Source: Candidatus Poseidoniales archaeon
GTDB taxonomy: Archaea; Thermoplasmatota; Poseidoniia; Poseidoniales; Poseidoniaceae
Reading direction: 5' to 3'
Assembly: GCA_028283345.1 (NCBI GenBank)
Contig: JAPOGE010000001.1
Span: 1-56,216 of the forward strand
Length of the DNA stretch: 56,216 nt
Part shown: positions 1-56,216 of the stretch, piece after piece
How positions within the stretch are numbered: position 1 is the first letter of the stretch
How the letters are laid out: every line of letters begins with the position of its first letter
Made by a program: the position numbers and the translations under genes
Notes under the pieces: model-generated
The model's database searches: none
What the model saw: the letters and a program-made list of their open reading frames with translations, nothing else
Told to the model about the DNA's origin: nothing

Positions 1-60
1 TGTCCGCATCGGTGTCCGCATCGGTGTCCGCATCGGTGTCCGCATCGGTGTCCGCATCGG
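1..60. repeat. Perfect 12-bp tandem repeat (tgtccgcatcgg x5), truncated by the window edge; encodes (DADT)n on the minus strand
   Basis: Direct reading of the first 60 nt shows five identical 12-mers, in frame with the CDS at 1-2332. Confidence 0.95.
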
Positions 61-2332
61 CGCCATCATCGGCGCTGGCGGCGGCATTGTTTATGCGCAT
101 TATCAGAATATCCAGTTCGGGCAGGTCAATCTTGCCGTCACCGGAGAGGTCGACTGATTGCATCAGTGAGTCGACATCCCAGGGCGCCAGATCAGCGATC
201 TCCATCGCCGCCAATCCTTCACGGAACTCAAAACTGTCGAGAACCAGGTCCTTGTTCAGATCCATCTCGCTGAAAATCTCAAAGATGGTCTTGTCGCTCT
301 CGGCCAGATAGGCGGCGAACTTGACAAGTTCAGGGGCAAACTCTTCATCGGCTGGCGCGGATACCTGTGCCACCGTGGAGACCGGGGTGGCCTCTTGGGT
401 TCCGGCAGCACCGTCCCCACCAACATCGGAGCCAGCGGTAGCATTGTGAATACGTATCAACAGGATATCCAATTCGGGAAGATCGATATTTCCGTCTCCG
501 GAAATGTCGAATGAATTGAGCAGGACCTCCGCCTCCTCGTGGGAGAGTTCGGCAATCCCCATTTCAGACATTCCGATGCGGAACTCGGCTGAGTCGATGA
601 CCTGATCTTGGTTGGTATCCATCTCGTTGAATACTTCAAAGACATCCTTGCCGCTCTCGGAAAGATAAGCGGCGAACTTGATTAGTTCAGGGGCGAATTC
701 ATCACCGCTGGGTGCGGCCACCGCGGTTGTGGCTACTGGATCCTCGCCGCCGACGATGATTTCACTATCTATTCCCAATCCCTGGCCGAGCAGTTGGCGA
801 ATCGTGGTCGTGCCGGCCACCAATCGAAATCCGGCCTGAGCACCGCCCCCGGCAAAGGCATCGACATCATCGGACGGGGTGCCCGAAAATACGGTCTCGG
901 TGGCATTGTGCATGGCGATGAATATCCCCATCACCGAGCCGTACAGGAATACCGATGCAGTCAAGCGGAAGCCTGCGACCGAACCTTCAGCACCGGCATC
1001 GTTCAGAGCCATCTGGGCGAAATCGCCCATCAGGCTGGTAATGGTCCAACCCAATCCACCCAACAGGACCAGCCAGAAGGCCCAGCGTGCCTTGGAACGG
1101 CTGGAGAGTTCCCGACCGACGGTGAGAGGCAGAATCTGTGTGAGTGCCGCAACTACCAGCAGTCCTCCGATGACCCAATAGAACCCTTGATTTACGGTGG
1201 TGTGTACCTCACCCAATGAGCCGATACCGGCGAAGGTGTCGAGGGCGGTGAAGTAAGCGCCGATGGCAAATATCGGCAATAGCAGAGCAACCGCGGCCGA
1301 GCAGGCGGCGGCAGGTTCCTCGACCAGACAATCCCAGCGACCCTTCAAAGTGGTGATGGTATTGGTCGAGGCCGCCAGCAGGGGGAATAATCCAATCGTG
1401 ATTCCAACCGCACCGATTGTCACCCACAGTCCGCTGGCACTGCTCGAAGCACTGACCGCAAACGGGGTGATAGAGGCGAATAGCAGCAGCATTGCCATCG
1501 ATAGATTACGGCTCCAGATCGGTGCTCCGCTGGCCTTGGCGACACTGTATGTCATCACCGCCAATACCAGGGAAAGAGGGAACCATCCGGAAACCACGGT
1601 GGAAGAAATCCATTCCAATTGGGAATTGGAGGTAAAATGCCCGAAGGCATTTGCCAACAATCCCCAGACCAGTGCGGTATGACCGAGAATCAGCATCCAC
1701 GATGGTATCTCAATCGGTTGACCCTCAGCGCGGTCGCCCAAGGTCAACAGATGGTTGAGCAGTACGGCACCAGCCAACGCTGCAAAGATGATATTGAACA
1801 GGGTCTGTTCAAATCGGCCGACCTCGATGAAGATTGAAATCAGAATATTCACCAGAATCAAACCCGACCATGCGAACGCGACCAGTGTTGCATTGGCCTC
1901 GCTGGCCAGGGCGGCACCGGCCGCACGGCTCTGAATCACCAACCCGGCGCCGATGAGCACCATACCGAATCCACCCCATACCAGCACCATGTCGGTGACC
2001 TGCGCCAGCGCCTCTGCGTTGTACGACCAGCCGACACTGGCGAGGGAATCCAAGGCGGTGGGGTCGTATCTCAGCCAGGTCTGCAGGAATCCGAAGGTGG
2101 CGGCGATACAGAACCACAGGCCGCCGAGCATCATCCAGTTGCGGGCGCCCTTGCCCTCGCCCTTATCGAACAGGTCGACCAGTCCAACCGGTGCCTTGTC
2201 GAGCAGGAAGATGGCGAGTTGGCGCAGAGATTCGCTCATATTTCCCAGACCTCGGTTGGTGAAATAGGCCACCAAGACCATGGAAATCACCAGAGCGAGA
2301 ATGATGAAAGCGATATTACCGAGCACCATCAT
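1..2332 (-). CDS. Polytopic membrane protein with two C-terminal EF-hand pairs and a (DADT)n tail; C-terminus runs off the left edge of the window
   Basis: Absent from the supplied ORF track because there is no stop inside the window. Reading the minus strand from the ATG at 2332-2330 (GAGGTG immediately upstream, 4 nt after the stop of the preceding gene) I see no stop down to position 1, about 777 codons. The product starts MMVLGNIAFIILALVISMVLVAY and has more than 10 hydrophobic helices. Two duplicated modules of about 90 aa follow, with loops DTNQDQVIDSAE, DISGDGNIDLPE, DLNKDLVLDSFE and DLSGDGKIDLPE, and then DADT repeats. The frame is consistent at both ends: (2332-58) is divisible by 3. 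The plus-strand ORFs at 794-2267 are antisense shadows. Confidence 0.8.
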   Translation of the reverse strand, partial: MMVLGNIAFIILALVISMVLVAYFTNRGLGNMSESLRQLAIFLLDKAPVGLVDLFDKGEGKGARNWMMLGGLWFCIAATFGFLQTWLRYDPTALDSLASVGWSYNAEALAQVTDMVLVWGGFGMVLIGAGLVIQSRAAGAALASEANATLVAFAWSGLILVNILISIFIEVGRFEQTLFNIIFAALAGAVLLNHLLTLGDRAEGQPIEIPSWMLILGHTALVWGLLANAFGHFTSNSQLEWISSTVVSGWFPLSLVLAVMTYSVAKASGAPIWSRNLSMAMLLLFASITPFAVSASSSASGLWVTIGAVGITIGLFPLLAASTNTITTLKGRWDCLVEEPAAACSAAVALLLPIFAIGAYFTALDTFAGIGSLGEVHTTVNQGFYWVIGGLLVVAALTQILPLTVGRELSSRSKARWAFWLVLLGGLGWTITSLMGDFAQMALNDAGAEGSVAGFRLTASVFLYGSVMGIFIAMHNATETVFSGTPSDDVDAFAGGGAQAGFRLVAGTTTIRQLLGQGLGIDSEIIVGGEDPVATTAVAAPSGDEFAPELIKFAAYLSESGKDVFEVFNEMDTNQDQVIDSAEFRIGMSEMGIAELSHEEAEVLLNSFDISGDGNIDLPELDILLIRIHNATAGSDVGGDGAAGTQEATPVSTVAQVSAPADEEFAPELVKFAAYLAESDKTIFEIFSEMDLNKDLVLDSFEFREGLAAMEIADLAPWDVDSLMQSVDLSGDGKIDLPELDILIMRINNAAASADDGADADTDADTDADTDADTDAD

Positions 2333-2336
2333 CACC

Positions 2337-2606
2337 TCAATCCGCTAGGACCTCCGCCAATATCTTAGCAAATAACAGCGCAAATGCGACCAGAATACCA
2401 AGTATGTAGTACCAGATCCCACCACTTCCAAGGGCATCGAACAGCGGAATCAACTCGCTGATGACCGGGAAGTTATCCCATCCGAAGACCACCGTGAACA
2501 GCCCCATCAAACCGAGTAGACCAACACCGATTATCGTCAACACAACCCGAGATTCCTCGGGCTCCGCCACACCTTGGGTCACATCTGGTAATCCTGCCTC
2601 ACTCAT
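2337..2606 (-). CDS. Small (89 aa) two-helix membrane protein, function unknown
   Basis: ORF with two hydrophobic segments (VVLTIIGVGLLGLMGLFTVVFGW; IWYYILGILVAFALLFAKIL). Its stop lies 4 nt before the start of the EF-hand membrane gene, suggesting co-translation. Confidence 0.6.
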   Translation of the reverse strand: MSEAGLPDVTQGVAEPEESRVVLTIIGVGLLGLMGLFTVVFGWDNFPVISELIPLFDALGSGGIWYYILGILVAFALLFAKILAEVLAD

Positions 2607-2741
2607 AACTTCACATCATGACCCCTCTGGGGTCATCCCGGCTAGCCTTGGAATAGTCATAAACATTCACCGAGCATCTCATCGGAAACCTAGCCCCACA
2701 TAATCACAACTGAGGCGCCAAAGGGTTGCACCAACTACATC

Positions 2742-3884
2742 TCAAGGCGAGCGCAGACGTTCCATCATCGGGCCACGGCGTCGCTGGCCGACGCCGAGGG
2801 GGGAGGGGACGACCAGATCCAGTGCAACCTCGTTCTCCCATATCCTGCGGCAGGTGCAATCCAGTCCACCAAATTCCAACAGGTCGCCGCTGACCGAATA
2901 TCGCTCGATTGCCGCCGCTACCTCGCGGTCGCACTCACCACAATTATGCGAACCTCGCACCTTCCCAGCCGCGGTCGGGTGAATCAGCAGGCGGCTGATC
3001 TGCTCACCATCACCATTCTTTCCACCATTGGGATGGATGAAGGGGTGTGCCCGCTCTATCAGTTCGACCAGAGACCATAACCATGGTGGGCGGTAATCTC
3101 CGGCGCGAAACAGTCTGTCGATGACGGTGCCACGCTGAATGTTCATCGGATTGATGGAAATCTCATCGCTCAATTCGGCGATCCCCTCAATCCAGCGCAC
3201 GGTATGGACCAGTGAGTCACCTTCACTCATGAACGGTGGTTTGAACATTAGATAGGTCTTGATGCGCAATCCGGCATTCTGTAGATTCTCGACCGCACGA
3301 TACCAAGACTTTACGGTGAATCCCTTGTTGATGTGGAAGCGCAGCACCTCCTCGTCGAGCGCCTCGAGGCCGATGGCGACGGTGAACTTGGGATTGATGG
3401 CCGTCGCCCACGCCAACTTCTCTTCGCTACACTGCTCGGTACGGCTCTCGATTACCAATTCCTTACCCAATTCATGGCAATCTCGCAGGACGGTCTCCTG
3501 AAAGTCGAGGGGGATTTCACGGTCTTCCAGCAAAGAGCCCGAGGTGTAGACCTTGACCATCCCATGTTCGGCGAAATCGGCGAATTTCTCGCGGGCGAAA
3601 GCCCATTGTGCGTGGAGGTCCGATGAGGTGACATCATCGCGGGTATCGTTGAAGTAACCACAGAAGGTACAGCCCGACGACCACCACCAATGGCAACCCT
3701 TGGTGCGCAGAATAATCGTCACCGCTGAGGTCAGGGTGCCGTCCGATAGCATCTCGGGAGTGTGGTAGACGGTGGCCGGGCGCTCACCGCTCCACGCGTG
3801 TTTCTTCTTCTGTGCCCATTCAGTATTCTCAGGGGCTTTGATGAGGTCGTGCAGGCGCTTTGGTTTGGCCTGGCTATCGGCCAT
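2742..3884 (-). CDS. Radical SAM protein, Elp3-like / TIGR01210-type (possibly the archaeosine-pathway enzyme RaSEA)
   Basis: Cys motif TKGCHWWWSSGCTFCGY (C-x7-C-x2-C) in a TIM-barrel-like context, plus a C-terminal CGECD. The 456-aa track ORF (to 4112) overlaps the upstream psd gene, so I place the start at the ATG at 3884 (MADSQAKPKRL). The ATG at 3959 is an alternative. The RaSEA assignment is from memory of the family and is not verified. Confidence 0.75.
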   Translation of the reverse strand: MADSQAKPKRLHDLIKAPENTEWAQKKKHAWSGERPATVYHTPEMLSDGTLTSAVTIILRTKGCHWWWSSGCTFCGYFNDTRDDVTSSDLHAQWAFAREKFADFAEHGMVKVYTSGSLLEDREIPLDFQETVLRDCHELGKELVIESRTEQCSEEKLAWATAINPKFTVAIGLEALDEEVLRFHINKGFTVKSWYRAVENLQNAGLRIKTYLMFKPPFMSEGDSLVHTVRWIEGIAELSDEISINPMNIQRGTVIDRLFRAGDYRPPWLWSLVELIERAHPFIHPNGGKNGDGEQISRLLIHPTAAGKVRGSHNCGECDREVAAAIERYSVSGDLLEFGGLDCTCRRIWENEVALDLVVPSPLGVGQRRRGPMMERLRSP

Positions 3885-4023
3885 GGTCAAGCGAATCCCA
3901 CCGGTCAAGCCAACTCCTCCAGTAACCACGGGTGGTCGTGCCGTCAAGAACTTATTCATTCCAACCGAGGAGGAATTTGATGCCAAGCACCATTGCAAAT
4001 CCCCGATGCCTGTCGATGGTCTG

Positions 4024-4896
4024 TTACTGCTCGTCAAGCGGCTTGAACAGAATCGTCTTTCCGGCATAGACGTACTCACCCTTGGGGAAGTTCTCATCCC
4101 CGGATTCTGCACCGACCACCATCGGAGTGAATCGCCCGGCCGGGGCGCGGGTATCGACGCGACTACCGAGGCGTATCATGCCATATCTCTGACCGCGCCG
4201 CAATTCCATTCCGCTTTGTGACCACGGCACGATGGTGCGAGCCAGGGCGCCGGAAATCTGCGTCACCTCAATCGCAATGCCAGCCTCGTGACCACCTTGG
4301 CCGGTGGCGCAAAATACCGTACGGACGCGTTCATTGAATTCGGATTCCTTACCGAAGGCCGGAAGGAATGGGCCGCGCCGGCGACCCTTGCCGGTGCGGT
4401 GCTCCATGTGGGTGATGGTGCTGGCGAGTGGGGCTCGATTCACATGCACATCGAGCGGTGACATGAAAACCGCGATTCGCCACACATCATCAGCCCCTTC
4501 TTCTCCGGCTGGGACTCGCTCCCAGAGCTGTTCGGTGGCAAAACTCATTGGCTCATCGAGGACTTTGGCGAGCCAGTCTCCGGTATGCTCGTCGCTCTCC
4601 AAATCATCTGACTCCATCTCGGCCTTGCTCGGTCGTCGCCCGATGGCACGCTCGCGCACGACGAACATGACATGGCCATCGGCACTGGCGACCAGAACCC
4701 CTGCATCGCTGGGAATCACCCGGTCGGGGTCGCGAAAGAAGTTTGCCAGGAAAGCCGACAGCATCAGCAGAGATACACCGACCAAGGTGACCAGATGACC
4801 CAATGGATGAACGAAAACTGCAACATACAGGGTTGCAATCCCCATCAATGCGGTGGTATAGACCGGGGTCTTGCCACCGGGTGCCAGCAGGGACAT
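4024..4896 (-). CDS. psd: Phosphatidylserine (archaetidylserine) decarboxylase proenzyme family protein
   Basis: N-terminal TM helices, a conserved C-terminal YGMIRLGSRVD motif (GS self-cleavage site region) and an FMSPLDVHVNRAP block. Start trimmed to the ATG at 4896 (MSLLAPGG) to avoid overlap with the upstream gene. Carries an acidic insertion of about 50 aa. Confidence 0.75.
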   Translation of the reverse strand: MSLLAPGGKTPVYTTALMGIATLYVAVFVHPLGHLVTLVGVSLLMLSAFLANFFRDPDRVIPSDAGVLVASADGHVMFVVRERAIGRRPSKAEMESDDLESDEHTGDWLAKVLDEPMSFATEQLWERVPAGEEGADDVWRIAVFMSPLDVHVNRAPLASTITHMEHRTGKGRRRGPFLPAFGKESEFNERVRTVFCATGQGGHEAGIAIEVTQISGALARTIVPWSQSGMELRRGQRYGMIRLGSRVDTRAPAGRFTPMVVGAESGDENFPKGEYVYAGKTILFKPLDEQ

Positions 4897-4904
4897 CCCC
4901 AGCC

Positions 4905-5792
4905 TCACGATTCTTGTTCGGCCCAAGGGTCGACATCATCGCCCCAGTCAGCCGCCGGGGCTGGCTTTGGGTCGGATTCCTCGGCAGGGGTTTCCTCGGC
5001 GGATTCCTCGGCGGATTCCTCGGCGGATTCCTCGGCGACCTCTTCTTCGGCGGGGGTATCGTCACCGCTTGATTCCTTGGCAGGCTCTTCATTGTCCTCG
5101 GCTGGGGCTGACTCCTCTTCAGCAGACTCGGCTTCGTCAGTTTCCTCAGGTGAAGAATGGATTGACTTGGCTTCATCGATGGTCATCTCGGCAGCTCTGG
5201 CGGTGACCATCTCGGTCATCCGCTCCTCGATTGCCCTCTGCATGTGTTGCGACTTACGCTCGGCCTCGACCGCTTTCTCAATCAGTTCATAGCGCTCTTT
5301 GATGGCCTTGTTCAAATCCTCGAACAACGCCATGTGGGAAACGTACCAATCGTCGCGTGCCTTCATCTCTGAGACCGCCAGACGCAGGTCGTTATCGAGT
5401 TCTTCGGTGATGTTGAAGACCTTGCCAAGGCGCTCTTTTTCACGGGTGAATTTCTCTTCCATCTTCTGCAGTTCTGGCTCTAGGAAGTCTACCTGTTTGC
5501 TCGACTTAGCGGCGCGAAGTTCCAATTCTCGCAAGCGATGATCCTTCTCGTCGAGCAGACCCTCAAGTCCTTCCTTCTCGATTTCTCGCTCGACAATCTC
5601 CTTTTCGAGAACTTCAATCTCAGCCTTGAGGTTGACACTTTCCTTTTCTTGAATCTCGTACGCGTTGTACAGTGTCAGCAAACGTTCCGACTCTTCACTC
5701 AGTCGTTCATTACACTCCTTGAGTTGAACCTCCGCGGTAATCGTCCCACCATCTTCGTCGCCCATCAAATCAACTCTGAGCCTACGGCTCAT
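4905..5792 (-). CDS. Coiled-coil protein with acidic low-complexity C-terminal tail, function unknown
   Basis: 295-aa ORF rich in heptad-like E/K/L segments (EIEVLEKEIVEREIEKEGLEGLLDEKDHRLRELELR). The tail is EEVAEESAEESAEESAEETPAEE. Confidence 0.65.
   Translation of the reverse strand: MSRRLRVDLMGDEDGGTITAEVQLKECNERLSEESERLLTLYNAYEIQEKESVNLKAEIEVLEKEIVEREIEKEGLEGLLDEKDHRLRELELRAAKSSKQVDFLEPELQKMEEKFTREKERLGKVFNITEELDNDLRLAVSEMKARDDWYVSHMALFEDLNKAIKERYELIEKAVEAERKSQHMQRAIEERMTEMVTARAAEMTIDEAKSIHSSPEETDEAESAEEESAPAEDNEEPAKESSGDDTPAEEEVAEESAEESAEESAEETPAEESDPKPAPAADWGDDVDPWAEQES
4974..5036. repeat. 12-bp tandem repeat (ggattcctcggc), three perfect copies at 5001-5036 plus degenerate flanking copies; encodes (AEES)n
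   Basis: Direct reading; in frame inside the CDS at 4905-5792. Confidence 0.9.
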
Positions 5793-5943
5793 AAATTACG
5801 ACCCTGTGCGCTGTTATGAAGTCGACGCCTCGCAGGTCGTGCACAGGCCACTCTATCATAGGCCAAGCCTGGATTCAAATCATAGTTACCTCAGTTGAGC
5901 GGAAGTCCCAAAAGACACACACCCGAGCCAGTGACCGACTATC

Positions 5944-6411
5944 ATGGCGAAAGTGCACATTTTGGTCGGCAAGAATTTTCCGGATTTCAATCTCGACACC
6001 TCACTCGGCCAACCCTTGTCTAAGGATGACCTGCTCGGCAAGTGGTCGGTCTTCTACTTCTACCCCAAGGACGACAGCCCCGGTTGCACGGTGCAATCCT
6101 GTCGTTTTCGAGATGATTACTCGGAGTATGAAAAAATGGGGGTCCAGATGATTGGAGTGTCCTCTGACAGTGTCAATTCACACCAGAGATTTGCCGAAAA
6201 AAACCGCTTGCCCTTCGCCCTTCTCGCCGATGCGAAAGGCCACCTCCGTGCCGAGTTGAAAATACCCAAAACCATGGGTTTACTGCCCGGGCGTGCTACC
6301 TTCATCGTCGATGGTGTGGGCATCATCCGCATGGTCTACAATTCACAATTGCGCTTCAAACAGCATTCCAAAGTGGCGCTGGATTTTCTGCGCGAAAACT
6401 TCTCACCTTAG
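5944..6411 (+). CDS. bcp: Thiol peroxidase / peroxiredoxin Bcp (PrxQ type)
   Basis: WSVFYFYPKDDSPGCTVQSC contains the PxDxTPGCT-like peroxidatic Cys motif with a resolving Cys 5 residues later. The length of 155 aa is typical. Confidence 0.9.
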   Translation: MAKVHILVGKNFPDFNLDTSLGQPLSKDDLLGKWSVFYFYPKDDSPGCTVQSCRFRDDYSEYEKMGVQMIGVSSDSVNSHQRFAEKNRLPFALLADAKGHLRAELKIPKTMGLLPGRATFIVDGVGIIRMVYNSQLRFKQHSKVALDFLRENFSP

Positions 6412-6465
6412 CCGCCTAGCCGGATTGATTTACGCCGTTAAAAGGGTGAATTAGCCGGCTGAAAG

Positions 6466-6475
6466 TTTTTTTATC
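6466..6475 (+). promoter_or_regulatory. TATA-like box (tttttttatc) about 27 nt upstream of the ATG at 6497
   Basis: An AT-rich octamer at the spacing expected for an archaeal leaderless transcript. The same spacing is seen at three other genes in this window. Confidence 0.35.
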
Positions 6476-6496
6476 AAGGTCAGAAATAACATACCG

Positions 6497-6859
6497 ATGC
6501 AAACCTCCTCGCCAAATCCAGTTTCACCCACTGCCCCAACGATGAACCCGCAATACCAAGGTAGGGGTGCGGTCGAGCAGGTCGGTTCAGAGGTGCTTGA
6601 CGATGCTGAAAAGATTGCCAGCAAAATTCTGGAGGCGCAAGTTTGTGTGATATTGGCTGTTCCTACAGGAATTTTTCTCCTCGGTTTCGGGATTTACGAA
6701 CTCATCGTCGATTTTTGTTTGAATGTGGATACTTCAAGTCTTGAGACTATAATCCCCTTATCGTCATCGGATTGGTTGTCTTGGGTGCCGGATTACGGTT
6801 CGGCAAGGAGGGTGTCTCCCTCTATGTGTCGCCTTCAGGGGTTTTCATCCGCACCTTGA
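6497..6859 (+). CDS. Hypothetical membrane protein (one TM); possibly the 5' part of a frameshifted gene
   Basis: 120-aa ORF with TM VCVILAVPTGIFLLGFGIYELIV. The last 35 aa or so look non-protein-like and overlap the next ORF in another frame. Confidence 0.4.
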   Translation: MQTSSPNPVSPTAPTMNPQYQGRGAVEQVGSEVLDDAEKIASKILEAQVCVILAVPTGIFLLGFGIYELIVDFCLNVDTSSLETIIPLSSSDWLSWVPDYGSARRVSPSMCRLQGFSSAP

Positions 6860-7044
6860 AATATGGATTTTTCAGTGAGAAGGTAATCAAAGTGAATCAG
6901 AGAACGGTGGTCGGAATTGAAGACCAGCATGGCATTACCCTGTTCTATTCCTCGGTATCTGGAGATATGACTCGAATCGAGGCTGGCTTGAATGAAAAAC
7001 GCCACGAGGAAATCATGGAAAAAATCCGCGCCGCCAGCCAATAA
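6772..7044 (+). CDS. Hypothetical protein with a TM helix plus a PH-like beta domain; possibly the 3' part of a frameshifted gene
   Basis: This frame is open from 6745 (DYNPLIVIGLVVLGAGLRFGKEGVSLYVSPSGVFIRT...). The track start at 6772 is TTG. Confidence 0.45.
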   Translation: MVVLGAGLRFGKEGVSLYVSPSGVFIRTLKYGFFSEKVIKVNQRTVVGIEDQHGITLFYSSVSGDMTRIEAGLNEKRHEEIMEKIRAASQ

Positions 7045-7138
7045 TACCCCGAGAACCTCTTATCCGAAGGGGCCGTACCAGTATTTGTTTCGTAATGGCC
7101 CTCCACCCTCACACAGGCAGGGAAGAAGGTCATAGCCG

Positions 7139-7849
7139 ATGAGCCACCGGGAGAGCAACATGCCTACAGAAAAACGACCGGGGGGTAGTTCGACCTCTCG
7201 CTCATCTTCCGCGCCATCCGAAAAGTCTCCGGCTTCTCCGCAGATATCCCCTCTGGTGGCCTTGGCTATTGGGGTTGTGCTCGGGCTGGCGACTTTTTCA
7301 ATGATTGACATTATGTCTTCGGACCCGGCACCGGTTGGATTGGTCGACCTCGACCAAGATGGGGTTCAGGACAGCCATGACCTCGAGCCCGAGGGCAATG
7401 CGAGAATGCGCTTTACCCTGGTCAGCCTTGCACATCTGAATCTCAGCGAGAACACCTCGTTCAACCTGACCATCTGGTATGATGGCAATGGCGACCCCAG
7501 CGGCAATGCCGACGGTCAGTCTTGCACTCTCCTGTTCCCCGGCGCGGTGAATACCTCGATTTCTCGCCCCAGCCAAGGTTGTACCTTCGAGACCAGCGAT
7601 TGGACCATGCTCTCGGTCGGCTTTGGCTACCAGTTGACCAGTTCACAGGTCGGTGACGGCAATATCACCCTGATTCATCATTGGGATATATTCCCCGGGA
7701 ACTCCAGTGATACCTCGGGCTACAACTCCAGCGTCGATCCATGGAAGTTGCACCAGGGCCAGACCATCGTGCTCGATGGGATGGGAGATGGCGATGGTAA
7801 TCCCCGCAATGCGGTGCTCACCTTGGTCACCGCCGCCGACGACAACTGA
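7139..7849 (+). CDS. Membrane-anchored extracellular protein, function unknown
   Basis: S/P-rich N-terminus, then one TM (ISPLVALAIGVVLGLATFSMI), then a TSP3-like DLDQDGVQDSHD motif and N-x-S/T sequons. Confidence 0.6.
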   Translation: MSHRESNMPTEKRPGGSSTSRSSSAPSEKSPASPQISPLVALAIGVVLGLATFSMIDIMSSDPAPVGLVDLDQDGVQDSHDLEPEGNARMRFTLVSLAHLNLSENTSFNLTIWYDGNGDPSGNADGQSCTLLFPGAVNTSISRPSQGCTFETSDWTMLSVGFGYQLTSSQVGDGNITLIHHWDIFPGNSSDTSGYNSSVDPWKLHQGQTIVLDGMGDGDGNPRNAVLTLVTAADDN

Positions 7850-7942
7850 TTTTTCCTCTCTCTACCCGCCCCTCTTTACGGTTCTTATCTTTGGTGGAAA
7901 ACAGGGGAAAGAACCAACCTCAAGGCCTGCTCTGGCAATGAT

Positions 7943-8659
7943 ATGGTTGTAGATGAATTAGCCACCATCTCGGTATTGGGTTTTGCCGACCCAGTCAGCA
8001 GTTGGACGCATCTGGCCGGGGCGACGCTGGCGCTGATTCTAGGGCTTCGCTTCATCACCAGATTCCGCGGCTCTAATCTCCACCGCTCGGGACTGGTGAT
8101 TTTCGTCCTCGCCACCGTCTTCCTGCTGTCGATGAGTGGGGTCTATCACCTGCTCTCACACGGTAGTTCGGGCCGCTACGTATTGCAACATCTCGACCAT
8201 GCGGCGATATGGGTGATGATTGCCGGCACTTTCACTCCAATTCATCTAATGCTATTCAAGGGTTGGAAACGGTGGGCTATCCTGGCCTTTATCTGGACCG
8301 CTGCCATCACTGGTCTGGTGCTCAAGACCGTGTTCTTCGATGGTTTTCCGGAATGGTTGGGATTGATTCTCTATCTCGGCATGGGTTGGGCCGGTCTGTT
8401 CTCCGGGATATTGCTGGCTCGTGAATATGGTCTGGGATTCGTTCGTCTGCTCACCTACGGCGGTATCTCCTACAGTGTGGGGGCAATTCTTGAATTCATC
8501 CGGGCGCCAACCATCTTCCCCGGAATCATCGGTGCGCATGAGTTATTCCATTTCGCCATCATCATCGCCATCGTCTGCCACTGGCGCTTTATCGAGGTGG
8601 TGGTTCTGGAGGTTTCACAGCCCATGGGTGAAAGCACAAAATCGTATGAAAGCGAGTGA
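7943..8659 (+). CDS. Hemolysin III / PAQR family membrane protein
   Basis: Seven predicted TMs and the family motifs HLLSH...LDHAAIWVMIAGTFTP and a C-terminal HELFHFAII. Confidence 0.8.
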   Translation: MVVDELATISVLGFADPVSSWTHLAGATLALILGLRFITRFRGSNLHRSGLVIFVLATVFLLSMSGVYHLLSHGSSGRYVLQHLDHAAIWVMIAGTFTPIHLMLFKGWKRWAILAFIWTAAITGLVLKTVFFDGFPEWLGLILYLGMGWAGLFSGILLAREYGLGFVRLLTYGGISYSVGAILEFIRAPTIFPGIIGAHELFHFAIIIAIVCHWRFIEVVVLEVSQPMGESTKSYESE

Positions 8660-8740
8660 TTATTATCGGGTCATGAATCATTTCCTCGCCTATGGCTTGG
8701 TATGGACTTTCCCCATTGCCGCCTTAGTTTGAAATGACGA

Positions 8741-8751
8741 TTATTTAGATA
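8741..8751 (+). promoter_or_regulatory. TATA-like box (ttatttagata) about 29 nt upstream of the ATG at 8775
   Basis: Position and composition; followed by a purine-rich aggggga. Confidence 0.35.
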
Positions 8752-8774
8752 GGGGATGAATACAGGGGGATTTC

Positions 8775-9116
8775 ATGGCCGAGAATCTTGCCGCGCAATT
8801 GCAGGGAGGGGGCGCCGACTTCGTTCTCTTCTCGACAATGACCTGCCCTTTCTGCAGCGCGGCAAAGAAAGCCTTGAAGCAACATGGATGGTCGTGGAAA
8901 GAGCACGATGTGAATGTCTCTAGGACCAGGGGGCTGTATTCGCGGGTAGTCGCACAAACCGGCCATCGAACTGTGCCGGTGGTCTTTGACATGCGTGGTG
9001 ATGAACCAACCTTCATCGGTGGCTCGGGCGAACTCAACTCTCTGCTGAAGCGAGAATCCGGTCATACCTCGCCCGGTCGTGGTCTATTCGGATTTCTGTT
9101 CCGGGCCAATACCTAA
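8775..9116 (+). CDS. Glutaredoxin-like protein
   Basis: FVLFSTMTCPFCSAAKKAL (CPFC active site), then TVPVVF and a GG motif (FIGGSGEL), which is the thioredoxin fold pattern. Confidence 0.8.
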   Translation: MAENLAAQLQGGGADFVLFSTMTCPFCSAAKKALKQHGWSWKEHDVNVSRTRGLYSRVVAQTGHRTVPVVFDMRGDEPTFIGGSGELNSLLKRESGHTSPGRGLFGFLFRANT

Positions 9117-9129
9117 TGGCCTATGGGGG

Positions 9130-9136
9130 TTAAATA
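9130..9136 (+). promoter_or_regulatory. TATA-like box (ttaaata) about 27 nt upstream of the ATG at 9160, followed by a perfect 6-5-6 palindrome GGTCAAcggcaTTGACC (9142-9158)
   Basis: Direct reading. The palindrome sits between the TATA box and the start codon of the DEAD-box helicase gene. Confidence 0.35.
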
Positions 9137-9159
9137 GGGCTGGTCAACGGCATTGACCA

Positions 9160-10737
9160 ATGGCATCTGTGAGTTTCTCCGACCTCGGCATCGAGCGCCG
9201 CTTGGTTCACCTGCTCGAGCAGCAGGGAATCACTGAACCCTTTGAGGTTCAGCGGGAATCGATTCCCGATGGAATGCTCGGTCGAGATATCTGTTGCCGA
9301 GCCCCGACCGGCTCGGGTAAGACCCTGGCCTTCGGGTTGCCGCTTATCTCTCGATGCCGGCGAGCTCGACCGCACCTGCCGACCTCACTCATCCTGACCC
9401 CGACCCGTGAGTTGGCCGAGCAGATCTGCTCGGTACTCAACCCCCTCGCCCGAGAACTTGACCTCAAGGTATTGACAATTTACGGCGGCACCTCATACGT
9501 GAAACAACGCCGCGCCCTTGAGCGCGGCGTCGATATCGTCGTCGCCTGCCCGGGGCGATTGCTCGATTTGATGCACAATGGGGTTCTCGGTTTGGAAGAT
9601 GTCGACATCGCGGTGATAGATGAGGCTGACCGCATGGCTGATATGGGATTCATGGAGCCGGTGTGTGAGATTCTCGACCACTGTTCGAATGAGCGGCAAA
9701 CCATCCTCTTCAGTGCGACCTTGGACGAGGAAGTCGACGACATCGTTGCCAACTACATGTACGAGGCGGTGACCATCGAAGTTGGGCCGAAAGAGGTCAG
9801 CATGGATACCATGCAACACATATCCTGGCTGATACGAAGTAATATGAAATCTGAAATCGCCCGCGAAGCGGTGCGTAAATGTGGTCGCAGTATCATCTTC
9901 TGTCGCACAAGAGCTGGGGTCGATCGAGTCGGCTACGACTTCAATGATAATGGCTTGAGCGCCGCCGTCCTGCACGGCGGGCTGTCGCAACGTGAGCGTA
10001 ACCGGGCGATGCAGAGATTCAGCGATGGTGAGTGTATTGCCATGATCGCCACCGATGTGGCGGCGCGTGGTATCGATATCCAAGATGTCGCCTGTATTAT
10101 TCATTACGACCCACCCGAGAATGGCAAGGCGTACAAACATCGCAGTGGAAGAACCGCCCGCGCCGGGGCGAAAGGCATCGTCATCTCACTGGTGCAGAAA
10201 CCACAGAAGAAGAAATTCATCGGAATGCAGAGGAGTTTCGGCGTCCATTGTGAGTTCACCCCACCTGACTTCGGAGTTCTGCCGGAGACCGAAATTGGAT
10301 ACTTCCCGCCTCCCCAGGGGAATAGCAGTTCTAAAAACAACTCCTCGCGCCGAAACGGTCGCTATGGCGGGCGCAACGGCAACCGCAATGATGGACGAAA
10401 TGGCAACCGCAACGGCGGACGAAACGAAAACCGCAACGGTGGGCGTCGAAACGGCGGTCGCAACAATAACCACAGCGATGGTGGCCAACGCAACGGCGGT
10501 CGCAATGGCGGTCAGCGTAAGTACCCCAGCCGAAATAATCACAATAACCGGAGTAGAAAAAGTGGCCGAGGTGGCCAGCGAAATGGTGGGCAACAATATA
10601 ATCACCGCGATGGTGGTGATGAGCACAATGACGATAGCGGACGCAACAGCCACCGCAATGGCCACAGGGATGGCGGCCAGCGCAATAGCCAGCACAAGAA
10701 CAAAGGTCAGCGAAATTATTCTCGCCGCCAACATTAA
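9160..10737 (+). CDS. DEAD-box ATP-dependent RNA helicase with a C-terminal G/R/N-rich tail of about 150 aa
   Basis: Q-motif region, APTGSGKT (I), PTRELA (Ia), VIDEADRM (II, DEAD), SAT (III) and HRSGRTARAG (VI). The tail reads GRNGNRNDGRNGNRNGGRNENRNGG... Confidence 0.92.
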   Translation: MASVSFSDLGIERRLVHLLEQQGITEPFEVQRESIPDGMLGRDICCRAPTGSGKTLAFGLPLISRCRRARPHLPTSLILTPTRELAEQICSVLNPLARELDLKVLTIYGGTSYVKQRRALERGVDIVVACPGRLLDLMHNGVLGLEDVDIAVIDEADRMADMGFMEPVCEILDHCSNERQTILFSATLDEEVDDIVANYMYEAVTIEVGPKEVSMDTMQHISWLIRSNMKSEIAREAVRKCGRSIIFCRTRAGVDRVGYDFNDNGLSAAVLHGGLSQRERNRAMQRFSDGECIAMIATDVAARGIDIQDVACIIHYDPPENGKAYKHRSGRTARAGAKGIVISLVQKPQKKKFIGMQRSFGVHCEFTPPDFGVLPETEIGYFPPPQGNSSSKNNSSRRNGRYGGRNGNRNDGRNGNRNGGRNENRNGGRRNGGRNNNHSDGGQRNGGRNGGQRKYPSRNNHNNRSRKSGRGGQRNGGQQYNHRDGGDEHNDDSGRNSHRNGHRDGGQRNSQHKNKGQRNYSRRQH

Positions 10738-10769
10738 CCCCGGGATAATTAGCCTATCAGGCGAATTAT

Positions 10770-12050
10770 TCAGAGGTAGAAGTCACTCTGTAAGGTGAGT
10801 CCCGGCTCGACCGCATACTCCGAGAAATCGGTTATTCCAATCTGCCGGAGGGAACTTTCGTCGGTGTGGAAATTTCCGCTGTGCTCAGTTGGGCGCGATA
10901 GAATCTCAAAGGCCGAGTCGGCACAGATTTTCGGCTTACGACTACGCCGTGCCATCTCATCACCACCTAGAGCCTTGTTCAATCTGACCGCGGCCGTGTC
11001 GATGGTGGTCGCCGGCCACATAGCATTGATGGCGATTCCATCGGCGGCCAATTCGGCTGAAAGGCCGAGCACAATCATCGACATACCGTATTTCGACAAA
11101 GTGTAGGCAAGCGTCCCATCAAGCCATTTTGGCTCTAGTGAGATCGGTGGAGCGAGCACTAGAATACGCCCCATATCAGAGGCGCGCAAAGCCGGTAGAG
11201 CCGCCTGGCATAGTGCGAAGGTGGCGCGCACGTTGACTTGGTGCACCAGATCATAGCGTTTCATCGGTGTCTGCTCAAAAGAGGCGATGAATAACGCTCC
11301 AGCATTACAGACGACGGCATCGATGCCGCCGAAACGCTTCACCGCCGCCTCTACCGCATGGTTCAGCGCGATGTCATCCCGCACATCGGTCGCAACGCAC
11401 AGAGCTGTGCCACCCAGCGCCTCAACCTCGGCTTTGCTTTCATTCAAGGTGCCTGGAATGTCGTCCGGTCCTTCACCGGAGTCCAGTGTCCTACCGAGCA
11501 GTACAAGATTGGCGCCGGCTTGAGCGAATCGCATGGCGATGGCCTTGCCGATTCCGCGACTGGCGCCACTGATTAGCACGGTTTTTCGGTGCCAGTCACT
11601 GATTCGTCCAGACTCATTCAGGATATCTTCACCCAATGCCTCGCCCGATAGTTCGGCCACACCATTGCCAAAGCCATTTGCCGAACCAGAAGATGGGGCG
11701 GCGCTGGATGGCTCGGCACCGGAATCACCACTCATGCACTCTTCCTCAACCAGTTCGATGTAGCTTGACATTGCTTCATCACTCGACATTCCCGCGCGTT
11801 TTTTCCATGCTTTCCACTTGGCCGCCGCGACCATGCCCTCAGCGATTGGCAGCTGTCCTTGCACATCACCTTTTTTCGCCTGTTTGTAGAGCGAATACAA
11901 GCGTAGCAATGTAGCATCATCAGGCTTCTGAGTGAGGGTTTTGATTCGGCGAGCCGCCTTCTCAAAGGAACGTGATTGGCTCAAGAAGAAGCCTCCGGAC
12001 CACTTTCCCGGCTTGGCTCCAGGAAAGGGCCAAGGTGTGGGTGTAACCAT
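10770..12050 (-). CDS. Acyl-CoA-binding protein (ACBP) domain fused to a short-chain dehydrogenase/reductase (SDR)
   Basis: N-terminal ACBP signature FEKAARRIKTLTQKPDDATLLRLYSLYKQAKKGDV...AAKWKAWKKRAGMSSDEAMSSYIELV. After an S/A/G linker comes the SDR: VLISGASRGIGKAIA (TGxxxGxG-like) and YTLSKYG (YxxxK). The ATG at 12050 overlaps the upstream gene by 70 nt. A TTG at 11984, overlapping that gene's stop as TTGA, would give MSQSRSFEKAA, a more typical ACBP N-terminus. Confidence 0.85.
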   Translation of the reverse strand: MVTPTPWPFPGAKPGKWSGGFFLSQSRSFEKAARRIKTLTQKPDDATLLRLYSLYKQAKKGDVQGQLPIAEGMVAAAKWKAWKKRAGMSSDEAMSSYIELVEEECMSGDSGAEPSSAAPSSGSANGFGNGVAELSGEALGEDILNESGRISDWHRKTVLISGASRGIGKAIAMRFAQAGANLVLLGRTLDSGEGPDDIPGTLNESKAEVEALGGTALCVATDVRDDIALNHAVEAAVKRFGGIDAVVCNAGALFIASFEQTPMKRYDLVHQVNVRATFALCQAALPALRASDMGRILVLAPPISLEPKWLDGTLAYTLSKYGMSMIVLGLSAELAADGIAINAMWPATTIDTAAVRLNKALGGDEMARRSRKPKICADSAFEILSRPTEHSGNFHTDESSLRQIGITDFSEYAVEPGLTLQSDFYL

Positions 12051-13087
12051 TGTTCCAGAGTTCTCCGTCGGATGGAACTATCCGTAGTCGGGCTGTGCTC
12101 ATGCCCTTTCAGCAGGTACGAAGTGCATAGGTCATCATCGACATGTTGCATCAGCAGGTCATGGTGGGCGGTTCCGAGGCGTGAATCGTTCTCGGCCTGC
12201 AGTACCAACATCTCCACCTTCGGCATTCCGAAATGAGGTACTTGCGAGTTGGCATAACGAATATTCAAATCGGGGTGGATACGCTCAAACTCACGCCGCA
12301 GAATTTGCCGAACCCAGCCCCTCAATGGTTGCAGTAATGGGTGGATCTCTGATTCTATTAACATCGGAAAAGAAGAGGCTGGACTTTCAAGCATGAGGCC
12401 TTGAAGTCGCTCGGCCCACCATCCAGAGGGACGGGAAGCGAGCCGCATTCCGATGAATCCACCGACGCTATGACCGTATATCCACACCTTCTCGACAGGC
12501 TCCTCATACCTCTCGACCACCGATTCCAATAGGGCTTCGGCATCGGCGACCACTTTGAGAAGGGTCCAGTCCTGACGTAGGTCACAATGCCCATGGCCGC
12601 GCATATCCATTCCCACCACATCCAGGCCGAGTTCAACCAAGTGCTCGATGCGTGACTCGTTATTTGACAGGGATGAACCATATCCGTGCAGATAGAGAAC
12701 CAATCCTTTCGGCTTGTCATTGGGCTCTGCCTCGGCGCGCAGATGACGACCGGTCAGGGTTGAATTCCCCCAGCCTTTGAAGCGAAATATCTCCCAATGT
12801 GGATTGGTCAAACTCGATGGTGGGCAAAACGGTGAGGTCAGTATCTTCCGCAGTATTATCATGCGAAGGGTAAGCCAGGCCGCCACCGGTAGTGATGCCC
12901 CCAATAGCACCCAAGCGATGGTCAGTCCGCGCCATGTCGGAAGAGCGATGAGAGCGAGTAACTCAAGGGCTAGTAAAAACGTGCCAAAATATGGTAAAGT
13001 CAGCCACCCGGGTGGTATACTGGCCTTGTAGGACGCAGCCCCCTGCGTTCGATTACTGTGCTTATGAGTGGCGTGCGAGATGCTCAA
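11981..13087 (-). CDS. Membrane-anchored alpha/beta hydrolase (lysophospholipase / monoacylglycerol-lipase-like)
   Basis: Two N-terminal TM helices, an LVLYLHGYGSS oxyanion region, the GHSVGG nucleophile elbow (GxSxG) and a C-terminal His region. Overlaps the ACAD stop by 4 nt. Confidence 0.75.
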   Translation of the reverse strand: MSISHATHKHSNRTQGAASYKASIPPGWLTLPYFGTFLLALELLALIALPTWRGLTIAWVLLGASLPVAAWLTLRMIILRKILTSPFCPPSSLTNPHWEIFRFKGWGNSTLTGRHLRAEAEPNDKPKGLVLYLHGYGSSLSNNESRIEHLVELGLDVVGMDMRGHGHCDLRQDWTLLKVVADAEALLESVVERYEEPVEKVWIYGHSVGGFIGMRLASRPSGWWAERLQGLMLESPASSFPMLIESEIHPLLQPLRGWVRQILRREFERIHPDLNIRYANSQVPHFGMPKVEMLVLQAENDSRLGTAHHDLLMQHVDDDLCTSYLLKGHEHSPTTDSSIRRRTLEQWLHPHLGPFLEPSRESGPEASS

Positions 13088-14856
13088 AAACTCGCCTCCG
13101 GGAATTTCATCAGATGCTTGTGGCCGGCCTGCACCTTGGCGGCAAGTCCAACGTTATCGGGCAGGATCTCGGCGAAGAATACGTCTGCCAGCCTGAGTTT
13201 GGCATCGTAGAACGAATCCTCAATCCCCGCCGCTTTCGCATCGAGGCTGACACGCGCCATGCGCGCCCACATGTAGGCGAGCATCGTGTTGCCGAAGTAA
13301 GTGCAGTAATCGGTCGCACCCGCGGCGAGGAAGTGAGGGTTGCCCATCCCTTCGGCTACCATCAGCAGGGTGAGTTGTTGTAGTCCACGCACGCTCTGGT
13401 GCAGCGGTTTGGTGTACCTCGCCATCGCCGGATCATCACGATTCTCCTCAATGAACTCAACAAGGGGCCACATCAGGCTACGCAGGTTCCTACCGAAGTC
13501 CTGAGTAATCTTGCGCCCTGCGAGATCGAGTGCCTGAATGCCGTTCGTGCCTTCCCATATCGGTGCGATTCGAACGTCTCGATAAAATTGCTCGACACCG
13601 TATTCGCTGCAGTAGCCCGCCCCGCCCATGACCTGGATGGCGAGACTACAGGTCTCACAACCAAGATCGGTACCGAGCGCCTTGATCACGGGGGTCAACA
13701 GGGCGATGAGCGCTGTCGCATGAACCTTGGATTCCTCATCCCCTCGGTGCATTTCATCTAGCAGCGTACCAATCCATGTGCCCAAGGCGCGAATGCCTTC
13801 GTTATTCGCCTTCATCTTCAGCAACATGCGCCGAACGTCAGGATGGACGAGAATCGTGTCGGCTTTCTCATGGAGATCCTTGACTCCCCTCAGGTCGCGT
13901 CCCTGTCGGCGCTCGACGCACCAGTCGAGGGAATTCTGGTAGGCGACCTCGCCGAGTCCTAGACCCATCATTCCGGTTGCAAGGCGTTCGCGATTCATCA
14001 TCTCGAACATCAGGCTCATACCGCTGTTGGCCTCACCGATCAACCAGCCGACGCTCGCATCGAAATTGAGCACACAGGTCGGACTGCCATGCAGCCCCAT
14101 CTTCTCCTCGATTCCCGAACAGGATATACCGTTCACGTTATCCTCATCAGGTAGATATTTCGGAACCAGGAAGAGTGAGATGCCGCGACTTCCCTCAGGG
14201 GCATCTGGCAATTTCGCCAGCACCATGTGGATTATATTGTCGGAGAGATCATGCTCGCCAGAGGTGATGAACATCTTCGTGCCGGTGAGGCTGTAGGAAC
14301 CATCGTCCAACGAAACGGCCTTGGTGCGTATCATGCCGAGGTCGGTGCCCGCATGAGGCTCGGTCAAGCACATCGTGCCACACCATCTCCCACTCGCGAC
14401 CTTCTCCGCATAGGTGTCGATGAGGTGCGCTTCGCCATGGGTGGTCAGCAGGTCGTAGACACCGAGGCCTAACGCAGAGACGACGGAAAGGGCCATGTTC
14501 GCTGAGATGGCGAATTCATCCATCGCGTTGCGGAAGAACAACGGACATTCCATGCCCCCGTGCTCGACCTTGGCGGCGGCAGCGAACCAACCACCTGCGG
14601 TGGTCAGATCCCAAGCATCCTTGAAGCCCGGAGGCATCGTGACCTGCCCATTTTCGTAAATGCAGCCGAACTTATCGCCATCCATGTTGGTTGGCAACCA
14701 GGTTGTGCGCATCAGCTCACCCCATTCCTCCAGCATCATGTCAATCGTGTCGCGGTCCCAATCCTCGTAACCGAGTCGCTCAGAGATATCAGTGACTTGG
14801 AAAACCTCGTGGAAGAGGAAGGTGTAGTCGCGCAGCGGTGCATCGTATCGAACCAT
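13084..14856 (-). CDS. Acyl-CoA dehydrogenase, long form with extra C-terminal domain
   Basis: CLTEPHAGTDLG, FITSGEHD and IWEGTNGIQALDL motifs; 590 aa. Confidence 0.92.
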   Translation of the reverse strand: MVRYDAPLRDYTFLFHEVFQVTDISERLGYEDWDRDTIDMMLEEWGELMRTTWLPTNMDGDKFGCIYENGQVTMPPGFKDAWDLTTAGGWFAAAAKVEHGGMECPLFFRNAMDEFAISANMALSVVSALGLGVYDLLTTHGEAHLIDTYAEKVASGRWCGTMCLTEPHAGTDLGMIRTKAVSLDDGSYSLTGTKMFITSGEHDLSDNIIHMVLAKLPDAPEGSRGISLFLVPKYLPDEDNVNGISCSGIEEKMGLHGSPTCVLNFDASVGWLIGEANSGMSLMFEMMNRERLATGMMGLGLGEVAYQNSLDWCVERRQGRDLRGVKDLHEKADTILVHPDVRRMLLKMKANNEGIRALGTWIGTLLDEMHRGDEESKVHATALIALLTPVIKALGTDLGCETCSLAIQVMGGAGYCSEYGVEQFYRDVRIAPIWEGTNGIQALDLAGRKITQDFGRNLRSLMWPLVEFIEENRDDPAMARYTKPLHQSVRGLQQLTLLMVAEGMGNPHFLAAGATDYCTYFGNTMLAYMWARMARVSLDAKAAGIEDSFYDAKLRLADVFFAEILPDNVGLAAKVQAGHKHLMKFPEASF

Positions 14857-14869
14857 TCCAATCTTCTCC

Positions 14870-17260
14870 TCAATTTCGAAGTGGCTTCCCCTTGGCTAAC
14901 ATATGTTCCATGCGCGCCAGCGTCGCTTCTTGGCGGGAGAGAGATATAATCGCCTCACGCTCTAATTTGAGGATGTCATCTTCGCTGAGAGTTCGGGTCA
15001 CGTCAGCGGAATCACCACCGGAAAGGACTCTCGCTAATTCACCGATGACTGTGACATCGTGTGGGGTTGCCTTGCCCGACAAGGCAAGGTCGGAGAGAGC
15101 CATCTCAAGGGCAACTCGTCCCGAACTACCCGGCAAAACATAGGTGTGTGGCTCAGGAGGGGAATAATCCTCGGCCAATTCAAGTAGAAGCGTTTTAGCA
15201 TCGGCTAACAGCCGGTCTCGATTCATGCTGATTCTATCGCTCGGCCGAAGAAATCCGAGGGCGCGCGCCTGTTCGGCCGATTTTGCAACTTTGGCCAGGC
15301 CAATGGTCTCAAATGCTTGCATCGGCGCTCCCATTGGACCGCCGGTGGAGAGCCCGAATTCGGGCAGGCGAGCGAGGATCTCCTTGCAACCGCCCCATGC
15401 AGGGATTATTCCGACACCAACCTCGACCAGACCGATGTATGATTCAGAGTGTGCCTGCACTGCGTCACTATGCAATAGTACCTCACAGCCACCGCCCAGA
15501 CACATTCCCGATGCCGCGGAAACCACTGGTACCTCGGCGAACTTCAAGGCCTGATACGCCTGCTGTCCCAGTGAGATGAAACCCTCGAGTTCCTGCCACG
15601 CTCCGAGGTTAGCAGCAAAAAGTGCAAGACCGAGATTAGCGCCGGCACAGAAGTGCTGAGCATCGTTACCGATGAGAATTCCGCGCCACCCATCGCTCTC
15701 GGCAAGGTCGACCGCGGCGAGTAGCATTTCCAAGCTATTGGGGTCAATGGTGTTCATCTTAGAGTGATATTCGACCAGTAGTATGCCATCACCAGCATCC
15801 CACAGGCTGGCACTTCCATTACGCTTTATTGCTCTACCTTGGCGGCGCTTGAGGTCGGCAACGGTGAAGGTCTCTGCCGGGCGCTCGACCAGAATATGGG
15901 TGCCGTCATTGGTCAATCTGGTCAATTCGTTTTCCGCAACCGCATGGAAACCACCAGCACTGACCGCCAACTGAAGTATTTCAGGTACTTTACGGCCTGC
16001 CGCTTCGAGTTCGTTGACCAGCCACTCAGCGCCGATAGCATCGATCATCTCAAAGGGACCTTGCTTCCAATTGTAGCCTACTCGCATTGCCCCGTCAATG
16101 GCTGAGATATCATCGCTCACCTCAGGCACCAAGCCAGCAGCATAGGCGAGGGTATCGATGAGAATCTCCTTGACGAATTGTGCACCTGCATCACCGTGCT
16201 CAAATAGTCGGGAGAGTCCCTGCTTAGCGATTTTTGCTGAAGGATGGGCGGCCCTACGATTGGCCGGAGCATATTCACCGGTCTTCAGGTTACGCGCCTC
16301 CTTGATGCGTTGACCACCTTCGGTGTTGAGGCGATAGAATCCCCCTTTGCCCTTTCGGCCAGTGTAGCCATCGGCAATCATCGTCTCGATGATTTCGCCA
16401 CCGAACCCTGCAATCTCGTGTAGAGCATCGGTGGCCGGCAGGAGTTCGACCATATTGGCAATCACATTCGGTACCAGGTCGATTCCGACCAAGTCCATCA
16501 ATCCGAAGACCCCGGTCTTCGGCATTCCCAGTGGCAGGCCGAGCATCGCGTCGGCCTGCTCGACGGTGAAACCGTGTTCAAGGGTGGCGGCAATCGCCCT
16601 CTGAACGAAATAGATACCGAGTCGATTACCGATGAAACCGGGTGTATCATTGCATATGGTTACGCGCTTTCCCAGACTCTGTTCGGCGAAGCACTGGAAA
16701 CGCGCCATGACCTTTTCACTGACCTCTTCACCCCCAACCACCTCAAGCAGCGGGAGATATCTGGGAGGGTTGAAAAAATGTGTTATCAGGAATCGCGAGG
16801 CTAGAGATGCCTCCATCCCGACGATGAGTTCCACGCGAGGCAGAGTGCTGGTATTCGAAGACAGAATCGCCGTCTCTGATAGATGTTCAGCGATATTGGC
16901 ATAGACCTTGCGCTTGATATCCACCCTCTCAACGACCACCTCGATGACCCAGTCACAGTCGGCGAGCAGTTCCAGGTCATCCTCTAGATTTCCGGCGGTG
17001 ATTCGCCCGGCAAAGTCTGGATGCATCAGCACCTCGGGGTTCGCCGTAGCCATCTCTTCAAGTGCCTTCAGGGCCAGAACATTTCGCTCCTGTGCCCCTT
17101 TTGGGACGATGTCCATCAGCAGTACTTCACAGCCGGCATTGGCGCAGTGAGCGGCGATTCCGGCACCCATCACCCCACTACCGATAACCGCGACACGGCG
17201 AATACTATTCTCTTGTTGAGTTGGCTCAATATAATTCTGGGGGAATACCGCTATCGACAT
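14870..17260 (-). CDS. Bifunctional 3-hydroxyacyl-CoA dehydrogenase (N-terminal) / enoyl-CoA hydratase (C-terminal)
   Basis: The N-terminal Rossmann VAVIGSGVMGAGIAAHCANAG is followed by the HAD C-terminal domains. The C-terminal crotonase fold has FCAGANL and CLGGGCEVLL. 796 aa. Confidence 0.92.
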   Translation of the reverse strand: MSIAVFPQNYIEPTQQENSIRRVAVIGSGVMGAGIAAHCANAGCEVLLMDIVPKGAQERNVLALKALEEMATANPEVLMHPDFAGRITAGNLEDDLELLADCDWVIEVVVERVDIKRKVYANIAEHLSETAILSSNTSTLPRVELIVGMEASLASRFLITHFFNPPRYLPLLEVVGGEEVSEKVMARFQCFAEQSLGKRVTICNDTPGFIGNRLGIYFVQRAIAATLEHGFTVEQADAMLGLPLGMPKTGVFGLMDLVGIDLVPNVIANMVELLPATDALHEIAGFGGEIIETMIADGYTGRKGKGGFYRLNTEGGQRIKEARNLKTGEYAPANRRAAHPSAKIAKQGLSRLFEHGDAGAQFVKEILIDTLAYAAGLVPEVSDDISAIDGAMRVGYNWKQGPFEMIDAIGAEWLVNELEAAGRKVPEILQLAVSAGGFHAVAENELTRLTNDGTHILVERPAETFTVADLKRRQGRAIKRNGSASLWDAGDGILLVEYHSKMNTIDPNSLEMLLAAVDLAESDGWRGILIGNDAQHFCAGANLGLALFAANLGAWQELEGFISLGQQAYQALKFAEVPVVSAASGMCLGGGCEVLLHSDAVQAHSESYIGLVEVGVGIIPAWGGCKEILARLPEFGLSTGGPMGAPMQAFETIGLAKVAKSAEQARALGFLRPSDRISMNRDRLLADAKTLLLELAEDYSPPEPHTYVLPGSSGRVALEMALSDLALSGKATPHDVTVIGELARVLSGGDSADVTRTLSEDDILKLEREAIISLSRQEATLARMEHMLAKGKPLRN

Positions 17261-18403
17261 TCACTCCACCTTCTCCAGCACCGTCGCGATTCCCTGCCCA
17301 CCACCGATACACATCGTCGCCAGTGCGGTACGGTATCCATTGCGGGATAGGATTGTGGCGGCACGACCGACAATTCGCGCTCCTGAAGCGCCGAGGGGAT
17401 GACCGAGTGCCAGCGCTCCACCATCGATATTGACCTTGGCAACATCGAGGCCCAATTCCTCGATGACCGCCAACGATTGCGCCGCGAAAGCCTCGTTCAA
17501 CTCGATGACATCGATATCTTCAAGGCCGACCCCGCCCCGCTCCAGTGCCTTCATGGTGGCCTCGACCGGCCCTATTCCCATCACTTCGGGGGCGCAGCCG
17601 GAAATCGCCACGCTGAGAATGCGCGCCATCGGGGTCAAGCCATGCCGCTGGGCGAATACTTCTGAACAGACCAGCACGAATGCGGCGCCATCGGTGAATG
17701 GGGATGAAGTACCTGCCGTCACTGAGCCATTCTCGATGAAGGCCGGGCGCAATTTTGCCAAGGTAGCGACATCACTCTGGGCACGAATACAACCGTCTTC
17801 GCTGACAATTCCATCCTCGGTCTCAATCGGTATGATGACCTCGCTGAATGCTCCTGCCTGACTAGCTATCACGGCACGCTGATGGCTTGCGACCGCGAAT
17901 TCCTCCTGCTCCTCGCGCGATATCTCATAGACCGAGGCGAGATTCTCTGCGGTCACCCCCATGTTAGTGAATACCTCGGGCTGCTGCCTCGCCAGGCGCG
18001 GATTGGGAAGAGGATTGAATCCAGACATCGGAATCCGGGTCATCGATTCGACACCACCGGCGATGAAGGCATCACCAGCACCGAGCGCGACACGGCCGGC
18101 GGCATCGTGAATCGCCTGCATCGACGAGCCGCAGAAGCGGTTGATGGTCACGCCACCGACCGAGACCGGCAGGTCGGCGAGGAACCCGACCATCCGGCCG
18201 AGGTTGAAACCCTGCTCTCCTTCGGGGAAGGCACAGCCGACCAGAACATCTTCTATGAGCGCCGGGTCGAGGGCGATTTTGTCGAGCAATCCCTTGATTA
18301 CCGCGGCGGCGATATCATCGGGACGAGCTGTTGCCAAGCCACCTTTATTGGCTGGGGTGAAGGGTGAACGAGCGAAGCCACAGATTACAGGTTTTGACGG
18401 CAT
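17261..18403 (-). CDS. Acetyl-CoA C-acyltransferase (thiolase)
   Basis: NRFCGSSMQAI (active-site Cys), GHPLGASGARI and CIGGGQGIATVLE. Start trimmed from the track ORF (18538) to the ATG at 18403 (MPSKPVICGFARSPF), which removes a non-protein-like AT-rich extension. Confidence 0.92.
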   Translation of the reverse strand: MPSKPVICGFARSPFTPANKGGLATARPDDIAAAVIKGLLDKIALDPALIEDVLVGCAFPEGEQGFNLGRMVGFLADLPVSVGGVTINRFCGSSMQAIHDAAGRVALGAGDAFIAGGVESMTRIPMSGFNPLPNPRLARQQPEVFTNMGVTAENLASVYEISREEQEEFAVASHQRAVIASQAGAFSEVIIPIETEDGIVSEDGCIRAQSDVATLAKLRPAFIENGSVTAGTSSPFTDGAAFVLVCSEVFAQRHGLTPMARILSVAISGCAPEVMGIGPVEATMKALERGGVGLEDIDVIELNEAFAAQSLAVIEELGLDVAKVNIDGGALALGHPLGASGARIVGRAATILSRNGYRTALATMCIGGGQGIATVLEKVE

Positions 18404-18534
18404 ATGTATTTCTAAACCGGTGTAATAATTAAACCATCTAGTATTATTATTGACATTAACTATTTTCTCCAACACCAAGTGTTGACAATAACAGCCGACC
18501 CCCAATCTGGGTATTTGCGACAACCTCTCGATTC
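18404..18534 (-). promoter_or_regulatory. AT-rich promoter/operator region of the beta-oxidation operon
   Basis: On the minus strand, TTTAATTATTA lies about 27 nt upstream of the thiolase ATG (plus coordinates 18423-18435). Palindrome CAACACcaaGTGTTG at 18470-18484. Two direct copies of a 12-mer containing TTGACA (tATTGACATTAA at 18448-18459, tGTTGACAATAA at 18480-18491). Confidence 0.35.
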
Positions 18535-18984
18535 TCACAGGTGTAATGGCCGCACCGGGTCGTCAATCCATTCCCTGTCATTCTTCCAGTCATAATCCGG
18601 GCGGTCGACATACAACTCCAACTCATTGCCATCGGGGTCACGTATGTACAGGCTGTGGGTTATCACGTGGTCGCTCATTCCTTCTATGGGAATTTCCCTT
18701 TCCTCCAACTCTTTCTTGGCGCGAACCAGTTGCTCGGTGGTATCGCCGATGCACCACCCAATGTGATACAAGCCGATTCTGCGGCCTCGTGGTGGCCCCG
18801 GTGCATCGCCGACCTCGATTAACAGGAGTTCGTGATGGGTGCGTCCGCTGGTCAAGAGGGCGGCTCGACCGTGGAAGATCTCACCGTAGGTGGAAAGTCC
18901 CAGCACATCGGCATAGAATTGTACCGAAGTCGGTAGATCCTTGACATAAAGCACGACGTGGCCGAGATGTTTGATTCGCATCAA
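18535..18984 (-). CDS. VOC (glyoxalase / extradiol dioxygenase) family protein
   Basis: IKHLGHVVLYVKDLPTSVQFYADVLGL ... HHELLLIE ... LYHIGW ... SLYIRDPDGNELELY is the typical paired beta-alpha-beta-beta-beta module pattern. Confidence 0.85.
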   Translation of the reverse strand: MMRIKHLGHVVLYVKDLPTSVQFYADVLGLSTYGEIFHGRAALLTSGRTHHELLLIEVGDAPGPPRGRRIGLYHIGWCIGDTTEQLVRAKKELEEREIPIEGMSDHVITHSLYIRDPDGNELELYVDRPDYDWKNDREWIDDPVRPLHL

Positions 18985-19100
18985 TACCCGTTTCCTCTCG
19001 AATTATTAAGAGATAACCACGCTTTGACCGAACTGGCCGGAGAAGAGTTCAGTTCGCTTCCGCAGATTATTAGCGCCCACCAATAGAGACGCAGGAGATT

Positions 19101-19709
19101 TCACAGCGCGAACCACTGGTGCAATTCCCACGTCACCCAAGCCAGACCGGCGCCCGGCAGAAGGTCGACGAAGTAGTGCTGTTTGGTCCACAGCGCACTG
19201 ATGGCAATCAACACTGGAAAGGCCCACGGCCACAGCCCGAGATATGGGGCATTGGCGACCAGATGGAAGGCGGTTAATGTTGCGACCGAGACGTGCATGC
19301 TGGGAAAACAATTGGTATTATCATCAAAGGACTGCACCAATTTCATGAAACGGACACTCAAGGTGTCCAGTTCGCCATAATCTCGCCACTCCGGCGGCGT
19401 CTCGACCGGGAACCAGCGGAAGAAGGCCATCTGCATGAATAGCAGGAAAAAGAACGACATCGCGGTATAATTGTACTGTCGCATATCATCGATCGTCGCC
19501 ACAGTGAGAATGATTATTGGGTAATATAGCCCCGAATAAATCCACACCCAGCCCGGCTTAAGGGTGAACAGTCGGTCGATTTTCATATCGAATCTGCGCG
19601 CCGGCTTGATCATGTGATTCTGGGTCCAAAAGTAGAATTGATAGACTCCGACTATCAAGATGATAGTCATCAACAACATGATGGCGAGATCCTTTGGCGG
19701 CATCATCAA
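19101..19709 (-). CDS. PAP2_C / sphingomyelin-synthase-like lipid phosphotransferase family membrane protein
   Basis: Six TMs. CFPSMHVSVA and TKQHYFVDLLPGA match the SGH and HYxxD catalytic motifs of the PAP2-related SMS / IPC-synthase-like family. Confidence 0.55.
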   Translation of the reverse strand: MMMPPKDLAIMLLMTIILIVGVYQFYFWTQNHMIKPARRFDMKIDRLFTLKPGWVWIYSGLYYPIIILTVATIDDMRQYNYTAMSFFFLLFMQMAFFRWFPVETPPEWRDYGELDTLSVRFMKLVQSFDDNTNCFPSMHVSVATLTAFHLVANAPYLGLWPWAFPVLIAISALWTKQHYFVDLLPGAGLAWVTWELHQWFAL

Positions 19710-19862
19710 TTGGGGGTGTCAGTATTAGGGAAATGAGCATTTTCATCATCCCACCACCCAAGGTTGAGTCGGAATTTACCTCCGTTGGGATTCGCTATCA
19801 GAAGGCACATCTACACCGTGGTGACCGAAACTTCTTTTTCACAGCGGTGGGGTTTGCCGACC

Positions 19863-22800
19863 ATGAGGGTACGTGCCGTCATACTTTCCCTGATTTTCCT
19901 CTCCTCGGGAATCATCTTCCCGGCACTGCAGATTCGTTCGGTAAGCGCCGCCCAGGTGAGCCATTTCGGCAACACCGGATTTCCTGCCAGCGTCAACGTC
20001 TCCTTTGCCGCTGCCGGCTATGATTCGACCACCAATATCACCATCGGCCAGAATGCTGTGGTCAGTTCGGCCTCCTTCGATGTGCGCGGCTTGCCTAATG
20101 CCAATGGCGAGAGCCCATTCACCATCGGCGTCGACATCGGAGATGATGGTGACCTCGAGTGGGGCTGGGGTGGCCCGGGAAACGGCACCTTCGGTAATCT
20201 CGATGAGTTCTCCAACGGTTGGAGCCAAATCGGCGTCAATCTCTCAAGTGGCACCAACACCACCTATTCGATTCGCCTGCCTGCCGATGCGGTGGTCAAC
20301 TCGGCGACCGTCAATTTCTCAACCTTGAGCCAAATCACCCTCTCGGGCAATGACGTGCGTGATGCCTACCTGCACAAGCCAAATCCCACCTGGGGCAATG
20401 TGACCCATAAGGATTGCAATTACGGTGCTTCCAACCTTACCCGGGTCGGTAAGAGCGAGTGGGTTAACTGGCACATCTACCGCGGGGTATACTGGTTCAA
20501 TCTATCACGACTACCGGCGGTGACTGTACTCGATGCGAATCTGTTGTTCTGGGTCGAGGACGGGGTCAACCATGCCACCAGTGGCCAGACCGTGACCGCA
20601 ACCCATACCTACACCTTGTATCCCTTGCTGAAGGATTGGGAAGAAGGACAGGAAGACAATTTACCCGTTCAGGCCGGCCCAGGGGTAACTTGGAATAACG
20701 CCATCGATAACCTCACTGGCAGTGATTATGCGTGGGCGATTGCTGGAGCCGGAGGGACGGCTGACCGTGGTAGTGCAGTCGCTGCGGTAACCGACAGCCC
20801 AGCCAATCTCGAGCAGAACTGGCTGGAATTCAATGGCACCAATCTCACCGCCCTGGTGCAGGCTTGGGTCAATGGCAGTACCACCAATAACGGTCTGTTG
20901 ATGACCGGTGATGAGAATACCAACAAGCCGGACGGCTCGGTGCTCTCTATCATGGGGCGCAACAATGCCACCCACGGCCCTCGTCTGGTGGTGACCTTTG
21001 AGGGCAGTGACGACATCACCGCCGCTTTCGACCTCGGTAATGACGGAATTCTGGAGTGGAATCATTCTGGCAATCTCAGTAGTGGCACCATCAGTCCTGA
21101 CCTCGCCGCGGTCATCAATTCCTATCTGGCCAATGCAACTCCGTCCTTCACCGATGCATGGGGTAATGACTTCGTCGATATCCCGCTCAATATCACCGGC
21201 AATGAGACTTTGGTGCTCAGCAATCTCAACCTAAGTTATGATTGGAACCCGACCGTCGCAACCACTCCGACCGGTGATTTAGCCAATGAGATTAACCAGC
21301 ACCTGGCCAACCTGACAGCCGATGTGACCGGCAATGTCAGCATCTTCATCAACGTCACCAGCGGAAGTGCTGGAGTGGTCGAGTTATCCAACCTGCAGAT
21401 AAATACCGGCAACCGACCACCCTCGATTGGTGCAATCGGTCTGCCCAGTGAAACTCTCGTCCCCGATGGACAATCCTATACGGTCTCGCTCGAGGTCACC
21501 TGTTACCAAGGCTTGAGCAACCTCTCATGGGTTGCACTGACCCCGCAATTACAGAATTCACCTACCCGTCCGATACTATTCTATTCACTCGCCAACAGCA
21601 GTACATGGCTGAACAATCCGGGCGGACTGGTCGCCAATCTGAGCGGGAACTGGCAGGAACTGAATAGTGATACCGCACTGATGGAATGGAACCTGAGCGC
21701 CGATTGGGCCTGGCCGGTCGAGAAGGAGGTGGTATGGTTGGCGCAGGTCGGTACCATAGATGCGCTGAATTCCGACCGCACCTCGAGCGCCACCACCAAC
21801 CACGAGCGGCGGGTCGAAATCGCCTCGTTCAACCTGTGGGATGAGAGCGCTCCCAGCGATGGTGGCCCCGAGGTATTCACCGATGAATGGGTTGCCGGTG
21901 GCGACCAATTGCGGGTCAGTGGGACGGTCAATTTCCTCAACCTGAGTAATCATCCACTCCCAGGGGATGTGACGGTCGAGTTGGAGAATGTCAGCGGTAA
22001 CGGCAGTGTCACCCAGAACGGGGTCTTCTCCATCAACACCACCGCACCGAATGCGAATCACTACGATGGTTTCACCATCAGTGCCTACATCTCAGGTGAT
22101 TATGATGCCACCCCGGCGGGCTTTGCGGTGCGAAAGTTCCGTATCGATGCAACCGCGGCTGGACTGCTTGTCCACTCTCCAATTGGGACAAGGGTGATCC
22201 CCGAGGCGCAACAATTGTTCAACATCTCAATCGCTGATACCATCGGCCTCGATGAGGGCTCTCTGGCTCTGCGCTGGTGGGTAGAGTCGACCAATGATGG
22301 GGATGGGGATGGGATTGCGCAGGCGAGCGAGTACTCCATCAGTCCACTTGTGCGGCAAGGGACGAGCGATTTCTTCCATGCAACCTATGATGATACCAAC
22401 AATATGCACGGCCAGAACGTCTCATTATTCGTCGATGGCTATGATCTGGCGGGCAATTCCTTTGCTGGCGGGCAGGCCGGATTGGCGTTCGACCTCATGC
22501 ACTACATCTCGCTGGTGACCGCACCGACCACTCTGGTCAATTCAACCCTGGAGATGCCCGGGGGGATGGCGCTGGTGCCCGAGAATACGGTGTGGCTGAA
22601 CCTTACTATGAATGATGAGAACTGGTTGGAGGACCTCGAGGGAATCATCGTCGCTTTCGGCCAGGGCGACGAACTCATCTGGTCGGCGGGAAATGCCTCG
22701 GTTCTACTCACCAATAACCCTGAAATCATCATCGAATCATTCACCTTGGCCGAATCGCCTAGCCCGGGCGGGTCGTTTGGCGTGAACGGCTCTGGGCAAG

Positions 22801-24302
22801 AGATTCTCATGAATATCTCTTTCTCGGTCAGTGCCTATTATTCTCCGACCTTCGACCAAGGCCAATTTACCCTCCGAGTAACCGACTCATCGGGGATTGT
22901 GGTATTAGCAACCGGCCAGAATTGGTATCTCGACGCCGATATTCATCTGGCAGAATTCTCGATTACTCGCGCCGACGACCCAATGATGTCGCCTCTGCAC
23001 AACGACAGTTATGTCATCCAAGGCCAGCGCTTGTTATTCAGCGGCCGAGTGACCTATGTCGCAGGTGACCTTGTCCCTCCGGCATTCTCGCATGTGCTCT
23101 CCTTGCAGGTACCGCTAGATTCACCTCTGGTCATCAGCATCGATGAGAATGGCTATTTCTCCGCCACCATGGACGCCCTCGGCAGTGGCCTTTACCAAGT
23201 GAATCTCGATGTCATCATCGGCCCCGGTCAGGTAGTGCCCGCACCTTCGCCAATACGCATCCAGGTCGACGACCAGCCCCCCGCGCTGGTCGGCTCCGAG
23301 CCGAATTTCATCGCTGTCAATACCACCGATTTCATTCTCAAGGTGAATATCCAGGAAATCGGTGCCGGCCTGTCGGGCGATGACCTGGTGGTGCTCTGCC
23401 AGATAAGCCGCGGCATCGCCACCGCAGGTGAGCAATTCCAAGCCAATGCCACCTTACTGCTCTCCGGTCAAGTCTCAAGTTATCTGGCAAACCTTTCCTT
23501 CCCACCCATCACTGCCGAAGAGTTACTCCATTGCTGGTTGCAGGTCAGCGACCTTGCTGGCAACAACATCAGCGGCCAAGGCTCATCAGCCAGTTGGCCG
23601 CTGAGTATTCCCGCGGTCGAGACCCGCCCTGACCTCGTTGCCACGGATATCACCATCTCGCCGACTGAGCCGACCTTGGGGGTTACTACGATGGTAAATT
23701 TCACCATCATCAATATCGGCAACCAAACCGAGGAGATGTTCTGGGTCAGCCTGAGCACGGGCATCGACCATGATGGGAAAGTCCTGTTCGAGGAGGTCGC
23801 CAATACTTCGGCCCGGCTGGTGCACGGGAAGGCCTCGACCACCATCTCCCTGACCTGGAATCCGGATTGGGAAGGGGATTTCGACCTCATTATCACCGTC
23901 GATTCGACTGGGATTATTGCCGAGAGAGACGAAAATAACAGTTTCATCCTGCCGGTCTCGGTAGGCCCACCCGAGCAACCGGACGGATTCTTTTCCTCGC
24001 AGGTTGGACTATTCTTCGGTGGCGGGGCGGTATTCCTGCTGATGGCGGCGGGAATCTTCCTGGCGCTGAGACTGCGAGAGGAAGAGGGAGAATACGATGA
24101 CTGGGAAGACGAGAAGGAAGACCGCTTCGAGGGCGAGGAAGTGACTAACCTTGAGGTCTTCAACGATGATGTTGTTGGCGAGCAGGATTACCCGACCTGG
24201 CGCGAGGATGATGGCTACCAATGGCGAGAGTTACCCGATGGCACCAATCAGTGGTGGAATGAAGAAGGGCAATCTTGGATCGACTACGATGCCAATCAAT
24301 GA
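19863..24302 (+). CDS. Giant (about 1480 aa) cell-surface glycoprotein/adhesin with signal peptide, C-terminal TM anchor and acidic Trp-rich cytoplasmic tail
   Basis: Start placed at the ATG at 19863 (MRVRAVILSLIFLSSGIIFPALQ, signal-like). Dozens of N-x-S/T sequons. A DNRLRE-like segment (YTLYPLLKDWEEGQ...TWNN...NNGLLMTG). A CARDB-like segment (RPDLVATDITISPTEPTLGVTTMVNFTIINIGN). TM LFFGGGAVFLLMAAGIFLAL, then an E/D/W-rich tail of about 90 aa. Confidence 0.85.
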   Translation: MRVRAVILSLIFLSSGIIFPALQIRSVSAAQVSHFGNTGFPASVNVSFAAAGYDSTTNITIGQNAVVSSASFDVRGLPNANGESPFTIGVDIGDDGDLEWGWGGPGNGTFGNLDEFSNGWSQIGVNLSSGTNTTYSIRLPADAVVNSATVNFSTLSQITLSGNDVRDAYLHKPNPTWGNVTHKDCNYGASNLTRVGKSEWVNWHIYRGVYWFNLSRLPAVTVLDANLLFWVEDGVNHATSGQTVTATHTYTLYPLLKDWEEGQEDNLPVQAGPGVTWNNAIDNLTGSDYAWAIAGAGGTADRGSAVAAVTDSPANLEQNWLEFNGTNLTALVQAWVNGSTTNNGLLMTGDENTNKPDGSVLSIMGRNNATHGPRLVVTFEGSDDITAAFDLGNDGILEWNHSGNLSSGTISPDLAAVINSYLANATPSFTDAWGNDFVDIPLNITGNETLVLSNLNLSYDWNPTVATTPTGDLANEINQHLANLTADVTGNVSIFINVTSGSAGVVELSNLQINTGNRPPSIGAIGLPSETLVPDGQSYTVSLEVTCYQGLSNLSWVALTPQLQNSPTRPILFYSLANSSTWLNNPGGLVANLSGNWQELNSDTALMEWNLSADWAWPVEKEVVWLAQVGTIDALNSDRTSSATTNHERRVEIASFNLWDESAPSDGGPEVFTDEWVAGGDQLRVSGTVNFLNLSNHPLPGDVTVELENVSGNGSVTQNGVFSINTTAPNANHYDGFTISAYISGDYDATPAGFAVRKFRIDATAAGLLVHSPIGTRVIPEAQQLFNISIADTIGLDEGSLALRWWVESTNDGDGDGIAQASEYSISPLVRQGTSDFFHATYDDTNNMHGQNVSLFVDGYDLAGNSFAGGQAGLAFDLMHYISLVTAPTTLVNSTLEMPGGMALVPENTVWLNLTMNDENWLEDLEGIIVAFGQGDELIWSAGNASVLLTNNPEIIIESFTLAESPSPGGSFGVNGSGQEILMNISFSVSAYYSPTFDQGQFTLRVTDSSGIVVLATGQNWYLDADIHLAEFSITRADDPMMSPLHNDSYVIQGQRLLFSGRVTYVAGDLVPPAFSHVLSLQVPLDSPLVISIDENGYFSATMDALGSGLYQVNLDVIIGPGQVVPAPSPIRIQVDDQPPALVGSEPNFIAVNTTDFILKVNIQEIGAGLSGDDLVVLCQISRGIATAGEQFQANATLLLSGQVSSYLANLSFPPITAEELLHCWLQVSDLAGNNISGQGSSASWPLSIPAVETRPDLVATDITISPTEPTLGVTTMVNFTIINIGNQTEEMFWVSLSTGIDHDGKVLFEEVANTSARLVHGKASTTISLTWNPDWEGDFDLIITVDSTGIIAERDENNSFILPVSVGPPEQPDGFFSSQVGLFFGGGAVFLLMAAGIFLALRLREEEGEYDDWEDEKEDRFEGEEVTNLEVFNDDVVGEQDYPTWREDDGYQWRELPDGTNQWWNEEGQSWIDYDANQ

Positions 24303-24327
24303 ATTTGCCAATGATTAGCGATTCTAT

Positions 24328-25308
24328 TTATCTCAGGGCATCAGTTGCTTTAACCAACTCTCTAGCGATACTTACCTCACCCATCGAATGCCCCGAATCA
24401 GGCACGATCACCAGATTGCTGTCGGGCAGAGCTTTGGCCAATTCCCAGGCACTGCGGGCTGGGCAGACGACATCGTAGCGACCTTGAACAATGGTGGTCG
24501 GGATATGCTGTATCTTGTCGACATTGTTGAGGATATGGCCTTCCTCAACGAAAATCGCATTGATGAAATAATGGCATTCGATTCGGGCGAAGGCGACCGC
24601 AAAATCGAGGTCTTCAGCCATCTCAAGATATTCTGGGTCGGGAAATAACTTGCTGGTCGCCATCTCCCAGCGGGTCCATTGCTGGGCCGCGGCACGGCGC
24701 ACTTCGACCTCCTCACTGGTCAGGCGACGATGATAAGCGCTGATCAGGTCACCTCTCTCGTCCTCGGGGATGTGCTTGCGGAATGGCTCAAAGGCATCGG
24801 GAAAGATGTTACTGGCGCCATCTTGGTAGAACCACTGCAACTCACTTTTGCGACACATGAAGATCCCCCGCAGGGTGAGACTGCGCGGCCGCCCAGGATG
24901 ATTCTGGGCATAGATGAGCGAGAGGGTCGAGCCCCATGAACCACCGAAGACGTGCCAAGTCTCTATCTCCAGATGCTGGCGCAAGGCCTCGATATCACCG
25001 ACTGAGGCCATGGTGTTATTGTCCTCAAGTTCGGCATATGGGGTTGAGCGACCACAGCCGCGCTGGTCGAACTGGATGATGTCGTAGGCGGCAGGGTCGA
25101 AATATTGTCGATAGGATGGTTGGCTACCCCCACCAGGGCCGCCGTGGATGACGATGACCGGGATGCCATCGGGATTTCCGGCGCGCTCCCAAGCGATGGT
25201 ATGCAGGTCGCCAACCTCTAACATCCCGGTGGTATGCGCCTCAATCTCGGGATAGAGAACCTCTTCAAGCATCTGTTCGCCAAAGGACATACCAGCCCCA
25301 TTTGCCAA
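24328..25308 (-). CDS. pip: Prolyl aminopeptidase (proline iminopeptidase)
   Basis: VIVIHGGPGGG, the GGSWGSTL nucleophile elbow, and C-terminal SGHS. The length is typical. Confidence 0.92.
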   Translation of the reverse strand: MANGAGMSFGEQMLEEVLYPEIEAHTTGMLEVGDLHTIAWERAGNPDGIPVIVIHGGPGGGSQPSYRQYFDPAAYDIIQFDQRGCGRSTPYAELEDNNTMASVGDIEALRQHLEIETWHVFGGSWGSTLSLIYAQNHPGRPRSLTLRGIFMCRKSELQWFYQDGASNIFPDAFEPFRKHIPEDERGDLISAYHRRLTSEEVEVRRAAAQQWTRWEMATSKLFPDPEYLEMAEDLDFAVAFARIECHYFINAIFVEEGHILNNVDKIQHIPTTIVQGRYDVVCPARSAWELAKALPDSNLVIVPDSGHSMGEVSIARELVKATDALR

Positions 25309-25370
25309 TCGACCAAGTGCCTTTCGCCGCCCTCGTCTGGATTAATTAGTGGGGTGGTCAGCGCACAGGG

Positions 25371-26000
25371 ATGAGCAGGCGAAAACCGGTCGAGGTCTTC
25401 GATGACTGGGCGAGGCAGGGCAAAGATGAGGGGATGGAGAAAGGTCATGCCGCAGCGGTCGGCGAGATGCTGGCTCTTGCCTTGTCAAAGGTCGCCGAAC
25501 TGGGCAAGGAGTTCTCCGCCATCGATGCTGGTTGCGGCAATGGCTGGGTGGTGCGAGACCTGGCGATGATGCCGTTATGCCGGCGGGCTATCGGGGTCGA
25601 CGGCGCCGAATCGATGATAAAAAAGGCCAAGGAAATCGACCCTGATGGTGAATATCACCATGCCGACCTGCAAGAATGGCGACCGGAGATTCCGGTCGAC
25701 CTGGTGCATTCGATGGAGGTGTTCTACTATGTCGAAGACACCGTCGCTCTGCTCACCCATATCGCCGCCTGGCTCAAGCCCGACGGGTATCTCATCTTCG
25801 GCGTCGACCGCTACATGGAGAACCCCGAGAGCCATGACTGGGATGGCCAGGTAGGATGTTTCATGGCCTTACTGAGTGAAGATGAGTGGACGAAAGTGGT
25901 TACCGATGCCGGTTTTTCAATTATCAAGAGATGGCGAGCGGCGCCAGACCCGAGTCGCGATTGGCCCGGGACTCTGGCCTTCTTCTGTATCAAGAACTAG
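25371..26000 (+). CDS. Class I SAM-dependent methyltransferase
   Basis: AIDAGCGNGW (motif I), an acidic residue after beta-2, and DLVHSMEVFYY (motif II/III region). Confidence 0.8.
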   Translation: MSRRKPVEVFDDWARQGKDEGMEKGHAAAVGEMLALALSKVAELGKEFSAIDAGCGNGWVVRDLAMMPLCRRAIGVDGAESMIKKAKEIDPDGEYHHADLQEWRPEIPVDLVHSMEVFYYVEDTVALLTHIAAWLKPDGYLIFGVDRYMENPESHDWDGQVGCFMALLSEDEWTKVVTDAGFSIIKRWRAAPDPSRDWPGTLAFFCIKN

Positions 26001-26200
26001 CGAGGCGACCGTACATCACCTTCCTTTACGTATGTCGCCGAGATTGTAGCGAGTTCACGATTCAGCAACATGAGCGACACGGTCAGTAAGGATGCCGCCG
26101 CTAGGCGGGAAGCGAGGGCAAAGCGAAGATAATCGATTTTTGATTCGGAATAGGATGAGTTATTCAATAATCGCGATTAGATGAGAGTCTTGCCCGAGCC

Positions 26201-29200
26201 CTAAAGTGGTCTAACGCCCAGTGGTTCACCTTGGGGACCACATAATCTGATGCCACTGTAATAATACGGGCAGGTACGACAGATCTCACCCTGCTCCTTT
26301 GGCAGTCGCTCGGGCTCATCATGGGGGTTGAGTTTCATCTCGACCATCCGTTCAAGTAATTGTGAGAAATCGAGTTTGGCCTGCGTCAGTTCGGCTTCGC
26401 TCATCACCACCATTCGCCCGCTGGCTGAAACTTGAATCGCCGGCGGCAACACATTGCGGCGCTCTTTCTGTGGCAGTCTGAACTGCGACCTTTCCAATAC
26501 CATGGTGTAGAGTGCCAATTGCAGACGGTGTTTGTCGAGCAGGTCCTGTTCGTGATCGCTCTGCGCCGCAGTCGAGAATGGGTCGGCGACAGGGTGTTGC
26601 AGTTCGTGGCCGTTGGCCGGGTCGGTTTCATCAAAGGGTTGGCCACAACCTTCGGTCTTCAGGTCGACCACCTGCAAGGTCGGCCCGCCATCACCATCAA
26701 CGGCCAGGGCCAGGTCGATTCGGCCATCGAATGTAACTTGGATTTCACCGATCTCAGCTAATTCCACCTCACCACCGACCGACCACCTTGTGATACTGCG
26801 GCCATCGGCTCCAACTGCAACGGTCAGATGGAAGGGTAGTTCGGTGCGTAATCCGACCACTTTCTGACCATCGAACTCCTCGCCGGAGCATAATTTACCC
26901 AACCGACCATCCTCCTGAATCTGTGCCAATACCGCGAGGCGTTGGCCGGTGCCTGCCCGGTCAGCAGAGGCGGGGAGTAATTCATCGAGCACCTGTTCGA
27001 TGACCGCCGGCTCAAGCAGTCTACTGGCTTGGGCTTGCAACCACTGGTCATCAAGACCCGATAGTTTTCCACCCTCGGCAGGATTGCCGATTCCGACCTC
27101 GACCAGACGGTGGAATAGCGAACCGAGGGTTGCGGCGTCGGGTAGTCCAGCCACACCAGCTATGGCACCAACCGCACCAACCGCACCAGCGATGACGCCC
27201 GCCGCATCAGCCGCTCCGGCTACACCAGCACCAGCACCAACACCAGCCACACCAGCACCAGCCTTGCCAACTCCACTGGATGTGGTGGCAGTGGCGGTGG
27301 CGGTTGCACCGGCCGCATCCTTGCCACCGTTGACTTCAGGCTGACCGAGCACCATCGGCTCACTCGACCAGCCGCGCACATCTCCCAACCACAGGCGACG
27401 ATTACAGGCAAAACTCAGGTCGAGGCGGTGCGGCGCGAGTGATAGTTTGAGGGAGCGTGGGGTCGGGCGTTTCTCCAATCCGACACTATTACCTTTTGCA
27501 CCAGCAGCGTTTTTCAGATGCTCAGCCATCGCCTTTCTGACCGATAGACGGCTTTCGAGTGAGGTGAAGGAACGGGGGTCATGAATAATCGTCAGATGTT
27601 TCAGGGGTGCCTTACCGAGATGAGGATCATCATAGAGTTCGATGGCATTGAGTGCCAACTTCCACGAGTCGGTGGCAATGGCCAAATCTTCACCTACCTG
27701 GTCATTCGCCATCCGCCAAGGCGACTCTTCGTCATCATCTTCGTGGGCCGAATATCGCAGAGCATCGAGCCACATCTCACCCATGCTCGGCAGGCGTGAA
27801 ACCGGTCGCTTGAGATGTAAGGTGCCATCGGCGGAACACGAGGAAGCAGCCGGTGCGCCGACCATTATCAGATGGTTCTCAACTCGGGTCAATGCGACAT
27901 AAAACAGGCGCCGACGCTCGGCCGCAGTCTGGGCATCGAGCAGGGCTTTGGCCAATTCCCAGGTACCGGAAAGCGGTGCTGGGACATGGCGCCAGGGCCG
28001 GGCATTGACGGCGAGCAGTTCGGGGGTGACGACCACACTGGACTGCTTTTCTATCGCCGAGGAATAATGACCCTCGTGGAAAAGTCCGGCCAGAACCACC
28101 ACCTTTGCCTCCAGCCCCTTGGCCGAATGAATCGTCATCACCCGCACCGCACCGGTCGGGGGAATCGCCATGCTCTCCAGCGCCCCCTCCTTCTGGTCGG
28201 CCAAGATTGAAACCGCATCGGCCAATAATTCAACATCACCACCGGCCTGCTGACGTAATTCCTCGAGCAGTTGGATGAACTGCTCACCATCCTGTAGTGA
28301 ATCCAAACCCGGGTGGACGAGTAGAATATCACCGGATTCAAGCGCGGTGGTCAGTGCGGTGATGATTTGGCCGCGGTTGGCCAACTGCTGTAGGCGCGCC
28401 AACAATCGGCGTTGCGGTTTTGTTGGGGCAATCTGCACCAAGCGCATCAACAGGTTGGCATTGGGCTTGACGCCTTTGCCATTGAACAATAATTCCAATT
28501 GTGAATCGCTCATTCCGACCAGACTGCCGCGGGCGAAAGCCGCGGCGTGATGGCGGTCGTGTGGTCGGGCGAGTATCTGCAGAAGATGATTCAATTCCCG
28601 CACCACCGGGCGCATGAACAGGGCACCCTGGCGGTCGGCCTGTGCCGGCACCCCCCAGGCCTGCAGGCGGCGCAGTAAATCAGTGACGTGCTTGCGGCGG
28701 GGCAGGAGAATCAGGATGTCCTCGGGCTTGACCGCGGGCACACCCGGGATTTCTCGCCATACCGCATCGCTACCCTCGCCGACCCCGCGCAATCGCAATG
28801 ACAGGCCATTGACCAGAGCGTGTAGGCGGGCGGCAATCATCTCATTTTCTCGCTCATGCGGCTTGGCTCGCTCGCCGATGGTGAAGGGGTCGAGATACTG
28901 GTCGAGGTCAGTACTGGCATCGCCTTCGCCGAATGGCACGGTGGCCAGCCATTCGATTTGGCCTACTCGTGGCTCTTCGCCGTCCTTGAGTATTGGTGGA
29001 TTGAGTGGCTGAGAGCGGGCGTGCCAAGTTCCCGGCAACAGGTCATGGCACGGGGCGAAGACATCGATGAACCAGTTATTCAGCGTCGCCAAGACATTTG
29101 GCGCGGTACGGAAATTTGTCGTCAGGTCGATATGGCCAAGGGCTCGTTCCCGCTTGATTTCGTCGGACAGAACCGTGTGCTCATCATCGCCGATATCGAT

Positions 29201-31297
29201 GCGAATCCATTCATCATCACTACCCTTCACCCCACCGCGTAATTCCGTCGCGGCGACGAATGTAGCACTCTCGCCACCACCCCCAGCCACCGGGCGTGGG
29301 TCGCGCATCTTGTCGGTGCGACGATAGCCAGCCAGACGGGTCTCGACATCATCCTCACGTTGATTGGCCTCTTTGATGGTGACGATGGCCCGCTCCATCA
29401 CCGTCACCTGTGCCTGGCGGAAGCGGTAGATGCTCTGTTTCACATCCCCCACCAGACAGATGGTCGGATCCCAAGGCCCTTTGGGGGCCTCCGGTTCCCC
29501 GGATTCGAGTTTACGCCTCCCCCACAACCGTGACAGCAGGCGGAATTGTTGCGGGTTGGTATCCTGATATTCATCGATGATGAAAGCCCGATAGCGTCGT
29601 CTCAGACGGGCGAGATGGTCGTAACGGCGTTCCAGGTCCTGGGTTGCCAATTCTCCGTCTTTTCCGGATGGGGCCAGATTCAGCGCCCGCAGGATGTGCT
29701 CATCCAACCATGGCCTGTCACCGAGATCATCCAGTTCATTCACCATCACCGTGGGATACCAATTTCGACATACGTCGGGACAGCGAGCCAACAATAGATC
29801 CTCGGCATATCTCTGCATATCACTGTGGTCGTAAACCCCTTCGCTCAGTTTGATGTGATTGAGAATCGACAGGACTCCGCGTTGGAGGGTGAATAGGTCA
29901 CCGAGCACCGCCGCCTGCAATTGTGAAGGCATTCGGGTATGGTCATCATCCATATGGCGCGGTAGAGGATTATCGAGGTCGGTGGGAAGATTTGCCCCGT
30001 GGTCCGGCAGGGAGACCAGGGGCAGTGTCGGGTGGAGCAGGAAGGCCATTTGCCCGAATTGGCGGGCGGCTCGTCCGGTGGTGGTAGCCAATAGGGCGCG
30101 GAACACCTGAGCCGCTGACTCGGCCGCATCTCTGGCGGATTGACGGTCGGCTTCTGCCACCGCCCCCCACGGTTTCAGCCCACTCAGCCAGCCACCTTGG
30201 CCGGTTCCGGTCGGCAATAGTGCATTTGGCAGGGCTTTGGGAACCGCTTTGTCATACTGGGTTTTGGACATAGAAGCCCACGAAACGTGGTGAATCCACT
30301 GGAGTTTCTCCCACTCATCCTCGGGAAGGTCTTCGGCTGCCATGGTGTTGAGATGGGTGATTCGGTTATCGTCACCAAGACTTTCATCCATTCCCAATTT
30401 CACCGATTGTGCTCGCAGAGCCTCCAACCAATCTTTCAGCGCCACTTGCAATTGTTCGGCAAATTCACTCAGGTCGCCGGCAATCCCCAACAACAAATCG
30501 CAGATTGCCTGCAGGGAGATTTCGTGGCTTGGTCCACCCGAGGCGGTACGCAATTGCCGCTCGGCCTCTTCGACGAATAGTGGCTGTTTGAGCAGAGCCA
30601 TCAGCATTCGCTCAGCCGCCCCGCGCCCGCCCAACAACCAGGCCAATCGATTGCGGGCCGACATGAATGCGGCCGGGTCCATCCCAATTCCCGCCAACGA
30701 GGCATGACCCTCATTCTGTAGGCGCCAGGCGGTGTTGATGGCACGGGCGAGCAGAACCGGACGTTGGGCATCGCTGACCAATTCACTCGAAGGGTCATCG
30801 CTGACCGTGGCGAGATGGGGTGAGACCAAGCCCGAAAGAAAACTGTCTATGGTGCCGATCGGCGCATCTTCGAGCAGGCTCTTCAACTGCTCGATATCAC
30901 CGGCTTTTCGCAGTCGCACATCGACGGTCGCATCTGGGGCATTAGGGTCGGGTGCTGAGCGCAGGTTGGAGAGTCGGTCGCGGATTCTCTGCCGCAGTTC
31001 ATCGGCGGCCTTGTTGGTGAAGGTTATCGCCACCACCTCAGAGGGAAGGAGAGCATGCCATTCCTCCATATCGCTGAGTTCAATCGCCGGTGCCCGAATC
31101 GCGCCCCGCCCCCGCAGTGGTACCCGCGGACCCTTCGGCAGTAATTCGGTCGCCCGTTGCCGGGCCTCGAGCAGGTGCTCGACATAGCGCATCGACATCA
31201 CCGTGGTCTTGCCGGTACCGGCACCGGCATCGACGGCCAGATGACGGTCGAGGTCGAGGCCTAAGACCTGACTGCGATTTGGCTTCAAAGCCATCAC
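26201..31297 (-). CDS. AddA/UvrD-like SF1 helicase fused to a C-terminal RecB-type (PD-(D/E)XK) nuclease; 1698 aa
   Basis: Helicase motifs DAGAGTGKT, ITFTNKAADEL, IIDEYQDTNPQQ, LVGDVKQSIYRFRQA, TTNFRT, VMTIHSAKGLEAKVVV and LFYVALTRVENHL. Nuclease motifs GRIDLALAV, VVDLKTEG and LQLALY, flanked by Cys residues (FACNRRLW ... CRTCPYYYSGIRLC). The start is the GTG at 31297 or the ATG at 31294, overlapping the upstream stop. Confidence 0.88.
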   Translation of the reverse strand: MMALKPNRSQVLGLDLDRHLAVDAGAGTGKTTVMSMRYVEHLLEARQRATELLPKGPRVPLRGRGAIRAPAIELSDMEEWHALLPSEVVAITFTNKAADELRQRIRDRLSNLRSAPDPNAPDATVDVRLRKAGDIEQLKSLLEDAPIGTIDSFLSGLVSPHLATVSDDPSSELVSDAQRPVLLARAINTAWRLQNEGHASLAGIGMDPAAFMSARNRLAWLLGGRGAAERMLMALLKQPLFVEEAERQLRTASGGPSHEISLQAICDLLLGIAGDLSEFAEQLQVALKDWLEALRAQSVKLGMDESLGDDNRITHLNTMAAEDLPEDEWEKLQWIHHVSWASMSKTQYDKAVPKALPNALLPTGTGQGGWLSGLKPWGAVAEADRQSARDAAESAAQVFRALLATTTGRAARQFGQMAFLLHPTLPLVSLPDHGANLPTDLDNPLPRHMDDDHTRMPSQLQAAVLGDLFTLQRGVLSILNHIKLSEGVYDHSDMQRYAEDLLLARCPDVCRNWYPTVMVNELDDLGDRPWLDEHILRALNLAPSGKDGELATQDLERRYDHLARLRRRYRAFIIDEYQDTNPQQFRLLSRLWGRRKLESGEPEAPKGPWDPTICLVGDVKQSIYRFRQAQVTVMERAIVTIKEANQREDDVETRLAGYRRTDKMRDPRPVAGGGGESATFVAATELRGGVKGSDDEWIRIDIGDDEHTVLSDEIKRERALGHIDLTTNFRTAPNVLATLNNWFIDVFAPCHDLLPGTWHARSQPLNPPILKDGEEPRVGQIEWLATVPFGEGDASTDLDQYLDPFTIGERAKPHERENEMIAARLHALVNGLSLRLRGVGEGSDAVWREIPGVPAVKPEDILILLPRRKHVTDLLRRLQAWGVPAQADRQGALFMRPVVRELNHLLQILARPHDRHHAAAFARGSLVGMSDSQLELLFNGKGVKPNANLLMRLVQIAPTKPQRRLLARLQQLANRGQIITALTTALESGDILLVHPGLDSLQDGEQFIQLLEELRQQAGGDVELLADAVSILADQKEGALESMAIPPTGAVRVMTIHSAKGLEAKVVVLAGLFHEGHYSSAIEKQSSVVVTPELLAVNARPWRHVPAPLSGTWELAKALLDAQTAAERRRLFYVALTRVENHLIMVGAPAASSCSADGTLHLKRPVSRLPSMGEMWLDALRYSAHEDDDEESPWRMANDQVGEDLAIATDSWKLALNAIELYDDPHLGKAPLKHLTIIHDPRSFTSLESRLSVRKAMAEHLKNAAGAKGNSVGLEKRPTPRSLKLSLAPHRLDLSFACNRRLWLGDVRGWSSEPMVLGQPEVNGGKDAAGATATATATTSSGVGKAGAGVAGVGAGAGVAGAADAAGVIAGAVGAVGAIAGVAGLPDAATLGSLFHRLVEVGIGNPAEGGKLSGLDDQWLQAQASRLLEPAVIEQVLDELLPASADRAGTGQRLAVLAQIQEDGRLGKLCSGEEFDGQKVVGLRTELPFHLTVAVGADGRSITRWSVGGEVELAEIGEIQVTFDGRIDLALAVDGDGGPTLQVVDLKTEGCGQPFDETDPANGHELQHPVADPFSTAAQSDHEQDLLDKHRLQLALYTMVLERSQFRLPQKERRNVLPPAIQVSASGRMVVMSEAELTQAKLDFSQLLERMVEMKLNPHDEPERLPKEQGEICRTCPYYYSGIRLCGPQGEPLGVRPL

Positions 31298-34200
31298 TTA
31301 TCACCTCCCAGTAATTCTCTGAGGCCACAGATAGTGCTGACATTGCAGTATTTACACGAATCCTCGGACGGGGTCGGTCGGCACTCTCCCTGCTCAGCGG
31401 CTCTGGCGACCTTTACCGCCACTGATAGCCGTTGGCGCATCCAGGCGCGGAACGGATTGCTTTTCGGCTCCGAACCTTCACCGGGTCGACGAAACAACAA
31501 GTCGGAAAAGAAGGTCATCTCACCGAGGCCATCGGTATTCACAAGACCACTTGCCGAGGCATCGAATTCGATATAGTGAGTAACCGTCTCACCGGCTTCG
31601 GTGATACCGATTCCGACCACTCGATCACCGGGATTCATCAATTCCCAGGCGCGGGCATAGAGGGCTAATTGCACCTCTTCATACAGTGATTTGCGGTGGC
31701 GTTTACCGCGGTCATCCGAGTCAGGTCCCTTGACCGTCTTCAAATCGCGAATCACCACATAGCGCTGGGCATTCCATTCCGTATCCATATCCAAATCAAG
31801 CGGGCAGACCTCTTCCTCACCATCCTTGTCGACCCAGCCCACGCCGGCATTATTCCACAATATCTCGACTCGGTCTATTCGTCCCCTGACCTTCAGTGAG
31901 CCGATTTCGGTCGCCGCCGCAGCACCATCGGCACCAGCCGCACCGTCCTTGGCCACCACCCCCTCGGTAGTTTTCGCACCAACCTGGCCAACCTTAGCCA
32001 AAATCGGCGGTAACATCGCCGAGCCCCCGGCTTCGGTCGCGGCTTCGGCCGCGGTTTCGGTCGCTACATCTGCCGCGGCCTCGCTAGCACTAGCAGACCT
32101 GTCCGACTCGGCTGCCTTGGCCACCAATTCCTCTTTGGCGGCTTTGGTGGCTTTGGCCGCGGCCTTGACCGCGGCCTTGTCATCGGGCGAAAACGGGACT
32201 GAAATCGTCACGTGGTCGTCATCGCCCTGCTCAAGCGGTGCCTCGAGGGCGATGATACAGGATTCGTTCAACCGCAGTTCGGCCGCAAGCAATCGCCCGA
32301 TCGAGCCATCGAGTTCCATCTTACGCGGTCTGCTGATGAAGGACTCGACCTCGGCTCGGCTCATCGCCAATAAATCGTGGCGGCGCTGGGCCGCGACCGC
32401 ATCACCTCGCCCCAACCATTGGGCTAAGCCGAGAACGATGCCGACTAGGTCGGACATCAGGGCTTTCTTGTCGGTGCCGCTCTTGGCAAGATTGGTTTTC
32501 TTAGGATTACTCGGCAAGTCTCGCACTTCGCCGACGGGAAAACCCAATTTCTCACAGATGAGATGCGCCAGGCTGTCGTGATAGAGTGTGCCGCGGGTAC
32601 GGGCATCGAGGTCTTCTCGAAGTTGCTCATCGACGGTAGCCCGCAGATGTCGCTCCAACCAACCCTTTCTCGGGCATTCCAACCAGGTGTTCAACCGGCT
32701 TGCCGACCATATCTGCGGCTTCAGTTTCATGTCACCATCATGACCGTGCCGCTGGTCGTAATTCGGCAGTTTCAGCGGTTTCGGATTCAGCGGGCGCGGG
32801 TCGGTGCCGGGGATGATGGTGCGAGGACCCGGGCGGCCGGTCAAAGCCGGCCATCTGTCGGCCGCTCGTAACTTCATTCGCTTAACCGGCCACTTCTTTC
32901 CCGGGTCCAATTTCTGTCGCTCCAGCGTCACCAATTGCTGATGCGCCGCAGAATCAACCCACAAATCATGCAGATCGGGGGTCTGTGGTTCGCGTGAATA
33001 TCTCTCGTGCATCATCTGCTCTTCCCACCCGAGTGCCAGCGCAGGAGCCGACAACGGCGAGGAATCCACCTTACGACCCTCGGCCAACGCCAACCCGGTA
33101 TTCTGCCGGTGATGCCGCACCCTCGTGCCATTGATGTCACAGCGCACCCCGTCAGCGGTGATGGTGACCGCGGCCGGCCTTGGTGTCAGATGGGAACTCC
33201 GGGCATTATCATCCTCTACCATATCCCAGCACCGGGCATGGTCGCCATCATCCCAATCATCGGGCGAGAGGAAAATCGGTGGTTCAGCCATAGATGACCT
33301 TTCATCGATTGTCAGATTGGCCAGCCATTCGGCCAACGGCGCACTGGGTTGATTATCCGGGTCACTGGAGGGGTCGAGCACGACCACCGTCCTACCCGCA
33401 TTGAGCAGGTGACGCAGGAAGTGACGGGCATCGCAAAGCGGCGCATCCGGGCGCAGGATACCCAATTCCAACTTGGCCTCGGCATCTAGCCAGGGCACTT
33501 TGACACAACCCATCGACCACTCCTTGGCAGAGAGCCCGCAGATGATGACCAAGTCGGCCTTACAGCCCAGACCGGCACCGGGAGTAAGCAACTCGACCTG
33601 AGATTCACTGCGCTTTTCGGGGATTGAAGACTCGGCTACCATCATCGCCAGTTCCTCGACCCACCCGGGGCCATTCACCTGACCCTGATAGCCGGCGGCG
33701 GCGAGCATCTCGCCCCCGCGGCGTGATAATTCCATCAGCCTCTGTAATCCAGCAACGCTTCCACCACTGCCACCACCATCGACCAGACTCTCCCACTCGA
33801 TGATACCCATCAGCGATGATAGCCAAGCCTCGCCATCGTCCAGACCAGAAGAAGATTCGACCAGGGGTAAGGTTCTCTGGCTCACCGCGCCCTTCATAAG
33901 GCCAAATTCATCGAGTGCCTGTAGGTCTTCTTCCCCGAGCAGGGGACGGATGAATTCAGCGAGATTTCGTACCCACCACTGGGTCTCCTCCAGGGCGATG
34001 AGAAGTTTTTCAGCACCGACCATCAACGGGTCGGGGCGCCAGGTATCCAAAGCGTGTAACCAGCGCCCCAAGGCTCCGCCACCACCGAGGATATGGAAGG
34101 AACGGGCGATATCCTCAAGGATGCGGGCATGGCCACGGGAACTGAACTTGGTCTTGCCAGCCACACCGGCTGCACCTCCAGCAGCCCCACCGCCAGCCGC

Positions 34201-35583
34201 ACCACCAACGGTACCAGCCACACCGGGATGCTCTCCACCGGCCAACCAATCGGGCACGAAGGGCAGGGTCTTCTGCACCGCCAAAGCGCGCAGTGACTGC
34301 ATCGACCAGGCCTCTTGACCGTGTGCGAGTTTTGCCAATGCCATGACCCAATGAATCGCCGGATTGGCCAACAGGGGTTGTGCCGGGGCCGATAGCGAAT
34401 GCGCCCGCTCAGCCAGGGCCTCGACCCAATTCGAGTGCCGAGACGCCAGTCCGGCATCGGCGATGATTACCGAATTACCTCCCGATGCCACAGCCAGACC
34501 GGCACCAGTCGTACCGGCCGCATCAGCAGCCGCAGCCGCATGCGCCTCAAAGGAGTCCAGAAGTGCGAGTGCGGCATCGAAATCATGCCCGGCACGTCCG
34601 AGGTTGACCCGGTGCACCGACGATTTCCCATAAGCCCCATCCTCCATGTGCCACGGCATCTGTTCAGGGGCGCGCCATGGTCGGCGGCGTGCGGGCCCTA
34701 CGGTTTCCCCGGTTTCCCCGGCTTGACCGACAAGGTCTGCGAATACCTCCGGCAGGGAATCGACACTGTTGCAGACCTCGATATCGAACAACCAGGCACC
34801 GTGCTCACCCAAGCGGAACTTGCCGCCGTGTCCGATTTGATGCAAGGGGACGAAGCGTGCCAAAGCGATGAGGAATTGCCGCCGCAACCACGACAGTGAA
34901 GGCGGCAGATCGAGAACGACGATGCCGTCGATATTGCCTAGGGTGAACGGGGTCTGGTCGGCATCGGCCCAGCGATTCAACTCGGCGACCACGTGGGAGA
35001 GACGACGATCGGGATGGAGCCGCTCGACCTCATCTTCGAGGTTTCCCAAAACCTTGGAGAACTCGACCACCCCAGGGTCACCATCCCATGAATAATCGGG
35101 ATTCTCCTCGGCCAGGGCCGAATGCAATTGCGATAATCTCTCGCTCTTTGAGTGTGGCCAGACGCGGTCGGCGATGGGATGTATCACCGGGAAGGCGAAC
35201 TCGGCCGCCGCCTTTTGACAGGCGGCGTGTACCAATAGGCTGGTAGTGCCATCATCAGACAACATTCTCGGCAGTCTCAGGTCGACATGGATGGCCTCGA
35301 TCAAACGGTCGATGGTCGCCAACAGCGACGGGTCGATCCCGGCAGGTTGCGCCCGGCCAATCTCGGTGACACTCTGTCTTCGGGCAGCATCGGTGGCATG
35401 GATGACCAGCAGGCGGGGTTTTCCTGCGCCTGAACCTTCTTGGGTGGTCTGGGTGGTCTGGGTAAAGTGGTCGAACAACCATTGCGGCAGGCCTATCCCT
35501 GCGGGAATGTGTTCCATGGAAATAGCCGACTCAGAGGGAGGAATGTCCTCATCATTCGTTGCCGCTATCGCCACCTGCACCAC
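31294..35583 (-). CDS. AddB-like partner subunit with a C-terminal Cas4/AddB-type 4-Cys PD-(D/E)XK nuclease; 1429 aa
   Basis: No Walker A seen. The C-terminus has SASRLNTWLECPRKGWLERHL, GTLYH, GRIDRVE, VIRDLKT, QLALYARA and CKYCNVSTIC (C...C-x2-C-x5-C). Long Ala/Gly/Glu-rich insertions are present. Confidence 0.78.
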   Translation of the reverse strand: MVQVAIAATNDEDIPPSESAISMEHIPAGIGLPQWLFDHFTQTTQTTQEGSGAGKPRLLVIHATDAARRQSVTEIGRAQPAGIDPSLLATIDRLIEAIHVDLRLPRMLSDDGTTSLLVHAACQKAAAEFAFPVIHPIADRVWPHSKSERLSQLHSALAEENPDYSWDGDPGVVEFSKVLGNLEDEVERLHPDRRLSHVVAELNRWADADQTPFTLGNIDGIVVLDLPPSLSWLRRQFLIALARFVPLHQIGHGGKFRLGEHGAWLFDIEVCNSVDSLPEVFADLVGQAGETGETVGPARRRPWRAPEQMPWHMEDGAYGKSSVHRVNLGRAGHDFDAALALLDSFEAHAAAAADAAGTTGAGLAVASGGNSVIIADAGLASRHSNWVEALAERAHSLSAPAQPLLANPAIHWVMALAKLAHGQEAWSMQSLRALAVQKTLPFVPDWLAGGEHPGVAGTVGGAAGGGAAGGAAGVAGKTKFSSRGHARILEDIARSFHILGGGGALGRWLHALDTWRPDPLMVGAEKLLIALEETQWWVRNLAEFIRPLLGEEDLQALDEFGLMKGAVSQRTLPLVESSSGLDDGEAWLSSLMGIIEWESLVDGGGSGGSVAGLQRLMELSRRGGEMLAAAGYQGQVNGPGWVEELAMMVAESSIPEKRSESQVELLTPGAGLGCKADLVIICGLSAKEWSMGCVKVPWLDAEAKLELGILRPDAPLCDARHFLRHLLNAGRTVVVLDPSSDPDNQPSAPLAEWLANLTIDERSSMAEPPIFLSPDDWDDGDHARCWDMVEDDNARSSHLTPRPAAVTITADGVRCDINGTRVRHHRQNTGLALAEGRKVDSSPLSAPALALGWEEQMMHERYSREPQTPDLHDLWVDSAAHQQLVTLERQKLDPGKKWPVKRMKLRAADRWPALTGRPGPRTIIPGTDPRPLNPKPLKLPNYDQRHGHDGDMKLKPQIWSASRLNTWLECPRKGWLERHLRATVDEQLREDLDARTRGTLYHDSLAHLICEKLGFPVGEVRDLPSNPKKTNLAKSGTDKKALMSDLVGIVLGLAQWLGRGDAVAAQRRHDLLAMSRAEVESFISRPRKMELDGSIGRLLAAELRLNESCIIALEAPLEQGDDDHVTISVPFSPDDKAAVKAAAKATKAAKEELVAKAAESDRSASASEAAADVATETAAEAATEAGGSAMLPPILAKVGQVGAKTTEGVVAKDGAAGADGAAAATEIGSLKVRGRIDRVEILWNNAGVGWVDKDGEEEVCPLDLDMDTEWNAQRYVVIRDLKTVKGPDSDDRGKRHRKSLYEEVQLALYARAWELMNPGDRVVGIGITEAGETVTHYIEFDASASGLVNTDGLGEMTFFSDLLFRRPGEGSEPKSNPFRAWMRQRLSVAVKVARAAEQGECRPTPSEDSCKYCNVSTICGLRELLGGDK

Positions 35584-35849
35584 CGAGGTTTCCCCTTTGA
35601 CGGCAGGGGTACTTCAACCCTTCACCACGGGAGGGGGAAGAAATGCGATTGCCCACTTTTTCACCCCGGGGAGAAATTCGCAGGGTAGGTCGCACCCGGA
35701 CATTGTTTCTCCTTCGGCACTGGAGAAATTTTCTCGCCACTGTAATACTCCGCATAGGATTACCCGCCCATTTCCCGGTCGAAAGTCTGCGTGGATGACC
35801 ACCCGGGCGCCCTAGAAGGCCAGCAAGTGAATACTGGCTTGGGTGAATA

Positions 35850-35882
35850 CATGAACAGTTCATGTTTGTATTTTTATTATAC
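35850..35882. promoter_or_regulatory. Perfect 15-bp palindrome (CATGAACAGTTCATG, 35850-35864) abutting a strong TATA-like tract (tttgtatttttattata, 35865-35881)
   Basis: Direct reading. It lies in the middle of a 494-bp non-coding gap, about 195 nt from the nearest plus-strand start and about 265 nt from the nearest minus-strand start. Confidence 0.3.
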
Positions 35883-36077
35883 GCCCCGCCATGGTAGCGT
35901 CGCCTTGATAAGGGGCGGAAGTCACTATTGAAAAGCCGGAAGGCGACAGGAAGAGATAACTGAAGGTAATAACTACGACTGATACTAGGCAAATGATTAC
36001 AATTGCAACTTTTTTTCCATCATTTGCTCACCCACATATCTCAGCCAGATATTCCGTCGCCCGGTGGAGCCGTTACC

Positions 36078-37148
36078 ATGAGTGATAAAAAAGATACTGA
36101 CCGAACAGAAAGTGAAGAAGCCTGCGATGAGTGCGGATATATCCGTGCCGCGAACGAAAATAACGAGGTTGAATGCCCGCAATGCGGCCTACAGCCTTGT
36201 GGAGAAGAACTCGATATCCACCATCCGGGAAATACCCAGGGCGAAGAGGCGCACATGCATGCCGCCGGAAATAACCGAGTGAGAAACCGTAACCGAATGC
36301 CGGGTACCTACATCGACCGTAACGACATTCGCCGCAACGGCCAAGCCGGCCGAGCGACACGCGATTCACTGTACCGAATACTGCGCGAGCATGTGCGGAT
36401 GAATTGCACTCGCCCGACCTTCGCCGACGATTGCATCGGCCAGATTCGCAGCCTGGGGCTGGGTCGCGAGATTGAGAACATCCTCATCGGGATTTTCCGT
36501 GCCTGCCTGAACGAGGCCGAAAACGAGGCCGATGTGGGGCCACTGCCGCGCAACGAAATGCGCTTCATGACCGACCGCGACGCCGCTTACCGCCAACGCG
36601 TCTGTGTCGTCGCCGGCCTGCGTGCCGCCGCGGCTTTCGGGCTATGCGAAGGAATCCTCTCAGCCCGGTATGCCCAGACTTGGGGTCTTGACCTTGGCGA
36701 TTGCCGACGCATGACCAAGAAGTTCATCTCCCGAATCAAGCGCATGATGGTGGCACAATATGGTGATGAGGACGAAGCCCGTCGTATCGAAGCAATACAA
36801 CAACGACGCCGCACCCAGATGCACCGGGACGGTGAATTGTCGGCACAGGTCTGTCAATTGCGTGAGACCCTGACCAATACCGAGCTCGACTACCTCACCA
36901 TTCGCGCCCTGATGCGTCAGGTCTCGGGTTGGATTCTCCAATTGGGCGAACCGGGCTGTGAGGCCGTATTCGCCAATGTCCGCGCCGACATGCTGGTGGC
37001 GATTCTCATCCGTCGCGCCTTGGCCGGCCAGCGCATAAGGAATTTCTTTAGCATCACCGCAGAAGGCCTGGGGCTGTCTGCGGGCGGAGTGACCCAGCGA
37101 GCCGGACGGCTGTCTCGTGAGTTCGACCGCCACCTCGGCCACGACTAG
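36078..37148 (+). CDS. Zinc-ribbon protein, possibly a divergent TFB/TFIIB-family paralog
   Basis: Start at the ATG at 36078 (MSDKKDTDRTESEEA). CDECGY-x14-CPQCG zinc ribbon. Two helical segments have a cyclin-repeat-like pattern (IGQIRSLGLGREIENILIGIFRACLNE...VCVVAGLRAAAAFGL; a second repeat ends ...GLSAGGVTQRAGRLSREF). Similarity to canonical TFB is weak. Confidence 0.55.
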   Translation: MSDKKDTDRTESEEACDECGYIRAANENNEVECPQCGLQPCGEELDIHHPGNTQGEEAHMHAAGNNRVRNRNRMPGTYIDRNDIRRNGQAGRATRDSLYRILREHVRMNCTRPTFADDCIGQIRSLGLGREIENILIGIFRACLNEAENEADVGPLPRNEMRFMTDRDAAYRQRVCVVAGLRAAAAFGLCEGILSARYAQTWGLDLGDCRRMTKKFISRIKRMMVAQYGDEDEARRIEAIQQRRRTQMHRDGELSAQVCQLRETLTNTELDYLTIRALMRQVSGWILQLGEPGCEAVFANVRADMLVAILIRRALAGQRIRNFFSITAEGLGLSAGGVTQRAGRLSREFDRHLGHD

Positions 37149-37242
37149 GGGTGGTAGCCTGGCGGGTTGCCCCGGGACCAGAAGTGAGGTGTCGCAGACT
37201 GGATGGCGACGGTTTCAAGTGCAGCCGGGATGACGCCGAGCC

Positions 37243-38154
37243 ATGCGTAGGTTACTCTGTCTGGCAGTCGCCCTGCTCCTGTTCATCCCTTCACCTGCGG
37301 TTTCAGCCGGCCATAGCACCGATAATGACGCTATCACCGGCGGAGGGATTTTCGGCGGTGGCAAGATTTCTGCCAACGCCTCGGGAGCGATCGAAATACC
37401 GTTTTCCGACCTGCCCGGCCTAGCCGAGGATTTCACCGCCACCTGGTGCGATAACTGCGTATATGTCGAGCATGCTCTGCATAATGTTTCACAGGATACC
37501 GGGACCGAGGTACTCTACTTCCACCGTAATAACGACATCGAAGACCCGTTCGGCAGTGATAGCGGAGATTCGTGGTGGCAGAGGCGGTACGGCTCAGGCA
37601 TCCCTCCCACGGTGGTATTCAATGGTGATGATCTGCGCGCTGGTTCACTGCCCGGAGAGCAGAGCCTCGATGATGAGTTCACCGCCAAGGTGGTACGGGA
37701 CTTCGACCTCGGCAACGGCGACAGTCAGTTCATCTGGGCACTGGAGAATAACAACACCACCGGGGCCTTTGTCTGGTCATTACAATATGATTCGACCCAC
37801 GCCACATTCGCTGAGGCGGCCGGAATTCAATCCTGGCTATTCGTGCTCGAGGATAGTTCCTACTTCCCCGACGGCGGTAATGGACTTGAGGACTATCCCA
37901 ATGTCGTTCTCGACGTCATCGACCTCGGCACCGAATCTGAGGGTTTGTACAACCTCATCCTACCCAGTGCCTATGATGGCGACGACATCACCCTGATGCT
38001 CATCCATGAATTGATTCCCCTGCCACCGAGCACGGACAATGACACCGAGGGGTCTTCGGAAGATTCGGGTTTTCTTCCCTCGATCACCTTGATGGCGGCC
38101 CTCTCAGTGGTCGCAATGGCGGCGATTTATCGGCCTTCGCGCAGTGAGCCCTAG
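37243..38154 (+). CDS. Secreted thioredoxin-like (WCDNC) protein with a PGF-CTERM-like C-terminal anchor
   Basis: Signal peptide MRRLLCLAVALLLFIPSPAVSA and a TATWCDNCVYVEHAL CxxC motif. The C-terminus has an S/T/D/E linker, then SGFLPSITLMAALSVVAMAAIYRPSR. Confidence 0.65.
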   Translation: MRRLLCLAVALLLFIPSPAVSAGHSTDNDAITGGGIFGGGKISANASGAIEIPFSDLPGLAEDFTATWCDNCVYVEHALHNVSQDTGTEVLYFHRNNDIEDPFGSDSGDSWWQRRYGSGIPPTVVFNGDDLRAGSLPGEQSLDDEFTAKVVRDFDLGNGDSQFIWALENNNTTGAFVWSLQYDSTHATFAEAAGIQSWLFVLEDSSYFPDGGNGLEDYPNVVLDVIDLGTESEGLYNLILPSAYDGDDITLMLIHELIPLPPSTDNDTEGSSEDSGFLPSITLMAALSVVAMAAIYRPSRSEP

Positions 38155-38158
38155 AGAC

Positions 38159-41100
38159 TTAGGCGACGAGGTCAGCATGGTCATCACCGACATCGGCATA
38201 TGATAATTCCATATCCCAGGTCATCTGCAAATCATGCGGCAGTTCGGGCCGGATTCGCCGATAAGCCCACCACCACGGCGCTTCGCCGCGGCGGCCGAAG
38301 TGTACTTGCATGGGTCGCAGTAGCCGGGCAATCTGTGCCAGGGCATCCTCGGCCGGTGCCATCACCCGAGCCCATATCTCAAGTTGATTTTCTTCACCAC
38401 CCACATTGCCGGCGGCTACCACTTCGTCTTCGACATCGGCGGCTTCATCGGCTTCATCGGCTTCATCGGGTTCAGCAGGTTCAGCAGGTTCAGCAGGTTC
38501 AGCAGGTTCAGCAGGTTCAGCAGGTTCAGCAGGTTCAGCAGGTTCAGCCGCATCGGCATCATCATCGGCACCATCGGTTCTCTCCCATCCCAGAACCGTC
38601 GCTAATCGGCGGATGAATTCCTTTTCGCCATCATTGCGGATATTCATCTGGAAGCCGCAACCGGCAAATTGCAACAGCCCACCTCGGTGGCGAGGAATGG
38701 TCATCTCCTCCTGTAGCGGCAGGGCTTGCAGGATGCGACTGAGCAGAGGAAAGAGGGTGGTCCAGCGCGGCGTCCTGATTCCGACTGGTCCAGCCTGCAG
38801 GTTGCCGGCGAATTCCAACTCTCGAAACGCCTCCTCGTTGCGGGCTAATTCTCCGAGCCGCTCAACCCTCTCGGCGAGTTCGGCCGGATCACCCAATTCA
38901 CCCAATTCACCCAGTTCACCTAATTCAGCCGGATCACCCAGTTCGGCCGGATCACCCAGTTCACCTAATTCAGCCGGATTACCCAGTTCGGCCGGATCAC
39001 CCAGTTCAGCGGGTTCAACCGCTTGAAATTCCGGAACCGGGTCACCATAGGGGGGGTTAGCAACGACATCGACGACAATTTCGACATCGGCATCATCTTC
39101 AACCTCAATATCAACTCGAACTTCGGGTCTCTGCGCCTGCTGTCTTCTCTCTCTATCCCTCTCCCTTGGGCCCAGGTAGTTCTGGATCGCATGGTCCAGT
39201 CGAACTTCGATATTTCTGATGGCATCGTCAGCATCGCCGCCAGCATCGCCAGCATCGCCAGCATCGCCAGCATCGCCAGCATTGCCGAGTCGCATCTGGA
39301 AATCGGGCCAGCGCTCGGCATTGACGCGCCAATAATCACGGATTCGCCCGAGATTCTGTCGCTGTTGCCGATAGTATTGCCGCCATTCGGGATTGCCGCG
39401 CAGAGGATGGTCATGATCGTGCCGGCCACCGCGGTGACGCCGTTCAGCGTACTCGGGATTGTCGGCTTCAAACAGGAATTGTTGCAATGAATCGATACGT
39501 TGCGCACTGCCGATATCATCCAACAGACTGAGAACGACCGAGGCGATAACATCACCGAGCGGCATTTTTCGCTTCCCTTGTTGGCCGGTATGAATACAGA
39601 GGTTGCGGCCACGCTCGCCATTGCTCTGGTCGGTCGGGTGCGCCCACCCCAGAATACTGAATGGCGCATTATGCGCGCCTTCTCGGGTATCGACCGCATA
39701 GGCACAACCACTACGGCCACGAATCATGATCTTTCTATCCTGCATACGCACTCGGTCACGATTGGCGTGACAGATATCACGCAGTAGACCTAAAGCACGA
39801 ACCTCGGGAGCGGACAAGCTCAGTTCGGGGCGGGTGTTCTTCCAGTTCCAGCGCAGTGCCATGAACAGGTTATGGTGGCGGCTTTCGGGGGGCGATAAAG
39901 CCCAACTTGTCAGCAGTGCCCACAGGCGGGGGTCGTGCGGCAAGGTCGTGCGAATCCAATGGCCATCCTGATTCAGCACCCGCAGTAAGATTGCCCCCTT
40001 TCTGGTACAGAATGATGAGCGGGAATCATCCATTAATTCGACCCCTTCTTCGCCGACTTTACGCCAGCGTTCAACCCATGGTTCATCCCCGGTCAAACCA
40101 TCCTCCCAATCTTCCGCGTGGATATGAAAGCCGGTGATGGACGAGTAGCCGCCGTAGCGGTGGGCATGAAGATGGTGATAGCGGTGGTGGAGGTCTGAAG
40201 GCTGTCGTGAAATCGGCCTTATCTTCTCCTCTGGAAGGCCGGGTAGGCTCCAGGACAACCAGCGCATCACTCCGGATAGCGGATTGCGACTCAGCGACAA
40301 ATCGAAGCCCTGGGCTTTCGCCAACATGATGTGGCGAAATGCTGTATGACTGGCATTGATCAAGCGCGCCATCGTCGTCGCTTGGCGCTCGGAGAATTTC
40401 AAATTCTCATCATCGATCAAGACCGACATCGTCGGAATCAGTTTCGGCCAATCGAATCTGGTCGGCGCAATACCGCCTTTCGGTCGGCGAGTCATAGCTC
40501 GTCTGAGTGCTTCGACCGGGAAATTTCCCGGCAAAGCCTGGCCATCGAGAAAAATCATTCTGCCGGTGATGGAAAGTAATGTGCCATCGTGTAATTCCAC
40601 CCCTCTCTGCAGAACTCGCAATTCATGTTTGGTGGCCGGTCGTGAAAGTGGGAGATTAGCGAAATACTGCTTCCACTCCACCAGTAATCTCCTCGCCTGT
40701 GCCGGTCTGACCAATCGTGAATCGGCGGGGGCTCCCAAGGGTGCTTTCCCGTCAGCACCGGTCCTATCGGCACCGCTGGAAGCACCGGTCGTGAGCCGGT
40801 CAGACTTGCCAGTGCCGGAAGTACCGGCGGCCTCGCCATCATCGAGGAGCGCCCAGCGCAGGTCATTGGTCGGGGAAAATTCTTCGATTATTCGCTGTAT
40901 TTTGGCACTTTTTGGCTTGTCATACAGTGGCTGAAAGAGATTACAGATTCTGGTATTTGCCCACCGGTTCGGCATTTTCCAGACAATTTCACCGAGAATT
41001 CCCTCGGTCACAACTTTACATCTATCGCACCAATTACTCCAGTTGACCCGCTTTCTCGGGGTGGCATGAATGGGCAGGACGGATTGGTTGGCTTGGCCCG

Positions 41101-41230
41101 TCTGTTCGGGCGGATTGGCCTGATTGACCGGATTGGACTGATTACCATTACCGGTTTGATTGGCTTGAACGCCCGATTTTTTATTTGTCGAATTTCTTTG
41201 ATTCTCTTTACACAGAGTACATATTGCCAT
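38159..41230 (-). CDS. 1023-aa ORFan with a split N-terminal zinc ribbon and three in-frame microsatellite arrays; function unknown
   Basis: Single long ORF. CTLC ... (about 60 aa of Q/N/P-rich spacer) ... CDRC. A His-rich patch HHRYHHLHAHRYGG, then (GDA)n, (PAELGD/ELG)n and (AEP)8(DEA)3 arrays. I recognise no family-level motif. Confidence 0.75.
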   Translation of the reverse strand: MAICTLCKENQRNSTNKKSGVQANQTGNGNQSNPVNQANPPEQTGQANQSVLPIHATPRKRVNWSNWCDRCKVVTEGILGEIVWKMPNRWANTRICNLFQPLYDKPKSAKIQRIIEEFSPTNDLRWALLDDGEAAGTSGTGKSDRLTTGASSGADRTGADGKAPLGAPADSRLVRPAQARRLLVEWKQYFANLPLSRPATKHELRVLQRGVELHDGTLLSITGRMIFLDGQALPGNFPVEALRRAMTRRPKGGIAPTRFDWPKLIPTMSVLIDDENLKFSERQATTMARLINASHTAFRHIMLAKAQGFDLSLSRNPLSGVMRWLSWSLPGLPEEKIRPISRQPSDLHHRYHHLHAHRYGGYSSITGFHIHAEDWEDGLTGDEPWVERWRKVGEEGVELMDDSRSSFCTRKGAILLRVLNQDGHWIRTTLPHDPRLWALLTSWALSPPESRHHNLFMALRWNWKNTRPELSLSAPEVRALGLLRDICHANRDRVRMQDRKIMIRGRSGCAYAVDTREGAHNAPFSILGWAHPTDQSNGERGRNLCIHTGQQGKRKMPLGDVIASVVLSLLDDIGSAQRIDSLQQFLFEADNPEYAERRHRGGRHDHDHPLRGNPEWRQYYRQQRQNLGRIRDYWRVNAERWPDFQMRLGNAGDAGDAGDAGDAGGDADDAIRNIEVRLDHAIQNYLGPRERDRERRQQAQRPEVRVDIEVEDDADVEIVVDVVANPPYGDPVPEFQAVEPAELGDPAELGNPAELGELGDPAELGDPAELGELGELGELGDPAELAERVERLGELARNEEAFRELEFAGNLQAGPVGIRTPRWTTLFPLLSRILQALPLQEEMTIPRHRGGLLQFAGCGFQMNIRNDGEKEFIRRLATVLGWERTDGADDDADAAEPAEPAEPAEPAEPAEPAEPAEPAEPDEADEADEAADVEDEVVAAGNVGGEENQLEIWARVMAPAEDALAQIARLLRPMQVHFGRRGEAPWWWAYRRIRPELPHDLQMTWDMELSYADVGDDHADLVA
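38442..38549. repeat. 9-bp tandem arrays: gcttcatcg x3 followed by ggttcagca x8 (+1 variant); encode (DEA)3 and (AEP)8 on the minus strand
   Basis: Direct reading; perfect copies at 38469-38540. Confidence 0.95.
38877..39012. repeat. Mixed 18-bp / 9-bp tandem array (gttcggccggatcaccca / attcaccca units); encodes PAELGD / ELG repeats
   Basis: Direct reading; the protein reads AELGDPAELGNPAELGELGDPAELGDPAELGELGELGELGDPAEL. Confidence 0.9.
39222..39296. repeat. 9-bp tandem array (gcatcgcca, about 7 copies including variants); encodes (GDA)n
   Basis: Direct reading; the protein reads GNAGDAGDAGDAGDAGGDADDA. Confidence 0.9.
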
Positions 41231-41550
41231 TTTAACACATCTTTGGTTGGGGTCAGTTAAGGTTCAAACAGATTTGGATTTGAGGCTTTTCTCGCCTTTC
41301 CACATAGGATATTATTCATTCACCCTATATGAATAACGAATTATTATCATCGAGCCACTTTAGTGGCTAGATGAAATAAATACACGGTTGCTTTCAGGTT
41401 TCGTCCTTTGAATCCTATTACTTTGATTCGGACGCTATTCAACTTGTTCAAACGAGTCACAAACGCTCATCTGAAACTCTCAGTTCTGTACTGCTGATTC
41501 CGGATACAGAAATGCTTCCAGCGCAGTTTCCTCTTCGCTTGCTCCTCGCG

Positions 41551-41589
41551 GTGCGTCCTCAGAATAATGATGCTGGGTTTAGGACGCAC
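41551..41589 (-). terminator. 8-bp-stem hairpin (gtgcgtcc ... ggacgcac) immediately after the ltaE stop codon
   Basis: Perfect 8-bp complementary arms with a 23-nt loop. No oligo-T tract follows on the minus strand, so the terminator role is uncertain. Confidence 0.25.
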
Positions 41590-42611
41590 TAACTTATCAC
41601 GGTAAAAGCAGCGATGGCGACCTCGATATCCGCATCATCGACATCGAGATGGGTCACCGCTCGTACGGTATTGGCGTCGGTATCGAAGAGTTGCACATCA
41701 TGAGCCGCGAGCGCAGCGACGACTTCGGTGGCAGTGGCCTCACACTGGATATAGCACATATTCGTCTGCACCTCGTCGAGATTGACCGAAAAACCACCTA
41801 ACTGGTTGACCTCGGTCGCCAGCCGCAGTGCCCGCTCATGGTCTTCGGCCAAGCGCTCGATATTATTCTCCAGCGCGTATATTCCGGCGGCGGCGAGATG
41901 CCCCGATTGACGCATTCCACCGCCGAACATCTTGCGCCAGCGATGGGCCTGGGTAATGGTTTCACCAGTTCCGACCAATAACGAGCCGACTGGCGCCCCC
42001 AGCCCCTTTGAGAGGCAGATGGAGATGGTATCACAATCCCTGACCATCCGAGCCGGCGAAACCCCGGTGACGACCACCGCGTTGAACAGGCGGGCACCAT
42101 CCATGTGCACCTTGCAGTCAGCATCGTGAGCAATGCGGCAGATCTCATCGATCACCGCTTGGTCATAACAGGCACCACCACCGCGGTTGCAGGTATTCTC
42201 CAGACAAACCAATGAGCCGTTGGGATAGTGCGACATCGACCCTTCTGACTTGCGAATCGCGGCCTTCACCTGAGACGGTGTCATCTGTCCACTGATACCG
42301 TCGACCAGAGCGATGGAAACACCGCACAGAGCCGCATATCCCCCACCCTCATAGACATAGATGTGGGCATTCCTATCGACGATTATCTCATCGCCGGGCT
42401 GGGTGAGTGTGCGTAGTGCCACGGCGTTGCTCATCGTCCCGCTGGGCACGAATAAGGCCGCCTCCTTTCCCAACATTTCTGCAATCCTGGCCTCGAGAGC
42501 TTGAACGGTCGGGTCATCGCCGAGAACATCATCTCCGACCTCGGCCGCACCGATGACTTCCCGCATCGCCGCACAGGGGCGGGTTATCGTATCACTACGC
42601 AGGTCAGCCAT
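41589..42611 (-). CDS. ltaE: Low-specificity L-threonine aldolase
   Basis: MADLRSDTITRPCAAMREVIGAAEVGDDVLGDDPTV..., a beta-eliminating-lyase / GLY1 family N-terminus, with the PLP-lysine region ISICLSKGLGAPVGS. Confidence 0.92.
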   Translation of the reverse strand: MADLRSDTITRPCAAMREVIGAAEVGDDVLGDDPTVQALEARIAEMLGKEAALFVPSGTMSNAVALRTLTQPGDEIIVDRNAHIYVYEGGGYAALCGVSIALVDGISGQMTPSQVKAAIRKSEGSMSHYPNGSLVCLENTCNRGGGACYDQAVIDEICRIAHDADCKVHMDGARLFNAVVVTGVSPARMVRDCDTISICLSKGLGAPVGSLLVGTGETITQAHRWRKMFGGGMRQSGHLAAAGIYALENNIERLAEDHERALRLATEVNQLGGFSVNLDEVQTNMCYIQCEATATEVVAALAAHDVQLFDTDANTVRAVTHLDVDDADIEVAIAAFTVIS

Positions 42612-42724
42612 CGTCTAGGCTAGGCTCTGTCAGTTATTACCTCTGCTCGCCATGGTGGCCAGCGACCACACCAACATCGGAGCAAATCAGCGCCGTGGTC
42701 GGTGAGGAGCAGGCGGTGACGAGT

Positions 42725-43081
42725 TCAAAGGAGTTTGAGATGCCCGGTCAACTCATCGATTTCCTCGGAACTCCCGGGGCCGACTGCCCCGACCGTCAAC
42801 GAGCCGGCGGGAATCTGGGTTCTCCCGGCGTCGTGCACGGTACAGGTCGGCAATCCCTTGCGCTTGGCCGCAGCGAGTAGTTTTTCGATTTCCTCGGCAT
42901 CCTGCGCCTTGACCACCACCTTGCGCTGACCACTGGATAGCCAGGCCTGCATCTGGTTGGGATGATGTTCGGCGGCATTGAGAGCCGCCTTGACCGCGGC
43001 GTGGCCGACCTGTGCGGCGATTTTCCCCTTACCCATCTTCAGCCCATGGTTGACCAGACAGAGTAATTTCACCTCTCCCAT
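42725..43081 (-). CDS. pth2: Peptidyl-tRNA hydrolase, archaeal/eukaryotic type (Pth2), copy 1
   Basis: KLLCLVNHGLKMGKGKIAAQVGHAAV ... RKVVVKAQDAEEI ... VHDAGRTQIPAGSLTVGAVGP ... TGHLKLL. Start trimmed to the ATG at 43081 (118 aa, typical size). Confidence 0.9.
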   Translation of the reverse strand: MGEVKLLCLVNHGLKMGKGKIAAQVGHAAVKAALNAAEHHPNQMQAWLSSGQRKVVVKAQDAEEIEKLLAAAKRKGLPTCTVHDAGRTQIPAGSLTVGAVGPGSSEEIDELTGHLKLL

Positions 43082-43269
43082 CCCTCTCACCAGTGCCGAG
43101 TTTACTGTTTGCGGGGCGGTCAGACGATGAATCCACGAGCGCAGAGACATGCCACTGCGAGGGGTGATGTGACTTTAGGACAGCGGTTTTCCCACCATGC
43201 CAGTGATGAAGAACCTTTTAGCCACTTAGAAATAGGACCGGTCAGGCCTAGGGCCTTAGGGGTAATCCG

Positions 43270-45969
43270 ATGCGATTTGAGATGAAACGAGCACTGCTGA
43301 TTGTACTGATGATGATTTTTTCGACCGCCGCCGGCTGTCTTAACCCAACCGACGATGTGGAGGGATGTGTGGATGCCATCGCAACCAACTACAACGCTGA
43401 CGCGACCGTCGACGATGGTTCGTGTGAGTTCGCTGACTCGGACGGCGACGGCATATACGACCACCTAGAGGTTACTGGATGCACCGACTCCAACGCTTCG
43501 AACTACGCTGCCAACGCCACGGATGACGATGGCTCATGCACTTTCGCTGACTCGGACGGAGACGGCGTTATCGATTCCGATGATTCCTGTCCGTACACCC
43601 CGGCCACCGACGTGGTCGATGCCAATGGCTGTACCGTCATCCCCGATGCCGATGGCGATGGCGTCGACGACGACGTCGACGAATGCCCCAGTACTACGGT
43701 GGGCACTGATGTCGATGACGTCGGTTGCCCGGTACCGGTGGCAATCGAGGTCTCAATCGGTCTGTTGAGCCCGCAGAGCGGTGAATTGTCCGACCTTTCC
43801 GAGAGCATTGAAAGAGCCGCGAATCTCGCCGTCAACCACATGAATGATGGACAGTACGTCTACGAATTCACCCTGATTGTCGAAGATTCCGGCTGTGACG
43901 CGACCACCGCCGCAGCCGCGACACAATCCCTGGCCGATTCCGGGGTCAGCGGCATCGTCGGCCCGGCCTGTGATAACGCCGCCATGAGCGCCATGCAGGT
44001 GGCGATGAGCGAGAAAATCCCTCTGATCTCCTATGCCAGTTCCTCGCCGGCCCTCAGCACCGCGGTCGATGATGGCTACATGTGGCGGGTCGTCGCCAGT
44101 ATCGCATACGAAGGAATCGCCGCCGCCACCTGGGCGCAATTGGCTCAGATCACCAACCCTGCGGTGATGGCCAGGAATTCCACCGCCGAAGCGCCGATTG
44201 CCCAGGCTTTCATCGCCTCAGCAATGGCGGCTGGAATACAACTCTGCTACACTTCATTCTACTCCGATGATACCACCAACTTCTCTGCCGATGTAGCGGC
44301 CATCAAGGCCGCAGGGTGTGACGGCGTCTTCCTTGTTTCTGAATTCACCGACGGCAGTGCCATCATCGAGGAACTCGCCGCTCAGGAACTTCTCGGCGAG
44401 GATGGCATCACCGTGGTTGGGCATGGTGGTATCGGCGATGCTGATTTTGCTGATGAATTCGATAACCCCGGCTTGCTCGACGGTATCTACGGCTCGCGCG
44501 CCGCCTCCTCAGAGAGCACCCTCGAGGTGTATCAATTCATCCAGCGCTACCTGAGCGCCTACGGTAGCGACCCGGGAGAACATGCACCTGAGGTCTACGA
44601 TGCCACCACCCTGTTGATGCTGGCTGTCGGCCAAGCCGGGAGCACCGACGGTGAATCAGTCCGAGATGCTCTGATGACGGTTGGTCAGGAGCACGCCGGG
44701 GCGAGTGGGGATTTCTCCTTCTCAGACAATGGTGATGTTCCCGGGGCACATTTCGAGTTCTGGAAGTTCACCTGTGAGGACTGTGATGACGACGGTGTCG
44801 GCAACTTGCTGGCCTTCGAAGTGGTCGCCACCTGGAGCCCATATTCCGGAATCTGGGCGAATTGCCGCAGTGGTACGCCGCAGGTGCAGATCGGGGTTCT
44901 TTATCCCGCCACCGGAGCCGGTAGCGCCGGTAGTGAGAGTTTCCTCTACGGAGTTCAATTATCAGCCATGCTCATCAATGTCCAACAGCGAGACATATGT
45001 TTCATGGTCATCTCTGCAGATACCGAGGGAACCACAGCCGGTGCGGCCGCGGCGGCGCAGGAACTCATCGATGCCGGAGTGGTGGGAATCGTTGGCCCAG
45101 CCGATTGTGCCGAGACGATGGCTGCGACAGATGTTGCCGTAGCCGCGAAAACAACCATCATCTCCTATGCGTGCACATCACCGGAGTTGACAGATTACGA
45201 CGATGGCAGTGATACCTATGGTAATGGTTACCTCTGGCGCACCACCCACAGCGATGCTTGGCCAGCCGATGCCGCGGCTGATTATGCCGCTGAGAATGGC
45301 CATTCCTCGATTGCAGTTTATCGAACCGCCGATGCGGATGGCGACACCTTGGCCTCATCCCTGACCTCTGCGGTCGGCGGCACCTTGTGCGCCGACATCA
45401 CCTTCACACCAGGCTCGCTCGGCACCACCGCCGATGCGGTCGGTTGTGATGCGGTGGTCATCTTTGCCGATGCCGGCGATAGTGCGATGATTGTCGATGA
45501 CCTTGCGGCGCAGGGTTTCACCGGAGAAATCATCGGCAACGGGGCGATGGATAGTGATGAATTCAATGCCGCGGTAACCACCTCGACCGATAATATGGTC
45601 ATCGTCAGTTTTTCCGAGGAGAGTTTCTCCTCGACCCTCTCCAATGCCTTCGGTATTGCCTACATGATGAATTATGGCACCGCACCACCGGCTTTCTCCG
45701 CCGAGGCAGCTGATGGCGGTTTGATTATCGCGGTATCCTTCATCTTCGGCTATAACTCCGGCCTTTCAGCACAGACAAATAGCGAATACGTCAACTGGTT
45801 CATTCCCGCAATCGCCGATGAATATGCCGGCGCCTCCGGCTACCTGACCGTCGATGCCAACACTGGAGATATGCCGAGCAAGGGTCACTTCAACATCTTC
45901 CGCATGGTCTCGGGAACCCTCCAACTCGAGTATACCTGGGACCCTTTGAGTGGTTTAGATGCGGCCTGA
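43270..45969 (+). CDS. Lipoprotein with TSP3-like Ca-binding repeats and two tandem type-1 periplasmic-binding (Leu/Ile/Val-binding-like) domains
   Basis: Lipobox-like MMIFSTAAGC. Two C-x-D...NY..A..DDGSC-x-F modules. DSDGDGVIDSDDSCP / DADGDGVDDDVDECP repeats. Two copies of the PBP1 pattern (IVGPACDNAAMSAMQVAMSEKIPLISYASSSPALS and IVGPADCAETMAATDVAVAAKTTIISYACTSPELT). Confidence 0.85.
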   Translation: MRFEMKRALLIVLMMIFSTAAGCLNPTDDVEGCVDAIATNYNADATVDDGSCEFADSDGDGIYDHLEVTGCTDSNASNYAANATDDDGSCTFADSDGDGVIDSDDSCPYTPATDVVDANGCTVIPDADGDGVDDDVDECPSTTVGTDVDDVGCPVPVAIEVSIGLLSPQSGELSDLSESIERAANLAVNHMNDGQYVYEFTLIVEDSGCDATTAAAATQSLADSGVSGIVGPACDNAAMSAMQVAMSEKIPLISYASSSPALSTAVDDGYMWRVVASIAYEGIAAATWAQLAQITNPAVMARNSTAEAPIAQAFIASAMAAGIQLCYTSFYSDDTTNFSADVAAIKAAGCDGVFLVSEFTDGSAIIEELAAQELLGEDGITVVGHGGIGDADFADEFDNPGLLDGIYGSRAASSESTLEVYQFIQRYLSAYGSDPGEHAPEVYDATTLLMLAVGQAGSTDGESVRDALMTVGQEHAGASGDFSFSDNGDVPGAHFEFWKFTCEDCDDDGVGNLLAFEVVATWSPYSGIWANCRSGTPQVQIGVLYPATGAGSAGSESFLYGVQLSAMLINVQQRDICFMVISADTEGTTAGAAAAAQELIDAGVVGIVGPADCAETMAATDVAVAAKTTIISYACTSPELTDYDDGSDTYGNGYLWRTTHSDAWPADAAADYAAENGHSSIAVYRTADADGDTLASSLTSAVGGTLCADITFTPGSLGTTADAVGCDAVVIFADAGDSAMIVDDLAAQGFTGEIIGNGAMDSDEFNAAVTTSTDNMVIVSFSEESFSSTLSNAFGIAYMMNYGTAPPAFSAEAADGGLIIAVSFIFGYNSGLSAQTNSEYVNWFIPAIADEYAGASGYLTVDANTGDMPSKGHFNIFRMVSGTLQLEYTWDPLSGLDAA

Positions 45970-46106
45970 AAACGGCTTGAACCACCCTGATTCAGCCGCC
46001 CAGCCCACCAAAGCGGCCACAGCACCTTCAAGCAACTGGCCGGACATCAGCGCCAATTCCGTCAGCCCCCGGCGCGAGGCGTAATATCGGCCACCTGGTC
46101 CGGCGC

Positions 46107-46475
46107 TCAGGATAACAACGGCAATGAGCCGATGATGGCGTCGACCTCGTCGCGCTCGGCAGGCCCGATGGCGACCACGGTCACGGTACCAGCCGGTATC
46201 TCGGTATGCCCGGCATCACTGATCATCTCAGCCACCAGCCCGTCGGCTCTGGCCTCACCGTAAATCCGCTTCAAGTGCTCGAGGTTGCGAGCCACGACAA
46301 CGATTTTACGCGCCCCGTTCGCCCGCCAGTCAGCCAACTGTTTAGCAGCCACCTTCGATGAGGTGAAAGCCGCGTCAACCGCAGCATGAGCGGCTTGAGC
46401 GGCCAATTTTCCCTTTGATAATTTTAGGTCGGCGCGGGTGATGATGGCCATGGTCAATTGAACTTCACGCGCCAT
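46107..46475 (-). CDS. pth2: Peptidyl-tRNA hydrolase Pth2, copy 2 (divergent paralog)
   Basis: MAIITRADLKLSKGKLAAQAAHAAV ... RKIVVVARNLEHL ... ISDAGHTEIPAGTVTVVAIGP ... IGSLPLLS. The start is the ATG at 46475, 4 nt after the upstream stop. Confidence 0.88.
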   Translation of the reverse strand: MAREVQLTMAIITRADLKLSKGKLAAQAAHAAVDAAFTSSKVAAKQLADWRANGARKIVVVARNLEHLKRIYGEARADGLVAEMISDAGHTEIPAGTVTVVAIGPAERDEVDAIIGSLPLLS

Positions 46476-46479
46476 GCCC

Positions 46480-47145
46480 TCACGCAACGTCAGTAGCAAT
46501 GACTTCGCTCGACACCTGTTGCTGAGGCAATTCCCAACCAGAGCGATTCAGTAGTAGATTCAGACTGGGAACCAACCACAGGGCAAAGGTGATATTTCCG
46601 AAAACGTGCAGAATGTCATAAGGAATTCCGGTCACGAGATAGGTGAAGAACTCCCCTGCATCAGCCAGGGTGGGCAATACCGAGAGCGAGACTATCCAAT
46701 CGAAGGCAAAGGCGGCGATGACTCCGGTGATCAGCAGGGGTCTAATGCGGAAATAGCCATCCTCATCGCGTAGAGTGGACGATAATTTGGCCCCAGCCAG
46801 CGCGGCTAAGGCCCAACCGAGCGCCTGAAAAACCGACCATGTACCACTGCCCAATTGCAGATTGGTGACTAAAGTTACCAAAAGAGCCAGACCGACACCT
46901 CGCCTCCAGCCCAGCAATGCCCCACCCATGATGACCAGAATGGTAACCGGTTGAACATTGGGTACCGATGCCAACACCCACCGCCCCAATATTGCCGCAG
47001 TGGCAAATGCGAGGAACATCATCCTCTGACGGGTGGCAACATCGACAACCCCCTTGCTCATCACTCGCAGGGCAACAACAAGGATCAGCAAGTCAATTAT
47101 CATCAAACTTGCAGGCCCGAGGACTGTCGCGTGGGTTGCCAACAT
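46480..47145 (-). CDS. Six-TM membrane protein, weakly ECF-transporter S-component-like
   Basis: Hydrophobic 221-aa ORF with PNVQPVTILVIMGGALLGWRRG...NLQLGSGTWSVFQALGW. The family call rests on pattern only. Confidence 0.65.
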   Translation of the reverse strand: MLATHATVLGPASLMIIDLLILVVALRVMSKGVVDVATRQRMMFLAFATAAILGRWVLASVPNVQPVTILVIMGGALLGWRRGVGLALLVTLVTNLQLGSGTWSVFQALGWALAALAGAKLSSTLRDEDGYFRIRPLLITGVIAAFAFDWIVSLSVLPTLADAGEFFTYLVTGIPYDILHVFGNITFALWLVPSLNLLLNRSGWELPQQQVSSEVIATDVA

Positions 47146-47303
47146 TTGTTTCGCCTATCGGCGCACAGTAACAGCCACTTATTCACCATTGCCCAAATCC
47201 ACTACTCGGGACGACCAAACCGTGCCAACTCGGCAAATTGCCAGTTATTCCCGCCAATTGGTAGGACAAATCTTGAATTCACGATGTCGTGGCAGGAATT
47301 CCC

Positions 47304-49244
47304 TTATAGATAATACCATATGAGTATTGTATCTTCTTCAATGCTATATGCATCAATCGCCACGTTAGCATGGATGCCATCGACCCAGTATAACAGCCAA
47401 CGGTCATCCTTGCCATCCTCGGCATTGGCAATTGAATCGACATATCCACCGATTGACTCCTGATGATAGACAAATTCGATCCCGGCGACCTCGCACCCCA
47501 TCACGGTCAACTCCCAGCCATTATCTGCTCCTGAGAGCCCACCGATCCAGACCGATGGAATCTGGTTGCCGGAGGGGTGGCTCGAGATGATTGAACCATC
47601 ACTGTCGACCATGGTGATGTTATTTGCATAGATTTCTATGAGAAACGGGTCTAAAAACTCAAAACCAATTACCTGCGTGCCCTTCCAAGACTCCGGCCAC
47701 AGCGAATCATCGCGTTCTTCACCATCCTTTGCAACCAATTCATTGACGGATTGCTGGGCTGTGGGCAATAGCAATACCATCCCTATCAGGAGTAATGTGG
47801 TGGCTCCAGCGAAGGCGATCTGTGGCCTGCGACCGAGTTTTACCAGTAGGAGGCAGAAGAACCCCAGCACCAGGCCAAAGCCGATTAGCACATAGGCCGA
47901 GTTCGGTGCTGATTGGCTGGCCTCGAAATTGTCCCCGTAGGTGGGCTCGAGGGTGGTTTCTGTGTCTTGAGATTGCCATTCTGCCAACCGATGGGCACTA
48001 TAGCGGAATTGTTCATCAGCGCTAAGTGCATCGTTAATACTGATTTCAACCCAGCCTGCATCATTTGCTATGGCTATTGCATTGATTTCCCCGCCCCAAC
48101 CGATTCCTGCGGTCATATAGCCAGATACTTGAGGAATCCAGGTCCATTGTAATTCGACGGTGGAATTGCTGGGATTTATTCGGTAAACGTCGATTTTTCC
48201 TTGAGCGGTATTGATTGGTAGAGCAAATAGGTCACTACCGAGGGCCTGAGTCGTCCCAACCACCGGTTGGTCGGTGATCTCCGCGACCAATGTTAATTCA
48301 TCAGAGAATTTCCACCACGTCGTATTATGTGTTGTCGGGATGATGATGTTTCCTGGCGATTGCGCCATTATCCCGAAACTCCCCCGTAGGGCATACTGTT
48401 GTTTAACCACACCATCAGCCCAATGAATCAGTACACTGCCGGTTGTCGACTGAATCGGTATCAGTAGTTCGCCATCTCCCAGCGCCAATATCTGCGAGCG
48501 TATCTTCCCTGATTGGATACCAAAGTCGACGGTTGTGGTCGAATTCGGCGCCGAGGAGTTCCAATAGGTCATCCTCCCCTGTTCATCCCCGGCCGCATAC
48601 CAGATGAGGTCACCTTCGAGCCAATAGGTCGGCCAGTGACGATATCCCCTGACATCATCGGGGAAGATCACATTCCAATTCTCTTCGCCATCAACTGGGT
48701 CCAGAGAGAGGACGCCATTCTCCATCGGCACCAGAATCTCACGATACGTGCTATTGCTCGCTACTTTTACGATGGCACCGTGAATTCCGTAGGCTGGAGC
48801 CGAGGTGTTTACCGACCAGTGAAGAATGCCGTCGACTATCCGGTGAGCGGTTATCTCGCCCGATGACCATCCGGTGATCACCACATCCGGCATTGAATAG
48901 ATTCCATCGATTTGCGTCACTGAGAATGGTAGGAGGGGTGACATCTCGAATTGTATCTTGGATTCCATGCTGACATTCCATAATTCACTGCCATCACTCT
49001 GTAGATACGCGACCAGACCACCCGGGGTCTTGACCACCGCGATGCCACCCCATAGCAACGGGGCCGAGGAGACATAACCCGAATCCAGGTCTTTGCTCCA
49101 GGTCACTACCGGGGCACTGGAGCCATATAGGTCGAAAGAAGAGGTTCCCTCACCAATCGCCATTGGTAAAGGCACAATAATCGCGGCTAGCAGAATCACC
49201 AGCGCTATGGTTGCCAATTTCGGCCGCATCCCCCAACCCACCAC
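47304..49244 (-). CDS. Secreted PQQ-like beta-propeller protein with a mid-protein TM segment and a C-terminal DUF4430 (transcobalamin-like) domain
   Basis: Signal/TM N-terminus and repeated G.V.SSP..G..VV.T..G.L.A...DG...W blocks. TM AYVLIGFGLVLGFFCLLLV. The C-terminus ...SIGGYVDSIANAEDGKDDRWLLYWVDGIHANVAIDAYSIEEDTILIWYY matches the DUF4430 pattern. Confidence 0.78.
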   Translation of the reverse strand: MVGWGMRPKLATIALVILLAAIIVPLPMAIGEGTSSFDLYGSSAPVVTWSKDLDSGYVSSAPLLWGGIAVVKTPGGLVAYLQSDGSELWNVSMESKIQFEMSPLLPFSVTQIDGIYSMPDVVITGWSSGEITAHRIVDGILHWSVNTSAPAYGIHGAIVKVASNSTYREILVPMENGVLSLDPVDGEENWNVIFPDDVRGYRHWPTYWLEGDLIWYAAGDEQGRMTYWNSSAPNSTTTVDFGIQSGKIRSQILALGDGELLIPIQSTTGSVLIHWADGVVKQQYALRGSFGIMAQSPGNIIIPTTHNTTWWKFSDELTLVAEITDQPVVGTTQALGSDLFALPINTAQGKIDVYRINPSNSTVELQWTWIPQVSGYMTAGIGWGGEINAIAIANDAGWVEISINDALSADEQFRYSAHRLAEWQSQDTETTLEPTYGDNFEASQSAPNSAYVLIGFGLVLGFFCLLLVKLGRRPQIAFAGATTLLLIGMVLLLPTAQQSVNELVAKDGEERDDSLWPESWKGTQVIGFEFLDPFLIEIYANNITMVDSDGSIISSHPSGNQIPSVWIGGLSGADNGWELTVMGCEVAGIEFVYHQESIGGYVDSIANAEDGKDDRWLLYWVDGIHANVAIDAYSIEEDTILIWYYL

Positions 49245-51521
49245 TCAAAGGAGTTTCAAAATCGCCTGCTTCAGCAATTCACTGACGACCTTACCATCGG
49301 CCGCACCGCCCGCCTCGCCCATCACCACACCCATCAGTGGCCCCATGGCTGCCATCCCCCTTTCAGTGATGAAATCGCCACGTTCGGCGATGACCTTGTC
49401 GACAATTACCGCCAAGTCTTGCGCATCGGCGGGTTTGAAGCCCTGGGCCTCGGCTCGGGCGGTGATTTCAGCCAACATAGCAGAAGTTGCAGCTGGATTG
49501 GCGGGCCCACCCAGCGGCCAGGCACCACTCGACAGGAGGTCGGCGGTTAACGGCACCACTCCTTCACGGGTCATTCCGCCTTCACCACGGACCTGAATGG
49601 ATAACGCAAGTGCGGCCAGAGGTACCGCAGTTTCCGGGCAACCGACCACCTCAGCGACCGCCTTTCGGGTTGAATCCAGCAGGGTTGTTGCCCAGGCCTT
49701 GGCAGGCAATGATTCCAATCCGGGTGCAAGGCCAGAGGCCAACCCAACTTCGATGTCCTCGCCAACCCCATCAGCCTCACCAGTTGTGTCACCGGCCCCC
49801 GGGGTGCGGTCAGCACCGATGCCGGCAAGGAATTCCTCGTCGAACTGTCGGTCCAGTAATTGCATTATCTGGTCGTCGGAAATTCCTCTTCCGGCCAATG
49901 TTTCCCGGCGTTGTTCCCTGGTCGGAGGAAGATTTTCGAGGATATTCTGCCATTGCTGTTCGGTCAATTGAAGAGGAGGGATGTCGGTTTCGGGATACAT
50001 CCTAGCCCCACCCGGCAGTGGCCGCATCGCGGTGGTCGTACCATCGGCCGGCTCACCCTTGGAGACCACGACATTGCGGACTTCCTGGGGGATTCTGTGC
50101 CATCCCATCCTGGCGCGCATCAGCACTGCTTCGAGCGCTAATTCCGCTTGCCATGCCGGGGCGCAACAAAGGACGAATGCATCGGCATCTCCGATGCCGA
50201 GTGCCGCCTTTACCGCCGCAACCTCATCATGACTGATTCCGTAGGCGGGTAATTCGTCGCTGTGGAATATCCCCGCCACCCCGGCCAATCTGGCGGCGTT
50301 GGCCAATTCCTGCCCGAGGCGCGGAAGTTGGGCGCCACCTGAATCCTCGCTCTTCACCCCGAGGTTTCCACCTAGGTATGGGAGTCGAATCGCCAACATC
50401 GCCGAACCTTCGGCAAGCGAGTTCGCGACCATCTTCGATTCGCAGGTGGAAAAGACCTCGCCGACATCGTGAATCTCCAGTGGAATCACGGCGGCCACCG
50501 CGCTGGCAACCTCAGTCTCGGTTATCGCATCGGTGTCGCGTCGGTCGGGTGGTAGAGCGGGCAAGGACAATTGCTTTCGCAGAGTATTGGCCAGACGATA
50601 GAAATGCAATTGGCGAGCCATCTCCAGGCGGATGATGCGGGGAATCCAATCGAGGTCCTGGCAACCCTTGATCTCGACCCGGTCACCACAGGCGATACTG
50701 ACATTGAGGTCTTGGCGGATTGAGCCCAACCCTCTCCTGACCCGGCGGGTGTCGCGCAGAATCGTTCCCATCACCCGGGCTGTCACCTGCGCGTGTTCAG
50801 GCGACTGAACCTCTGGGGCGGTGGCGATTTCGACCAATGGAATTCCCAGCCGATCGAGGTTCCAGGTGACTATTTCACCGTCTTTGGTGGCGGTGGTGTC
50901 GAGTTTTCTAGCGCTGTCTTCCTCTAGACATATCACGTCGACCCCGACATCACCATCCGGGGTTGCGATGACACCATTGGTGGCTATCAAGGTGGTACGC
51001 TGAAAGCCCGAGGTGTTTGAGCCGTCGACCACGGTTTTGCGCATCGTCTGCAGTAGCGGCACCGGGTGCGCCCGCATCAGGCCAGCGATTGTCAGGGCGG
51101 CTTCGACCGCGTCCTCGTCATGACCTTCAGGCGGTTGGTCATCGAGTTCGATGAGGCCGGAATTGGGCGCTTGGATGTAGATGAATTGGCGGCCTCGCTT
51201 GGCCTCGAATCGAGCCGCAATGTCGACCTTTCCTGATTCACCTTGTGCGACTCGCAGTTTTCGCCGTACTCGAGGCCATTGTTCAGGGACTGAATCGATG
51301 GTGACATCGTGCAGTTCCCCGGCTTGACGGGAATGTAATTTGCCGGTCGCCAATTGCTGATGGACCTCGAGACCGCACATGAAGCCGAGGCCTGCCGGAT
51401 CGAGAGAATCGGCGTCGTCAACATCACCTATCGGCTCGGGTGCTCGGGCGTCGCCAACATCACCTATCGGCTCACCCATAACTCGACCCATAGGGTCGAG
51501 AGTGATGAGCATATTCATCAA
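49245..51521 (-). CDS. gatE: Glu-tRNA(Gln) amidotransferase subunit E (archaeal GatE), with N-terminal extension and internal insertion
   Basis: GLEVHQQLATGKLH (GatB/E cradle motif), an AspRS-like insertion domain and a C-terminal YqeY-like tail (MAAMGPLMGVVMGEAGGAADGKVVSELLKQ). At 758 aa it is longer than the roughly 620-630 aa I recall as typical. Confidence 0.9.
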   Translation of the reverse strand: MMNMLITLDPMGRVMGEPIGDVGDARAPEPIGDVDDADSLDPAGLGFMCGLEVHQQLATGKLHSRQAGELHDVTIDSVPEQWPRVRRKLRVAQGESGKVDIAARFEAKRGRQFIYIQAPNSGLIELDDQPPEGHDEDAVEAALTIAGLMRAHPVPLLQTMRKTVVDGSNTSGFQRTTLIATNGVIATPDGDVGVDVICLEEDSARKLDTTATKDGEIVTWNLDRLGIPLVEIATAPEVQSPEHAQVTARVMGTILRDTRRVRRGLGSIRQDLNVSIACGDRVEIKGCQDLDWIPRIIRLEMARQLHFYRLANTLRKQLSLPALPPDRRDTDAITETEVASAVAAVIPLEIHDVGEVFSTCESKMVANSLAEGSAMLAIRLPYLGGNLGVKSEDSGGAQLPRLGQELANAARLAGVAGIFHSDELPAYGISHDEVAAVKAALGIGDADAFVLCCAPAWQAELALEAVLMRARMGWHRIPQEVRNVVVSKGEPADGTTTAMRPLPGGARMYPETDIPPLQLTEQQWQNILENLPPTREQRRETLAGRGISDDQIMQLLDRQFDEEFLAGIGADRTPGAGDTTGEADGVGEDIEVGLASGLAPGLESLPAKAWATTLLDSTRKAVAEVVGCPETAVPLAALALSIQVRGEGGMTREGVVPLTADLLSSGAWPLGGPANPAATSAMLAEITARAEAQGFKPADAQDLAVIVDKVIAERGDFITERGMAAMGPLMGVVMGEAGGAADGKVVSELLKQAILKLL

Positions 51522-53695
51522 GTGGGTTGGTATTCATTACGGTTACTCAAGGGACGGAATAAGGTCCCTCCATTACACAGGGAATCCAGAATTCCCTCGA
51601 CCTGCGTTTTTGAGATGTTGTGTTTTTCCATTTCATTTAGGATTGAAAACAACTTGACGGTCTGGTCGGTATTCTGATACTGCTGAATGATGTAAGAAAC
51701 AATCCGGTGTTCTTGGTTGCGTTTGGTGGTGGTCTTTCCTGAGACCATTGAGGTCTCATCATAATCCCCACCCATCAGTTCATAGCGCCAGACATCAAAA
51801 GTCGCAATCGCCAAGTTGGCATCGACAATCTCCACGTCATCGGATAGCCGGGTACGAGCATGCGCCTCGGCCAGGCGTACCAGTGATTCGATAGAACGGG
51901 CGGTGATCGGTACGCTGTCAAATGAATCCAGGCCCGATTCGGTGCCGAATTTTTTGCCATCGGTATATACACTTCCAGACTCGTTTATCCCTCCCCCTTC
52001 GGTGCGGGTCTTGACATAATAGTCGACGATGAGCTCGCGCGCCGCGTCGGTGAGGGTCGGGTGAATGAATTTCTTGGCGTATGCCACATATTTCTGAAAT
52101 AAATCTGGCTCGATCAGTTCTGACCCATCGATAATCCCTTTGGCCACGTCCTCAGAGGTCGGAGCGGGGGCGATTCCCTCATCAATCAACCATTCAGGAG
52201 TGCCGGTCTGGCGATATTTTGCGATATGCATGCCGATTCTACGGTCGTCATCCTTCTCCGGTTTATCCAGCATCATCCAGATACAATCGAATCTGGTGAG
52301 CAGGGGTTTGGTCAACATTATCTGTTGGGTGTAGGGGCGTGATTTCTTATCGACTTCGGGATGGATGAACTTCCCATCCGAGGGGTTTGCCGCGGCCAAA
52401 ATCGCACAGCGGGTGCGCATAGTCGTGTGGACGGTCGCCTTGTGAATGGAAATCTTCTGCTGTTCCATCGCTTCGTGCATCGCACTGCGGTCCTGCTCGC
52501 CCATCTTGTCGAATTCATCGATGCAGGCCAAGCCCATATCGGCCAGGGGAAGGGCGCCGGCTTCGACCGTCCAACCCCCATCTGAATGCTGTACTGCGGC
52601 CGCGGTCAGGCCAGCACCGGAGGTGCTCATGCCGCTGGCGAATTGGCCGCGTGGAGCAAGGGCCACCATGTAATTGAGCAATTGTGATTTCGCCACCCCG
52701 GGGTCGCCCATCAACAGGATGTGGATGTCACCGCGGGCGCGGGTGCCGTCGGAATTTATCCGTGAAACACCGCCGAATAATTGCAGCACAAGAGAGCGCT
52801 TGATGGCATAATGGCCGAATATCGAGGGGGCGATGGAATTGACCAACAAACTTTCCAAATCCTCGCGCTTGCTATAATTCACAATCATCTCCTTCTCCTC
52901 ATCGGAGATGGTGACTTCTTCCAGGGGGATGTTCTTGCGCTCAAATGAGTGGCACTTGAAAATCAAATCGAAAATCGGTGTATCCCTACCACCTTTTCTC
53001 TGCGCTCGCCGAAATAGTCGACCATTCAGCACCACCCGATTACCGGGTGATAACACCCCGGCCATATCACCTTGGAGATAGCATTGCATCACCTCTGCGG
53101 ATTGGCCTGATTTGACTTTTTCCGGCAGTTCCTGAATCTCGACCGTCTGGGTGTCGAGATGCGCCGAGTCCTCATGGACAATGGTGAATCTGGTCTTGCG
53201 GTCTTCCCGACCACAGCCACCTTCGTGTATTTCACACATCAGTGGGGTGGTCATTTTTGATTCATCCAATTGCTCGAGCACCGTGTCGTAGCCGCAGATA
53301 CAGCGAAATGTGGCGATGGTAATCATTGGCCTGACCGAGGTGATTTTGGCGACGATTCCCTCGATGGCAATCAGTGGACTGATGTGTTTATTGCGAATCT
53401 CGCGCAGAACAAAACGATGGTCGAGAGGTAGCTCGATCAAACGCAATTCGGCGTCGGCATCGACCCCAAGATCCTGTAATAATGCCTTCAAGGTCTGCCG
53501 TGCCGCATCGAGAGAGAGGCCCGGATGGAGCAGGACATCGGCGGCGAAATCCGGATCGTAGGCTTGCAGGTCACCGTAGCGAACCTCAAGGCCCTGCTCC
53601 TCGGGCCACAGGAGCGAGAAGGTGGCTATAGATTCGTGACAGACTTCCTCGAGAAAGCCGCGCCATCGCGCCCCCATATCGAACTGTAAGACCAT
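51518..53695 (-). CDS. mcm: Minichromosome maintenance (MCM) replicative helicase
   Basis: Zn-finger CICGYD...CEIHEGGCG, Walker A IHILLMGDPGVAKSQLL, Walker B ACIDEFDKM, sensor/Arg-finger LLTRFDCIWMM and a C-terminal wHTH. 725 aa, no intein. Overlaps the gatE start by 4 nt. Confidence 0.95.
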   Translation of the reverse strand: MVLQFDMGARWRGFLEEVCHESIATFSLLWPEEQGLEVRYGDLQAYDPDFAADVLLHPGLSLDAARQTLKALLQDLGVDADAELRLIELPLDHRFVLREIRNKHISPLIAIEGIVAKITSVRPMITIATFRCICGYDTVLEQLDESKMTTPLMCEIHEGGCGREDRKTRFTIVHEDSAHLDTQTVEIQELPEKVKSGQSAEVMQCYLQGDMAGVLSPGNRVVLNGRLFRRAQRKGGRDTPIFDLIFKCHSFERKNIPLEEVTISDEEKEMIVNYSKREDLESLLVNSIAPSIFGHYAIKRSLVLQLFGGVSRINSDGTRARGDIHILLMGDPGVAKSQLLNYMVALAPRGQFASGMSTSGAGLTAAAVQHSDGGWTVEAGALPLADMGLACIDEFDKMGEQDRSAMHEAMEQQKISIHKATVHTTMRTRCAILAAANPSDGKFIHPEVDKKSRPYTQQIMLTKPLLTRFDCIWMMLDKPEKDDDRRIGMHIAKYRQTGTPEWLIDEGIAPAPTSEDVAKGIIDGSELIEPDLFQKYVAYAKKFIHPTLTDAARELIVDYYVKTRTEGGGINESGSVYTDGKKFGTESGLDSFDSVPITARSIESLVRLAEAHARTRLSDDVEIVDANLAIATFDVWRYELMGGDYDETSMVSGKTTTKRNQEHRIVSYIIQQYQNTDQTVKLFSILNEMEKHNISKTQVEGILDSLCNGGTLFRPLSNRNEYQPT

Positions 53696-53750
53696 ACTTC
53701 ACTCACCGGGCATCAACGCGCATCGCTGGCGTCATATAACCTACGCGATT

Positions 53751-53788
53751 GAAAACCCCCAACCCCTTGGTTTCCGGTGGAAAAACGC
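53751..53788 (-). other. ORB-like (origin recognition box) element: minus strand GCGTTTTTCCACCGGAAACCAAGGGGTTGGGGGTTTTC
   Basis: The dyad core TTCCACCGGAAAC followed by a G-string resembles the euryarchaeal ORB / mini-ORB consensus (TTCCAnTGGAAAC plus GGGG) as I remember it. It lies 56 nt upstream of mcm. Related shorter copies are at 53851-53877 (-), 53950-53968 (+) and 54026-54037 (+). Confidence 0.4.
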
Positions 53789-54115
53789 TTGCCCACAAGC
53801 CTACATTTGCAACAGATATGGGCTTCCCAAGGAACTTTTCTAACAAATTCGAAAACTCCCCGAGAACCAAAAAACGCTCCGTAGCACTTTACCCTGCCGC
53901 CGGCCCTGCTGCGGCGATTCTTAGCACATCGCTGCAAACAAATACTGACGCGTTTTTTGGGAAGAATCATCGATTCAAATAACGAATACAGCGACTATCC
54001 CCTGATTCGTACTAGTTGAATCGGTGCGTTTTTCACCTATTTCAAAGGATATGCAGAGGTTTTAATCCCTTCAATACACCCATCGGTTCAAGAACCAACC
54101 CGATTTCGGCAAATC

Positions 54116-55939
54116 ATGTCCTATATTGAGGTGCAATTCACTCATCAGGACACCGAGGCATCTTGGTCATGCGATGGAAAATATGTATTATTTCTGAGAG
54201 ACAGTGGTGAAGGAAAATCTCGGTTGTTGCAGATCCATCGACTTGAAGTTAAGACGGAGGACATCAAACCGATTACAAGTGTCGTGAAGAAATTCATCAC
54301 TGAAATACATGTTTCACCATACACTCATCATCTTGCTTACATGATAAATAGCGGGAATGAGAAACACAAGATTATCATCCAAAATTACGTTGATGGAACG
54401 AGGAAGCGGATCCCAAGTAAAGAGAAAACGCTCTTCGGGGGGTGGACTGAATCTGGTATACATTATTTTGAGTTGAAAGAAAAGGATGGAGACAAATGGA
54501 AAAGATGTTTCTTCGATATTGGATTACAACAAATCACCGATACAGATGGAGATGTTGGATATTTTCCTGATATGCTAGGACAGATTCGTGGCACCCCAAT
54601 AGTCATCAATCAATTTGCCAAATTTGATAATAAGATTCGTAGGAAAGATGAAAGTTTAGCGTTCAGTACGGAGCATAAGCGACAAGGTAGACTGAGAGAA
54701 GGTTGTTCGAATGGCGACAGCATATTTTGCATCAGAGAGTGCAGTCAAAGCAGCGTCGGGGAGATTGTAGAATTCCAATTAGAAGATGGACAATTAACAA
54801 ACACAGAAAAACCTATTCTTTCTTCCGAAGAAATCAGTCAACAAATCAAGATTATTGGAGAACATCCCAGGGGAGAAATACACGGGTTCTTGATTACCGA
54901 TGACTGCATAATCATCAATTTGAACCAAGATGGGCATAGTGAATTACATAGATATTATACCACTGAAAAACGATGGGAAAGAATTGATCTAAGTGAAATC
55001 GAAACTGACATTGGAAATTGTTGGATTGAGGGAATTGACTACAATGAATCCAGTGGTCTACTATTGACTGTCTCATCTTTTTGGAGGCCTCAACATCTTT
55101 GGAGAATAGATTCAGAAACAAACGACTTAGAGCGCTTAACAGAACCATTCGATCGGCTTGAAATAGGTAGGATGACGTCAAAGGAATTTCTAGCAAAAGA
55201 TGGGATGGATATGCAATATTTCGAAATTGAGCCTTCCGAGGTTAGTGATTCAACTGAGACGATTGTTTTCTTCCATGGCGGACCCACTGTCCAAACCACG
55301 TGTAAATGGGACCGTGTCATCGCATCTTTCCTCGCTGAGAAATATCGAATCATAGCCCCCAACCCAAGAGGGGGTATCGGCCGTGGTGCAAGTTATTGTG
55401 GTCTTGATGATGGGGAAAAACGACTTACTCTCATTCAAACTGAAGTTGGCCCGTTTGTAAAGAATATCGATTCCGAATATGGAACACCTTGTATCTATGG
55501 GGGGAGTTATGGGGGTTGGCTTGTTCTCACATTGGTTACTTCATCCGTTTGGGGAGGGTACGTTAAGGCAGCAGTATCGAGAAATGGAATCGCTTGTATG
55601 GTCACATTTTTTGATGGGGATGGAAAGGACATTCCTCCAACCGCAAAATGGAGAAAAGCACACCGAGAACGGGAATATCTTGGAAACACTCAGGGGGACG
55701 AGAAGAAACGACTCAAGGAAAAATTGAGTCCAATTAAGGCAAAGGCAACTACATTGAGGAACACTTTGATCGTTTATGGGAAAAATGACCCACGAGTACC
55801 AATAAGCGCGGCTTTCGCAGAAAAATTTAGCACGAAGAAACTGCCCTTTCCTGATGAAGGTCACAAAATCAAGTTTCTCCACAATCGTATTCGCTTGATT
55901 AAGGAATCCCTTGAATTGTTTCAACGACAATTGGATTAA
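54116..55939 (+). CDS. S9-family serine peptidase (prolyl oligopeptidase / acylaminoacyl-peptidase-like), N-terminal beta-propeller plus C-terminal alpha/beta hydrolase
   Basis: IVFFHGGPT, the IYGGSYGGWL nucleophile motif (GxSxGG), GKNDPRVP (Asp region) and FPDEGH (His). GC is markedly lower than in the rest of the window. Confidence 0.88.
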   Translation: MSYIEVQFTHQDTEASWSCDGKYVLFLRDSGEGKSRLLQIHRLEVKTEDIKPITSVVKKFITEIHVSPYTHHLAYMINSGNEKHKIIIQNYVDGTRKRIPSKEKTLFGGWTESGIHYFELKEKDGDKWKRCFFDIGLQQITDTDGDVGYFPDMLGQIRGTPIVINQFAKFDNKIRRKDESLAFSTEHKRQGRLREGCSNGDSIFCIRECSQSSVGEIVEFQLEDGQLTNTEKPILSSEEISQQIKIIGEHPRGEIHGFLITDDCIIINLNQDGHSELHRYYTTEKRWERIDLSEIETDIGNCWIEGIDYNESSGLLLTVSSFWRPQHLWRIDSETNDLERLTEPFDRLEIGRMTSKEFLAKDGMDMQYFEIEPSEVSDSTETIVFFHGGPTVQTTCKWDRVIASFLAEKYRIIAPNPRGGIGRGASYCGLDDGEKRLTLIQTEVGPFVKNIDSEYGTPCIYGGSYGGWLVLTLVTSSVWGGYVKAAVSRNGIACMVTFFDGDGKDIPPTAKWRKAHREREYLGNTQGDEKKRLKEKLSPIKAKATTLRNTLIVYGKNDPRVPISAAFAEKFSTKKLPFPDEGHKIKFLHNRIRLIKESLELFQRQLD

Positions 55940-56149
55940 CAACCACAATCGTCATCATCGTCATCATAGCAGGTGCAGGTTCCAATACATTTGCAGGGCA
56001 TGATTTTTCGATTTTTCTTCCCTGTTTAAGGCTTGGCGCAGTTATTGCAAAGGGTCATCTCAGTGACTACGCATTGATTACAAAGAATGAGCACTTGACT
56101 CACTGGGTATGCGCAGTGACTACCCATCCGAATACGGGTGTCTCATAGA

Positions 56150-56159
56150 GGGGGGGGGG
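56150..56159. repeat. G10 homopolymer tract
   Basis: Direct reading (gag ggggggggg a). Non-coding context near the window end. Confidence 0.9.
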
Positions 56160-56216
56160 ACCCTTTGAAAATAGAAACCCGTTTCAATGGGTATTCGGAT
56201 AGACCCTTTTGAACAC

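Follow-up and report, generated by a model that had tools for sequence, protein, structure and literature searches.

Two adjacent minus-strand genes were found in the window, that is, the whole stretch of 56,216 nucleotides of Candidatus Poseidoniales DNA that was analyzed. We refer to them as gene B and gene A, in the order in which they would be transcribed; their coordinates, and those of the features discussed below, are collected in Table 1. Gene B has another possible start, an ATG at 35517 (M23), where two homologs begin. At the B/A junction, which reads GGAGGTGATAAGTGATGG on the minus strand, the TGA stop codon of gene B (31296-31294) is shared with the two start candidates of gene A, a GTG at 31297-31295 and an ATG at 31294-31292, and a GGAGG sequence lies upstream of the gene A start at 31304-31308. 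The presence of GGAGG together with the overlapping stop and start codons implies translational coupling of B and A. The 4-bp overlap recurs in other loci (L003, L005 and L090), and a bacterial alpha-type addB-addA pair (locus L088) shows the same gene order and the same overlap. An archaeal host belonging to the Poseidoniales (Marine Group II) is supported; genes for MCM (51518-53695) and for a GatE-type protein (49245-51521) are located in the window. Coordinates, lengths, the GTGATG junction and the archaeal context (MCM and GatE) are as given in a preliminary description of this DNA.

Table 1. Features of the B/A locus (positions in the window; aa, residues of the corresponding protein).
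Feature	Position	Strand	Basis
Gene B (AddB-like subunit)	31294..35583	-	ORF, 1429 aa counted from GTG at 35583
Helicase-like region of B (SF1, inactivated), aa 22-960	32704..35520	-	profile search, Foldseek
Gly/Ala low-complexity insert of B, aa 455-476	34156..34221	-	alignment A1, repeats
Stretch of B nearest bacterial AddB, aa 657-733	33385..33615	-	hhalign
RecB/Cas4-type nuclease domain of B, aa 960-1429	31297..32706	-	PDDEXK_1 3.2e-19
Ala/Glu/Lys-rich low-complexity insert of B, aa ~1135-1230	31894..32181	-	alignment A1
B/A junction	31292..31308	-	from sequence
Gene A (AddA-like helicase-nuclease)	26201..31297	-	ORF, 1698 aa
SF1A (UvrD/PcrA-type) motor of A, aa 1-1150	27848..31297	-	alignment A2, Pfam
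RecB/Cas4-type nuclease domain of A, aa 1285-1698	26204..27445	-	PDDEXK_1 3.8e-9
Gly/Ala/Val/Thr low-complexity insert of A, aa 1322-1379	27161..27334	-	insert comparison, repeats

The product of gene A matches the Pfam families UvrD-helicase (2.5e-33), UvrD_C (5.5e-14) and AAA_19, in addition to PDDEXK_1. Its motor contains motifs I (GAGTGKT, aa 25-31), Ia (FT..A), II (DEYQD, 575-579), III (VGDxKQSIYRFRQA, 616-629), V (TIH.AKGLE, 1055-1062) and VI (YVALTR, 1133-1138), and its nuclease carries H1396, GRIDL (D1528), VDLKT (D1545, K1547) and QLALY (Q1593, Y1597). In an alignment of 64 homologs, every SF1A and RecB-nuclease motif is invariant or nearly so. The top NCBIfam matches are addA_Gpos (127 bits), recB (124 bits) and addA_alphas, the first of them far under the AddA equivalog cut-off of 708 bits, and the best PDB sequence match is Bacillus AddA (3u44_A, 2e-10). 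By these sequence comparisons, A is a UvrD-family motor joined to a RecB-type nuclease and homologous to AddA/RecB-type proteins.

The nuclease of A is bracketed by four cysteines spaced C...CX2CX9C: C1298 (27404-27406), C1673 (26279-26281), C1676 (26270-26272) and C1686 (26240-26242). They are present in 64, 63, 63 and 53 of the 64 homologs, respectively, with nine gaps at the last position. Since A contains only 12 cysteines in 1698 aa, such conservation is far above chance. Three more conserved cysteines (C506, C510 and C614) lie in the motor. A distant relative whose locus has 73% GC (L089) retains the cysteine pattern of the nuclease. The confident AF2 model of the domain (pLDDT 87) has ACE1 (a Cas4-family protein), Dna2, RecB and AddB nucleases as its top Foldseek matches, and the nuclease of AddA itself ranks behind them. 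An Fe-S cluster is present in the ACE1, Dna2 and AddB nucleases, whereas RecB is not known to carry one.

Gene B also ends in a nuclease, which has TIGR03623 and cas4 tail matches in NCBIfam and invariant motifs H1002, GRIDRV (D1237), RDLKT (D1280, K1282) and QLALY (Q1305, Y1309). Its four cysteines, C970 (32674-32676), C1410 (31354-31356), C1413 (31345-31347) and C1419 (31327-31329), follow the spacing C...CX2CX5C and are invariant in the 8 sequences of alignment A1, which includes homologs P0121-P0127. When the two nucleases of the pair were compared with hhalign, they aligned with a probability of 92% and all four cysteines in register. The CX2CX9C spacing of A is unlike the canonical CX2CX5C. 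The B nuclease also aligns with that of a haloarchaeal (Haladaptatus) AddB-like protein, including the CxxC...C of the latter.

The remainder of B is more divergent. PDDEXK_1 is its sole Pfam match, with nothing detected in the first ~950 aa, and the full protein gave no direct match to the NCBIfam addB models. A conserved Walker A motif was looked for in B and its homologs and was not found: the sole [AG]x4GK[ST] match, AAGVAGKT at aa 471, is a chance string inside a non-conserved low-complexity insert, and is missing from 6 of 7 homologs. With a profile built on the 939 N-terminal residues, a search of 1.84 billion (1.84e9) representative proteins yielded only 183 matches, which were members of its own family and TIGR02786 AddB proteins. 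All seven of the listed non-family matches that were scanned match the addB_alphas model, and five (P0259, P0266, P0267, P0269 and P0270) pass the TIGR02786 equivalog cut-off. Similarity to AddB outside the nuclease spans ~77-190 residues (E 1e-6 to 6e-5). The nearest stretch, which reads VELLTP..ADLVIICGLS..EWS...PWLD...LGILRPD...ARH, aligns with alpha-type AddB P0269 over 77 columns (A1 profile, hhalign probability 90.5%, E 1.4e-6, 30% identity). The AF2 model of this region is weak (pLDDT 55, Foldseek TM ~0.2). Its best 49 Foldseek matches are all AddB, RecC, AdnA, UvrD, PcrA, Rep or related chains, with AddB 3u44_B in first place (1.2e-5) and RecC and AdnA matching nearly as well. Altogether, these observations support the identification of B as a remote but specific AddB homolog.

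Both proteins contain low-complexity segments made of short, imperfect tandem DNA repeats, which were detected at 27147-27304 under the insert of A and at 31922-32179 under the insert located within the B nuclease. The latter insert varies among close relatives and is missing in P0124-P0126. The insert of A is private to the window protein and its close relatives and is modelled as disordered (pLDDT <50); this 58-aa segment is the one window-specific insert of at least 6 aa when A is compared with 63 homologs. The three segments lie where the preliminary description had placed them, with boundaries now refined as in Table 1. Its proposal that they explain the size of the subunits does not hold, however: the A family has a median length of 1635 aa without such inserts (most homologs, 1590-1690 aa), and the extra length of A is conserved sequence throughout the helicase and the pre-nuclease region. 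Large size is lineage-wide, and the low-complexity inserts account for little of it.

Homologs of A number more than 548 in the Poseidoniales, and relatives of B were found in at least 231 species-representative genomes. Gene A directly follows gene B in 77 of 80 fetched loci, and the other three stop at contig edges. The neighbors are also conserved (Pth2, a beta-eliminating lyase, GatE, a class-I methyltransferase and a peptidase M20), and the same housekeeping placement is observed in Poseidoniaceae, in Thalassarchaeaceae and in a more distant high-GC lineage. The GC content of the pair is only slightly raised. Because the B-then-A arrangement occurs in conserved housekeeping synteny in at least 231 genomes, the pair is an old core module of the Poseidoniales, and not a recent acquisition by horizontal transfer or part of a defence island. 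Marine Group II archaea are abundant in the ocean, and the pair is among their conserved core genes. None of the matches listed is annotated as AddAB; the names found are 'hypothetical protein', 'UvrD-helicase domain-containing protein' and 'exonuclease V beta subunit'. The existence of addAB genes in archaea is not, as such, unprecedented: a passage of PMC2887965, citing Cromie 2009, mentions addAB transfer 'even into the archaea', and a more canonical AddAB pair is present on a haloarchaeal plasmid.

Our preferred reading, to which we assign a probability of roughly 75%, is that B and A form a highly divergent AddAB-type heterodimeric helicase-nuclease, vertically inherited as a core component of the Poseidoniales. 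An AddAB architecture had been proposed in the preliminary description, and it is supported by the solved structure nearest to A (AddA 3u44_A) and, for B, by TIGR02786, Foldseek and the Cys-stapled nuclease. The observations behind that proposal stand as well: a full UvrD/PcrA motif set and a RecB-type nuclease in the helicase subunit, the lack of a P-loop upstream, and cysteine-bracketed nucleases in both products. Each motif string quoted there was found in the translations, on invariant or nearly invariant alignment columns.

A different view, which we consider unlikely, is that the pair acts mainly against viruses and plasmids, with A as a member of the UvrD-Cas4-like fusion class and B as an accessory nuclease, so that invading DNA is degraded and recombinational repair is not the function. 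Proteins that join a Cys-stapled Cas4-like nuclease to a UvrD helicase form an already recognized class; members with four cysteines are described from bacteria and from mesophilic archaea and are frequently found in defence settings (PMC5704561). The proximity of the A nuclease model to ACE1, which is Argonaute-associated, and GajB-type PADLOC matches to A point in the same direction, as does the haloarchaeal AddAB-like pair, which adjoins a BREX-5 PglZ and a MutH-family endonuclease on its plasmid. However, the PADLOC matches are of the generic UvrD-helicase kind (70 bits or less), and B has no defence-family match except its Cas4 tail. On either side of the pair, the window contains no genes for restriction-modification, Dcm/Vsr or other defence functions, and the constant placement of the pair among housekeeping genes across lineages does not resemble an island. 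Single-copy, near-universal presence also suits a housekeeping role better.

Much less probable is a RecBC-like enzyme in which A would correspond to RecB, and B, as a scanner for Chi whose nuclease fold is dead, to RecC. In RecBCD, the nuclease-like domain of RecC is catalytically dead. RecC 7mr4_C ranks third in Foldseek for the N-terminal model of B (E 1.6e-5), and the recB and addA_Gpos scores of A are close. Against this view, the B nuclease has all catalytic motifs and the Cys staple, invariant; the sequence relatives of the B N-terminal region are AddB proteins and not RecC among the matches listed; and no RecD-like SF1B gene adjoins the pair in the loci examined. An AdnAB-like enzyme, with ATP hydrolysis and translocation by both subunits, is very improbable despite AdnA and AdnB chains among the Foldseek and PDB sequence matches, as neither Walker A nor any other helicase motif is conserved in B, its one P-loop-like string lies in a non-conserved low-complexity insert, and Pfam detects no helicase domain in it.

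Under the AddAB reading, and by homology to Bacillus AddAB, A and B would associate as a heterodimer that engages a double-stranded DNA end. The lone active SF1A motor, that of A, would draw the 3'-terminated strand through the complex, unwinding the duplex; the C-terminal nuclease of A would cut the 3' strand and that of B the 5' strand, with the inactivated helicase-like body of B serving as the scaffold. The same body would probably inspect the 3' strand for a Chi-like sequence particular to the lineage, at which cutting of that strand would be turned off. The four-Cys 'iron staple' signature, with one cysteine ahead of the fold and three behind, is found in both nuclease domains; hence, the complex is predicted to hold two Fe-S clusters, not one. 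The dual Cys staple, one per nuclease, is the distinctive trait of the archaeal pair. The outcome of processing would be a tail of 3' single-stranded DNA, to be handed to the recombinase, here putatively archaeal RadA. Breakdown of linear foreign DNA may be a by-product, as in RecBCD and AddAB. Defence and repair roles are compatible with each other, as RecBCD illustrates.

Textbook end resection in archaea is carried out by Mre11-Rad50 together with HerA-NurA, and AddAB and RecBCD are held to be bacterial. To our knowledge, archaeal addAB genes have received only brief mention, as genes gained by horizontal transfer; a transfer of addAB into archaea was suggested earlier (Cromie 2009, as cited in PMC2887965). 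The window carries two genes, B and A, that are best read, from their sequences, as encoding an AddAB-type end-resection enzyme. Both minus-strand ORFs were found at exactly the coordinates and with the lengths that a preliminary description had reported, and every motif string quoted there is present in the translations. The AddAB architecture proposed in that description is also supported: A has the makeup of AddA, the nuclease of B is AddB-like, and the N-terminal part of B is remotely linked to AddB through matches to TIGR02786.

Coordinates of the gene pair and of other features of the window
Feature	Position	Strand	Length	Description
B	31294-35583	-	1429 aa	AddB-like subunit
A	26201-31297	-	1698 aa	AddA-like helicase-nuclease
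Extra conserved cysteines of A	about 29766-29782 and 29456-29458			C506, C510 and C614, helicase region
Zinc-ribbon protein	36003-37148	+	381 aa	N-terminal CxxC...CxxC zinc ribbon
WCDNC protein	37243-38154	+	303 aa	Thioredoxin-like motif
Predicted surface protein	19764-24302	+	1512 aa	One CARDB domain
ORF with zero Pfam matches	38159-41230	-	1023 aa	
Beta-oxidation cluster	10770-18538	-		Fatty-acid beta-oxidation genes
Low-GC right end	53000-56216			GC 0.42-0.46
Prolyl-oligopeptidase-family gene	54116-55939			Within the low-GC end

The two genes are adjacent and co-oriented, as in addB-addA operons. On the coding strand their junction reads GGAGGTGATAAGTGATGG; the TGA stop of B overlaps both candidate starts of A (GTG and ATG), and a GGAGG is found 6-9 nt upstream. 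The overlap and the GGAGG imply translational coupling of B and A. Translation of B may start at GTG 35583 or at ATG 35517, and two homologs start at the latter. No tRNA or Rfam RNA elements were found in the window. The archaeal host context that had been proposed is correct, since the more than 548 homologs of A (nearly all of 1590-1690 aa) come from sources named Poseidoniales, Poseidoniaceae or Thalassarchaeaceae, and MCM and a GatE-type subunit are also encoded in the window.

A combines an SF1A motor of the UvrD/PcrA type, with intact motifs, and a C-terminal RecB-type nuclease (Pfam UvrD-helicase, UvrD_C and PDDEXK_1). In an alignment of 64 sequences whose identity to the window's A is only 33-98%, the SF1A motifs I, Ia, II, III, V and VI are invariant or nearly so, and the same is true of the nuclease motifs H1396, GRIDL, VDLKT and QLALY. 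The best NCBIfam matches are addA_Gpos (127 bits), recB (124 bits) and addA_alphas (105 bits), below the equivalog cut-offs of both AddA models (127.5 vs 707.65 bits for TIGR02785, 104.8 vs 860.75 for TIGR02784). The closest solved sequence relative is Bacillus AddA (chain 3u44_A, 2e-10), followed by UvrD1, AdnB, PcrA and RecB, and PADLOC returned generic UvrD (GajB) matches only. Three additional cysteines of the helicase region are conserved (C506, 64/64; C510, 58/64; C614, 64/64); they sit in ARCPxxCR and in TIC directly ahead of motif III, and Bacillus AddA has no cysteine at the pre-motif III position occupied by C614.

The C-terminal ~470 residues of B make up an intact RecB/Cas4-type nuclease (PDDEXK_1, 3.2e-19) with the catalytic residues expected of AddB, H1002, D1237, D1280, K1282, Q1305 and Y1309, all of them invariant. 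This domain is flanked by invariant C970 and C1410-x2-C1413-x5-C1419, which reproduces, as a sequence signature only, the AddB set of one upstream cysteine and CX2CX5C downstream, the ligands of a 4Fe-4S cluster in AddB. The domain also aligns with a haloarchaeal AddB-like nuclease, whose CxxC...C is included in the alignment.

The N-terminal region of B gave few matches. PDDEXK_1 is the one Pfam domain detected in B, and no Pfam match precedes residue ~1270. A PDB search with the single sequence returned zero matches, and a profile of eight B sequences produced just two PDB matches at chance level (E about 1-2). A word-indexed homology search with the B alignment recovered the same 7 proteins only, probably as low-complexity words swamped the candidates. 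No NCBIfam addB model matched B, TIGR03623 being the sole match (22 bits). As had been noticed before, B has no conserved P-loop or Walker A: a single AAGVAGKT string falls in a non-conserved Gly/Ala insert, and Pfam finds no helicase domain.

A profile of B residues 22-960 was compared with 1.84 billion representative proteins, no word index being used, and detected only 183 proteins at E <= 0.001. The majority are members of B's own family, either full-length (~1160-1375 aa) or fragments, and the search also brought up proteins of ~920-1060 aa with E values of 2e-6 to 6e-5. All seven of the latter that were scanned match the NCBIfam model addB_alphas (TIGR02786), five of them above the equivalog cut-off. 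Alignment of the B profile with one alpha-type AddB protein (P0269) by hhalign gave a probability of 90.5% over 77 columns with 30% identity. The shared block, LLTP..ADLVIICGLS..EW....PWLD...LGI.P....ARH, may be what remains of the helicase motif V/VI region. For the same residues, AlphaFold2 gave a poor model (pLDDT 55, pTM 0.38) because just eight sequences were admissible. When this weak model was compared with the PDB using Foldseek, the best 49 matches were all AddB, RecC, AdnA/B, AddA, RecB or UvrD/PcrA/Rep chains, with AddB 3u44_B in first place (E 1.2e-5), RecC third and AdnA sixth, at TM-scores of ~0.2. The case for an AddB-like fold, helicase-like but inactive as a motor, combines short yet specific matches to TIGR02786 (by HMM and by hhalign) with a low-confidence model whose matches are consistent support, not proof.

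The preliminary description had pointed out that the nuclease of the helicase subunit is also bracketed by cysteines. These cysteines are conserved across the A family (C1298 in 64/64 sequences, C1673 and C1676 in 63/64 each, and C1686 in 53/64, with 9 gaps). A profile-profile alignment of the C-terminal domains of A and B (92% probability) pairs FACNRRLW with WLECPRKGW, GRIDL with GRIDR and QLALY with QLALY, and sets CRTCPYYYSGIRLC opposite CKYC----NVSTIC. By this alignment, the four cysteines are positionally equivalent in A and B. Their spacing is CX2CX9C in A vs CX2CX5C in B, with a 4-residue insertion in A. The model of the C-terminal domain of A, built from 64 sequences, is confident (pLDDT 87, pTM 0.83), with disorder limited to the low-complexity insert; its best PDB matches are, in order, Cas4-family ACE1 (1e-5), Dna2 (1.1e-5), the RecB and AddB nucleases and then the AddA nuclease (1e-3). 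Like A, the proteins Dna2, Cas4 and ACE1, which are top structural matches, have a nuclease fold placed between one N-terminal and three C-terminal cysteines. Their canonical spacing, CX2CX5C, is the same as in B and unlike that of A. Domain order and partners also differ: in Dna2 the nuclease is N-terminal to an SF1B helicase, while Cas4 and ACE1 are small stand-alone nucleases.

An arrangement of this kind (one cysteine before the nuclease fold and three after it, putative Fe-S ligands) can be described as an iron staple. In Bacillus AddAB the cluster is confined to AddB (PMC3378879). The C-terminal nuclease region of the haloarchaeal AddA-like protein lacks such cysteines, and in a true alpha-type addB-addA pair (L088, Logan ERR6050753 contig, 1323-8041; TIGR02786, 1066 bits) the CxxC...C set is missing from both subunits. 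The latter observation indicates that the iron staple is not universal, even in AddB. Among AddAB-type pairs, a putative double staple is new; among helicase-nucleases in general it is not, because cysteine-stapled UvrD-Cas4-like fusions are a known class (PMC5704561). A distant relative of the pair (L089, on a 17.5-kb Logan contig, SRR12463106) has a GC content of 73%, unusually high for the group, and keeps both cysteine sets as well as the gene order Pth2, B, A, peptidase M20.

The large size of both subunits had been attributed to low-complexity insertions. As an explanation for A this was rejected: lengths in the family run from 1537 to 1698 aa, with a median of 1635 aa, and the sole insert private to the window's A is a Gly/Ala/Val/Thr stretch of 58 aa (residues 1322-1379). 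A exceeds Bacillus AddA (3u44_A chain, 1232 aa) by ~400-470 aa, and this extra length is conserved, not low-complexity; judging from motif positions, it is located between Ia and II, between III and V, and before the nuclease. B usually has 1190-1260 aa in the order, and the 1429 aa of the window's B reflect clade-specific low-complexity inserts, mainly at residues ~1135-1230 in the nuclease domain. The DNA that encodes these inserts consists of short, imperfect tandem repeats.

When one genome per GTDB species was scanned, relatives of B were detected in at least 231 species genomes, and the best 80 are all Poseidoniales-type. A directly follows B in 77 of these 80 loci, and the remaining 3 stop at contig edges. 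Three Poseidoniales-type loci carry bacterial names (L021, Deltaproteobacteria AH-558-G13; L031, Yoonia sp.; L066, Verrucomicrobiales) and are probably mis-binned or contaminated, since the locus is the same and identity levels are as in archaeal loci. The neighbors of the pair (Pth2, a beta-eliminating lyase, DUF4430/DUF6580 proteins, GatE, a convergent class-I methyltransferase and peptidase M20) are common to loci of Thalassarchaeaceae, Poseidoniaceae, a 2.03-Mb contig and two more distant relatives. The pair is an old, vertically inherited core module of Poseidoniales.

One may ask if such a module serves primarily as a defense against foreign DNA. Destruction of linear foreign DNA is known of RecBCD and AddAB too, and one AddAB-like pair of a haloarchaeon adjoins BREX genes; however, housekeeping synteny and near-universal presence make this reading the disfavored one. 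The earlier suggestion of a horizontally acquired module or a defense-type element fails in the form of a recent import or a defense island, as synteny is conserved throughout the order and GC is near background: comparison with flanking genes gave 0.58-0.61 over the pair vs 0.55-0.58, a slight rise plausibly due to the Ala/Gly-rich inserts. A RecBC(D)-like enzyme was also rejected, as the nuclease motifs of B are intact, unlike the catalytically dead nuclease-like domain of RecC, and no RecD-like gene was found at any examined locus. An AdnAB-like dual motor is ruled out by the lack of a conserved P-loop, ATPase motifs or a helicase Pfam domain in B. An AddAB-type enzyme would have a single motor in A and two active nucleases, with B acting as a scaffold or scanner.

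Among known systems, AddAB of the Bacillus subtilis type (AddA TIGR02785, AddB TIGR02773; 3U44, 3U4Q, 4CEH-4CEJ) shares with the pair the order addB-then-addA. Its AddA has the same SF1A motor and RecB-type nuclease as A, and its AddB, the best fold match of B, has an inactivated helicase-like body and an active RecB-type nuclease with a C...CX2CX5C staple. Differences are that the archaeal pair has the four-cysteine set in the nuclease of A too, that both subunits score far under the equivalog cut-offs, that the recombinase in this host would be RadA, not RecA, and that B lacks the Walker A that Bacillus AddB retains. Alpha-proteobacterial-type AddAB (AddA TIGR02784, AddB TIGR02786) is the sole outside family found by the N-terminal profile of B; its AddB likewise lacks a Walker A, and its genes show a 4-bp overlap, as in the window. 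Alpha-type subunits are smaller (about 1000-1060 aa and about 1180 aa), and in the one example at hand, L088, neither has the CxxC...C that both Poseidoniales subunits have. Because their scores fall under the equivalog cut-offs, B and A lie outside the curated AddA/AddB families, and on sequence grounds the pair is a divergent sister group and not an equivalog.

UvrD-Cas4-like fusions, the largest pfam12705 branch, occur in bacteria and mesophilic archaea, and their genes either stand alone or show linkage to genes of Type III restriction-modification or Dcm/Vsr (Hudaiberdiev et al. 2017, PMC5704561). A resembles them, in architecture only, in joining a UvrD-type SF1 helicase and a Cas4-like PD-(D/E)XK nuclease with four conserved cysteines in one polypeptide; unlike them, it always comes with a translationally coupled AddB-like partner, among housekeeping genes. 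A tblastn search of plasmids with A gave a single match, in Haladaptatus sp. QDMS2 (L087; NZ_CP119793.1, record 210206-217386), likewise an archaeal host. There, a 1116-aa PD-(D/E)XK protein is followed by a 1275-aa UvrD-nuclease protein (WP_276275247/WP_276275246), both of canonical size. The B-like nuclease has CxxC...C and aligns with that of B, whereas the AddA-like protein is much nearer to bacterial AddA (addA_Gpos, 331 bits vs 127 for the window's A) and, unlike A, lacks the staple. Immediately upstream of the Haladaptatus pair are BREX-5 pglZ and the gene of a MutH/Sau3AI-family endonuclease, and the plasmid site of the pair beside BREX-5 PglZ makes it look like a recent mobile or defense-linked import.

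Poseidoniales, or Marine Group II archaea, are among the most abundant archaea of the surface ocean and are uncultured. Literature searches on Marine Group II or Poseidoniales together with Mre11/Rad50, UvrD, AddA or RecB, which covered the two main comparative-genomics papers, brought up no mention of the pair. The preliminary description had allowed that the pair might be common and already annotated as AddAB; it is common, but the name AddAB was given to it in no source found, and B is annotated as 'hypothetical protein'. What appears to be new is an order-wide archaeal AddAB with an extremely divergent AddB, an enlarged AddA and an iron-staple signature in both nucleases. In a whole order of globally abundant marine archaea, an AddAB-type pair belongs to the conserved core and keeps its synteny. 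Its B is so divergent that it goes by 'hypothetical protein', Pfam matches nothing in the first ~950 residues, and several hundred 'hypothetical' genes of marine metagenomes gain an annotation. If functional, the pair would be a natural bacterial-style resection machine partnered with the archaeal RadA recombinase, and Poseidoniales would be a lineage for seeking an archaeal Chi sequence. A second Fe-S nuclease in one AddAB complex would be relevant to whether RecB-family nucleases had the staple ancestrally, and to how much iron DNA repair costs in surface waters poor in iron. A bolder speculation, which we consider unlikely (perhaps one chance in four), is that AddAB is the main system of Poseidoniales for resection of double-strand break ends, feeding RadA and replacing or dominating Mre11-Rad50/HerA-NurA. 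The pair would then form a double iron-staple class in which both nucleases need Fe-S, the staple being either ancestral, with loss in bacterial AddA and RecB, or the outcome of a Cas4-type domain replacement.

Other loci of the window deserve a brief description. The zinc-ribbon protein, divergent from B in orientation, has no Pfam match, and its homolog in L005, at the same site beside B, shows a weak Zn_Ribbon_TF (TFB-like) match. Its detection by tblastn (1e-5) in just 10 of 86 loci implies fast evolution, and it could be a local transcription factor. The WCDNC protein has a signal-peptide-like N-terminus and no Pfam match; by gene order alone, it may correspond to an uncharacterized family of ~290-350 aa found directly upstream of the pair, in varying orientation, in L001, L003, L005 and the distant L089. 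In the predicted surface protein, a signal sequence and dozens of N-x-S/T sequons are accompanied by a C-terminal transmembrane helix and an acidic tail. The beta-oxidation cluster encodes a thiolase, a 3-hydroxyacyl-CoA dehydrogenase/enoyl-CoA hydratase fusion, an acyl-CoA dehydrogenase, an alpha/beta hydrolase and an ACBP-short-chain dehydrogenase fusion. GC drops from ~0.55 at the window's right end, in the surroundings of the prolyl-oligopeptidase-family gene, and this segment may be of a different source.

Follow-up and report, generated by a model that had tools for sequence, protein, structure and literature searches.

A Marine Group II archaeal protein family with an invariant Cys-Asp-Asp signature and coding repeats of variable length

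The 1023-amino-acid ORF described here lies in a window of 56,216 nucleotides (the whole stretch of Candidatus Poseidoniales archaeon DNA that was analysed) and is a real chromosomal gene, passed on by vertical descent, of a Marine Group II (MGII, Poseidoniales) archaeon. The explanation that best joins its features, and which we hold with moderate confidence, is that it belongs to an MGII-specific family in which folded domains are connected by acidic linkers tuned in length by slippage, an invariant Cys/Asp/Asp set is likely an active or ligand site, and the role of the protein is a housekeeping one.

MGII archaea rank with the most abundant archaea of the plankton and have yet to be cultured, and the proteins conserved only in this lineage are for that reason largely a black box. 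The family is conserved order-wide and under purifying selection, can be modelled with confidence, carries an invariant Cys-Asp-Asp signature and looks like nothing in Pfam, the PDB or BFVD. It thereby offers structural biology and biochemistry a concrete target and could receive a new Pfam/DUF entry.

The ORF belongs to an uncharacterised family of marine archaea

Translation from the ATG start gave a single ORF of 1023 residues at 38159-41230, as the original prediction had it, and the short strings quoted there (CTLC, CDRC, HHRYHHLHAHRYGG, VLIDDE and SSITGFHIH) were all found in the translation. The features of the gene are collected in Table 1.

Searches of the full protein against Pfam, NCBIfam, PHROGs and PADLOC returned nothing that reached a cut-off, the only matches being low-complexity repeat artefacts (Collagen, tail fibre), which agrees with the initial impression that no known family could be recognised. 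With the Pfam threshold at E <= 10, nothing was obtained for 64 family members, 46 core domains, 10 short or atypical members and 4 sub-domains. Sequence-profile searches of the PDB gave nothing significant, and neither the full-length model compared by Foldseek with the PDB and BFVD nor the core model compared with the PDB had a match at E <= 1e-3.

The protein had also been taken for an ORFan, and this part of the prediction was overturned by the homologue searches. Five close homologues were found, relatives of 96% identity among the sequences recovered, and an exhaustive profile search collected 111 representatives (50% cluster level) at E <= 1e-3, 64 of them at E <= 1e-10; the family comprises long and short paralogues. 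Word-indexed searches with alignments A2 and A3 contributed almost nothing new, A2 being probably swamped by low-complexity words. All lineage-named members come from Poseidoniaceae, Thalassarchaeaceae, or MGII/III or Thermoplasmatota MAGs with the exception of P0005, a 2-kb contig that is probably mis-binned. The family is known only from Poseidoniales and similar marine archaeal MAGs, and it is previously uncharacterised, no description of it having been found in the literature. Conservation extends to the ORF outside its repeats: the folded blocks are conserved, and comparison of the gene with that of the relative L019 gave a dN/dS of 0.24.

Many similar lineage-specific families exist, as illustrated by the 199 families of Poseidoniales-specific hypothetical proteins (modules 32 and 71; PMC9258230). 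The present family resembles them in being restricted to the order, conserved and without Pfam or KEGG annotation, and it is not singled out in that study.

Table 1. Features of the 1023-aa gene and its upstream region (window coordinates).
Feature	Coordinates	Strand	Basis or remark
AT-rich upstream intergenic region, presumed promoter, short hairpin	41231..41588	(-)	95% conserved in L014 and L019
Complete CDS, 1023 aa + stop	38159..41230	(-)	ATG start; translation; uncharacterised Poseidoniales/related marine archaeal MAG family
First zinc-ribbon knuckle CTLC, aa 4-7 (predicted)	41210..41221	(-)	Cys4 in 86% of 64 family members
Q/N/P-rich low-complexity loop between knuckles, aa 12-59	41054..41197	(-)	Occupancy 0.02-0.03; pLDDT <50; lineage-specific
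Second zinc-ribbon knuckle CDRC, aa 68-71 (predicted)	41018..41029	(-)	Cys68 in 86%, Cys71 in 89% of family members
N-terminal helical domain, aa 60-132	40835..41053	(-)	After ribbon; pLDDT ~80-96; helices 69-82, 89-102, 107-118
Basic middle domain, aa 170-340	40211..40723	(-)	pI 11.2, net charge +11; includes VLIDDE
His-rich disordered loop, aa 341-366	40133..40210	(-)	pLDDT <50 at aa 342-363; family occupancy 0.46; not conserved
Two-lobe alpha/beta core, aa 380-602, family hallmark	39425..40093	(-)	Shared region of exhaustive search, profile positions about 330-545
Invariant Cys545 codon	39596..39598	(-)	Cys in 105/105 representatives covering the position
Invariant Asp560 codon	39551..39553	(-)	Asp in 107/107 representatives
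Invariant Asp572 codon	39515..39517	(-)	Asp in 106/106 representatives
(GDA)n coding microsatellite, disordered acidic linker	39222..39286	(-)	TRF 9 bp x 6.9 copies
(PAELGD/ELG)n coding repeat, 9-bp sub-units, disordered acidic linker	38877..39008	(-)	TRF periods 9/45/63
C-terminal conserved alpha/beta domain, half 1, aa 821-890	38561..38770	(-)	pLDDT ~89-97; family occupancy 0.8-0.9
(AEP)n then (DEA)3 coding microsatellites	38440..38548	(-)	TRF; pLDDT <50 at aa 895-947
C-terminal conserved domain, half 2, aa 948-1023	38162..38389	(-)	pLDDT ~83-95

Basic folded domains are joined by acidic disordered linkers

No transmembrane segment was found in the 1023-aa protein, which is soluble and cytoplasmic. 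AF2 models rendered the conserved blocks with confidence and all repeat tracts as disordered. From its N-terminus the protein carries a predicted C4 zinc ribbon that is followed by a helical domain, then a middle domain of very basic character, the alpha/beta core with its two lobes and, at the C-terminus, another alpha/beta domain. These folded parts are net basic and are connected by strongly acidic disordered linkers; computed charges were net +13 (pI 9.4) for the folded parts and net -49 (pI 4.05) for the linkers. In the second half of the C-terminal domain, the stretches APWWW and TWDMELSYAD are invariant among the close homologues. The His-rich patch that had been highlighted as a feature of the protein turned out to be a disordered loop of partial family occupancy (Table 1), deleted in P0004.

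The two N-terminal Cys pairs proposed to make up a zinc ribbon form a conserved motif of zinc-ribbon type, their cysteines being retained at the frequencies given in Table 1. The pattern CxxC-x(8-30)-CxxC occurs in 45 of the 64 family members with a mode of 8-11 residues, as against the 60 residues that separate CTLC from CDRC in the window protein, a spacing that matches the Q/N/P-rich spacer of about 60 residues originally described and whose low-complexity loop has the same length in close relatives. The predicted ribbon is therefore, judging from these alignments, an ordinary CxxC-x(8-11)-CxxC type stretched by a lineage-specific 60-aa low-complexity loop. Such a conserved N-terminal CxxC-x(8-11)-CxxC, present in most family members, recalls the C4 zinc ribbons of archaeal information-processing proteins (TFB/TFIIB-type PF08271, Spt4 and TFS), from which the predicted ribbon of the window lineage differs in having its loop lengthened by the 60-aa insertion. 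No zinc-ribbon Pfam model matched the 1023-aa protein.

The coding repeats vary in length among close relatives

The three in-frame tandem arrays noticed at the outset were recovered by TRF. The AEP array (38469-38548) consists of 8.9 copies of a 9-bp unit with 100% matches and adjoins the DEA array (38440-38474) of 3.9 copies of 9 bp, and a further, weak 9-bp array was detected at 41113-41143, within the Q/N/P-rich spacer. About ten arrays in the window reach a TRF score of at least 50, each with a period that is a multiple of 3, and the 1023-aa gene holds four of them, including the two top-scoring ones.

Recent expansion and length polymorphism had been proposed for these repeats, and both are borne out by differences in array length with respect to relatives of 96% identity and inside homologue clusters, where similar changes in the number of repeat units were seen. 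In the alignment with L014 and L019 (96.9% nucleotide and ~96% protein identity), length differences are confined to the three arrays and are all multiples of 9 nt. Relative to both sequences, the window gene is longer by 18 nt in the (GDA)n array and by 45 nt in the AEP/DEA array; in the PAELGD/ELG array it exceeds L014 by 36 nt and L019 by 27 nt, these two differing from each other by 9 nt.

Replication slippage would account for these changes. Since the repeat unit is 9 bp, each change in length preserves the reading frame, and array variation tunes the length of the linker rather than acting as an on/off switch. The arrays resemble bacterial contingency loci and eukaryotic low-complexity proteins in their perfect or near-perfect short tandem units, whose copy number varies among near-identical strains. 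Unlike contingency loci, they are built from 9-bp units and give no ON/OFF phase variation, only the length and charge of the linker being tuned. The arrays thus offer a clean natural case of slippage-driven variation in linker length that leaves the folded domains unaffected, and they could mark MGII populations at the strain level.

An invariant Cys-Asp-Asp signature marks the core domain

The hallmark of the family is the two-lobe alpha/beta core, whose model has a pLDDT of 90.3 and a pTM of 0.70 and in which Cys545, Asp560 and Asp572 are invariant (Table 1). Most likely the Cys545...Gly-Asp560...Asp572 signature is an active site in which the two carboxylates assist a nucleophilic Cys; failing that, it would bind a metal or another ligand. 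The predicted zinc ribbon and the basic domains would probably serve to attach the protein to a partner, either a nucleic acid or another protein. Our best guess is a cytoplasmic protein that is anchored by its zinc ribbon and carries a Cys-dependent enzyme or a metal site, with a role that would most likely be lineage-specific housekeeping rather than defence or mobility.

The same invariance could reflect a structural or metal-binding function instead of a catalytic one. On such a basis the protein can be pictured as a non-enzymatic scaffold associated with nucleic acids or chromatin, in which DNA or RNA would be bound by the ribbon together with the basic domains, a structural metal would sit at Cys/Asp/Asp, and the acidic linkers would serve as spacers or as a nucleic-acid mimic. 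The conserved C4 zinc ribbon motif and the basic character of the folded domains, most pronounced in the middle domain, are consistent with this picture, as is a stable neighbourhood that includes a TFB-type zinc-ribbon protein, AddAB-like genes and MCM. However, no DNA- or RNA-binding fold or profile was detected, one Cys and two Asp would make an unusual structural metal site, and the neighbourhood is possibly just inherited, so that we consider a pure scaffold unlikely, if worth keeping in mind.

The core may distantly recall ubiquitin-conjugating enzymes

If the signature is catalytic, structural comparisons offer one candidate for the chemistry, namely that residues ~470-600, the core lobe, form an E2/UBC-like or RWD-like domain that has diverged very far, with Cys545 as the thioester-forming residue, which would make the protein a giant MGII-specific E2-like protein-modifying enzyme. 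E2s accounted for 24 of the 38 Foldseek matches of the full-length model and, together with FANCL, they dominate the top 50 matches of the core domain model, where the leading ones are the E2s UbcH5A (2c4p) and Rad6 (2yb6) and the E2-like/RWD lobes of FANCL (7kzp). In the models, the elements of the core lobe run in the order helix, four strands, invariant-Cys loop, long helix and two further helices, an order that we take to agree with the UBC fold; helices and strands would succeed one another as in E2s, and the loop that leads from the fourth strand into the long helix holds the invariant Cys. In the best local alignment given by hhalign, at a probability of 0.3%, Cys545 coincides with the catalytic Cys of E2s and the [DN]-D lies where helix 2 ends.

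These similarities are nevertheless non-significant. The best fold match, UbcH5A, has E = 0.19 and TM 0.30, and the matches overall have a probability of at most 0.38, TM of 0.30-0.35 and rmsd of 7-9 A; the PDB contains a great excess of E2 chains, so that multiple E2 matches are not independent of one another. Comparison by hhalign with five canonical E2s, whose sequences were entered by hand, gave a probability of 0.3% and a score equal to that of control regions; Cys545 lies in a loop topologically equivalent to that of the E2 catalytic Cys, an equivalence based on this non-significant alignment. None of the UQ_con, RWD, UEV and Prok-E2 models matched the 46 core sequences at E <= 10 (hmmscan). 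The tripeptide HPT (aa 531-533) is confined to close relatives and the HPN region is not conserved family-wide; E1, Ubl and JAB genes were looked for in the window and at the related loci L005, L010, L012, L020 and L022, and none was found. The setting also differs from that of E2s, the core being embedded in a multidomain protein of 550-1000 residues with an extra N-terminal lobe.

We accordingly regard the E2-like assignment as doubtful. Were it true, it would reveal an order-specific protein-conjugation enzyme in MGII archaea. It is likewise only a tentative suggestion that the invariant-Cys core, fused to a predicted zinc ribbon and carried by each genome in a long and a short paralogue, might be either an extremely divergent E2/UBC-like catalytic domain of an MGII conjugation enzyme or a wholly new Cys-dependent enzyme fold.

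The gene lies in a neighbourhood conserved across the order

The gene order MCM-GatE-...-lyase-target-Trx-like-TFB-like-AddB-like-AddA-like (the target being the 1023-aa gene) is retained in a relative whose target protein is 24-30% identical. Both the TFB-like and the thioredoxin-like neighbours, for which co-occurrence had been suggested as a check, are part of this order-wide syntenic neighbourhood, and the orthologue of a neighbouring gene has a true PF08271 ribbon. The synteny may reflect shared ancestry and not necessarily a functional link between the gene and its neighbours, and the neighbourhoods of the short paralogues are mutually unrelated and have no recurring functional partner, so gene context provides no functional clue.

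This synteny bears directly on the original idea that the stretch at 35.6-41.6 kb behaves as an accessory module of its own, and on the related reading in which the module is mobile or defensive and its polymorphic repeats serve host-virus conflict. The target evolves fairly fast (its protein is 30% identical to that of L005, where MCM, GatE and the lyase reach 52-61%), tandem paralogues occur in some lineages and the repeats are hypervariable, all of which would suit such a module. Against it, the block is syntenic across Poseidoniales and shows no GC anomaly, with values of 0.54-0.58 over 36-41 kb, as in the rest of the window, and 0.50 only in the bin of the intergenic spacer; no tRNA gene was found in the window by a tRNA scan, and no integrase or other mobility gene among the annotatable neighbours. 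PADLOC returned no match for the target, the phage, plasmid and IMG/VR collections contained no relatives (IMG/VR being scanned with alignment A1), and the repeat changes are in-frame and within disordered linkers. We rejected the mobile or defence module as very improbable on the grounds of synteny, typical GC, lack of a tRNA gene, lack of a PADLOC match and lack of viral or plasmid relatives. An Rfam scan of the window was empty.

Two short strings had suggested an archaeo-eukaryotic primase

An AEP-like enzyme whose motif I would be VLIDDE and whose motif II would be SSITGFHIH can be set aside with near certainty: both strings are present about 90 residues apart, and neither GFHIH nor Asp274 varies among the six closest sequences, but the VLIDDE (aa 270-275) and GFHIH stretches are unconserved among the 64 members (column conservation 0.14-0.28, with 0.14 for GFHIH), the close homologue P0004 reads VLVADGN at the first string and hence has no DxD or DxE there, no primase or Prim-Pol Pfam family matched at E <= 10 on aa 230-470 or any along the full length, the AEP fold is absent from the Foldseek matches, and the model of the putative primase region is mostly helical or of low confidence.

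Intergenic gaps around the gene

The gene had been described as flanked by two of the three largest non-coding gaps. On its upstream side 358 bp separate it from the next gene (41231-41588), while the downstream gap measures 4 bp; a second large gap of 419 bp (35584-36002) borders the 35.6-41.6 kb block and not the gene. Both the 358-bp and the 419-bp gaps are among roughly the five largest in the window.

A family of Marine Group II archaea

The ORF under study (see table) had no match to a curated family of Pfam, NCBIfam, PHROGs or PADLOC at that family's own cut-off; the sole curated-library matches, to collagen and to a tail fibre, both fell on its repeats and were rejected. The original prediction had regarded the protein as an ORFan, a claim refuted by 5 close homologues from a word-indexed search (54-67% identity, 1 of them named Candidatus Poseidoniaceae) and by the 111 proteins at E <= 1e-3, 64 of them at E <= 1e-10, that an exhaustive HMM search recovered from 1.84 billion representatives. 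These members are mostly 550-800 aa long and have profile positions ~330-545 in common. The named sources are Poseidoniaceae, Thalassarchaeaceae, 'marine group II/III euryarchaeote' and marine Thermoplasmatota MAGs, with one exception, P0005: this 604-aa fragment, which shares 67% identity with the window protein, lies on a 2-kb contig labelled 'Pseudomonadales bacterium' by NCBI and is probably a mis-binned Marine Group II sequence. Phage, plasmid and IMG/VR collections yielded no relatives, and no Pfam family matched any of the 64 + 46 + 10 members scanned.

The gene is single-copy in the window, and in some lineages two members lie in tandem: 572 and 667 aa at 9974-13808 of loci L010/L011, from a more distant lineage, and at least 542 and 672 aa at 1-3700 of contig L004. 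A short paralogous subfamily (~380-440 aa) sits in unrelated housekeeping contexts (loci L020 and L022), and assembly GCA_002503395.1 (UBA60) holds both the long and the short form.

Domain anatomy and core signature

The domain limits were drawn from an alignment of 64 members and two mutually consistent AlphaFold2 models, one of the full-length protein (mean pLDDT 69.8, 362 residues >= 90) and one of the core only (pLDDT 90.3, pTM 0.70). Every segment with pLDDT < 50 lay on a low-complexity or repeat tract, and net charge was +13 (pI 9.4) for the folded parts versus -49 (pI 4.05) for the linkers.

Features of the protein, its tandem arrays (Tandem Repeats Finder) and other parts of the window; conservation is counted over all representatives covering each position, long and short forms
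Feature	Position	Details
Protein under study	38159-41230 (-)	1023 aa, ATG start
C4 zinc ribbon	residues 4-7 and 68-71	
Q/N/P loop	residues 12-59	within ribbon
Weak 9-bp array	41113-41143	in Q/N/P spacer
Helical domain	residues 60-132	
Very basic domain	residues 170-340	pI 11.2
His-rich disordered loop	residues 341-366	
Two-lobe alpha/beta core	residues 380-602	
Gly505	core	102/104
Tyr/Trp511	core	100/104
Cys545	core	105/105
Gly559	core	98/107
Asp560	core	107/107
Asp572	core	106/106
Basic helices	residues ~614-700	broken by (GDA)n tract
(GDA)n array	39222-39286	9 bp x 6.9; L014 and L019 -18 nt versus window
Acidic disordered linker	residues 701-786	holds ELG array
(PAELGD/ELG)n array	38877-39008	periods 9/45/63; versus window L014 -36 nt, L019 -27 nt
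C-terminal alpha/beta domain	residues 821-890 and 948-1023	acidic AEP/DEA linker 891-947 in between
(AEP)n array	38469-38548	9 bp x 8.9, 100% matches; L014 and L019 -45 nt versus window
(DEA)n array	38440-38474	9 bp x 3.9
AddA-like gene	26201-31297 (-)	1698 aa; UvrD helicase, PD-(D/E)XK
AddB-like gene	31294-35583 (-)	1429 aa; PD-(D/E)XK
In-frame repeats of the Add-like pair	27147-27263 and 32028-32083	
TFB-like neighbour	36003-37148 (+)	
Thioredoxin-like neighbour	37243-38154 (+)	WCDNC motif
Spacer hairpin	~41350-41370	GAGCCACT-aa-AGTGGCTC
Periplasmic-binding-protein gene	43270-45969 (+)	899 aa, double
Prolyl-oligopeptidase (S9) ORF	54116-55939	607 aa

The strings CTLC, CDRC, HHRYHHLHAHRYGG, VLIDDE and SSITGFHIH quoted in the original prediction are all present in the translation. 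The first two had been described there as a split zinc ribbon, of which the Cys pairs stand as a conserved ribbon motif, CxxC-x(8-30)-CxxC, found in 45/64 members with a commonest spacing of 8-11 residues. What had been called split is an ordinary ribbon that carries a lineage-specific low-complexity loop: the 60-residue Q/N/P loop of the window protein is the longest of the 64-member set, with near-zero family occupancy and pLDDT < 50. The His-rich patch likewise proved to be a disordered loop, missing from the homologue P0004.

At the sequence level, the family hallmark is G-x-x-G-x-x-[YW] ... C-[ILV] ... G-D ... [DN]-D, all within the core, whereas His520, kept in ~70% of representatives, is missing in one subfamily.

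Candidate relationships of the fold

Foldseek searches with the AlphaFold model, a check that had been proposed, returned no match at E <= 1e-3 in PDB and BFVD, and hence no significant known-fold match. The weak lists contained mostly E2 ubiquitin-conjugating enzymes and FANCL, so we considered whether the core is a divergent E2/UBC-like domain. Its elements run from a helix (474-489) through four strands (494-497, 500-504, 510-514 and 525-529) and the Cys545 loop to a long helix (558-570) and two further helices (580-590 and 592-599), an order around the cysteine which we take to be that of UBC domains, with Cys at the equivalent place. This reading nevertheless appears improbable: the best match in the E2 list reached only E = 0.19, probability <= 0.38, TM ~0.3 and rmsd 7-9 A, in a PDB that heavily over-represents E2s; hhalign against five canonical E2s gave 0.3% probability and a score equal to that of control regions; none of 46 core sequences matched UQ_con, RWD, UEV or Prok-E2 at E <= 10; the HPN motif is not family-wide; and no E1, Ubl or JAB gene was seen in any locus examined.

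An archaeo-eukaryotic primase, suggested by VLIDDE and GFHIH, was ruled out, since these motifs are conserved in the six closest sequences only (P0004 reads VLVADGN), primase/Prim-Pol profiles had no match on residues 230-470 even at E <= 10, no primase structure appeared in the Foldseek lists, and the region models as mainly helical or disordered.

As no test here gave a significant sequence or fold relative, we could assign the family and its fold to no known kind. Its sequences are already public, always labelled 'hypothetical protein', and the family itself is uncharacterised. Poseidoniales alone have ~199 lineage-specific families of such kind (PMC9258230).

A conserved gene neighbourhood

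The gene order is MCM, GatE, a 585/646-aa protein, DUF6580, PTH2, beta-eliminating lyase, the protein under study, the convergent thioredoxin-like gene, the zinc-ribbon 'TFB-like' gene, AddB-like and AddA-like. This order was found in the window, in L003 (a Poseidoniales MAG whose orthologue is 54% identical), on the P0004 contig and in L005-L008, where the protein is only ~24-30% identical. In L010/L011 the lyase side is rearranged and the second family member lies between the first and the thioredoxin-like gene, but family members, thioredoxin-like gene, PF08271 TFB-type ribbon protein and AddB/A-like genes still cluster, so that both neighbours whose co-occurrence had been proposed as a check are kept down to this lineage. 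The proposed accessory module is contradicted by this order-wide synteny, by a GC content of gene and block typical for the window and by the absence of tRNA genes from the window.

Against the distant syntenic relative L005, identity was 30% for the protein and 31% for AddB-like, versus 52-61% for MCM, GatE and lyase; it thus evolves faster than these three, at a rate similar to AddB-like. Its dN/dS of 0.24 against a 96%-identical relative indicates a real gene under purifying selection.

The AddA/AddB-like pair is syntenic across Poseidoniales. The 'TFB-like' neighbour has weak N-terminal zinc-ribbon matches only and no cyclin-fold match; its counterpart by position in L010 matches PF08271 (TFIIB-type ribbon). 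The neighbour's sequence changes very rapidly (22% identity with L005), and it is at most a TFB-ribbon protein, not a canonical TFB. The thioredoxin-like gene, which at most of the loci inspected adjoins the gene under study and is 41% identical to its L005 counterpart, has a weak thioredoxin match (E = 0.06) and, by eye, a signal-peptide-like hydrophobic N-terminus and a membrane-anchor-like hydrophobic C-terminus. Between PTH2 and DUF6580, the window and L003 carry the 899-aa gene, whose N-terminal region is acidic and rich in Asp; L005 lacks it at that position, so the otherwise conserved block has gained or lost it locally. The AT-rich 358-bp spacer between lyase and the protein under study holds a short hairpin that could be a lyase terminator or regulatory element; in L014 and L019 a 1-nt indel falls within the hairpin loop.

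Length polymorphism of the linker arrays

The protein carries 4 of the ~10 arrays of the window, the two top-scoring among them, and in-frame repeats also occur elsewhere, both Add-like genes included. A metagenome scan provided two contigs, L014 and L019 (L019 comes from a 98.9-kb contig), with close orthologues at 96% protein and 96.9% DNA identity; their length differences from the window were confined to three arrays and were all multiples of 9 nt. Between L014 and L019, (PAELGD/ELG)n differs by a single 9-nt unit, and the window has AEP x 9 where both read TEP-DEP-AEP. The Q/N/P loop is of equal length in the window, L014, L019 and the near-identical fragment P0006. Clusters of homologues with full-length members 97-99% identical behave alike, with varying linker units ((NA)3/4, (DDN)2/3/4, (AE)3/4, (ET)n) and almost no indels in folded domains, and at 54-67% identity the arrays are lacking or different. 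The copy-number comparison between strains therefore bears out the predicted recent expansion and length polymorphism. Since array units are three codons long, variation alters linker length and charge and is unable to turn the gene off; and since the arrays (65-132 bp) can be spanned by single reads, an assembly artefact is unlikely.

Proposed role

With the ORFan, primase and accessory-module claims, on which the initial interest was based, all fallen, what survives is a new, well-defined family whose invariant signature looks catalytic, together with a clear instance of microsatellite polymorphism in linkers. The protein, which has no hydrophobic segment of membrane-spanning length and is therefore predicted to be soluble, would be a cytoplasmic multidomain protein, probably tethered to a nucleic acid or to another protein through its zinc ribbon and basic domains. 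In the core, the invariant Cys/Asp/Asp residues would most likely make up an active site or a metal/ligand site, and the acidic disordered linkers may serve as flexible spacers that change in length through slippage. A lineage-specific housekeeping role is favoured by the stable synteny, the purifying selection and the lack of relatives in mobile-element collections.

Other features of the window

A perfect 12-bp x 5 tandem repeat, TGTCCGCATCGG, opens the window (1-72) and is truncated by its edge. At the other end, GC content falls to 0.40-0.44 at 54001-56216, versus ~0.56 elsewhere; this segment, which spans the S9 ORF, may be horizontally acquired.
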